NCBI RefSeq assembly: GCF_000002865.3
Contig: NW_001865091.1
Coordinates: 25,332-89,331 of the forward strand
Length of the DNA: 64,000 nt
Direction of reading: 5' to 3'
Source of the DNA: Monosiga brevicollis MX1
Lineage: Eukaryota
A program made the position numbers and the translations under genes. This document shows, piece by piece, positions 1 to 64,000 of this stretch; the stretch's first letter is position 1; each line of letters starts with the position of its first letter. Under the pieces are notes generated by a model, which saw only the letters and a program-made list of their open reading frames with translations, was not told the origin of the DNA and searched no databases.

Positions 1-137
1 TCGTGCTGGAAGTCGCGCGTGAGGTCGGTGCGAGCCTCAAAGTTTCTGGTGGCAGCAGCGCGAGCAGCGCTTTGCACAGCGCCACGGCTACGAGTGACTC
101 GCTGGTCAACAGGAGTATGCATAACACTAAATGGCAT
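1..137 (-). CDS. Putative 5' end of the gag/gag-pol ORF of a copia-type LTR retrotransposon (runs off the left end)
   Basis: ATG at 137 in a CCACCATG context opens MPFSVMHTPVDQRVTRSRGAVQSAARAAATRNFEARTDLTRDFQH with no stop to the window edge. It lies ~260 bp downstream of the PBS on the same strand. The gag identity rests on position only. Confidence 0.45.
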   Translation of the reverse strand, partial: MPFSVMHTPVDQRVTRSRGAVQSAARAAATRNFEARTDLTRDFQH

Positions 138-393
138 GGTGGCGATGATCAAGGAAGGGATACGTATGCAAAGAAAAACGAAAAGAACAAGCAAGCAAGC
201 AGGCAAACAAGAAAAAGTATGACAATTTACAGCAAAGCGAACAGAGAGGTTTTTGATGAAATTGAATCGTTTTAAAAGCACAAAAACAGAGCACAGCAAG
301 CAGAAGACACAGGGAGGAAGCAGGAGGGGAACGGAGCAGCTGGAGAGCGCAAGGCAGGGTAACGAAAGAGAGGTTGGAAGAGTACACAACCGA

Positions 394-404
394 GGCCCAT
401 AACC
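394..404 (-). other. Primer-binding site GGTTATGGGCC (internal/half tRNA-iMet primer, copia type)
   Basis: The minus strand reads ...CCTTTAATA|GGTTATGGGCC, directly abutting the LTR end. It is complementary to the GGCCCAUAACC anticodon-arm segment of initiator tRNA-Met, which Drosophila copia and Ty5-type elements use as primer. Confidence 0.8.
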
Positions 405-1097
405 TATTAAAGGTATGTGTCCAGTACAGTGTAATGTGTGTGGACAAGGCGATTGTCACAGAGGTATCCAACCAGTCGAAGTGTACACGAGAACATGGAT
501 TGAAGCAAGGCGAAGGAACAAGACAGAACAAGACAGAAGGAGGGAAGTGGAACGACCGAGGTCAAGAAGGAAAATGGTACCGATCCAGGGAGATCGCTCC
601 CATTTATAGCAGGTGGAAACACACACACACAGTGGAGACAGAGAATGGACTATCACACTGAAGACAGGTGGAAGCTATATAGCATAGCTTGTGCTGTGAT
701 GGCTTGTAGTTGTGATGTGTGACTGCCTTTTTATGTGTCTTGTGTTTAAAATGGCCGTATCTCTGGTTATACTTGGTCGTTTTGTACGATTTTTGTTTCT
801 ATGTGCGTGATTCTTCGCGCTTGTACTTCTTGGCATGATAAAAGCCAGTGAATGTAACTTGTTCTCTTGTGTTGTTTTGCGTGACGTAGTGATTTTGATG
901 TCGGGGTTGCACAGCTTTGCTTTCAGCTCTGAGGTTCAAACACCTAATTTATTAAGCTATATCAGCAATCTGTTGGGACCAACAGATGCCACAACAAGAT
1001 GGTACAACCAGATGTTACACAACAAGGTGGGACAACATCAAGTACCAGAGGACACACAACGTGGTAAAGTATACCGTCTCAGATTGTGCCTCTAATA
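405..1097 (-). mobile_element. 5' LTR of a Ty1/copia-type retrotransposon, carrying a 273-bp internal insertion
   Basis: Terminal inverted repeats TATTAGAGG...CCTTTAATA (8/9 match) on the minus strand, with the PBS immediately after. TATAAATGGGAG TATA-like box at ~597-608. The 3' ~186 bp is repeated inverted at 2394-2580 and ends at the same AATA. The outer edge truncates the CRE RLE frame at 1098. Confidence 0.75.
681..953 (+). mobile_element. Short insertion, probably a 5'-truncated non-LTR 3' UTR, inside the LTR
   Basis: Flanked by an exact 9-bp direct repeat AAGCTATAT (672-680 and 954-962). 690-926 aligns by eye, inverted, to 2674-2910. Confidence 0.6.
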
Positions 1098-2393
1098 GTT
1101 GCGGCAGTGCAGGTCGATGCGGCAGCTCTGACCATTGGCGTTGTAGCCAGACTTTTCCACCCAGACATGGGAGAGGGTGGCGTACCTGAGCAGGCGGCCC
1201 ATCTCGTCGCGAAGGGCATTGTGACGCTTGATGGGACGACAGGTCAGCAGGTGCTCGCGGGTCAGTCGCGGCTGAGGTGTCTTGCTGCTGCAGACTTGTC
1301 CGTCGGCTTGACGTTGATGAGTTCATGGAGGCCAAAACCCATCATGGACACGACCGCAATGGCAAAGGTCGTGTCACTCAATCGACGTAACCTGTCTCGA
1401 CCCCGCATGGTCAAGACAGTGCTGACGCCCCACTCGCATGAGGCCAGATATGCCTGCTGCAGGTCCAGCGCGCACTTGGCCATCAGGTCGTCAAGTACCG
1501 CCTTGGAGCGGAGGGCAATGATCTCAGCTGGTCGCTGGGTGGCCGCGTCCTTGACCGTGGCCATCTGGAAGCCAGCTCGCTGTACGTGAACCTCAAAGTC
1601 GGCAGCCCTCGATGCATCCTCCAAGAGTCGATCGAAGACCCGAGGGTAGCGAGTGGCCAGCTTGGCCATGTTGCAGACATAAGCCACCGGACCGCGCTCA
1701 ACCAAGTCGTGCAGGCCAACGCCCCCGGTGTTGGCCCGCGTGAAGATGCGAGCCTCCAGGAGCTGTTCCAGCGTAACGTCATGACCTTCAGCTCCAGCTG
1801 GTGCAGACAGGTTTACCTTGGCAAAAAAGGCTTTGACAAAGGTGTCCTTGCAAGCACGGTTCAAGAGCTCGGACAGGCCCGACGTCAGACTCGGGGGCAG
1901 CGTGTAGAGGTGATTGATGAGGCTAGGCACATACTGCATGGCCGTGAGGAGGGCCTGAAGCGAGACACCGGTCGTCAGCATGTCATTGAGCTTGCCAGCA
2001 ATGTGCTTCGCCTTGTCGTTCAGCTGCTTCTTCATCCACTCGTGACGGCCAATCAGTGTTCCCAAGACCGTCATGCCCGTGTTGGCCGTCTCACGCACGG
2101 CATCTGGCAAGACAGACTTGATAGCAGCGATGGAAGCGGGATGGTGGCGAGGCATGTAGAAGCGGCTCTTTCTGGGCTGCAGATGGAGGCCAGCAGACTC
2201 TGCACGAGCCTTGACAATCTCCACGTCGGCTGCCACGTCCTCGGCGGGACCCATCAGTACAATGTCATCGAGCTACTTGATGACCTTGCAGCGATAGTCA
2301 GTGGTGGCGTCGAGGAGACCGAGGACCTCACAGGAGTACAGGGCAAAGAAGAAGGGCGATAGTTCGTTGCCCTGCACAATGCCTTGGCCAACT
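1098..2393 (-). pseudogene. Degenerate CRE-clade non-LTR retrotransposon fragment (RT C-half, CCHC zinc finger, start of restriction-like endonuclease)
   Basis: RT motifs GIVQGNELSPFFF and K*LDD, where the Tyr codon of YLDD is TAG at 2273-2275, followed by LGTLIG and GGVGL. After a frameshift at ~1293 it reads CSSKTPQPRLTREHLLTC-RPIKRHN...VEK...RID (CCHC + RHN + RxD of RLE). Truncated at both ends. Confidence 0.85.
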
Positions 2394-2580
2394 TCCCTGG
2401 ATCGGTACCATTTTCCTTCTTGACCTCGGTTGTTCCACTTCCCTCCTTCTGTCTTGTTCTGTCTTGTTCCTTCGCCTTGCTTCAATCCATGTTCTCGTAT
2501 GCACTTCGATTGGTTGGATACCTCTGTGACAATCGCCTTGTCCACACACATTACACTGTACTGGACATACACCTTCAATA
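2394..2580 (+). mobile_element. Partial LTR (3' portion) of the same copia family
   Basis: Near-identical inverted copy of 405-591, ending ...CCTTCAATA. It is not followed by the GGTTATGGGCC PBS. Confidence 0.75.
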
Positions 2581-2673
2581 TGGTGTGCTCGATTCAGATC
2601 TGCTCGGACCCTTTCACCGTAGTCTGGGTTGATTGGGCTTGTCCTCCTTGGCCGTCCCTCTTTGTAATCATTT

Positions 2674-3330
2674 CTGAAAGCAAAGCTGTGCAACCCCGAC
2701 ATCAATATCACGACGGCACGCAAAACAACTCAAGAGACCGACACACTTTCATCGGCTGTTATAATGCCGACAAGTACAAGCGCCAAGGATCACGCACGAG
2801 GAGACAAACATTGTGGAAAACGACCAAGTATCACCAGAGATACAGTCATTTCAAACATAAGACACCCAAAACGGCAGTCACGCATCACAACTACAAGCTT
2901 TCACAGCGCGAACACCAAGAGCAACACGGCACGCTCACACACAACAAGACACAACGTCGGGATGAAGAACACAACCAACCACAGATCAAAAAGACATCAA
3001 CGAAAGACTTCACAAGAATACAGCAAAATTCCAAAATATTTAACAAAAATCTGTCAGGCGGAGGCCGGTTTTGGGTTGCGAAGAAGCGCGTAGGTTTGAG
3101 GAGGCGCTTTGAGAGAGGTTTGAGAGGCGTCTGTCGGGACGGAGCGAAAGCTGTGGTGGTGTTTTGAGGTCAATTGAACCAGCTGCGGTCCGCAAGCATT
3201 CACAGTGACCAGACCAGGTGCCGCTCAATCCCAAGGATAGGGAAAGTGCAACCCGTACCCGACCGCAGGTGTCACAACACAGGGCAACAACAGTAGTGGC
3301 AAGCTTATCGCCCCAAGGCATGTGCCAGGA
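2674..3330 (-). mobile_element. Degraded 3' end of a CRE-like element (RLE C-terminal remnant plus TG-rich 3' UTR)
   Basis: 2674-2910 is homologous to the 681-953 insert. Upstream, the minus frame gives DKLATTVVALCCDTCG, resembling DKTHVVALAMTTTGG of the RLE at 7573-7995. The left part is well supported; the upper boundary is approximate. Confidence 0.45.
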
Positions 3331-3819
3331 ATCGTGGTGTCTAAGTGTAGGTGTGCTTGTGTGAGGTCACAGCAGCTATGGGGGTTTCAGTGGGAAGACC
3401 CATACTGATCGAAACCGAGTGTGTGAAAGCAGTGGGAGTGCTCAAATGCGTGGAAGCGAGCCTGGCAGTTTGGTCTCAATGCTCGTGCCAGATTCGACCC
3501 TTGGACACCACTTGCTCCTAAGCGAACCCTGTTGACTGGAAGTGGGTGGCAGGTTGCCGCCTTATGTGTACGTTTTGGGCTTCAATGGGATGGGAAAATT
3601 AGGGTTTGACTCATGAATGTGCATTTGAATATCTTAAAAGCCTAAATTTATTACGTGTGAGTAAAATAGTTGAATGGTTCCAAAAAAAAAAAGTCTCACG
3701 CCACACAGGAAATGGCGGTAACTGTCTGATGAGCATAGTAAGCATAATGTCATCTCTGTTAATCAACAAAGCAAGCTATGATCGTGTTTCGTTGAGTCGA
3801 GGGTCAGATGAACATTAGT

Positions 3820-6800
3820 TCAGTCCCGTGAGGGCCAAGGTCGCAAGGCGTGGCACGATGCGGTCACACTGCGTGTTCTGAATCCGTGCTGATGGAACAC
3901 GCATGTGCGATTGCTCTCAAGGGTACAGCCATCACAATGTCCGGTGGGATAAGGTAGAAGAATGGTGAACAATTTGCTTTTGGCTTGAGCGTTAACGGTC
4001 AAGTTGAAATCAAATGATCCAACGGTGGCCTCGATGATCAGTGCACAGCTGACATCACAGCCCAGCTGCGAGGAATGATAGTCTATTTGCCCACCGTCTG
4101 CAAAAGTTGCTATGGAGGTCACAGCATTGTCGTGGAGTCGAGTGTAAATCGCACTGCGCTCAGACAAATTGAACTTCAGCTCGCGCATGAGGGTATTGAG
4201 GGTATCATCCGCTCGCTTCAAAGGCACGGCAGGCAGCATCAGGTAAGCCGCAGCATTGGGCAGCGGCTGAGCCAGAGTCCACTTGACATAAAAACGCTCA
4301 ACGGTTTGAGTCCGATTTGAGTCACCAATAGAGATCCAGTTGCCCGAGGACGTGCCCCTGAATATATCCAGGGAGCCAGAGGCAGACGAATTGATGGCAA
4401 AAATTGTATTGTCATGATGAATCCAGGCAACGCTTTCAGCCGGCAAAGTGATAAGTTGATGCGACATGATGCTGATGCGCTTGCCGTTTCGCAGAGCCAC
4501 GGTCACGGATCCTGCAGCTCGGCAATCTGCAAGTGTAAAGATGACTGGCATGCTGACAGGCCCAGAGATTTGTTGTGCGGTAGCCACTAACACGTCTGGA
4601 AACATGGCCCAGCTGCGTACGCATTTTAGGGGGCGAGGTTTCGAGAATTGTGTCATAAAGGTGGCACCAAGTTTGCCGTTGCTGACTCCACCAACATCTG
4701 AGGTCAACGACCTCATGTAGGTCGATTTGCACGTGGGTTTGTTGGGAAGCTATGCATGTGAGGCGAGCGGGATGATGAGTAAAATCAATACTTTTGTTCT
4801 GATAGAGGAGGGGAGGGGGGCGTACGGATCGCGCACATACCTGCTCAAGCAGGGCTCCAGGAAGCTGCTGCCAATCCCAGACTGGAAAGATGTTGTCATA
4901 TTCATGACCCGTGTAGTAGAGAGCTACCGTGCCGCTCGCAGTGAGCTGACTTTGCTTGCCCTCATTGTTGATGCACCGCGCATTTGTCGATAGGGATGAG
5001 AACATGTGTATGCTGTATTGATAGCCCGGGCCACGCATGATGGCGTAGTCACTGTCAAAGAAGTAGCGGTGTCCGAGAAGGGTTGTTCCGGAGTCATTGC
5101 GCGCCAGGCGAAGAGCGAAATTCAGAAACTCGTCGCGACGAGTTGAGTTGAGGGCAGCAAGATGGTCGACATTGAAATCCACACGGTGCACGCCAGGCGG
5201 GCGGGCGATGATGCGTCCAGTGACAGCAAAATCCCAGACTTCGTCTGAGCCGACGGACATCCAGGCTTGGCCATCGAGGACAAGTCTTGCAAAGTTGTGC
5301 AAGTGCTTTGGGGATATGTAGAAGCTGGTGTCACGTGCCAAATGCACAATGTTAAGGACGAAATTCGTGTAGTTGGCGCCATAGCTACCAGTGAGGTGTT
5401 GACCTCGATGTTGACTGAAAGAGCCATCATGATTGATGCCATCGTGCTTCGAGGATATCATAGATGCGCTGGCATAGACAGTGTCCAAGGCGCGAGAAAC
5501 TTCGGAAGGTTGGCCTTCAAAAGCAGAGCGTAAGACATCGACATACGCCTGCCAAACCTGCAGGTTGCGCCAGGGCAGCGAAAAAGCGACATGAGTTTGA
5601 ACCCTTTCTTGCAGATGATACTGGAAAATGCGGCGCAAGCGGTGCAAGAGCTTGGGTTGGTGCGAGGGCCTTGGGCTTACCAGGTTTGCACCAGTCAGGC
5701 TCGACCACCTGGCGCGATTTAAAGTGGGAATGGCCTTGTTGTAGATGGAACGAGGGATGGCTTCGGGTCCGATGAGGACAAAGGTGGCAGCGAGGGCTTG
5801 GGGAACGGCAATATCGTTCCACCACCTAAGCAGCAGTAAGGTTTGCCGAAAAGGGAGGAGAGAGAGAGATAGTTTGAGAGTTTGAGAGAGAGAGTTTGAG
5901 AGAGAGAGATAGTTTGAGAGTTTGAGAGAGAGGGAGAAACAGAAGGAGGAGGAGAAGGAGGAGGAGGAGGAATGGCGACAAGGAACCAGAGGGTTGCAAC
6001 AAAGTTAGGGATCGCACGGGACCAGGGGGAGAGATGTGGCAGAACTTTAGTAGACTGCGGTCGGACAGACAAGGCAATCGTACCAGTTTTGAGAGGTGAG
6101 GTGATGCGGAGCCAGCGTTCAGTNNNNNNNNNNNNNNNNNNNNNNNNNNNNNNNNNNNNNNNNNNNNNNNNNNNNNNNNNNNNNNNNNNNNNNNNNNNNN
6201 NNNNNNNNNNNNNNNNNNNNNNNNNNNNNNNNNNNNNNNNNNNNNNNNNNNNNNNNNNNNNNNNNNNNNNNNNNNNNNNNNNNNNNNNNNNNNNNNNNNN
6301 NNNNNNNNNNNNNNNNNNNNNNNNNNNNNNNNNNNNNNNNNNNNNNNNNNNNNNNNNNNNNNNNNNNNNNNNNNNNNNNNNNNNNNNNNNNNNNNNNNNN
6401 NNNNNNNNNNNNNNNNNNNNNNNNNNNNNNNNNNNNNNNNNNNNNNNNNNNNNNNNNNNNNNNNNNNNNNNNNNNNNNNNNNNNNNNNNNNNNNNNNNNN
6501 NNNNNNNNNNNNNNNNNNNNNNNNNNNNNNNNNNNNNNNNNNNNNNNNNNNNNNNNNNNNNNNNNNNNNNNNNNNNNNNNNNNNNNNNNNNNNNNNNNNN
6601 NNNNNNNNNNNNNNNNNNNNNNNNNNNNNNNNNNNNNNNNNNNNNNNNNNNNNNNNNNNNNNNNNNNNNNNNNNNNNNNNNNNNNNNNNNNNNNNNNNNN
6701 NNNNNNNNNCTACGAGCTGAGCGTTTGATCGTCATAGTCGAGGTTGTCAAACGTGCAGCTCGGGGTCAGGGATGCCAGGTAGGCGTCGGCGTCAGCCTGA

Positions 6801-7081
6801 GCTTGGGCGAGCTGGTGGGGCTGGATTTGCAGGGACGCAACCAACTGCTGATAGAGCCTGTAAAAATCGTGGCAGTGCGGGGGAACGGCGGCTGCTCGTT
6901 GTGGCTGCGTCAAGTCGGGAAAGCATTCACCTGATGGCAGTTGCATCTGGCTGGCGCCATGTGGCACGATCGAGTCCTCCTGGCCAGGGTCTGGTGTTTG
7001 TGCGACTCGTGGTTTGGCAGCAATCGTAGTTGTTGCCATGACCGCTGCCACAACAAGCAGCATGCACCGGCCCAAGGCCAT
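3820..7081 (-). CDS. Secreted polysaccharide lyase family 8 (chondroitin AC/hyaluronate/xanthan lyase-like), multi-exon, spans an N gap
   Basis: Signal peptide MALGRCMLLVVAAVMATTTIAA. PL8 motifs: FDNLDYDD, NW|WWNDIAVP, TGANL|VW, DGINHDGSFSQH..GSYG, DFAVTGRIIAR, NNEG, FPVWDWQQLPG, VGGVSNG, WIHHD. Exons ~7081-gap, gap-6084, 5826-5681, 5557-4841 and 4749-3820, with in-frame GT-AG junctions. Confidence 0.9.
6124..6709. other. Assembly gap (N run)
   Basis: Run of N. Confidence 1.
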
Positions 7082-7309
7082 GATGCGCGCGCTCGCTCGC
7101 CCCGCCCATGCACCACAAACTACTGAACAAGCAGAGACGGAAAAGAAGCGCTCCGTGGTCGTGGTCGTGGCGGGTTTCGGCTCCACATGAAAAAATGTCG
7201 CATTTTGAAACTTGTCTCATCAAGGAGAAAGGAGAGCGGGGCGAGTGAAGTGTGGGAGAAGGAGAGAGAGATGTGTGGGAGAAAGAGGGGTTTAGGTTTT
7301 TAGGTTTTG

Positions 7310-7424
7310 AGAGATTGAGAGAGATTTAGAGAGAGAGAGAGATTTAGAGAGAGAGAGAGAGAGCGAGAGTGAGATTCAGAGAGAGAGAGATTGAGAGAGA
7401 TTTAGAGAGAGAGGAGGGAGAGAG
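7310..7424. repeat. (GA)n-rich microsatellite with TTTA/TT interruptions (left half of the CRE target)
   Basis: Directly visible. Confidence 0.9.
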
Positions 7425-7432
7425 AGCTTTAG

Positions 7433-8008
7433 TTTGGTCGGTTTGAGAAAGAGAGAAAGACACAAAGGAAAAGTACAACTACCACATGTAACAACAACAG
7501 GGAAACAAAAGGAACAAACACCACTGAAAAACAACAACCAACGACAACACTAAATACCAAGGGAGTCCACCCCTAAGAGTGACTCATGGTTCTCATAAAT
7601 AACGAAAGGACTCTACACCCAAAGACCCAAAGCCCCTGCCCAAAGTGGCGCACCAACATGTCCTTGTTGGCAATGTGCAGGGTCGCCGTGAGCCGCTCCT
7701 TCCAGCGTGTAGCGAAGTTCTCCTCCAGCCCAGGCTGGTAGACTCCGCTATTCTCCGCCACCACGGCAAGTCGTCGCAGCAGACTAAGAAAATCAGAGCC
7801 AAGTCCTCCGGTCGTGGTCATCGCCAAGGCGACAACGTGAGTTTTGTCATTGTTGAAACCTTTGTACTTGGACATCTTCTGCTTCTCAGCCTCCTTCATC
7901 GCCTTGCCAACCGTCCACTCTCCGGTACCCGCCGCAGGTTGTGCAGAGACCACGGTCACGTCCAGCCCCAGGAAACTCTTCTGTGCGCCGTACATGCCGG
8001 TGCCAAAA
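7433..8008 (-). mobile_element. 5'-truncated CRE-like non-LTR retrotransposon (RLE C-terminus plus 3' UTR) with an 8-bp TSD
   Basis: Open frame GLDVTVVS...AEKQKMSKY...VVALAMTTTGGLG, typical of the D..(V/T)..KxxKY half of RLE domains. Stop at 7573, then a TG-rich UTR. Exact direct repeat AGCTTTAG at 7425-7432 and 8009-8016. Confidence 0.85.
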
Positions 8009-8014
8009 AGCTTT

Positions 8015-8195
8015 AGAGAGAGAGAGAGCGAGAGAGAGATTCAGAGAGAGAGGGGGAGAGAGATGTAGAGAGAGAGAGAGATGTAGAGAGAGAGAGAGAT
8101 TTAGAGAGAGAGAGAGATTTAGAGAGAGATTTAGAGAGAGATTTAGCGAGAGAGCGAGAGAGCGAGAGCGAGAGAGATTTAGAGAATGAGAGAGA
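8015..8195. repeat. (GA)n-rich microsatellite (right half of the CRE target)
   Basis: Directly visible. Confidence 0.9.
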
Positions 8196-9563
8196 CACAC
8201 GCACAAATACGCACACACACAGAGCACGAAAAAAAAGCACATAATTTTGAAACGAGCACAAATGCCGGAATGCACAAACGAGAGAAAAACACCACGCGCA
8301 CAGGCTCGAGGTGCATGTATGCACGTGTTTCTTGCGCGGATGGAGCAATCATTGGTGAGTTGCCAATGAATTGCTTCTTTCTCGTGGTGAGCATGTGTTT
8401 TTAGCAGGTAAGACGTGACTGGTCAGAGGAGGCGACGAAGCAGGGGCCAAACTCGAGCCTGGGTGAGATTGAGGTCAAAGAGAGAAACAAGCGTTTGTCA
8501 TCTGGCGGCACATACTTATGCCACGGTGCGATCGCAGTGCTGAAGTCGGGGCCGCATCGCCTCGGCAAGAGGACCCAGCTGCATCAACTTGGGGAAAGGG
8601 GAGATACACACAGACACACAGATACACACAGACACACAATGGTTCTGGACAAGGCACACAGATGGCCTTCTCTTCTCACATCGATGCAAAGCTTGCGGGA
8701 CTTGTCCCCACTTTTCCAATCATCAATGACGATGCGATTTGTTTCCTCCCCTTTGCCTTGTTGCCAAGTTCTACTTCCTCCCAAAGCGGCAAAGAAAGGT
8801 TGTCACTGGTAGAAATGTGATTGTAATTCGTTGGTTGATCACACAAGGTTCGCGCTCATCAATTTGGGCAAACAATCTGATTGCTTCGGCAACACCACGC
8901 GAGGCCTGCTTCTGTTGAGGAAAGTCGTAGAATTCAGTCACAAACACACTCTCTGCGCCACGTAGGACGCGGAGACATAAACAACAAGAAAAATATATTC
9001 ATGAACACTTCTGGGACAAGGGCACATCCCGCTCGTGCAGACAACAGATCCGTCTCCACAGACCAGAGTGGTCGGGGTCTGGCGCACTTGGCAAAGATGA
9101 CTTTGCATGAGCTCACTTCAACAGAGGGGGGGGACACAGCTAACAAACAACCAAACTAACAACACAAGCACATTCGGTCAACGGCACTAAAACACGGTCA
9201 ACACAGTGACATGATCTGTCAAATTGGATAAAACAAGGATAGGTACACCAAAAAGAAAAAGGCATCACATGCATCATGCTCGCGCGCGCGCACGCACCAA
9301 AAAACAAAAAACAAAAACAAAAAAGATACAGCAACAACAAGAAAGGAAGGTTTGCGAGCAAAGATACAGCGAGGACCAGGGCTGGACACGAGTTGACATG
9401 CACAACCCCAATCTTCCACGGAGCGACGGCACAAGAGCTTCAATATAGAACACATGACAGAAGACAACGGCGCACAAGTTCCATTCCGACCAGTTAAAAC
9501 CGGATTGAGCGGAACTCAAACACCAATATCCAGATGTGTGTCGTAAGTCTCGACGCGAGCCCG

Positions 9564-12500
9564 CTAGGCCTCAAAACCGTAGGCTGACTCATCTTCATCG
9601 TTCAAATTGACGTTGCGAGACTTGGCCGGCCTACAAGAACAGTAAAGCATCAGGCATAGCGGAGAGCATGAGAAGGCAACACCACACACTGCAAAGGCAA
9701 AAAAGAAGAACAAAGAAGAACAACGCAAGTACAAAGCAAGTTCAAAGCAAGAACAACGCAAGAATAAAGCAAGAACAAAGAAAGAGCAAAAAAGAACCAA
9801 GACAAGGGTGGGAGGTTCAACGAAGCGGCGGGGCTTACCGAGCTGGCGGTGGCCCACTGTCAAAGTTGACGACACGGGCTCCAAGGTCGGATGACATCAT
9901 CTCCGAGTCTTCACCAAACGCAGGCTGACTAATGGGCGTCGCATACATGCTCTCCATGGCCGCCATCGGACCAGCGCCATTCTGCTTGTCCAAGTAATCC
10001 AAGATGACGCGGTACACAAAGGCATACTGCTCGGCGGTCTGGACCATACCAGGTCGTTGCGTGCGCAAATGCTTCGTCACTTGATACAGATCCACCTTGT
10101 TCTCCTGCTTCATGCGCTCGAGGCAAATAACAGCAGCACAGTATGCGCCCGTTCGGCCCACGCCAGCGCTGCAGTGCACCACCGTGGGCTTCAGCTGTTG
10201 CAAGATAGCGTGTTCGTTGATGGCCTCGCGGTTGCCGTAGATGCTCTCCTCTTGAGGCACTACAACCTTGCTTCGCGCGTAGTCCTCAACGCGCATCACC
10301 AAGTCAACCAAGTCACGGCCAGAGCCCATTTCGCCCGAGGAAGGCCAGTTTGGAAACTGCCAGTGCTTGACCTCACGTGCTTGATCCGAGACGGGGTTGA
10401 GCAGAGTCAAGGTGCGCTCCACACCAAAGCTCTTGTGCTCCTCCTCAGAGATGGACACCTGCAAATCTCCAACATTGAGGGGGTCACTGCCCAGGGAGGG
10501 CCAGTACTGTTCTGACTTTTGCCGGCCACTCTCCTCAAGGTGAGTCAGCATGACAATGCTGTGAACCTCCTGCTCCCATACCATGCGCCAGAAGTCTGCC
10601 AGCGTGCTCTGCATGGGGCCCTGTGTGGCAATAAACTGCTTGCGTTGACGGAAGCCGTCAATGTAGCTGGCGTTGATGTAATCCGAGCCGACAACACCCG
10701 GCAGGGCCGATAGCTTGACGCGCGAAGCATCGTAAGGCATGATGTTCTGAAAGCGGTTCTTGCTTTTGTTTGCCATCTGCTGAGCAGCGTCAGTACGCGT
10801 GTTAGAGGAGGGCGGGCCCTGACTGAGGCCACGGAACTCCTGGTCCAGCTGAGTGCCGCCGGAGGAGACGGGCTTGCGCAGCTCATCAAAATGTTTGCGC
10901 AGCGTTTCGGGACTCATCTCCGTTACAATGTTGGAAAGACCATCTGCCAATGCCCGGTAGATAAAAATGTACTGTCCTTCAGTCTGAACCATGGTGGTGC
11001 GCTGGCGACGCATCTCGTTGAGACTGCCCATGACATCAACCTTGTTCTCGCTGGCGGCCTTGTCCAAATTGTAATCGATGGCAATGAGCGTACCAGTGCG
11101 GCCCACACCGGCAGAGCAGTGAACCACCATGGGCCCCGCAGCGGCCTGGTTACGCGTCTCCTTGGCCCGGCGGATAGTCGTCAAGATGCCAGCAGTGGAA
11201 TCTGGGACACCGTGATCAGGCCAGGAGATGTAGTGAAATTGGGTAACAACCCGCGACTGCTGGCTCACCTGCACAGTCAGATGGCGAATGACCATGTCTG
11301 GGAATTCCTCCTGCTTGGTCATGAATACGCTCATGTTGGTCGTCAGCGGGAGTTGACCACCCACTTCCTCAGGCCAGTAGCGGTGACATTTGGTGCGGCC
11401 CTTCTCCTCGAGGTTGGTGACCATGACGATAACCGAGACGCGCTGCTCCCAGATCATGCGCCAAAAGTCCATGAGTGTGTGTGGCAGTGGTCCCTGCGCA
11501 GCAATGTACGACTTGGGCTGGTTATAGCCATCAATGTAGTTGGCATTGATGTAGTCGGAATACGGATCGTTGGGAAGCTTGTGCAACGGCACACGCGAGT
11601 GATCGTAAGCCAAAATGTTGGCAAAGCGGTTCTTTTGCCGGTTGCGGTCCATGATGGCGTAATTGCGACCAAACTCAGAGCCCGACTCAATGCACTCGTA
11701 TTCCTCGGAGAACGCAAAGTCCGAGTTGGCGGCCATCTGCTGAATCACCGTGTTGAGGTCCGACACCGAGATCTCATGACGCTCAACAGGGGGCATGTGC
11801 GGCACGCCGCTGGCAGCGCCACCAGCGACACTGCTAGCGCCCCGGGGTGGCGCAATAACTGCCGCAGAAGCCCCGCCCTTGGGAGGCAAGCTGGGCTGTA
11901 GGGACGAGGACGTCGAGGTCGGGCGGACCGGCACGAGACCCATCGACGGGCCGGAGCGTGGCGCCGGCACTGGCGAGTGAAAGTTGTTTACATCCACAGC
12001 GGTAGAGTTGGTCATCGTCGAAGCTGTGTCGTTGCGCCAGAAATCTTCATCAGGCGCAGCGGCTTTGTTCTGGCGACGCCGCCACATGACAAAGACAAGA
12101 ACGGCCACAATGAGAACGATGATGACAATGACAACTCCAACGATGATGCCAGTATTGTCAGCGGGGGCAGCCGCCGTCGAGGCCAAGGCCGTGGTCGGGT
12201 TGAGGCTGGCGGCCTGGCACAGTTCATCGTTGCCATTTTGCGTGCAGGTGAGGAGACGGAAGGTGTAGGTGGCACCTGCTTTGAGAGGACCATTGACATA
12301 ACCATCACCGTCAGCGTCGACCTTCTCTCGCTCGGCACCAATGACAAAAGAGCTTCGAGACAGATCCCCCAATCCCTCCGACTCGGTAAAGGTCTGGCTG
12401 TACGCAATGTAAGCCATCGGGCTGCTGGCAGCCTGGGCTTCGGACCACGTCCCGAAATCACAGCTGCTAGAGGCGCAGTCCAACGAGGCGACGGCATGGG

Positions 12501-15500
12501 TGCTACTGCCTTGTGGCTCGACCACGAGCGAGAGCCGACGGATGGGACCCGAGTACGTGGAGGGTGCGACCCAGCTGACAGCAAAGGCTGATTGTGAACT
12601 ATATCCATCAGGCAGAACGGCACTCGTGACCGCGGGCGGTGCTTCAGGCCGCGCTGAAAGCGTGCGGCGCTCTGCCACGCGCCCTGGACCACGCAAGATC
12701 ACACCGGTGCCCTGCGTGTTCACCGTAACGAGTGACATGTTCATGGTATACAGTGTGTAAGGCCGCAAGTCAGTAAAGGTCCGGCTGTAGTCATCGTTTT
12801 GACCCCGCTCATGACCACTGCGGTCGTTCGAAAAAGGCGAGTCTTGATCCAGCGTGGTCGAGTACTCAAGCTGCGTCAAGGCACCGTTTGAATTGTAGTA
12901 TTGGCGCTCCGTGCGTTCGACAACTAGAGCCAGGTAATCGATTGGCCCATTACGCTCATGCTTAAGAGGCAACACGTAATTCAGCGTCATCTGACTGCTA
13001 GTTACGCCTGTAAAGTCAAGCTGTGTCGGCGCCGCCTCGGGGGCGGCTGACTCGGTGCGTTGGTGGCCCAAGCGATAGAGGGGCGCGGCGCCGACCTCGT
13101 TGTTGGCCGTCACCTCGACGTCGTAGGTGACGTAGGGGTCCAACTGTGTATACACCGAGTCGTAGTCATCGCTGCCCAGTTCATCGGTCGCGGTGATGGG
13201 CGTGGTCACGATCTTCTTGTTTGGGGTGTCGTACTGCGAGTCGGAGCTAGCGGAGATGACCACCGTATAGTTGGTCATGATTCCGTTGCGAAGAAAGATG
13301 TCCAAAGACTGGAAGCGCAACCGGAAGGTGCGCGCCGTGACATCGAAAAACTCAAGCTCGTCGACGATACCGGTCGGAACGGTTGGAGCCAAGAGTTGGC
13401 TTCGGCTATCGTACATGGTGCCAAAGCCCACTGACGTGGCCGCCTCAACCTTGACTGCGTACAGAAAAGCCGGTTGCAAGTGAGGAAATTCAACAGCAAA
13501 ATCGCGCTCCGGGGTGAAGGGGGCTGTAACGGCAATATTGGATACAGTGGTCTCGATGGTATGGTCGCCAGGGGCTACTGCTGGCGAGGATTGGCGCTCG
13601 AGCGTGACTCGAAACGACTCAATGATGCCATTACGTCGAGTGGCGATGGGGAGCGACCACGAGACATTGATGCGGGCATCGCCGTCGCCATCGCCTGTCA
13701 ATTCAGTGATTGCTAAATTGCGCACTGCGGCATCAGGAGTATAGGGATCCGTTTGAAAGACGACAGCAAATTCGGGGCCGTTCAAACCATTGCCGTTGGA
13801 GGCGCGGACCGTGATTCGATACTCCATGTAAGGCTGCAATGAGGACAGGCGAACTCTGGTGACAGCACCGTCAATGGTGCCAGTTGCGGCCAACTCATCG
13901 GGTGCGGTCCGCAACCCGCCGTCCTGGATGCGGTACGCAAAGTCGCTGTTTGCGCTGTTCGCCTGATAAGTAATGAGGTACCTGAGCTCGGGACCATTCT
14001 GATCTTCTGATCGCGGTGGTGTGATCGAAAACATCAAGGACTGATCGCTGGAATCGCTGAGGTCTACCGCACGCACCGCCGTGGCAGGGGCCGCGCGTGC
14101 CGTGGTCCAGTCATAAAAGGCAGTGCTGATACCAGCCCCCACTGCCGTGCGAGGTCGAATTGACACATTGTACTTGACGTACTCCTCTAGCGAGTCAAGG
14201 CGCAGCGTGAAGAGATTGCTAGCAGCGCCGGAGTTGTTGACACTGAACTGACAAAGACCACCGCAGGCATCTGTGGCGTCCGTGTCCACGCGGCGTGGGT
14301 CATAGTCGCTGGCGCGCGACAAGGTAACCAAAAAGCCTACAATCATGCCCGAGCGGTCGGCTTCAACAGGCAAGGACCATCGAATGACGCTAAATGTTGC
14401 GCCATCGCCACCAGACGCCAGATTGATGGCAGTTACGGGGCCCTGAGGAACATCCTCTGAAGTGCGGTAGATAAGATCATCACTGGCTGGAGAGAGCAGG
14501 CTGGCATCAGAGGCGGGATGGGCATAAAGGCGAACGACGTAATCGAGGCCCGGGTGAAGGCCAGTGAGCGTTGTTTGGGTGCCTACGAGGTTTGTTTGCA
14601 CCATGGGGGCCGAAAAGTCGTCACTGATTCCCAAGCTGGCAGCGGTGACCGACGTGGAGTCCGCGTACGTGGTCGTGCTCTTGGCCACGTACTCCAGGCG
14701 GTAGCGCAGATTGTTCGTGTTGTGAGCCGCTGCAGGGGGCGCCGCCCAGCTCACAGTCAGACTATTGAAAGTGGCTGAGGCTGTCTGATCCAGCACGGGA
14801 GCGGCATCGGGGGCAGCCTCGAGCGTCTCAACATTTCCCAAGTAAGTGGGCGGACCACGCAGGGCAGCCATGCCCGTGTTCTCCGCATACACGGTCAGGT
14901 TGTAGATGATGTGCTTCTCAAGGCCGGAGAGAACGAAGGGTGATGCACCCATGCGCTCGCGACCGGTGTCCGGAAAGGATGCGTTGGCGCGCACTTGCCC
15001 AGGCACACGGGCAAACTCAACGTAATACTCGGGGGTACCCATGCGATCAACCGGGTTCAACTCACTCCAAACTACATTGATGCTGGTCGAGGAGATGGCT
15101 GTGGCCGTGGCCACCACAGGGGCCACCGGATTGTCCTGCTGGGTTGTATAGCGAGCCGTATCGGAGGCCAGGCCATCGCGCGAGCCCGAGCGTGTGCTGT
15201 TGACACGCAACAAAACACGGAAGGCGTAATCCGTGGCCGGCACTAAATCGTCGACTTCAACGACACCGGCGGTAACCTCGGCGACCGTCACCTGGCGCTC
15301 TTGCGCTGGCACTTGTCCAAACTCGTTGCAGCCCGCCACCTGCTTGTCAGTTGGCACGTGGGGTGCAGAGCAGTCAAAGATCCACTGCAGCGTGTAATGC
15401 AGGATTGGCAGGGGCTCCGTTTGCGGTGCCGTGATGGTGACGGCAGCCGTGTAGCCCACGTCCACCTGGGCACTAGTCACGGCCAAGCTAGGCGCACGCA

Positions 15501-18500
15501 TGGCACGGCACTGCATCGTCGTCTGCTCCAGCGTCTCATCCATGATAGCGCGAAACCCGTCGATGAGGGAGATGCCATCGTAGCTGAAGATTTGAACGTC
15601 ACTGCTGTTGAACACCGCGTCATAGAGCTGAGTCGAACCATCCAATTCACCCGTGTGCAGATATCCAGCCGAGTTGTCGGCAGCAATTTGAAGCACGGCC
15701 AGACCAACAGGCGAAGAGGCATCTTGGGCAAGGGTGGAGTTCACCTGAAGAGCAAAATTGGTGTCAGCTGGGAGCTCGACCAGTTTGAGGACCCCGTCAT
15801 TGGACGAGTATCGGCTCTGCGTCGTAAAAGTCTTTGCAAAGGCTGTGTTGTCCGCAAGGTTGACAAACACTAGGAACATCTGTGTGGTATCACCGGCGGA
15901 TTCCCCGGACGCAAGGCCTGCATTGGTTGCAGCCACAGATACGCCCAGCTGGCAGTCTGACTCAGGATCCCGGACGGGTAGGACTTCGAAGAAGGGAATA
16001 TGACGCAATTGACCACCAATGACGTCCAGCATTACAAGCACGTCGTTCAGGGACACGCTCTGGCTCAGATCCACGTCCATGGCGGCATTCGATGCGGGTG
16101 CCTGGCCCAGGGAGCCAGTCAAGTATTGAAGCAGCAGGAGGGCATCACCAACAGTAAGGCGACCATCATCATTGAAGTCGAGGGAAGCATCAGCGTCACC
16201 AACTGCGGCTCGCCGACGCCGCCCACTGCCACCGCCAATGTGAATCGAAGTGCCAGAGGTACCCCAGTGATAGGATGTTGAGACGGACCATCGGCGATCA
16301 CGCTCCCAACCGGGGGCGGGAGTGGAAGTCGAAGCCTCAGCCTTCACGCCGGCGTCCCAAGAAAAATCGTTGCCGTGTGAACCCAGATGATACGTTGTGT
16401 GAACGGCCCAGCGGCGTCGGCGAGCTTGCTCAGCAAGAATGTCAAACTGAAAACTGGACCCCGGGGAGCGAACATCGCTCAGCAAGACCACACCAGTCGC
16501 ACCCGTGAGCTCCACAAGTTCAACATCAAATCGCACCGTGGTTGACGCCGTGCTCGCGACGAGGAACGTGGCCGTACCAAAATCCACGTTTTGACCTGGT
16601 GCCAACGGTTGGGCAAAGAGGCAGGAAATGGTAATACGCTTATCGGTATCGCGATTGGCTCGAATCAAACCCAAAACACCGCGGGAGACGCGGACGTGCT
16701 GCAGCGTGAGGGCATCCCGTGGGTCAAGCGTGATGCGCAGCTGGATGGCACCCACGGCCACATCCGAGGTCAGGCGCAACGGCATCTCAAAGGTGCTTCC
16801 AGCTGTTTGGTTGGAAAAACGCGTGAGATCGACACCCGAAGCGTCCTTGTCCAGCTGCACTGTCACATTGATTTGCCTTTGCAGCTCCTCGTTGACCATA
16901 ATCGTCAGCTGCACCGGTTCCGCAGACGAGGCCAGGACGTCCAATCGACCAAACTCATCAATGGCCAGGATATTTGCGTCGGATGAGGCAAACGTGATGC
17001 CGAGCGCAGTGGGAATGAACGTGCCCGTGAGGGTCTCGTGCAGCAGGTGCGCTGGAATCGTCGTGCCATCGCTCAGCTCAATGTCAAAAGACAACAGCAA
17101 CTGACTGTCGGAGTCGTCAATGACCATTGAGCTACCACTGGTAGTGACGTTCATGGCTGCCAAGTTGTACACGGCAAAATTGTCAATATTTTGCACAGTA
17201 CGACTGCTGCTGTCGGATCGCAGCAGTTCGGCAAAGTCATCACCAGTTTCAAGCCGCACGAGCAAATTCTTTGAGGAGCTGGCGAGATGAGCAGCCTGAA
17301 TGAAGAGTGTCGTGTCATCGTAAACGCCAAACTCGATGGTGGCACCGTCGTACTCAAGAGTGTCGACAAGGCTGGTTGGCACGTAAATGTGATCGTCTCT
17401 GGTTCGGATCTGCACAAAGGCCACTCCTGGAACGGCTGCGATGCGATCGGTGACAGTGCCGAGGTCGGGATAACTGAACGTGAGAATTTCAAAGACTGGC
17501 AGTATTAATTCAATGTTAACCCGCAGCTCCAACTCCGAACCCTCGGACGTTTCAATGATAATGGAGGCCTTGTTGCTTGTCGGATCGTCCTCTACTTCAA
17601 TGTATACGGCACCTTCGCCCTCGATGAGCGAAAAGTTGTTGAGATAAGTAGAGGCACCCAGCTCGACGTTACTGCTAGAGATGGGCACGCGCGAGCCGTC
17701 ACTGTACACGATTTCCAAATGAATCACGGCCGAGTATGGCTGATCAAGACGCTCGCCGTATTGTCGGCCATACAGGGAGGCGGGTGCATCCAAGGCCACC
17801 AGCTCCTTCGGCACTGGGCGGGAATAGTTGAGGTCAAAGGAGGCGCTGATTGTTTCAGGCGTGCAATCAGCCCGCTGTGCAAGTTCAAGACTGCGAGTTT
17901 CCTCCGTATCTTCCGTCAGCACGATTTCATCCAAGCTCGTTGTGAACATATCATCAGACGGAGTAAGCGTCCAGCGGTCCGAGGTCATGGGGTCGAACAA
18001 ACTGAGAAGAGCAAAAGGAAAGGCTCGCCCAGCAGTGAGTCCCACAACGAAGGAAGATTGACCCCGGGCAGTAGCTGCCTGCGCGCCCGAACCAGCCACC
18101 ACGTGAGAGAACATTGCACCCTCAACACGACCCAAGTAGGCACGGGCGCCCAAGTAGATGGCCGCTGAGCTAGCATCCCGCACGGTGACTGTTGCGCCCG
18201 CCATCTCGAGATCCACACTGATGGAGACGGTCCCAGCCGAGACACCCACAAAGGCACGTTGTGTGGCCTCGTACGCCAGGTGGGGACCATAGCCCGAGAA
18301 AGCGGTGGGGGCAACCAGGCTCGTCACGTCCACTTCTGTGACGGCGTTGGTGCCATCGGTAATGTCCGCCCAGACTCGTGGCCGGGTCGTGGAGTAGATA
18401 GGCCGGCACGCCTCCGTATCATCGGGATCGGCCGTCTCGCCAATCGGTGAAACCACAGACTGACTCATTTCAAGACGGGCATTGACAGCACGCCAAACAG

Positions 18501-21500
18501 TCAATGAATAGTTGCCCGTCATACCAAGGTGAGTAGCTTGAAGCTGCACTTCGCCCGCAAAGTCGCTGGCGAATGTGAGGGTGCTGCAACCATCCAGCTC
18601 CTCCTCCGCCGAAACAGGAACGACCGCACAGCTCAAGCTGGACACGGTCACTGGGCGACCATCTGAGGCGAACACTTGTACGTCTAGCGCCACAGTGTTC
18701 TGCTCAAGAATATTGAGGTGGTGGCGCAGCCCGTTGGCAGGGCGGATAAAGACAGCTGCCGCGTTGGCCTCCAACACGTGAAGGACTGCGCTGGCATTTG
18801 ATTGCTTGCGCACATACACCACTTGGGGTACTACCGAAGCCTGGGTGGCGAGTCGCACCTCATCGGCCACAATCTCGATGGTCACTGTTGCCTCCTCGCT
18901 CACAGGTCGAAAGGCGATATCAAAAAGATCCAAATCCTCGGGCTGATTTGCATCGGCATTCGTGGTGAAAGCCGTCACCACCAGCGTGTGGGCATTGCCT
19001 TCTTGAGATGAGGACTGGATGGCTACGAACCAGTCGTCACTGGCAACAGCAAAGCTGCTTTCGGTAAACTGAGCTCCATGCGCAACAACGGTAAATGCCA
19101 AGCTCATGACGGGTTGGCGACGGTGGTAGGCCACGCGCATGAAGCCAGCGTCGGTCACATTGTCGCTCAAAAAGACCGCAACGGTGTTGGGGGTAACAAA
19201 CGCTGGCATGGCGATGGAGGTGGCCAAGGCACCAGTAAGCGTGTTGGCAGTCCAGCTCTGGTCGGCGGCAGTCGAGACCGTGAAGGCTGCCTCGGCAGCG
19301 CCAAACCATGAGCCAGGCACGTGAGCAGAGCCCGTACAGATACCCAGGGCCGAAACGTTTGTCATGCCACAAGTCAGGGTCAAGGGTGAGAATGAGGCAT
19401 TCTCGTGGGTGACGTGCAACAGAACCTCGTAGGGCGCAACCCATGGCTCTCCGGCTGGGCCAAGCGCTTGAATGGCAACGTGTAGGCGCGGGCTGATCGG
19501 TGAAATGGTGCGAGTTAGGAGCCGCAAATCCAAGGACGTGGCAGCACTGGGCTCCAGGGTCACGGGTGCCGTGTTATGCACTGCACCGTACTGCATCGAC
19601 ACAGTACCGGCAGTGGCGTAGACGAATTTGACATTAGCAGTCATGTTGCTGCTGAGCACACCGGCATCCAGGGATGTGGGACCAAAAAGTGCAAAGTCGG
19701 CAGACATTTCCACAGATACATTGTAAAGCGGGTCGGGGAGGGGCGCACAGATGGTATCAATGGAGCCAGCGCATGCTGCCTGCTGCCAGTAGCCCGCACC
19801 GCAGACGCCACAGGGCGTGCAAAGGCCATCACACTGCTCGGGACGGTAAAAGCCATTGGTGCTTGTGCAGGCCTGGCAATCGAGATGAATGACAAAGGGA
19901 TCGCTGTCCGCGACGTAAACGGCACCCGTGTACAGGGTACGAGCGCCTGTTTCGATGGGAGCTTGCAACTTGGAAAGCACATCCTCGGCCACGGTTTGTG
20001 AGCAGCTGTGGCAAATCACACGAAGGGAGGCCTGCACGTTACCAGCCACCTGTTCGTGAGAGATGGAAGCCAGGTCATCGTCAGAGAAAGCACGGGAGAT
20101 GCTGGCATCGGCCGTCAGAGCGGCCGCAAGCGCCTCACGCAGAACGCGACGCTGAACTTCATATGTAAAAGTGGTCGTTGAGGGCAGCCGAAGGCCAAAG
20201 TAAATAAAGATATTGCCGGACCCCGGATCGTCAGAGCGACTCGGTTCGTCTTCAATGAGGCGCAAGAAGGCCCGGGAGTAGGCAGGACCATTGGTCGAAG
20301 ACAGGTCATCGTAAAGGTCACCACGGCCAGTGCTATTAACCACATCACGAACGGCGGCAAGGACATCTTGGTATTCCGCATCAATCGCGTCAATGTGAAA
20401 GTCGATAACGGTGCTGCTATTCTGGGAGACGCAAACGCGGTCAGAGGTGGCGGTGGCCTCCACAAACTCCTCGTAAAAGCGAGGATCACACTCGGCCAAG
20501 AGCTCGCATTGACGGTCGGTCACATTGGAAGGAGCGAGTACTTCGTACTCATTGTCCGTGCAGTTGGTCCAGGGCGTGCACGCGCTAGCCGAGCTGCTGA
20601 AGGAGAAGGTAGCATCAGGACACGCCGAGCATTCGCGCTGCGACGTGATGGTCGGTGGTGCCGTCACGTAGGAGCCGGGCGCACAGTCGACAACGGCGGC
20701 ACACGTGGACTGTCCAGCATTGGCCTGAAAGTTGACGCCAGCCGTGCACGCTTGACAAGAGGTCGCCTCATCGTCGAGGCTCACAGATCCTGGCGGGCAA
20801 GAAGCACAGGATGGCACGTTGGTCGAATCACTATAGGTACCCGCCGTGCATGCAGCGCACTGGCGATCACTCGAGGAGGTGGGGTCTTGTGAGACTTCCT
20901 GGCCGGGATCGCAGTTGCGAACTGGAGCACACGAGGCATTGCCCCCCGAGGCAAAAAAGTCGGCTGCACAGGCTGTGCAAACGCGATCCGAGGTGGCGTT
21001 GGGTGCAGCAGTTTGTCCGAAACCAGCTGGGCAGCTGCTCCAAGCACGACATTCCACGGCTCCCGAGGCATTTTGAAAAAAACCAGTTGCGCAGGGCACG
21101 CAGACATCATCGGTAGTCAAGCCTTGCCGAGTGCCTGGTGGGCAGAGTTCGCAAGTGCCTGTAGAGTTGGACGTTCCGTTCTTGCAGGCACAGCTGCGAT
21201 CCGAAGTGCTGGTGGCTGCGACAACTTCTGTCTGCGTATCTGGGTTGCAAACCGTCAGATTGGCACACACGCGATCCGAAGTATTGGTCGCAGGAACCTC
21301 AGCGAACTGTTGTGCGGTGCAGATGGTCAGATTGACGCAGGACGAGGTCTGCGTGTCCAAGTACTGGCTGCCGGTGGCGCAATTGGGCAGGCCGGTGGTG
21401 GTTGCAGCAGCAGTGGTTGTGGGTGCCAACGTCGTATCGGCCGCCGTGGCGGTCGTGGTGGCAGTGGTTGTGGTGGCGGCGGTTGAGCCGGCAGCCGTGG

Positions 21501-38185: not shown

Positions 38186-40732
38186 TCAGACCCGATTGTA
38201 CCAGCAGCTTGGAAGCTCCCGGAGTGCAAGGAGGGTGAAGAGGTTGGGCTCTTGCTTCCAGCCGACCATGAAAAGGGCAGCGAGGCGCTTGGCAATGGCA
38301 TTGGCCCGGATGTGGTTCAAATCGCGGACCACATCCTCACCTTTGTAAGGAGTTTCAACGTGAACATGAGTTTTTCTGCAACGAAGCGAAAAAGGGAGAG
38401 AGAGAGAGAGAGAGAGGGAGGGAGGGAGAGAAGGGGCGAGCCATGTCTCAAGAGCCCACGTACCAAAGGTGATGAGGGCCGTTGGCACGGGCTCGTCGGC
38501 ACCAGCGAGATACATCTGGGTAACAATCGAACGTACAGCTGCTTCCTGACTCGAAGGCCCCCAGCATCAACAGGCTCGGCGTGAAAGGGTGCATTGACAA
38601 GCCAAAGGGTCTAATGTCACGCCATACCGTATGATGCCGTGCACCAAGCGCATAGTGACGCAGGGGCGTCATGCCGGCCTAGCGTGCAGAAGGCCAAATG
38701 GGGACGGTGCAATTGCAATGTGAGGCCTTACGCAACATATCAATCCCAATGTTTCCGACAAGAGGCACCTTGTTGGAAACGGCAGGGCGAGCCCCTGCAC
38801 GGAGAAGGGTCATGATTTTGCTGTCGTTGCCTTGACAAGCGGCGAGATGGAGAGGCCTGCTACCATCCTGCATGATTCGAGATGCACAGGCGTCAAATCG
38901 CGGCGCAGGGTGCGCAGGCAGATGTTCCGTTGCTGTAGGGCTGTTGTGTCCACTCACCTCGGGAGTTTGCATGTTCGGGTCGGCGCCAGCATCAAGCAAG
39001 CGCTGCAACACGCCATCTGGTCCGGCCTCCAGTGGACCCTTGCTGGCCACATGAATGGGTGCAACACCATACTAGTTTGTCCCACGTATTGAGGATCGGC
39101 GGGTGAGATGCTGGCAAGCGGAAGAGAATTGTGAAGCCCACTGGCATTTGCGGGTCAGGCAGGAATGATGCCTCGTTTGGAGCTGGTGGTACCTGGTCAA
39201 CGGCCGATACATTGGCGCCGGCGTCAAGTAGAACTTTGACCATTTCGCTGTGATCGTTGTAGCAGGCCAGGTGCAGAGGCGTTGATCCACCCTAATGCCA
39301 AGGCCAGGGTTGAGAAGGCGAGCTTTCGTCCAGTCAGTCTCACAACCCGTATTGAATTTCATCCTGTTTGAGCTTCTCACTTTGGTGGTCATGGTCAAAT
39401 CAGCGCGGTATTGCAACAAGAGCTTGAGGATCTGTGCACTTTGCAAGCGGGACGCACGATGCAAACTGGTTTCCATTGACTGCCAAGACAGCGTGGGGAG
39501 ACGGACAATGAGATGCAAGTTGCTGCATGGCGCATGAAGCCCTGAAACAGAGTCTTGGGTTTCCGTGAGGTGCTTCCCGTGTATTTATTTTGATGCGTTG
39601 AGGCTTCAGTCGCCCCACCTTGGAGATGGAATTTGGGTTGGCGCCTGCTTCCAAAAGCACTTGCACCACGTCTTCAGTCTGCCGTTCGACGGCTCGGTCC
39701 AGGGCTGTCTTGCCCTCCTGATAAGAATTGTAAAGGAAAGGGGTTGAGAGTTACAAGTGGCGTGTGTCATGGTCCCTTTAAGCATGCGCTGCCGAAGGTT
39801 GTGGTGTGCAAAGGCACGGACCGAGTCTTGCCACATGAGGTGGTCCAAGGCAAGATCCAAAAGCATGACGGCGGCACCTTTTGTGCTGACCAGGTGAAGA
39901 GGCGTTTCTTCATTCTAAATGGCCAATACATTGTGTTCAAAGGACTTTAGAAGCCATCAACAATATGGGAGGACCATCGGAATGGCCAAAGTCGCTCGTC
40001 AAAGTTGGACGATGGATATGAGTGAGGCCGACCTGGGTTTTGACATGAACGTTGGGTTTGGCTTGCAATAGCAGGTGCAACGTGACGGGATCACCATTGA
40101 TAGCGGCATCGTGCAGCGGTGTCAAGCCTCGCTGCGGAAGCAAGGCGGGGCCGGAGCAGGACTGAATGAGAGGGAAGCGGTCAGGAAGCTCGAAAAACAT
40201 GCCACACGATCGGTGATGGCTGGGCCCACCTTGTCTCGAGCCTCGAGTGGTGCACCAAGTTGGAGGAGGCGACGAGCCACTTTCGGTTGGCCGCGCATGC
40301 AAGCCACGTGTAAATAGGTGCGTCCCAGCTAAGGTTGAGCAATAGTCAGGCAGGCAGGGTGAGAGGGAGGGAGGGAGACAGGCAGGCAGGCAGGGATAGA
40401 GTTGTGTTAGGCTTGTGAGGGTGCCAGGATCGCGTCAAAGGCCGAGCATCTCAGCGTACCCATTCATTCCCGAGAGGATGCAGAGGAAAAACATCTTGAG
40501 TGTTGTTGGAATCGATGGGCATGGTGGCCTCGAGTTGCTCAAGCAAATTCAAGACGGGTTGCTGCTTGGCAGTGCAGAGGGCTTGCCAGACACGGGCCTG
40601 TTTGTGTTGTTGCGTCAGTTCGGGACTTCCAAAGGCATCGTGGCTCGGTGTCGAGGCTGTGCGAGGTAGGTTGGTCTCGCCGCGAACAGGCGTGAGAGCC
40701 TCTCTCATCATATCCAGTGGTACGGATGACAT
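38186..40732 (-). CDS. Ankyrin-repeat protein (~8 repeats), multi-exon
   Basis: Successive exons encode GRTYLHVAC, GLTPLHDAA, EETPLHLV, GKTALDRAV, ETSLHRAS, GSTPLHLAC, PIHVAS and GSRPLHLAA, each with ..LL.AGA.. helices. Gene termini are inferred. Confidence 0.85.
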
Positions 40733-41189
40733 GTTGTTGTTCCTCCGAGCCGTGCCGGCAACGGCCCACTGTGTGTTAAGGGGTGGGTGTCGCACGTTTG
40801 GTCGAAAGAAGTCAGGTGCAGATGAGAGCTCAAATACAAAGGAGGAAGAGTCAGAGTACGTTGCGCGTGTATCCTTGGCTTGGTGGATAGGCCTTTGCGA
40901 GGTCGGCGGGGCGGGGAGCAGAGGGCAATGCGTCTCGAGGACACGTACAACTGCTGCTTGTATAGAACGAGACGAACCGATTTGAAATGGTTTGAAGGTC
41001 CACGTCCACGTCCACGGCAATCACACCCACCCCCCGGCCACCTCCGCTGCTCAACCCTTGATAACCTCAGTCCCTAAATAAGCCCGCGCCCTCGTCCTTT
41101 TCCCCTGGTCTAGGTCCTGCTCCCGGTCACGATCACGGCCACGGTCTTGTGCCCTCCCCGACACTGAATCGGACTCGGAAAAAAAAATG

Positions 41190-41387
<198 letters not shown>

Positions 41388-41493
41388 GTTCAAGGCAACT
41401 TCGTATAATAAAGTAAAATACATTATTCAAGCCATTGTCAGCATTTCATCCTCAAGATGACCGGGGTGAGTTCTGGCGCTGGCGCTCCTCTCT

Positions 41494-41528
<35 letters not shown>

Positions 41529-41539
41529 ATCAACGGCAA

Positions 41540-41702
41540 GATGGCTAGCAAGGGTGGGGGGTTGACTGGATGCTGGATGGCTAGCAAGGGTGGGGGGTTG
41601 ACTGGATGCTGGATGGCTAGCAGGGGGGTTGACTGGATGCCGGATGGCTAGCAAGGGGTTGACTGGATGCTGGATGGCTAGCAGGGGGGGTGTGACTGGA
41701 TG
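41540..41702. repeat. G-rich minisatellite, ~30-36-bp unit GATGGCTAGCAAGGG(TGGGGG)GTTGACTGGATGCTG x5
   Basis: Directly visible. Confidence 0.85.
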
Positions 41703-41809
41703 GTTAGGGTGATGAGGGTGATGAGGGGGATTGAATGGTCTCGATGGGTAGGTGACTAGGGTGACGAGGTGATTGTCTGGTTTTGGTTGTTTCTGCACAT
41801 GATGGAGGG

Positions 41810-44246
41810 ATGGGGACATGGCGATGGCGACAGTGCATCTGGTTCAAGCCGGGATTGGGTACGGCATGCGCGAAAAGAGATGGGGCAAAACAGACGAATC
41901 AAGAGGTGGAGAGGGATCGACCCGCCGGGGAAGATCGGGATGACCAGAGGAAGGTATCACGCGGCCTTGGATCAGCGCCACGCTTGCACTCACTCACCGT
42001 TGGGTTTGCCACTGACTCCGCGCTCGCTAGACGTGCGACAGGACTTGCGTACTGGTACTGTTTGTGCTTGGCTGTCTTGCAATTGGCAGCTCGGCTTGGC
42101 ACGATCCCAATGCTTCTTGCGACTTGGAGCACGACGTGATCATTGGAAGCAGCACCGTCACCTATGAGCGTCAGGCCGTCGACACGGCCAGCGATTGCTG
42201 CGCACTCTGCATGAAGCAAACCTCCACCTGCGCGGCCTTTACCTTTGAACCCGACGTTGGCATTTGCTACCTCAAAACAGCCGATGATGATGTCACCAAC
42301 AAGACTGGCGCCATCTCGGGACGAGGCCCAGCCGCCAATCGGGCCATGCCCCTGACCCTCGATGTGGGTGCCCCAATGACCATCACGCTGCCCGAATACA
42401 ACTCTTGGAACATTGATTCCTCGGCCAATCGCCAATTTTTCGAGCGCAATCTTGCCGATCCCGAGCTCCACTACCTTGCCGCCGCCTCCCTCCCCGGCTT
42501 TCTCCGCTTTGGCGGCACGGGCAACGATGAGCTTACTTACGGCATTGGCAACCTCAGCTGTGCTGGCGCGCCTTACTGCCTCAACGAGACGCTCTTTGTC
42601 AATCTTCTCAATTTCAGCCATGCCGCCGGTGCCAAACTGGTCTTTGGCCTCAACATTGCCTATCGTACCTCCGAAGGCCGGTGGGATCCCGCCCCTGCCG
42701 AAGTCCTCATCCGCCATGGCCTTGCCCTGGGGTTTGAGTTTTATGCCTTTGAGCTTGGCAACGAACAAAACGACAACTATTCGCCCGAGTCAGAAGCCGC
42801 AGACTTTGCCATCCTACACAAACTGCTCGACAAAATATACGACAACCAAAGCCTTGCCACGGCAACACGCCCAAAGGTAGGAACGATGACATGAAATGAC
42901 AACCTGTTCCATCGTCGTCATGCAGGGGTTCGCCTTGGGAAAGGGATACCCTCATCAAGGTGGTGCGTCTCTGATTTGATGAATTCAGATCTTTGGACCC
43001 GATCCCCATAGCTTCCATGACGTGGAGGAGAGCACTTTGACCTTTTTGCAAAAGTTTGCGCAATCGGCTCTAGAACAGGGCGTCGACCTCTATGCCGTCA
43101 CCCATCACGAGCAAGTCATCGTCCAACCCGCAAATGCCCGTCTTTAAGCCTTTTTTTTTTCTTCATGAACCGAGCTTTCTTCTTCTTTTTTGACTTTTAT
43201 TTTATTTTATTTTTATTTTACACGAGTGTTGCTCGGCACGCCCGGCATCAATGCTGACCTTTGTTTCTCTCGTCTCACGATGGTTTGGGCGGCTCGTTGT
43301 GCTCTTCTCTCCCGCGTTATAGATACATAGAGGTGGATGTTAACAGCAGCTTTGATCCCCAGCTGCTGGATCGCACAGGCCAAATTGGTCGAGCCGTCAA
43401 TGCCACCGTCCGTGGCGTCAGTGCTGGGCTTCTTCCCATAGCTGGCGAGATTGGTCCCCACAACGGGGGCAGTCCTGGTTGCAACCATTCCTCCATGCGG
43501 TGGGCCACCTTTGCCGATGTCTTTTGGTCAGTACTCCACAGCTTGGAGAGGGGGCAATGACTTTATCGAGCACGCGCGCGCGTGTGTGTTTGTTTGTGTG
43601 TGTGTGTGTGTTGTGTGTGTGTGTGGGCCACAGCCGACGGTCAGGACACCCTCACAAATGGCCTCGGCTTGTGACCCCCACACGGCTGCTGGAGTGTAGG
43701 TATCTGGATGCCCTTGGCGCCAAGGCGGCCGCAGGGTATGCTGCGTTTTGTCGACAAAACTTTATCGGCATCGATTATGGTCTGCTCGATTGTGCAACGC
43801 ACGAGCCGTTGCCCGACTTTTATGCCAGCCTACTCTGGAGCGCGACCATGGGGACAGCGGTGCTCAACGCCACCTCGCCCGAGGGCAGCGTCCGCTTTTA
43901 TGCTCATTGCGGATCAACGCGTCAATCCCCGTTTGTTCACAACCTCCACTCATCGCCCGTGACTGTGTCGGTTCTACTTCTCAACCTGGCTGAGACACCT
44001 CAAAGTGTTGGTCTTCCTGCCTCACTGGCCAACGCCACGGCATCGGTGTTTGTCCTCGAAAGTGGGCCAGCGGGGCCGGCAGGTACACAGGTCAAGCTTA
44101 ACGGTGAGATGCTTGAGTACAGTTACATGCAGCTGCCGACGCTAGTAGGCGAGCGTCATCAACTCAACTCAACGCTGGTGCTACCTCCACAATCGGCTTC
44201 TTTTCTTTCCATTGAGGATGTGGCTGTTCCGGCGTGTTTTGCCTAA
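41810..44246 (+). CDS. PAN/apple domain plus glycoside hydrolase family 79 (heparanase/beta-glucuronidase-like), multi-exon
   Basis: Hydrophobic segment VLVLFVLGCLAIGSSA. PAN motif DCCALC....CAAFTF....CYLK. GH79 motifs SWNID, LRFGGT, LVFGLN, FELGNE (acid/base), THHE|Y, GEIG (nucleophile) and RQNFIGIDYGLLD..PLPDFY. The start codon is uncertain; coding sequence is secure from ~42031. Confidence 0.88.
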
Positions 44247-44972
44247 ACCTTTGCCGAGCGTGTCTTGTGTTGTGTGCATCATGTCAAAATTGATTTGGGG
44301 AAAAGCACGAGACTGGGAGGGAAATAAGGGTGGGGGGTTGAGGTGTGCTGTCAATTAGCAAGAAGGCAAAGGAAAGAAAAACCAGCGAGTTGGGGCTGGC
44401 ATCCAGCAGCACTGCACGCGGGGCTTGAAAAGTGTTGGCAGGGGCGAGGAAAGCAGAAGCAGGCAAGAGGAAGAAGACACGGGGATGGAAAAGCGTTGGA
44501 AAAAAGTTGAGGGCGGGAAGGAAGGAGCCAACAAGAAAAACAAAGGTAACACAACAGACAACAACAGGCAACCAACAACAAGGAAAGTAATTGCCCATGT
44601 AGAAGGCGGAAGAAAGAGACACAGGGACAAGAAAGAAGAGAGTTTGAGAGGGATAGAGAAATGGAAGACGATATCCAGGAAGAGAAAAAGGGGAGGGGAG
44701 CGGGGAAGCAACTCAACAACTGCAAGCAAAGAAGGAAAGGAAAGGAAGGAAAAGAAAAGAAAAGAAAGGAAAAGCAAAAACGGGGCAGCCAGAGAAGAGG
44801 GGCGGGGAGGGAAGGGATCTACGGCGCGTGACACCGTTTACCTTCTTCTGTGAGGATAGTGTGGGTTGGGGGCTGCTTGTGGGGTGAGATCGGTGGTGGC
44901 TGCGCTGGGGATGGTTAGCGGTTGGCCACGCAGGAGGTTCTCGAGGACCGCAAACTGGCGCGAATCTCATCC

Positions 44973-45543
44973 NNNNNNNNNNNNNNNNNNNNNNNNNNNN
45001 NNNNNNNNNNNNNNNNNNNNNNNNNNNNNNNNNNNNNNNNNNNNNNNNNNNNNNNNNNNNNNNNNNNNNNNNNNNNNNNNNNNNNNNNNNNNNNNNNNNN
45101 NNNNNNNNNNNNNNNNNNNNNNNNNNNNNNNNNNNNNNNNNNNNNNNNNNNNNNNNNNNNNNNNNNNNNNNNNNNNNNNNNNNNNNNNNNNNNNNNNNNN
45201 NNNNNNNNNNNNNNNNNNNNNNNNNNNNNNNNNNNNNNNNNNNNNNNNNNNNNNNNNNNNNNNNNNNNNNNNNNNNNNNNNNNNNNNNNNNNNNNNNNNN
45301 NNNNNNNNNNNNNNNNNNNNNNNNNNNNNNNNNNNNNNNNNNNNNNNNNNNNNNNNNNNNNNNNNNNNNNNNNNNNNNNNNNNNNNNNNNNNNNNNNNNN
45401 NNNNNNNNNNNNNNNNNNNNNNNNNNNNNNNNNNNNNNNNNNNNNNNNNNNNNNNNNNNNNNNNNNNNNNNNNNNNNNNNNNNNNNNNNNNNNNNNNNNN
45501 NNNNNNNNNNNNNNNNNNNNNNNNNNNNNNNNNNNNNNNNNNN
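44973..45543. other. Assembly gap (N run)
   Basis: Run of N. Confidence 1.
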
Positions 45544-46117
45544 AGAGAGAGAGAGAGAGGGGGAGAGTGAGAAGAGAGAGAGAGAGGGGTAACCAGAGCA
45601 AGAAAAGAGCGAGAGAAGCAAAAAAACAGAGGGAACGAGAGAGGGGTGAATTTACGAGGGAGGTGGAAGAGAGAGATGGGGAGAAAAGAGATGTGGGCGG
45701 GACAGAGGTCAATTTCAGAGAGGCGAGAGGACAGAGGGAGAGTTTGAGAGATGGAACAAAAGGTCGGTAAAGGGAGAAAAAGGTGTGTAACGGCCAGATG
45801 GGAGTGACGCTGGCGGTTGGGGAGGCAGTCGGGACTAATCTCTGAAGCGGGCGCACGAGTGGGCATGCATCTCTGAGCTGCAAGGGTAGCTGGCTTGCTT
45901 CGGAAAGCGGTACCGAGTGACGGTTTGAAGCTCTCTCTGACATGCGGTTGTCAGCCAACCGCCTTCTCTTATGCCCAGTCTCCTCGTCTCCCCAAGTCTC
46001 TTTCCACATTTGAGCGTTGGAAAATCGTCTGACATCTGACATTGGGTTTCCCAAAAGTCGTTCACCCCTTTCGCCTGCTGCCGGCTCGCTGGTCGGTCGG
46101 AAAGGGCAGCCGGGTCG

Positions 46118-46318
46118 CTTCCCTCATCCCCGGCGAATGGCATCCGGGCCCTCCGTGTCGATCAATTGAGCACTTAAAAACGGGGGGAAAGGATCAGGGC
46201 ACATCGTGTGTGGATATTCTTCCCTGATCCCCGGTGAATGGCACCCGGGCCCGCCGTGCCTATCAATTGAGCGCTTCAGTACGGGGGAAAAGGATCAGGG
46301 TACATCGTGTGTGGATAT
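46118..46318. repeat. Two diverged 101-bp tandem copies, each with inverted ends
   Basis: 46118-46217 aligns to 46219-46318. In copy 2, CCCTGATCC (46222-46230) pairs with GGATCAGGG (46292-46300). Confidence 0.8.
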
Positions 46319-47793
46319 CCAACTGCACGGGGTGCTCGTGTCGTCGCACATCTTTGCCTGACTGAGTTTGCCCCTTTTTAACACTCAAAGTCCTGAACGG
46401 CAGCGGGTCACTGATCCGGCAGACGGCGCATCTCATGACCGCAGTGCTGGTGCCTGCGCCTCGTGCTGTTGCAAAGAAAGAATAGACAGTCGTTTTGTTC
46501 CTCTGATTGATAAAACGCCGGCTGGCGCACTGCACCCATGTCCTCGAATGCCGGCTCGTGTTCGAGACAAGAGGCGATCACGGCGACCGGGGTGGCGCGG
46601 GCGCACTGGCCAGGGAGGCGCGAGGTGTCTGGCGAGGGAGCGTCAGTGTCGTGAAGATTGGAGCGCACTAGAGAGGATCGAGCCAGTCGTGACAAGCACT
46701 GCTCTGTAGTCGCGGGCATACTGCTCTGTACCACAGGAGTGGGAGCGTATGAAGAGGGTCGGGCAGGGAGTGACCACAGGGAGGAGGCCAGCATAAAGGC
46801 ATCATCTTCATGGCCGTGTCTTCTCCCTCAAACGTTTCGATCCCGGTCGTGAGCCCACACAGCAGCCCGCTGTTGCTGCAATCATCGGCGACGGGCGACA
46901 CCACAACCCTCGAGTCGAACAAAGACGCCGTTCCCACTCATGCCCGGGAGTCACACGGCCACCAAGACACCCATTTTCAGCGCGCACAGCCCTTTTCCAA
47001 ACCCCAAACTTGGTCTCGGCCCTCCGCCCTCCGCCAATCTCACCTCGCCTCGACAACTCCCTCTTGCTATGTGGGTCACGCTTCGTTTCGTGCCAAAGGG
47101 TACGACTCCAATGGGATCCGACATGTCCCCCGGCGCGATTTTGGTTTTGACATCGCTCTGCTTGGCTCGCTCGTTGCTGGCGGTGTGACACCGTTGCCTG
47201 GGGACAGTCGTCCGATCGGGCCTCAACAAATGCGCCGATTCCCCTCTCATGTCCAGAGGCCCGTGGCAGTGACATCCTGCCCTCCCGTTCCACACGTCCG
47301 CGTTTGGCGCTGATGCCCCCCACACCAGCGGTGCCAGCAGGTACCGCACGAGGTTTGTCTAGATGGCTGGCCCGCATGCCCCGTTCCCGCCTTTCTGAAT
47401 GGCCATGTGGCTGCCCCGTGCTGCATTCGGACTGTGGACCACGCATACCAATGTGACTACGACCGCCCCCATGCTCATCTGCATGGTCATTCCTCGCGTC
47501 AGCAAATGTCCTCCAACCCCAAGCACAGCCTATGCGATTGACCTGAACATGCCCTTTGCTAGGTGTGTGCCCAAGCCCTTCACGGAAGAACGCAAGGCCA
47601 TGCTCTTTTGACTCACACTGCCGCCGCCTCGTCATTTCCCCTTTTCCCTGTTTCCGCCCTTCCTCTCGCCTCTGGCCCCGAGCGCCAAGCGTCACGCCCC
47701 TACGCCCGCCACCCCAGAACCTTTGAAAAATCCTTTGCGCATGGCCACGGGCGCCCAGCATCCGTCATCCACAATTACACTCGGCTCGCCATC

Positions 47794-50655
47794 ATGCCCT
47801 GCCCTCGTTCCCTCCCCGGCACCACGGCCAACCATCCCATCACGCGCGGTCTTTTGACCCGCTCGTCGGGTGCATGTCGTATCTTGATCCTTCTCCTCCT
47901 CACCCTGTCTGCCCTCGGTCACGCCAACCTTACACCTTCCGAAGACAACCTCGGCGATTTTTTCTATGGCAGCCAACGTTTCATTGCTCTCGAGGTTCGA
48001 GGACTTGGTCACCTTGACGTCGTCCAGCGTAGCTCGTCTCACATCAAACACTCCCAGATTCTCACGCCCTTTCCGTGCACGTGTAGAGCGAGGCTCAGGG
48101 TGTCAAAGTAAAACACGCCTAGCAAGGCTTTGCCCTTGTTTCAGGCTTCTCATCGGGATTCCAGCTAACTCCACGCAGTCAGTCTGCCGCTCCGCCGCAC
48201 CGATGCTCCTGTACAGGCTCAAGTTTGACCCCCTCTCCGGCTACCAACGTGCCAAATTCTTCAACCTCTTAGGTGGGCGCTGCAACTGCCATGACATTGA
48301 ACCATGCTCCGATTTCGCGACGCAGTCCTGTTTCCGAGCTAAAGCCTGCTTTGACGACAACCAGAAGAGCTGCCTGCGCTTCCGAGGCTGCGATGAAGAT
48401 GATGACGATCAACACCGCAAGCGCGTACGCCCAATGCTCATCTTCTCCCACGTTTTCTTTCTCACCGCTGTCACAGTCGGACGCGGCCCACACGTTGGTT
48501 AATCCTCACTCATGTTGGCGTCTTTCAACAGGTGAAGCTGGCTGCCACCTGCGGTGGCCGAGGTGGCTCAGCCTTGTCAGACCGTGACAAAAAGCGCGTC
48601 TTCAAAATTCTCACCAACGTCGTCAACAACTGCGAGTATATTGATGAGGTTCGCATCCGACCATTTGCAACTTGCACTGATTCGCGTTCCCGAAAGGTTC
48701 CAGTGCATTGGTGGGGTTTGCCTTGACCACCTGGCCCGGCCATTCATCCTCTCAGCCATGTCGCGTGCGACTTCGTGACGAAGACGACCTGAAGCTGTCT
48801 GAAAAATCGACTAAAAAACGCTATGACATCAAGGTCAAAGTCCAAACAAAGCAGGTACGTGAGCATGCGTGTGCGTGGTTGAATGTACACGGGCGCCTTC
48901 CTGACTGGCCTCACACCTTCCAAACATGATCGTTTGTGCGTATGCTCGAAACACTGTCTGCAACCACAATTATATTCCACGCAGGACGCAAAGGCCCTGA
49001 AAAAGTGCTTGAAAAAAATCGATGACCGTCTACTACAAAGAAAAGACTGCGTCGTGCGCATAAAGTCCAGTCTGCTTCCTTTGCCGCTCACATCAACATC
49101 GACCACATCGACCACATCGATCACATCGACTAGCACAAGCACCACGGCAACGACGACCAGCACGACTAGTACGGCTAGCATGACGACCACGACCACGACG
49201 ACCACGACGACCACGACAACCGAAACGACTACAACCAGCACGACCAGCACGACCAGCACGACTAGCACGACCAGCACGACCAACACGACCACCACGAGTA
49301 CCACGACGACCACAGCCAGCACGACCAGCACGAGTACCACGACCACCACGAACACGAGTACCACGAGTACCACGAGTACCACGAGTACCACGACCACCAC
49401 GACTAGCACGACCACCACGAGTACCACGACTAGCACTAGCACCACGACCACCACGAGTACCACCAGTACCACGACCACGACAACCAGCACGACTAGCACG
49501 AGTACCACGACCACCACGAGTACCACGACCACCACGAGTACCACGAGTACCACGACCACCACAACTAGCACAACCAGCACAACCAGCACAACCAGCACAA
49601 CCAGCATAACCAGCACGACCACCACGACCACCACGAGTACCACGACCAGCACGACGACAACGACCAGCACGACGACAACGACCAGCACGAGTACCACGAC
49701 CAGCACGACGACAACGACCACCACGAGTACCACGACCACCACGAGTACCACGACTAGCACTAGCACCACGACCACCACGAGTACCACGACTAGCACCAGC
49801 ACGAGTACCACGACCAGCACGAGTACCACGACTAGCACTACCACCACTTGTACCACGAGTACCACGAGTACCACGACCACGACCACAATAACTACCAGCA
49901 CGAGTACCACGACCACGACAACCAGCACGACTAGCACGAGTACCACGACCACCACGAGTACCACGACCACCACGAGTACCACGAGTACCACGACCAACAC
50001 GACGACAACGACCAGCACGAGTACCACGACCACGACGACCATCACGACCACCACGAGTACCACGAGTACCACGAGTACCACAAGCACCACGAGTACCACG
50101 ACCACAACAACCACAACAACTACCACGACCAGTACGACTAGCAAACCGAGCACAGCTACCACAACCACATCAACCAGCACAACTAGCACAGCCAGCACAA
50201 CCTCTACAACCAATGCCGCGACCAGCGCGACTATTACAACCACCACTACAAACCAGGCGCCCAATCCTACGACAACTACGACCACGTTGGATACAGCATC
50301 AACTACGAGTGGTGCAGTGCCCGGGTGGATAGCGGGTGGATCGCGTGAATCTTGCTTTGACGCATGCAGTGCGCTGGGGCTGCCATGCCAAGACGGCCCA
50401 TTGGATGCAATCAATTCTCCGGCGCGTTTTATGGACGTTGTTACTCAAGGCCTTGGGCTACCCGAGACAACATGTCGGAACGCACCAAGTCAATCTGGCA
50501 GTGGAAACGCGCCTTTCATGACAACCAACGGTGGCTGCTCATATCCAAGCGGCTCAAGTTCGCCGATTTTGTGCGAGACAACCCCGTCGAATCCGACGTT
50601 TCGCCGTATTTGTTGCTGTTCGCCTGATCCTACTGCTTGTCCGGCAAGTTTCTAA
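47794..50655 (+). CDS. Secreted mucin-like protein: Cys-rich N-region, ~400-aa Thr/Ser stalk, C-terminal Cys module
   Basis: Signal-like [15 protein letters not shown], Cys-rich exons at 48145-48854, T/S tract at ~49090-50310, C-terminal WIAG..ESC.DAC..LGL.C...IN...RRICCC. Start and internal exons are approximate. Confidence 0.7.
49090..50310 (+). repeat. Coding Thr/Ser repeat (ACC/ACG/AGT/AGC 9-bp-type units)
   Basis: Directly visible. Confidence 0.95.
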
Positions 50656-50932
50656 GGACAGTGTCGCTCTGGCATCTTGACGGGTTGACGACGGAGCGCG
50701 AGAGAACAGTGGTATCAGGTTTGAGCCGCTCTTTTAGTTCAGGATTTTGGTTTGGCACTGTGCTGTGCTTGCCGTGGCACCAAGTCTGTCAATAGTATTT
50801 GTATGCACACATGTTTGTGTGCGGGGCTTGCACGTATTGTCTTCTTTGCCTCGCTCAATTTACTCATGTTATTACAAGGGCTGGAAGCATCGACCTTGAC
50901 GCAAAATTAAAATAGGGCCGAAGACTTGAAAG

Positions 50933-51980
50933 CTATATTGTGGCCAGACTGGGCTGTGCAAAGATTTGGGCAATGTCGTCCCAACTGTTGAGCTTGGCCA
51001 CGTTGAGTGGAGTCTCTCCTCGCTGTGGGAAGTAGGCCAAAGCCAAATTTTTAAAAAAAAAAAATGAGCTTTATGGGATAGGCACAAGGTTTTTGCCAAA
51101 GTTTCCAGGAAGAGCGATTTCTCTTTGCACGAGGCACGCTTACACGATCCAGGACGTTGATTTGAGCGTGTGCCTCAACCAGGCGCTTGATAATGTCGAG
51201 GTGACCGTAGCGGCAGCTCCAGTGCAGTGGTGTCCAGCCCGTCTGAATATGATGTGTTGCCACAGGAAGTGAACAACAAGCCGGGCAAAGCTGTGGATGA
51301 CTGGGTTGAGAGGGCTCACGTTTTCTTTGGCGTTGACATTGGCACCGGCATTGAGCAAGGCCTCAACGATTGCGGTTCTTCCATTTGCGCAGGCGATGTG
51401 AAGCGGCGTTCGACCGAGCTGAGGGCCACGATCGGATTGATGGGATTGAGAAAGCACAGGGCCAGGCAAATGAGCATGCTATTTGTTTGTATGTCCATGC
51501 CGTGGGTTTGTGTGATCGAGACCCCGTCCCGTGTATGTGTGAGGGTGGGCGAGCGAACCGTGGTCTGGGCATCGACAGATGCACCGGCGGCAAGAAAGCG
51601 GTGAACCAGGTCAATGTGGCCCCGAGCGCAGGCCCAGTGCAGCGGAGCGTTTCCATCCTGTCGCGTGGTTGAAGGAGGGGGTGAGCGAGGATACTGGGGG
51701 AGGCCAACGCAGTTGAAGAGCGCAACGGGACCTTTGGGCTCAGAGTGAGAGCAAGCGTCTGAACATCATCTGGGTGCTGGATGTCAAGATAGGCTGAGGC
51801 AGGCAGGCTGGAGGCACTGCGACATGCGGAACGAAGGCGTTGCCCTCGACGGGCCATCGTAGCGGTGGTCTGTGGAGCGGGGCTGCTGATGCAGTCGATG
51901 GCAGCATCAGAGTCAGCTTGGCCAGGCGCCCTGGAATGGCTGGCCCAAGCCTCGGCACACCACGCCACAGCGACCAGCAT
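50933..51980 (-). CDS. Small ankyrin-repeat protein (3 full repeats plus caps), multi-exon
   Basis: Exons DGNAPLHWACARGHIDLVHRFLAAGA, LGRTPLHIACANGRTAIVEALLNAGA, TGWTPLHWSCRYGHLDIIKRLVEAHA and RGETPLNVAK...ATI*. The start is uncertain (51980 or 51857). Confidence 0.82.
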
Positions 51981-52084
51981 GTTGTGCAAAAAGGATCAAG
52001 CTCAGGAAGCCAAAGGGGATCAGGAAAGAGGGGGAGAGCCAGAAGCTGTTTGTCGTATCAGGATGAAGGCACAAGTGTTTTGAG

Positions 52085-52325
52085 AGGCAGGAGGAAGAGG
52101 GGAGGAAGAGGGATGGAAGGAGGCAGAGGGGAAGGAGGATGGGAGGAGGGATGGGAGGCAGGAGGAAGGAGGAGGAAGAAGGAATGGGAGGCAGGAGGAA
52201 GGAGGAGGAAGAAAGGAAGGAGGAGGCAGAGGGGATAGAAGGAGGCAGAGAGGAAGGAGGAGGCAGAAAGGAAGAGGGGATAGAAGGAGGAGGCAGAGAG
52301 GAGGCAGAGAGGATGGGGGAAGCAG
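52085..52325. repeat. Purine-rich (GGA/GGAGGCAG) low-complexity tandem repeat
   Basis: Directly visible. Confidence 0.8.
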
Positions 52326-53213
52326 CAGGTGTCAAATGCGCTGCAGCGGCGTCTCTCTCTTTTTTTTTTTTTTTTTGCCGAAATCCGGAGAGACGTCCGC
52401 ATGCTGACAATTCCAACAGGAGTTTATATTGAAGAGTTACATGTGAAATTGGTATTTTAGTCAACGCAAGGTTTGAAGGAAGAGTGTATAGTATGACATA
52501 GTGTACACATCAATTGATAATTTTGGATGACAATGACGCGACTCGAAAACGCCCTCTGGCCATGCGCCCATCAAAGGAAGTTGTAGCGACTAGCCGACTT
52601 TACGTAGATAGCAAGGCATGTACAATGATAACTGATGCATAACGTTATAGGGATGATGCATGTGTAATTAGTTGACGTGGTGTGTCAACTCCAATTGCGG
52701 TGATACGTGTGGCATGGGGGCGCTGCACGTATGTGCCATACGATCGGCAAGTGTGATGATATCAAGGGAAATCGTTGTAAAGTGGTGCGTATCGGTGTGG
52801 TAATGTGTGTGGGGTGTGTGACTTTGGCATCTGCCATGTATGGCCCGAGTGGACATGAGCGCCCTCTTGCCATCCTCCCTCTTGCTCGTTCCTTTCGATT
52901 TCCGTTCATCTCTAGAACGAATGGGTAGTGGTGAACACCTCTCTGACATTATCACGACCGATCTGATTGCTCTCTGCTTTCTGCTTTTAAAATACTTTGC
53001 AGACTATCTAAAAACCTTGCCCCTCTCTGAATGTTGTGCATGTTTTCACTCCCTCTCTACCTCCGAGCCCTCCCTCAAAACGTACCTCTACCCCAGCCCC
53101 CCTCGTACCTCCCTCCCTCTAGCCCCCCCCCCTCCGCGCACGGCTCATTAAAGAGAGAGAGAAAAAAAAAAACATTTTCGCGCCGCGCGCTCTCTCTCTC
53201 TCTCTCTCCGGGC

Positions 53214-53255
<42 letters not shown>

Positions 53256-53958
53256 CAGTGTCTTTTGCGCGGCCCGCTCGCTCTCTGGGCTTCGCGTGCG
53301 CGGGCTCGCTCTGCGCTTGTGGCCGTGTGCAGTGCGGGTTCTGGCTTTTTTTTTTGCTTCTGTCTCGGGGTGATTTCCATCTCTGTCTCGGTCGTCGTGT
53401 GTTGCTCCTTCGCGCGTCAGCTCCCCAGAATCCTGAGCCCTCACGCACTCTTCCTTTTCGTCTGCCCCCGTCCGGGCTCTCCTCCTCTTCTGGTGCTGCA
53501 GGGGGGGGACCTTTTTATCTTGCGCAGGCTTTCAGACACGTCGATTCTGACATGTACGTGTTCTTTCGACCGCCGCCCCGGCTTGCCCGGGCTTGCCCGC
53601 CTCCCTGCCGTGCCCTGCGCTGACCCCCACACGCGCATGTCGCACCCATGAATCGCCGCGCTCGCTCGGCGTAGAAATCATGGCATTCGAATGCTAGTGC
53701 CTTCAAATCCCTCTTCCGCTGTTCAGAGGCGAGCGTGTTTCCTCTCCCTCTGTCCCCCTCTTTCCGCACGCAGTCACCCGAGGCGCGCATCGCGGTAAGG
53801 CCTGATCACGCGTGACTTGCTGTTCTAGCGATCAATTTTGAGCCAAAATCGTGTGCTGACTCTTGAACGGTGAAAAGTTGTTCTATGCTCACCGCCGCCC
53901 GCCCCCCACCTGTTGTACGGCCCTTGGTGCGGCACAATCTAGCCAGCCAACCGGCGCC

Positions 53959-56900
53959 ATGATCCATTCAAATAGGGTCGTGCCCTTGCTCATGGGCCTG
54001 TGCCTGGTCTTGTCTCAACTGGCCGACGTCACGCAAGGTATCCTTGCTCACCCCCCTCGCCTGTTTTCCCTCTTTGCCCCTTGTAATTTTTTTTTTTTTA
54101 GATTTTTTTTAATTGTTTATGTGTGTGTGTGTGGTTATATGATGCCAAGTCTTACTCCAAATCCCCTTGTACAGGTGCATGTGAGGTCGGAGGCTGCAAT
54201 CATGGTCAGTGCAACACCACAAGCAACGCTTGTGAGTGCGAGCCCGGCTTTTTTGGCCCTGCGTGTGCCTTTGAACAATGCAACGAGATGCGGGCGTTTC
54301 GCCCCGGTCTGTTGGTCAACATGTACGACGACTACAGCTTCAGGTCCATGGACGGCGGGCAAACGGTCTGGCCCTATATCAGCTTTGATTGGAACTACGG
54401 CGCCCCGTATCCTCTTCCCTCGGACCACTTCTCCCTCCTGGCCCAAGGGGTGCTACGTCCCACCCAAACGGGCTACTACAAATTTCAATGCCGCTACCGT
54501 CAAGGCGCCTGCCGTATCTTTGTGGATCGCAATCAGACGACCACCGAGCAGGCCATGTACCTTTCTGCCGGCCAAGCGTATCGCCTCAAGCTGGAGTTTC
54601 AGCACTCCACAAGCCACACCTATTGGTACTTTGATTGGTCTGGCCCCCTCGCCGACCCAGGGGCCGAGCCCAGCTTTGCCCCTGTGCCCGCCGACCACCT
54701 GGAACACGAGGCTGTGTGCACCGCCGGCTGCTCTGCTCGTGGCTGCTGCGAAGTCTCCGATCAGTGCTTTTGCCCCGAAGGTTTTACCGGCAGCGACTGT
54801 AGCGTGCCCATTGACACCCCAAACTGCGGCACGGACCATCCACAGGGGCCCTACTTGCCGGGCGGCGTCAACATTGCCCTCTATAGCGACTATTATTGGG
54901 GGTCTGGGCAACCACCCGTGACTCAGCTCACCCAACGCTCGCCTTACTTTAGCGCTGGTTACGGCACGCCGTCCTCTCTCATCAGCAACCGTGATTACTG
55001 GTCTCTCACCTTTTACGGCAAGCTGCGCGTCAACGTCACGGGGTGGTACACCTTTCAGACCACCATGGGCAGTGGATATGGTGTTGCGCTCATCGGACCC
55101 CATGCCGTTATCATGCCCCTCATGGGCAGCACCAGCCGCGACATCTTCCTCATCGGTGGCCGCCTCTATGATCTGCACGCCAGCTACAAACACAGCGTCA
55201 ACTCGGGCCACTTTCGTCTGCGTTGGGCACCTCCAGGTCAAGAACTGGTCACCATCCCCACTTCAGAACTTTTCACTCCGACCCAGGGCAGCTATTGCCA
55301 AATCGGTTTTCTTTGCAACGAAACCGGCTTCAACAACAACGGCGCCTGCCTATGCGATCCCCTTCATGAAGGCGAACACTGTGAGCATTATCGCTGCCGC
55401 TCTGACGAATGTCGCTACCACGACAATTGCTACGATGAGGCCTATGGCAGTGACGACGCCGAATGCAATGGCCAGGGGCGGTGTGTCGCTGGTGTTTGCG
55501 AGTGCGAGGATGGCTTTACGGATCACAGCCAGTGCACCCGCGAAGGCTGTACCGATGCGTCAGACTGCTCCAACCACGGGGCGTGTGGGTTGGATGGTAT
55601 TTGTCAATGTGAGACCGGGTACATGGGCGAGTTTTGCGAGCTGACCGTCTGCGGAAATGATCGCGCCACGCTCGCCGGTTTGATTGCCACCTACTACGAC
55701 GGCAGCGCCTTTAACGAAAGGCGCGCCATGGTGGCGGTTCCCACCGTTTATCTCGACATTGACTATGGCGCCCCACATCCCGGACTGCCAAGCGACTACT
55801 TTAGCGTGGTCTATGCGGGGTTTGTGCGGCCCAAGGAAACGGGCTGGTATCGCTTCCGACTGCGCCGTGAGAATAGCGATGCGTACATTTATATGAATCA
55901 GACCTCCTACGACGACAATGCCATGCTCCTGACGCGCGCCGAACAGCTGCGCATCAAACTTGAATGGCGCCACTACACATCAGACACATCGCTGTATTTC
56001 GAGTGGATGGGGCCGTTTCCCAATTCGACGCTGGCGCAGGCAGCACCGTCGAGCGAGTTTACGATTGTTCCGGAACACGTGCTGCTGCACAAGGCGGTGT
56101 GTCCCGGGGGATGCTCGGGCCGTGGCTGCTGTGTGGCAGCGGACACCTGCTCGTGTGATCCGGGCTTTACCGGGCCGCGGTGCGAAGTGGCTTTTTCCGA
56201 GTGTGGAGACGATGCCCCTGAAGGCAACCTAGAGTCGGGTGGTCTGCGTGCGCGGTTCTACGATGAGCGCCTTGAGGACGCTTTGACCAGCACTGCTGCC
56301 TGGGTTGATAGCGGAGTCCGCACGGTCATTAGCTCTCACTGGGGTTATGGTGCGCCGGCCTCGGGCATCGACAACGACTACTGGACAATCGTTTATACGG
56401 GCTACCTGCTCCCGATCCAGTCAGGCTGGCACCGAATTCGTGCAAGAACCGACTCGATGGACGCTCGGCTGTACCTGGGTGGGGTGCGGCTCTTCACGTG
56501 GACGACGGCCTGGACTCAGAGTGTCTACCTCGTGGCGGGCCGTCTTTACAACATCCGCTTTGATGCACGTGACGGCACGTCAGACGCTGGCGTGTGGCTT
56601 TATTGGGAAGGCCCGGGCTTTATGGAGCAAATTATTCCAAAGACCAATCTCTTTCACTATGAAACTGGCTTTGCTTGCTCCTGCGGGGTCGACGCTTGTA
56701 CGACCTACGAGCGCGGTGTCTGTGCCAACGGCCTGTGCGTGTGCCACGGCCAGTTTGAGGGCGAGCACTGTGAGCACTATCGCTGCCGTGCCGACGAGTG
56801 CCGCTACCATGACAACTGCTACGATGAAGCCTATGGCAGTGACGATGCCGAGTGCAACGGTCAAGGCCGCTGCATGGCCGGTCTTTGTGAATGCCCATCG

Positions 56901-59900
56901 GGTCTCACCAACGAAAGCCAGTGTACTCGCCAAGGCTGTGTCGACGAGGCTGACTGCTCCTACCATGGAGTCTGTGGCGAAGATGGCACGTGTCAGTGCG
57001 ATGCCGAGTACATGGGCGAATTTTGTGAGCTGACCGTTTGCGGGGATGATCGTGCCACGCTTGCCGGTCTAATTGCCACTTACTACGACGGCAGCGCTTT
57101 CAACGAAAGGCGCGCCATGGTGGCTGTCCCATCGGTGTACACCGATGTGGCCTACGGGGAACCGCATCCCGGTTTGCCGAGCGACTACTTTAGCGTGGTC
57201 TATGCGGGGTTTGTGCGGCCCAAGGAAACGGGCTGGTATCGCTTCCGACTGCGGTGGGAGCGCAGTGATGTCTACTTTTATCTCAACCGAACGCAGTACG
57301 ACGACTCGAGCAGTGCGCTGTTGTATGAGGCCGGGGACATGATCCGTATGAAGATTGAATGGCGCCACTACACATCAGACACATCGCTGTATTTTGAGTG
57401 GATGGGGCCGTTTGCCAATTCGACGCTGGCGCAGGCAGCGCCGTCGAGCGAGTTTACGGCAGTTCCGGAACACGTGCTGCTGCACGAGGCGGTGTGTCCC
57501 GGGGGTTGCTCGGGCCGCGGCTGCTGTGTGGCAGCGGACACCTGCTCGTGTGATCCGGGCTATGGTGGTCCAAACTGTGAGGTGGATTTGTCGACTTGCG
57601 GACCAGACGCACCCAGAGGGGCATTGCAATCTGGCGGCGTCAAGGTGCGCTACTTTAATGGCGTGCAAGAAGACGCCATGACCGCCAATGTGACTTGGGC
57701 TGACGGCGGAGTCAAGAGTCGCATCAACCTCGCATGGGGTTATGGTTCGCCGGCCTCGGGCATCAGCAGTGACCACTGGACTGCTGTCTTTAGTGGCTGG
57801 CTTCTTTCTGACCAAACGGGCTGGCATCGGTTCCGTGTGGCGACCGACTCGATGGACGCCCGGCTGTACCTGGGTGGGGTGCGGCTCTTCACGTGGACGA
57901 CGGCTTGGTCTCAGAGTGTCTACCTCGTGGCGGGTCGCCTTTACGACATGCGCTTTGATGCACGTGATGGCACGTCTGATGCCTCAGTGTGGCTTTACTG
58001 GCAAGGCCCCGGCTTTATGGAGCATTTGGTGCCTTCGGCTAATCTTTACCATTACGAAGATGGCTTTATGTGTGGTTGTGGCAGCAGTGGGTGCAGCGGC
58101 TCGGGTCGAGGCGTGTGTGCAGATGCCATGTGCGTGTGCCACGGCCAATTTGAGGGCACGTCTTGTGAGCACTATCGCTGCCGTGCCGATGAGTGCCGCT
58201 ACCATGATAACTGCTACGATGAAGCGTACGGCAGTGACAATGCTGAGTGCAATGGTCAAGGCCGCTGCGTGGCCGGTGTTTGTGAATGCAACAGTGGTTT
58301 TGCCGATGAAAGCCGGTGCACGCGAGAGGGTTGTGTAGACACCGTCGATTGCTCCCAGCGAGGCACGTGTAATGCCGCGGGCCAGTGCGAGTGCGACACC
58401 GGCTACATGGGGGAAGCGTGCGAGCTGAGCGTATGTGGCAATGAGCGTGCCATGCTGCCAGGGATCTTGACTACCTACTACGCTGGCTCCGCGTTTGGAG
58501 AGCGGCGCATCTCCATTGCCGAGCCAAACATATATCGTAATTTGGACGGCAATATTCCATTCCCCGGCCTGCCGAGCGATTATTTTAGCGCCACGTTCGA
58601 GGGGTTTGTGCGACCCAAGGTGACGGGGTGGTATCGCTTTCGATTGGGGTGGGAACGCGGCTCGGGTCGCGTCTTCTTAAACCGGACACAATACACTGAC
58701 TCTGCTCATTCGATGCTCTTGACTCGGGGCGAGCTGCTTCGTCTCAAGGTGGAATGGCAGCATGATCGTTATGACACTGCTGTATATTTTGAGTGGATGG
58801 GCCCTTTTGTCAACTCCTCGCTGGCTGAAAGCACCGACTCGACAGCCTTTGAAGCCGTTCCATCGTTTGCACTGTTACACGAAGCCGTGTGCACCGGTGG
58901 TTGTTCGGACCATGGCTGCTGTGTGGCACCCAACACGTGCTCGTGCGATGAAGGCTACACGGGGCCACATTGTGAGGTAGAGGTCTCGACGTGCGCCTCG
59001 GAACCCCGCGGCTCGCTCGCGTCGGGCTTGCAGTTGCGCTTTTTCAACGGCCACTACACAGATGCCATGGTGGATGGTGTTCCAGTCGTAACGCAGCGGG
59101 CCAGCAATATTCACGTCGATTATGGATATGGCTCCCCTGCCAGTGGGGTGCAATCCGATTATTTCATCGCCGTCTGGTCAGGGTACATTCTCCCGCCGCA
59201 AACGGGTTGGTACACCTTCCGAGTTTGGACCGACCACATGTCGGCTCGTCTGTTTGTGGCCAATCAACTTTTGGTAGACTGGGAAGACGCCTGGTCAACG
59301 CAGATCTATCTGCACGCCGACCGCTATTATGAGCTACGCTACGACGCTCGCGAGGGCGTTTATGACGCGGCAGCACGTCTTTACTGGACGGGACCAGGCT
59401 TTATGGAGCACATTGTGCCTTCTTCAGTTTTATTTTCACTGCCGGACGACGTCAGTTGCCCATGCCCGGACAATTGCACTCGACACACCCAGGGCTATTG
59501 TTTGGACGGCTTTTGTGCTTGCACCGGTGCCTTTGTGGGTGACAATTGCAACGAAGTGCGCTGCCGCACAGACGAATGTTTGGGGCACGATGACTGTCAT
59601 GATCCTGCTCTGGGAAGCAACAATGCCGAGTGCAGCGGCCTGGGCAGCTGTGTTGACGGCCAGTGCGCCTGCCCTGATTTGGGCCTGCAGGCATCATGCA
59701 CCACAGAATTGTGTCCGGGGGATGGTACCTGCGGCTTGCACGGGACCTGCACCAACGACGGTTGTCTTTGCGAGGCTGGCTTTGATGGCAACGCGTGCCA
59801 ATATCATTCCTGCCCCCGCGAAATGGGCCAACTGCCTGGTTTGCGTGCGCGGTTCTACAACGAAGTAGAGCGTTTGATTGTGGTTGCCTCCACAGTGGTC

Positions 59901-62900
59901 GACTACACAGCCGCCTCCTGGAGCGATAGCCCTTATCCGGGTGTCAACTCAGATTACTTTGCTCTTGAGCTGGAGGGTATGGTCCTGTCCCCAGCTGCGG
60001 GATGGTATCGCGTTCAATGCCCTGAGAGTCGTGTGAGCTGCGACTGGGTGCTTGCCAACTCGTCGGCCAGTGTGGTGCAGCTTGGGCAAGGCTGGCAAAA
60101 CCTGTCCGTCGTGGTCACTCATTCTCGGTATACGGCCACCTTTTCCTTGGAGCTCGCCGGGCCCTTTGCAAATGCCACCTTGGCCGAGTCTGCGGATGCC
60201 GCCGAATACTGGTCATTTGCTGATTGGCAGCTGGGGCATCGTGCCGAGTGCGACCAGTGCGACAATGGCTGTTGCATGGGTGATGGCGTTTGCGTGTGCG
60301 AGCCCGGCTGGGCGGGGGCCACCTGCAACATCTCCCTGCCTCTGTGCAATGGGAGCGATGTCGAGCGGTTGCCAGGAGCAGTCGCTCGCTATTATACGGA
60401 TCGCTCATATGATTCCTTGGTGGCGACCGACTCGGTAAGCAAGCTGGGCCGTGATTTTGGCTACGACGCACCGTATGCTGGCGTGCCCAATGCATATTTT
60501 GCCATTCGCTATGAGGCCTTTTTGGAAGTGCCTCGCAACGGCTGGTACCGTTTTCGTTTCGTTCAAGACCGAATGAATGGTTTATTGCGCGTGGCCAACC
60601 AACTGGTGTTGCCAACCAGTGGCGGATTCAGTGCGAAAATCTACTTGTATGCCTCCGTTCCATCGCCCCTGCTGCTTGAGGTTTACGAGACTTCATCGTA
60701 CGACAGTTACTATGACCTACATGTGCGCGGTGAAAACAACTACGAGGTCGACTTGGATTTGAACAACCTTTTTTACTTGAGTGGTGCATGTGGCTGTCTT
60801 CCTTGCGACCTGGCCACAATCAATGATTACGACCCAGCATTTGACGTCGCTTCCACAGCGGCACTTGTTGTGCGCGAGGGACAATTGGGCCACGTCCGCT
60901 GGCTTGAAGCCACCGATCGGGACAGTGGAGACTCGTTTGGCATCCAATATGAGCTGATCTCTGATCCCAGTGGTTGCTTTTCTCTCGATGCCGTGACCGG
61001 CCGACTGAGCCTGGCGTGCTCAGTTAACAAAAGCACCATGCCGGTTTTTGATTTGGTTGTGGTTGCCTCGGATTCAGGTTCCCCGCCGCGCAATGGTACG
61101 GGAACGCTGACCGTATCGGTCGAATGTGCCGTCGGCTTTGCTGGGTCAAACTGCTCATCGTGCGCTGCCAATTACGGGGGCTCGACGTGCGCACGGTGCG
61201 TGCCTTGTTCGAGTCACGGTCAATGTGGCGAAGGAGGTTTGTGCTATTGCACCGATGCCACCTTCACCGGCGACGCATGCGCGGATTGCATTGACCGCCA
61301 TTATGGTGGATCGTGCCAACCATTGCCCTGGCTAGCGAGTCTGACGCCGACGACGGGCTTGGATTTTGGCGGTACCACCGTCACGTTGACGATTCACAAC
61401 ATGCCATCGAACCGCCCCAACGTATCGTGCGTCTTTGACGGCCTAGCAGTCCGGGCTGTAGTAGTGAACAATGAGACCCTGACCTGTGTGACGCCCCGCC
61501 ACGAACCTGCCACCGTGGCCGTCAGGGTCACATTTGACGGCGGCGCCACCTTTGTGGGACCCAGCTCGGGACAGTCTTACAGCTATGTGGGTAACTGCCC
61601 GCAGACAGACTGTCCTCCAAATCGTGCCTTTTGTGTGTTTGGTGAGTGCTATTGTAAGCTAGAGTTTTTTGGCGACAAATGCTCGCAGCAATATGTGCGC
61701 CCGACGATCAAACCCGTGAGCAGTACCACTGTTTTGCCTGGCGCTGCCTTTGCGCAGCGGCTCGATCTCCAAGCCGGAAATGGGGAGATCACATGGGTTC
61801 TCATGGAGGCGCCGGCCGGTGCTTACTTGCAAGATGGCACCGTTGTGTGGCCCAAGGCAACAAGTGCATCATCTCTACATTCGTTTGTCGTGGAGGCCCG
61901 CAACGCCTATGCTGCGGGTTCCGTCGCATGGGGCGTGGCAGTTCCCTTTGCCTATCAGGCGAAGGTTTTGTCACTTGGAACGCTCGACATTCAGGGCTCA
62001 CCAGCATTAGTACATCTGACAGGCGTGGTCAACAAAAGTCATCCGGACATTACGTTGGACAGCCTGGAGGCGCTTCCGGTTAAAATCTGGTATGTTGATG
62101 GTTCTCACGAAATTCGTGCACCAGCTTCGGGCAAGGTTGTGAATCGAGGCTTACCTTTCACACTCTGTTTCATTTTCATGTCCTCTGTGGCACGCGCGCA
62201 CGCATGGTATCGAATTGCAGGCTTACGCAAACCACATCACACAATCGACGCCGGGCTGCCATGCAAGCCATTATCATGCGTGTAATAACCAATGCCACTG
62301 GTCACTTTTTCAAGCAGCTCAGTATCACGGATCTTGGTCACTTTCAAGTGGTATGTTCGTGTTGTCTCAATGTTTATCGCGATACATCCACACTCCAGCT
62401 GAGGGGCGGCCCAGAGAAACAGACATATCTGTGGGCCTTTTTTTTTTGTTTTTTTTTCCACTGTTATTTCTTTTTTTAAATTTTTTTGGCCTGAAGTTTT
62501 CTTTTGCGACTTTCTTTGTCGGCTTCCCATGTTCACATGTACACATGCCAATCGGAACTAGGGTGTTTCACACGCAGACGCAACGGTCATGGATGACCAA
62601 CGGACCGTGGAGGTGGCGGGTCTAACAGCTTCACCGACCTCTGTTGAGGTGCCGCTGTTGTCTGGAGATAACCAGACTGTCTTCTTAGCCCGTGTTGCCA
62701 ATCCTTCGTCTGTGGACATTGACAACGTGGAGCTGACGCTGGGTGGATTGTATGGCGTGCCGATACCAGATGAAGTTCGCCTGCATGCCTTCCTTGATCG
62801 TACAAACCTGGCTGGTGGCAGCTACACCAATCTGCGCTTATCCGCGAGCGTGTCGGACGAGTTTACCGGCTCCGTGCTGGTGGGCCTGCGGATCACTGAA

Positions 62901-64000
62901 GCCAGCTATGGAGTGTTTGTTCCAGTCACGGTGTCTGTTCGTGTAACTGCGCCCGCTGCTCGCATCAAGGCCTCATCCACGTACTTTGCGGTGACGGCCA
63001 TCCGAAACGCCTCCAGCAGCCGCCTCGTCACTATCACCAACACGGGCAGTGCTGCTACCCCACCACTCATTGTGAAAGTCCCTGATGGACAGTCACTGAT
63101 CAGCACAGGCATGCCCATGCTAGCACCTCTCGAGCCGTCTGAGAGCGCACAGGTGTCTTTGGTCATCACGCCGCAAGCCGATGCAGATCTGCGCCGCGGC
63201 ACCGCCACCATTGTCGTGCGTTCGGCGGAGGCCTCGTTGCTCAATTCGCTTAGCATTAAGCTTGACTTTACAATCTCCAGCAATTCCTCCTACGACGTGC
63301 CCGTGGTGGTGGAGAACGAGTTTACGTATTTTGCCGAGGGCGCGCCCAATGTGTCAGATGCCACCGTGCGCCTCGTCGGGCAGAGTCGCAGCTTCCGGCA
63401 AACACTCAAGACCGGTGACTCTGGGACTGTGGTGTTTCGGAACATTCCCGAGGGCTACTATGAAGTGAGCGCCCAGGCTTTGCGCCATTCAGCTGACTCT
63501 GCATTGGTGCGGGTCAACAACGAACTTGGTCTGACCCGACTGTTTCTGGCACGTGCTGCGGTCAGCTATGTCTGGACGGTGACACCCACACAAGTGGAAG
63601 AGACGTACACCTTCAAGCTGGAGGCGGAGTTTGAAACTCGGGTACCAATGCCTGTGGTCACGGTCGAACCAACATCGATTGATCTCGATCGCCTTTCGTA
63701 CGGTGACATTTCTCAACTTGATTTTATCATTACCAACCACGGCCTGATTGCCGCGGAGAACCCGACGTTGGCCTTACCAACTGATCACCCGGTGATTGAA
63801 TTCGTGCCTCTGAGCGAGCCTGCCGAAATAGTACCTGCTCAGACAACAATCGTATACTCTTATCGAGTTATTGTGCACAATATTGGTGGCAGCGATGATG
63901 ATGCTGATGATGACGACGACGATGCAATCATTGTAGATGACGACGACGTGATCGCGGGTGATGATGATGCCGCGACCGGCGACGATGATGCCGCGACCGG
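53959..64000 (+). CDS. Giant extracellular protein: tenascin-type EGF repeats, 10 PA14 domains, one cadherin repeat, IPT/TIG, Ig-like domains, Asp-rich tract (3' end outside the window)
   Basis: Signal MIHSNRVVPLLMGLCLVLSQLADVTQ|G. Exons 53959-54037, 54175-62089, ~62221-62350 and ~62561 to the window end (open). PA14 pattern GL.A.YY...DYFSV.Y.G...P.ETGWY.F occurs 10 times. Cadherin VREG...ATDRDSG...FSLDAVTGRL...VVASDSGSPP. IPT pattern P.L.SLTP..G...GGT.VT..LTCVTP. Confidence 0.9.

What the first reader, a model, noticed from the sequence alone, without database searches (positions are those of the whole stretch)
16010..16835. Cohesin-polybasic linker-dockerin: a candidate cleavable, re-latching ectodomain in a receptor tyrosine phosphatase
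Seen: a cohesin-like beta domain (~16835-16435, AGSTFEMPLRL...VGAIQLRITLDP..LTL...FGTATF) and a dockerin-like pair of Ca-binding loops (~16200-16010, DFNDDGRLTVGDALLLLQYL...DVDLSQSVSLNDVLVML). They are separated by a ~70-aa linker with three R-x-R-R sites (RRRR 16411-16422, RDRR 16291-16302, RRRR 16210-16221). Known: cohesin-dockerin is the Ca-dependent, mechanically strong pair of bacterial cellulosomes; RxRR is the furin/kexin consensus; many animal RPTPs are furin-cut and stay non-covalently associated. Inference: cleavage would leave a membrane-bound dockerin-FN3-PTP subunit holding the distal ectodomain through cohesin. That would be a Ca- or force-releasable, possibly exchangeable latch, analogous to Notch HD, SEA or GAIN domains but built from cellulosome parts.
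Basis: partly seen in the sequence, partly recalled or inferred. Interest (0 to 1): 0.9.

Follow-up and report, generated by a model that had tools for sequence, protein, structure and literature searches.

The report
Cellulosome clasp in a choanoflagellate receptor
A giant cell-surface phosphatase, likely from a choanoflagellate, carries bacterial-type cohesin and dockerin domains split by a variable spacer that keeps arginine-pair motifs at both ends in all eight related proteins compared, so the receptor is likely cut there and its halves would be held by the cohesin-dockerin clasp.

Summary
The 4334-codon frame at 9835-22839(-) encodes a receptor tyrosine phosphatase.

The cohesin is real: a structural model matches solved cohesins in the top 13 rows (Z 11.4-14.0). 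The dockerin passes Pfam's cut-off. The three RxRR sites are where stated.

In the window plus 7 homologues (three named choanoflagellates), an Arg-Arg motif sits at both spacer ends in 8 of 8. Of 16 end sites, 11 are strict RxRR; one protein has none strict. The spacer varies from 12 to 63 residues with little conservation. The middle site is a local duplication found only in the window.

Best reading: a kexin/furin-like convertase likely excises the spacer, like proinsulin's C-peptide, leaving a two-chain receptor clasped by cohesin-dockerin. Cleavage, binding and the cis geometry are inferred. A Notch/GAIN-like force trigger fits poorly: the cut lies 1354 residues from the membrane and this clasp type is very strong.

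No paper in my searches describes the sites, but two key papers could not be read.

The parts
9835..22839 (-). Main open frame (4334 aa, P0001) of a type I receptor tyrosine phosphatase; roughly its first 100 codons look intronic
24288..24720 (-). Probable first exon: ATG, signal-peptide-like hydrophobic stretch, Thr-rich repeats, start of Cys-rich repeats; further small exons lie down to about 22890 (boundaries inferred)
20425..22431 (-). TNFR-like Cys-rich repeats (10 Pfam stretches in the frame) with Thr-rich stretches
21574..21585 (-). Fourth RRRR site (aa 419-422), aligned with an RRRR in P0017
18040..19722 (-). TMEM132-like block, assigned through orthologues (approximate limits); no Pfam hit in the window copy itself
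16423..16848 (-). Cohesin domain (aa 1998-2139; the structural match starts about 10 aa earlier)
16411..16422 (-). Boundary site 1, RRRR; an RR at this position in 8 of 8 sequences
16222..16410 (-). Spacer, 63 aa, unstructured in the model, poorly conserved, no Cys or sequon; holds a duplicated 17-aa unit (16372-16422 and 16252-16302)
16291..16302 (-). Middle site RDRR, part of the duplication; not in the 7 homologues
16210..16221 (-). Boundary site 2, RRRR; an RR at this position in 8 of 8 sequences
15985..16209 (-). Type I-like dockerin; loop 1 at 16144-16179, loop 2 at 16042-16077
15487..15984 (-). Conserved unnamed beta-rich domain (X) directly after the dockerin, with two conserved Cys; present in all 8 sequences
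12205..15486 (-). FN3 repeats (7 Pfam stretches)
12076..12150 (-). Transmembrane helix
10000..11643 (-). Tandem PTP domains: D1 with catalytic Cys and intact WPD loop, D2 with Cys but altered WPD loop
9564..9630 (-). Probable last exon after a GT-AG intron; its C-terminal end resembles that of P0012

Best explanation
This receptor phosphatase carries a cohesin and a dockerin joined by a spacer with conserved Arg-Arg ends, and it is likely made as one chain whose cohesin would dock on its own dockerin before a kexin/furin-like convertase likely cuts out the spacer, leaving a two-chain receptor that would be held by a Ca-dependent clasp.

Shown: domain identities, site positions, their conservation, the spacer's variability, and the receptor architecture.

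Inferred: (1) cleavage in the late secretory pathway, about 0.85; (2) that this dockerin binds this cohesin, about 0.7; (3) that the pairing is mainly in cis, about 0.75.

The spacer would act like proinsulin's C-peptide, giving slack for docking and then being discarded. The distal half (Cys-rich repeats, TMEM132-like block, cohesin) would stay on the membrane half (dockerin, X, FN3s, TM, PTP D1-D2) but could be shed or swapped. That would change receptor size or clustering rather than expose a juxtamembrane switch.
For: - RR at both spacer ends in 8 of 8 sequences. Site 1 lies 45-54 aa past a cohesin anchor; the last site lies 6-17 aa before the dockerin's first Asp.
- Background is 60 RR/KR runs in 21,785 extracellular residues, or 0.02-0.06 per 15-aa window. 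The homologues are only 19-36% identical to the window over this module.
- Two of the three all-Arg columns across the 8 rows are the spacer ends.
- Spacer length runs 12-63 aa, and only 2 of 28 pairs align at p<0.05. It has no structure in the model and no Cys that could bridge the halves.
- The residue after the dockerin-side site is A, S, G or D in 8 of 8, which suits convertases (recalled).
- The stretch from the first basic site to the dockerin loop is never under about 27 aa. Three archaeal cohesin-dockerin tandems have a roughly 8-aa link and 0 of 3 have RR/KR (near-copies, so a weak control).
- The 7 PTP-bearing members form one group on a D1 tree, support 97/97.
- Both dockerin loops keep Asp12 in 8 of 8.
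- Precedent: LAR-type RPTPs are cut at a penta-Arg motif into a non-covalent heterodimer (PMC12598525, passage). M. brevicollis has two kexin-like genes, and choanoflagellates have carboxypeptidase D.
Against: - All mechanistic steps rest on sequence; I found no experiment on this family in 10 paper searches.
- P0018 has no strict RxRR anywhere in its extracellular part, and 5 of 16 boundary sites are plain RR.
- In the window, sites 1 and 2 are followed by Trp and in P0002 site 1 by Phe, unusual for furin (recalled).
- Dockerin positions 10-11, the specificity residues in bacteria (recalled), vary widely, and loop 1 is remodelled in P0016, P0018 and P0021.
- A second, weak cohesin-like match lies upstream in P0017 (iE 5e-4), so the dockerin may have another partner.
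- A further RRRR at aa 419 (also in P0017, and one near the start of P0014) has no cohesin-dockerin beside it, so polybasic sites here need not imply a clasp.
- The 8 sequences are related and not independent.
- Three more columns are Arg in all 7 rows that cover them, in the FN3 region.
Confidence: 0.47

Rival explanations
1. The protein is cut, but the pairing is mainly in trans. The membrane-bound dockerin captures cohesins from other copies, from shed halves, from the upstream TMEM132-type cohesin or from coherin cadherins, building cellulosome-like surface assemblies or cell-cell links.
For: Cohesins occur in other choanoflagellate and sponge proteins (PMC6030884). There is a weak upstream cohesin match in P0017. 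Prokaryotic tandems with very short links exist and probably cannot dock in cis (inference).
Against: The two domains stay adjacent and in the same order in all 8 sequences, with slack between them. Cis docking during folding would have a strong concentration advantage (inference).
Confidence: 0.25
2. The protein is cut and the distal half is simply shed. The cohesin and dockerin have lost affinity for each other and serve as structural or Ca-binding modules.
For: The RRRR at aa 419 has no clasp. Dockerin recognition positions are variable and loop 2 of the window copy is degenerate.
Against: One site would be enough for shedding, yet two are kept in 8 of 8. A cognate binding pair flanks the cut precisely in every member.
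Confidence: 0.13
3. The excised spacer is the product: a secreted signalling peptide released as from a neuropeptide precursor.
For: The window copy has two similar peptides each behind an RxRR (score 46, 0 of 5000 shuffles), and the second ends in Gly before RRRR, an amidation-type signal (recalled). P0002 has a similar aromatic pattern after site 1.
Against: Spacer sequence and length are not conserved, and the Gly before the last site occurs in 1 of 8.
Confidence: 0.06
4. The protein is not cut there. The arginines are kept for another reason, such as binding acidic polysaccharide or a folding or trafficking role.
For: P0018 lacks strict sites, and bulky residues follow some sites.
Against: The motif is always an RR pair at two fixed domain borders of an unstructured linker, and the rest of the spacer is not basic.
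Confidence: 0.09

Closest known systems
LAR-type (R2A) receptor tyrosine phosphatases
   Same: FN3 repeats, TM and tandem D1-D2; best PDB sequence matches are PTPRF/PTPRS. They are cut by a furin-like convertase at a penta-Arg motif into a non-covalent heterodimer (PMC12598525, passage).
   Different: No Ig domains by Pfam. Two sites around a spacer, 1354 aa from the membrane. A cohesin and a dockerin flank the cut. The family is a separate group on the D1 tree.
Cellulosomal and non-cellulosomal cohesin-dockerin pairs
   Same: Cohesin fold (Z 14.0) and a dockerin with two Ca-type loops. Prokaryotic proteins with both domains exist.
   Different: Here both lie in one eukaryotic receptor, separated by a dibasic-flanked spacer. 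The 3 archaeal tandems examined had a short link without RR/KR.
TMEM132 family and the coherin, lefftyrin and hedgling cadherins
   Same: Cohesin domains in choanoflagellate and sponge surface proteins and the TMEM132 block (PMC6030884, whole text). TMEM132 fourth-domain hits in P0016, P0017 and P0018.
   Different: No cadherin repeats were detected. The cohesin studied here lies about 400 aa downstream of the TMEM132-like block and is followed by a dockerin; that paper notes vertebrates lack dockerins and mentions no cleavage.
Proinsulin-type C-peptide excision (recalled)
   Same: A variable spacer between two basic sites, with the flanking parts expected to stay together.
   Different: The halves would be held by a Ca-dependent protein clasp rather than disulfides, inside a membrane receptor.
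Notch HD/NRR, SEA and GAIN cleaved heterodimers (recalled; Notch S1 by furin seen in PMC2770060)
   Same: A cleaved ectodomain that would stay non-covalently attached.
   Different: Those junctions are near the membrane and formed by one split domain. Here two separate domains lie far from the membrane.

Membership tests
Cohesin (PF00963) | Profile score above Pfam's cut-off | tested here: inconclusive
   Window copy 21.2 bits against 24.1; orthologue P0016 38.8 bits, above
Cohesin (PF00963) | Nine-stranded cohesin beta-sandwich | tested here: met
   Model strands; top 13 of 50 listed rows are cohesins, best Z 14.0, rmsd 2.4, 130 aligned
Dockerin type I (PF00404) | Profile score above cut-off | tested here: met
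   28.2 bits against 22.9; PDB 2y3n_B E 3.8e-6
Dockerin type I (PF00404) | Two 12-residue Ca-type loops each followed by a helix | tested here: met
   Loops 34 aa apart, Asp12 in both loops in 8 of 8; helices in the model; loop 2 of the window copy degenerate at 5-6
Cohesin-dockerin pair | Ca-dependent high-affinity binding | not testable with these tools
   Needs a bench assay
Receptor PTP with tandem domains | Signal peptide, one TM, D1 with Cys and WPD, D2 | tested here: met
   the signal peptide is read from an inferred first exon
LAR/R2A subfamily | N-terminal Ig domains (recalled as defining) | tested here: not met
   No Ig family hit in the frame or in the 6 orthologues scanned, apart from TMEM132/Big_2 types
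Coherin / lefftyrin / hedgling | Cadherin repeats | tested here: not met
   No cadherin hit in the main frame or in the 6 orthologues scanned; the window's small 5' exons were only partly scanned
TMEM132 block | CR-cohesin-three BIG domains in order | tested here: inconclusive
   Fourth domain above cut-off in P0016 and P0018, below in P0017, no hit in P0012, P0014, P0021 or in 7 window pieces; weak upstream cohesin in P0017
Proprotein-convertase substrate | R-x-[RK]-R or dibasic site in an exposed luminal loop | tested here: met
Proprotein-convertase substrate | Actual cleavage | not testable with these tools
   Needs a western or N-terminomics
Notch HD / SEA / GAIN type switch | Cleaved junction next to the membrane within one domain (recalled) | tested here: not met
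   Last site at aa 2210, TM at aa 3564, two separate domains

The most novel reading that the evidence does not exclude
Choanoflagellates run a convertase-activated, exchangeable receptor system built from cellulosome parts. The spacer is cut out, and the membrane phosphatase stub's dockerin becomes a Ca-dependent socket that holds, releases or swaps cohesin-bearing ectodomains (its own, other copies', or coherin cadherins'). This would give eukaryotic cohesin domains, the ancestors of the TMEM132 cohesin, their first identified dockerin partner.
Probability: 0.3. Interest if true: 0.92.

Novelty: new variant of a known kind. Interest (0 to 1): 0.76.

Why it matters
Cohesin domains in choanoflagellate, sponge and animal surface proteins have no known function, and the TMEM132 paper names the lack of a dockerin partner in vertebrates as the obstacle (PMC6030884). 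This family supplies a cohesin and a dockerin side by side, with a conserved processing signal between them, in a tractable species (S. rosetta PTSG_13149, P0014). That makes the question directly testable with two small domains and a tagged gene. If right, it is an independent solution to the cut-but-held receptor design of LAR and Notch, in animals' closest relatives, using a module best known from prokaryotes.

Tried and rejected
- Complex prediction of cohesin with dockerin: no verdict. Score 0.30 against a mark of 0.34, the alignment was not used and no controls were folded. It is not evidence either way.
- Single-sequence AlphaFold: mean pLDDT 33, unusable.
- Direct homologue search with the module among 2383-7585-aa proteins: none of 1459 candidates. 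The profile search among 843-2405-aa proteins found only P0004. Searching with the PTP domains worked.
- Metagenome scans: one search found none; one search gave 80 loci, 0 of 80 with cohesin, dockerin or X. Most are short, so this shows no absence.
- Alignment A2 (short query against whole proteins) misaligned the cohesin and was discarded.
- The X domain was not identified by Pfam, NCBIfam or the Atlas. The fold search was filled by the cohesin, so neither X nor the dockerin was tested structurally; the Foldseek PDB search could not be submitted.
- Profile-profile comparison found no second cohesin in 13 blocks upstream of the cohesin.
- The amidated-peptide idea was rejected as a family feature: Gly before the last site in 1 of 8.
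- The idea that the spacer is an intron was rejected (in-frame homologues); alternative splicing is not excluded.
- No genome is held for the window, so paralogues and the convertase genes of this organism could not be checked.
- Earlier-findings look-ups returned nothing.
- Nichols 2012 and Peer 2009 were not held.

Full report
The gene. The finding lies in a 4334-codon frame at 9835-22839 on the minus strand. Pfam finds TNFR-like Cys repeats, a dockerin, 7 FN3 stretches, a TM segment and two PTP domains. Upstream small exons give an ATG at 24720 with a signal-like stretch, and a short last exon follows a GT-AG intron (boundaries inferred). D1 keeps the catalytic Cys and WPD loop; D2 has an altered WPD loop. 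The organism is not given. The named orthologues are from Salpingoeca rosetta, S. infusionum and Barroeca monosierra, so it is inferred to be a choanoflagellate.

The observation. The three sites are at the stated coordinates. They are 3 of 4 R-x-[RK]-R sites in 3564 extracellular residues, and 0 of 5000 shuffles cluster three within 75 aa. The dockerin passes Pfam's cut-off (28.2 against 22.9 bits); the cohesin falls just short (21.2 against 24.1). A profile of 8 family sequences ranks dockerins and cohesins at the top of PDB (2y3n_B E 3.8e-6, 4uyp_A E 1.7e-5), and the Atlas's best clusters are cohesin/dockerin proteins. An AlphaFold model from that alignment (mean pLDDT 53) has a beta-sandwich at 55-79, no structure over the spacer (24-31), and helices in the dockerin. 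The top 13 structural matches are cohesins, best Z 14.0, rmsd 2.4 over 130 residues, ending just before the first RRRR. Contigs from 4 runs show no joint. One 310-base contig from a run on record as RNA spans the spacer; its four listed differences are two silent and two missense changes inside the spacer. The other runs may be DNA, and one may be the window's source.

Relatives. A full phmmer search gave 10 hits. Three share the domain after the dockerin (P0002, P0004, P0011), six are prokaryote-type dockerin proteins and one is a repeat artefact. P0004's cluster holds the longer B. monosierra protein P0012. A search with the PTP domains gave 74 proteins, of which 5 carry the module: P0014, P0016, P0017, P0018 and P0021. 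For counts I used the window plus 7 homologues. I dropped P0011 (fragment without the spacer), P0004 and P0013 (same cluster as P0012) and P0015 (no module). On a D1 tree of 33 rows, chosen from 69 with a full domain, the 7 PTP-bearing members form one group with support 97/97; the root is midpoint only and P0002 lacks the domain.

Conservation. All 8 have an RR at both ends of the linker. Site 1 ends 45-54 aa after a cohesin anchor and the last site 6-17 aa before the dockerin's first Asp. Of 16 boundary sites 11 are strict RxRR; 7 of 8 proteins have at least one, and P0018 has none. Background is 60 RR/KR runs in 21,785 residues. The sequences are related, so I give no joint probability, but they are only 19-36% identical to the window here. 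Three alignment columns are Arg in all 8 rows, two of them the spacer ends; three others are Arg in the 7 rows that cover them. The spacers are 12-63 aa and Cys-free, and 2 of 28 pairs align at p<0.05. The window's middle site is part of a duplicated 17-aa unit (32 of 57 bases alike; 0 of 5000 shuffles) and is not in the homologues. As a control, 30 archaeal cohesin loci gave 3 cohesin-dockerin tandems, near-copies of each other, with a roughly 8-aa link and no RR/KR.

Mechanism. Fixed dibasic ends around a disposable, unstructured spacer point to excision by a kexin-like convertase. M. brevicollis has two such genes (10.1101/802215, passages), choanoflagellate PCSKs are noted in PMC2770060 (passages) and carboxypeptidase D in PMC6850559 (passages). 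A cognate binding pair on either side of the cut, with slack between them, suggests that the halves dock in cis and stay joined, as LAR-type phosphatases do after their S1 cut (PMC12598525, passage). I put this at 0.47, trans pairing after cleavage at 0.25, plain shedding at 0.13, no cleavage at 0.09 and peptide release at 0.06. Against it: plain-RR sites, bulky residues after some sites, variable dockerin recognition positions, a possible second cohesin upstream and an RRRR at aa 419 with no clasp. The cut is 1354 aa from the membrane, and bacterial pairs rupture above 120 pN (PMC6030884).

Prior knowledge. PMC6030884 (whole text and supplement legends; supplementary figures not visible) reports cohesins in choanoflagellate and sponge proteins and the TMEM132 block, without cleavage sites. 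Searches for cohesin+dockerin+choanoflagellate (1 paper), +furin (1 unrelated listing) and +Monosiga (0), and (listings only), showed no description of these sites. Passages of PMC7959691, PMC10084454, PMC12484212 and PMC10815196 added nothing on it. Nichols 2012 and Peer 2009 could not be read. They may already list a choanoflagellate cohesin-dockerin protein, so the domain pair itself may be known; the conserved processing signal is the part I could not find in print.

Verdict. This is a real, family-wide feature and a new variant of the cleaved-heterodimer receptor, with the decisive steps inferred and easy to test. Interest 0.76.

Noticed in passing
window 21574-21585 (-): A fourth RRRR among the TNFR-like repeats, just before a Thr-rich stretch; aligned with an RRRR in P0017, and P0014 has one near its start. 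It may be a second processing site.
   Followed up: partly
window 15487-15984 (-): Unnamed conserved domain after the dockerin with two conserved Cys; it could be a dockerin-supporting module. No family was found.
   Followed up: partly
P0016, P0018, P0021: A subgroup has a Cys just after the last basic site and another in dockerin loop 1, a possible disulfide that remodels the first Ca loop.
   Followed up: no
window 9564-9630 (-): The last exon ends in a hydrophobic-tipped tail similar to P0012's, possibly a PDZ-binding end (motif recalled).
   Followed up: no
window 54102-62285 (+): 2727-aa frame with repeated PA14 and teneurin-like EGF domains, a cadherin and a TIG domain; it has one RxRR-type match.
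   Followed up: no
window 3820-6004 (-): Polysaccharide lyase family 8 gene in two frames, probably split by an intron; a possible transfer from bacteria (untested).
   Followed up: no
window 1262-2272 (-): Very weak reverse transcriptase match (E 0.21).
   Followed up: no
P0015: Labelled as a jellyfish protein, with 29 FN3 and 4 PTP stretches; probably a fused gene model.
   Followed up: no
L081-L098; L099-L128: Marine Thalassarchaeum-type archaea carry small double-dockerin proteins, and 65 of 401 genomes of that phylum have cohesin matches, up to 10 each.
   Followed up: no

Follow-up and report, generated by a model that had tools for sequence, protein, structure and literature searches.

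A predicted protease-cleaved cohesin-dockerin joint in a giant choanoflagellate receptor tyrosine phosphatase

The receptor phosphatase gene and its surroundings

The window, i.e., the entire 64,000-nucleotide stretch of Monosiga brevicollis DNA analyzed here, carries on its minus strand a main frame of 4334 stop-free codons. Inside this frame falls the interval 16222-16410, which the original prediction had singled out for two related short peptides arranged like a prohormone between basic cleavage sites. Pfam profiles recover TNFR-like Cys repeats, FN3 repeats, two PTP domains, and a dockerin below cut-off from the frame. Residue numbers throughout are those of the main frame, whose first ~105 residues probably take in intron sequence. 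Upstream lies a probable first exon that we infer to be spliced to the main frame; its range as given extends to its frame's stop, and a splice donor probably closes the exon short of that point. The features of the encoded protein are:

24204..24719, minus strand: probable first exon, read from the sequence, with an ATG at 24719, a signal-peptide-like hydrophobic stretch, a Thr-rich repeat, and the first Cys repeat
9835..22839, minus strand: main coding frame of a giant type I receptor protein tyrosine phosphatase (frame reading and Pfam), in the order TNFR-like Cys repeats, Thr-rich stretch, Ig-like/TMEM132-like region, cohesin, linker, dockerin, unnamed domain, FN3 repeats, TM, two PTP domains
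21574..21585, minus strand: basic site RRRR at residue 419 with Asp at P1', between the Cys-repeat block and the Thr-rich stretch (motif scan), the fourth such site of the frame
12079..12150, minus strand: transmembrane helix, about residues 3564-3587 (sequence and weak TM-segment Pfam matches)
9895..11643, minus strand: tandem PTP domains (PF00102, E=5e-160, in two stretches; lower boundary approximate)
10945-11643, minus strand: PTP D1 with WPD and HCSAGVGRTG, as read from the motifs

With a single TM helix, tandem PTP domains, and a D1 retaining the catalytic motifs, this is a receptor protein tyrosine phosphatase; D2 keeps HCSAGVGRTG and is missing the Asp of WPD. A protein of the choanoflagellate Barroeca monosierra (P0007) shows the same order of TNFR, dockerin, FN3, and tandem PTP domains, and is 43% identical across the C-terminal 1,300 residues of the window protein. 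Pfam detects neither an Ig-CAM domain in the window protein nor a cadherin repeat in the 4334-residue main frame (the small upstream exons being only partly covered). It likewise returns no TMEM132 domain on the window protein, residues 1427-1510 of which match the TMEM132 Ig region of a relative (P0006). Separately, a cut at the fourth RRRR site (21574-21585, minus strand) could free the outermost Cys repeats.

Several other genes occupy the window. A 2727-codon frame (54102-62285, plus strand) combines PA14 domains, teneurin-like EGF repeats, a cadherin, and a TIG domain, and HMMs of the cohesin-dockerin module find neither a cohesin nor a dockerin in it. An open-ended frame (62562-63998, plus strand) gives a weak sub-cut-off match to a carboxypeptidase-regulatory-like domain, and a 336-codon frame (1262-2272, minus strand) without a Pfam match looks by eye like a fragment of a retroelement reverse-transcriptase protein. 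A gene for a polysaccharide lyase of family 8, spread over at least two frames and probably split by introns, lies at 3820-6004 (minus strand), with chondroitinase AC as its best PDB match (E=1.7e-20); the available text on Salpingoeca rosetta lists two genes of this family as candidate horizontal transfers (10.1101/2020.06.28.176636).

Cohesin, dockerin, and the linker between them

The interval with the two peptides sits between two modules of cellulosome type, in the following setting:

16858..17004, minus strand: last bacterial-Ig-like (BIG) strands before the cohesin, seen as β-strands in the model (Big_2 look-alikes, feature scores 0.90-0.91)
16429..16842, minus strand: cohesin-fold domain, residues 2000-2137 (predicted structure and HMM)
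16012..16185, minus strand: type I-like dockerin with two calcium-loop/helix repeats, about residues 2219-2276 (Pfam, HMM, and alignment)
15490..16002, minus strand: unnamed β-rich domain, following the dockerin in full-length modules (leave-out HMM iE=5.5e-7; alignments)

Residues 2000-2137 are predicted to adopt the cohesin fold, modeled with a pLDDT of about 85-93 across most of the domain. The model superposes on the Clostridium perfringens cohesin 2vo8 with a VIA Z-score of 15.0 (rmsd 2.2, 129 aligned residues) and on 2xdh with Z=13.1. The best 29 VIA rows are all cohesin-containing entries, Foldseek is in agreement, and a leave-out HMM recovers the domain with iE=1.4e-6; the Pfam Cohesin profile itself has no match on the window protein. 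The dockerin scores 20.7 bits against PF00404 (cut-off 22.9; E=4.7e-4) and 5.9e-12 (iE) with a leave-out HMM, and its counterpart in a relative (P0001) clears the Pfam cut-off with 29 bits. The Asp12 of both calcium loops is invariant in 35 of 35 rows, the helices are present in the model, and the best PDB match is the ScaB dockerin 4uyp_B (E=0.021). A PDB search with the alignment A5 returned matches dominated by the cadherin repeats of its full-length rows. Both domains are encoded in one frame, unlike the cellulosome-type partners, which reside on separate polypeptides.

Between them lies the linker. The whole frame contains just four R-x-[KR]-R motifs, at 419, 2140 (RRRR), 2180 (RDRR), and 2207 (RRRR), and three of the four are packed into 71 residues here:

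16411..16422, minus strand: basic site 1, RRRR, three residues past the cohesin, Trp at P1' (motif scan; two Arg invariant in the alignment A1)
16303..16410, minus strand: segment 1, 36 residues, with the repeat core at 16372-16410 followed by an Ala/Ser/Thr/Pro spacer (pLDDT <50)
16291..16302, minus strand: basic site 2, RDRR, Trp at P1' (motif scan)
16222..16290, minus strand: segment 2, 23 residues, with the repeat core at 16252-16290 and a Gly-rich end, Gly preceding site 3
16210..16221, minus strand: basic site 3, RRRR followed by Ala, in a Gly-rich context (motif scan)

The segments start at W2144 (nt 16410) and W2184 (nt 16290), and 7 of their first 13 residues are identical. This agreement arose at the same offsets in 4 of 200,000 shuffles of the linker, at any offset in 24 of 5,000 shuffles, and in 11 of 200,000 random draws from the ectodomain. 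The likeness of the two segments thus exceeds chance, and the layout described by the original prediction, repeated related peptides of 36 and 23 residues bounded by three basic sites, is present in the sequence. At the DNA level the copies agree at 29 of 45 nucleotides, which is consistent with an old tandem duplication of a unit made of a basic site and a peptide. The peptides accordingly look like a lineage-specific duplication, by which site 2 (RDRR) was probably created. Three strict sites are found in no relative, and it is because the duplication added an internal site that the window protein has the look of a two-copy prohormone.

The linker is probably exonic, since a metatranscriptome contig of depth 4 crosses the whole of it without a gap. 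A further contig, from a run guessed to be RNA, covers 15400-17600 with zero differences or gaps and may be this DNA's own source. Relative to the window, the wild contig (a single one, of depth 4) shows two silent changes in the repeat core and two replacements in the spacer. Between the two copies pN is 0.26-0.30 against a pS of 0.61-0.65, a ratio of about 0.4-0.5 that is biased by the repeat having been chosen for its similarity. The closest relative has, after its own first site, the pattern aromatic-x-aromatic-x-Ser-x-Tyr, an anchored resemblance with p=0.006 over 7 residues and 0.10 over 10, for one of 15 segments scored, and none of the other 6 clusters shows it. These thin signs of constraint suggest that the Trp motif might not be wholly neutral, and such constraint is unexplained by a pure throw-away spacer.

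One reading of this constraint gives the Trp peptides a structural or regulatory role in this lineage: poorly cut, they would remain on the cohesin half as β-strand-like tails and tune docking or the rate of cleavage. The alternating W-x-V-x-T-x-Y pattern, the excess of pS over pN, and the closest relative's heptad would all fit such tails, as would furin's dislike of a bulky P1' residue (in the part of PMC3281273 consulted). We nevertheless consider them quite unlikely, given that the resemblance fades at 10 residues and is confined to one cluster, and that the peptides are unstructured in the model, although the alignment is nearly empty there.

That model, a single chain built from 35 aligned modules, has a mean pLDDT of 72 and a pTM of 0.69, whereas AlphaFold on the single sequence alone gave a pLDDT of 35. 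The cohesin-dockerin linker, which takes in the two peptides and almost the whole of the three sites, has a pLDDT below 50, a value partly expected from the sparse alignment at this point, and is predicted to be disordered. By rough arithmetic with simple assumed errors, halves placed together should yield a pTM of 0.69-0.79 and independent halves 0.40-0.48; hence the observed value fits the former and not the latter, and the two halves are predicted to be in a fixed packing. As a global score, pTM is silent on which domains touch and does not identify the interface, and its value here may stem from the bacterial rows with their short linkers, or from solved cohesin-dockerin complexes that AlphaFold has memorized.

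Conservation of the basic sites in related modules

An HMMER search over 1.84 billion representatives gave 6 matches, 4 of them with the whole module, and a second search added 4 more; scans of genomes supplied 27 further near-complete modules from prokaryotic assemblies. After removal of 14 partial matches and of duplicate rows, the comparison of linkers comprised 37 rows, in some of which the linker length includes the last strand of the cohesin. In the clade of the window protein, each of the 9 rows carries 1-3 R-x-[KR]-R sites within a linker of 35-88 residues; the 24 bacterial-type rows, with linkers of 18-24 residues, have none. The remaining four rows, all from one assembly (G001), have linkers of 43-47 residues and no strict site. 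All 8 clusters retain the strict motif, for the most part with a small residue at P1'; only seven clusters were found beyond the window's own, and 5 of these 7 have two or more strict sites. Every animal-type row checked (16 of 16, being 3 cluster representatives and 13 members) has at least one such site, the label animal-type having been inferred from domain content. Across 8 proteins, 14 of 19 R-x-[KR]-R sites lie within 458 linker residues out of 16,122 extracellular ones (2.8%).

Against this background, the possibility that the linker is never cut, with the basic clusters serving as a flexible, charged, or glycan-binding spacer, appears highly improbable. It could draw on the Trp at P1' in two of the three sites and on cleavage being a prediction from motifs, but a mere spacer would not account for strict sites, mostly with a small P1' residue, concentrated in the linkers of all clusters. 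Cleavage of the linker is therefore the part of the predicted prohormone-like processing that stands as likely, as judged from the placement of the motifs; that the products would act like hormones is unlikely.

When the linker is left out of the tree computation, the rows with sites fall on a single branch (99/97), which unites the choanoflagellate-type rows with the cadherin-bearing animal-type ones. End branches reach 2.7 changes per column, so the sites have outlasted the rest of the linker. The phylogeny thus favors one gain of the sites, kept over long branches, rather than many independent gains. As the contrast between presence and absence of sites amounts to one evolutionary change on the tree and not to 33 independent cases, a Fisher test (8 versus 24 rows) was set aside.

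What is shared by the family is the layout of a site, a variable spacer, and another site. The pattern W-x-V-x-T-x-Y-H-x-G occurs in the window row alone among the 37, being absent from all 8 other rows of the clade, Barroeca monosierra included. In alignments of these rows the sites are conserved and the peptides are not, in large part the outcome that the original prediction had named as counting against it. The expectation that the peptide sequence would be better conserved than the spacers across orthologs was therefore not borne out beyond the weak 7-residue resemblance noted above.

This bears directly on whether the receptor doubles as a prohormone that releases two related signaling peptides, the second possibly amidated. 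The repeat beyond chance and the signs of constraint are what such a precursor might show, and the Gly directly before the third site is an amidation pattern, found on segment 2 only and inside a Gly-rich run. Moreover, homologs of neuropeptide precursors with conserved cleavage sites are reported from Salpingoeca rosetta in the available text of PMC9004410, which makes the idea not implausible in principle. However, the motif is missing from the other 8 clade rows, none of which has a Gly directly before its last strict site, and both peptide N-termini would require a cut before Trp. The linker also has no usable Atlas match, which is not proof of absence. We accordingly judge the release of small signaling peptides to be very unlikely. 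Tethered ligands of the PAR kind belong to seven-TM receptors, in which the ligand is unmasked at a new N-terminus; the companion suggestion of such a ligand is at odds with the single TM segment of the window protein and its lack of a GPCR domain.

A scan of metagenome contigs for the motif gave 22 matches, none tied to the module. Their tblastn agreement was essentially confined to the motif (best E=0.002, with one of E=0.13 elsewhere), and the cohesin and dockerin regions had no tblastn match on these contigs; we therefore took the 22 as chance matches. Of 215 pattern matches from a metagenome locus scan with the alignment A2, none was confirmed. Word-based protein searches with the window region and with the alignment A1 found no match, weak negatives in that they missed the known relatives too.

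Several relatives (P0002, P0006, and P0012-P0015) have TMEM132 Pfam domains, that of P0015 being a match to the TMEM132 Ig domain just below cut-off, and in four (P0006, P0012, P0013, and P0014) a second, upstream cohesin-like domain matches PF23039, in all cases below cut-off. In a sample of 401 genomes from a single bacterial phylum (one record is titled Myxococcota), 16 also carry the unit of cohesin, dockerin, and unnamed domain. There it is part of giant proteins with open frames of up to 14,117 residues, sometimes in several copies per protein (L023-L026, L030, and L035-L068). Together with P0015, the sequence of this bacterial unit suggests a bacterial counterpart of the TMEM132 cassette. 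Two of the rows (L023 and L024) are titled 'uncultured Enterobacteriaceae' though sampled with the Myxococcota-titled phylum, and the titles look like placeholders. The four modules of G001 (L027, L028, L033, and L034), nested among the bacterial rows, have independently lengthened linkers with a single Arg or a Lys-Arg. This assembly is titled Bacteroidetes and yielded no histone match and one weak match to the actin family; its modules may be eukaryotic contigs in a bacterial-titled bin.

Proteolysis, docking, and comparison with known systems

We propose, with a probability of roughly 0.6, that the two Trp peptides arose by duplication within a linker which is predicted to be disordered and which a furin-type protease cuts, the two halves staying joined through a calcium-dependent cohesin-dockerin interaction. 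The chain would fold and the dockerin would dock on the cohesin in cis with the linker as a tether, after which a Golgi convertase of the furin type would cut and the loop would be removed, by analogy with insulin's C-peptide. Furin is described in the available part of PMC3281273 as preferring a small P1' residue and flexible flanks; hence site 3, with Ala at P1' and a Gly-rich flank, would be the best candidate for the cut and the two Trp sites poorer ones, which agrees with the caveat in the original prediction that Trp at P1' may be unfavorable for furin. Convertase and carboxypeptidase sequences of choanoflagellates are among those compared in PMC6850559, in the available text of which furin activity is not demonstrated. 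The receptor at the surface would then consist of two chains held by the predicted calcium-dependent clasp, the distal part of more than 2,000 residues detaching under pull or a drop in calcium, so that the phosphatase half would be left with its dockerin unoccupied. As for the peptides, they would either be thrown away or hang from the end of the cohesin.

The conserved sites would also fit a reading in which the distal ectodomain is simply shed, without re-association, and the exposed dockerin binds another cohesin, be it the upstream one of the TMEM132 type, a paralog's, or another cell's. The second cohesin-like domain in relatives (PF23039, below cut-off) would offer such a partner, and bacterial pairs join separate proteins, as given in the consulted part of PMC6030884. 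We regard this as unlikely, since the pTM favors a fixed packing of the adjacent halves and the bacterial-type domains stand only 18-24 residues apart with no site, short linkers that suggest an ancestral cis unit.

On a bolder reading, the bacterial cohesin-dockerin unit might have been turned into a protease-opened snap fastener in the receptor ectodomains of choanoflagellates and early animals, and the joint, once cut, would work as a fuse, set by calcium and force, through which a receptor phosphatase is controlled. Halves could be exchangeable between paralogs or neighboring cells, giving a cellulosome-like modular surface, and the excised Trp peptides may report the cut in this lineage. 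This broader picture we put forward as doubtful speculation.

Receptors that are cut yet kept together include Notch, the adhesion GPCRs, and the SEA-domain mucins. Such cut-but-joined receptors, to which the available text of PMC8711739 adds the LAR phosphatases, play a central part in animal shedding and force sensing; a split receptor built on cohesin and dockerin would, if true, be a new design and a new route to a furin-split receptor phosphatase. Since the joint occurs both in a receptor phosphatase of a choanoflagellate and in cadherins of the animal type, it probably predates animals. In the literature searched at the level of titles and abstracts, the older Nichols 2012 and Peer 2009 aside, we found no description of a cohesin-dockerin joint that is cleaved. 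On their own, the peptides are of minor importance unless shown to be released.

Comparison with other processed proteins sets this arrangement apart. Insulin's C-peptide is a poorly conserved spacer between basic sites that joins two parts assembling in cis, as proposed here; insulin's halves are held by disulfides, whereas those of the window protein would be held by a protein-protein clasp, with one half membrane-bound. Multi-copy neuropeptide and pheromone precursors share with it short related segments between basic sites and one Gly-basic end, but the window protein has only two copies, situated between folded domains of a receptor of more than 4,000 residues and unconserved in relatives. 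Bacterial systems (cellulosomal type I, and the non-cellulosomal cohesins of C. perfringens and Archaeoglobus) have in common with it the cohesin fold and the dockerin with duplicated calcium loops. Their partners are separately made proteins, while here both lie in one chain of a eukaryotic receptor that would become two only by proteolysis. In choanoflagellates and sponges, the coherin, lefftyrin, and hedgling cadherins carry cadherin repeats, of which Pfam detects none in the main frame of the window protein.

These cadherins and the TMEM132 cassette resemble the window protein in combining cohesin and BIG domains in holozoan surface proteins (PMC6030884, as available). The same source, in the text available, counts the bond between cohesin and dockerin as one of the strongest receptor-ligand interactions known (over 120 pN), states that dockerins are not detectable in vertebrates, and leaves open whether holozoan cohesins bind anything; its supplement text, to the extent available, mentions neither 'furin' nor 'dockerin'. 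The dockerin described here is a candidate partner for these cohesins.

Comparable in architecture are the LAR-type phosphatases (PTPRF/PTPRD/PTPRS), which, according to the part of PMC8711739 available, are likewise single-pass proteins with FN3 repeats, tandem PTP domains, and a poly-arginine convertase site in the ectodomain, a penta-arginine stretch cut by furin-like proteases with the subunits remaining non-covalently bound, as is predicted for the window protein. In LAR the cut falls at the ectodomain's C-terminal end, whereas the three sites of the window protein lie about 1,350 residues from the membrane and, unlike that of LAR, separate a cohesin from a dockerin, in a protein devoid of Ig-CAM domains by Pfam. 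The window protein is thus not a member of the LAR-type (R2A) subfamily, and by analogy it would work like the furin-split LAR phosphatases.
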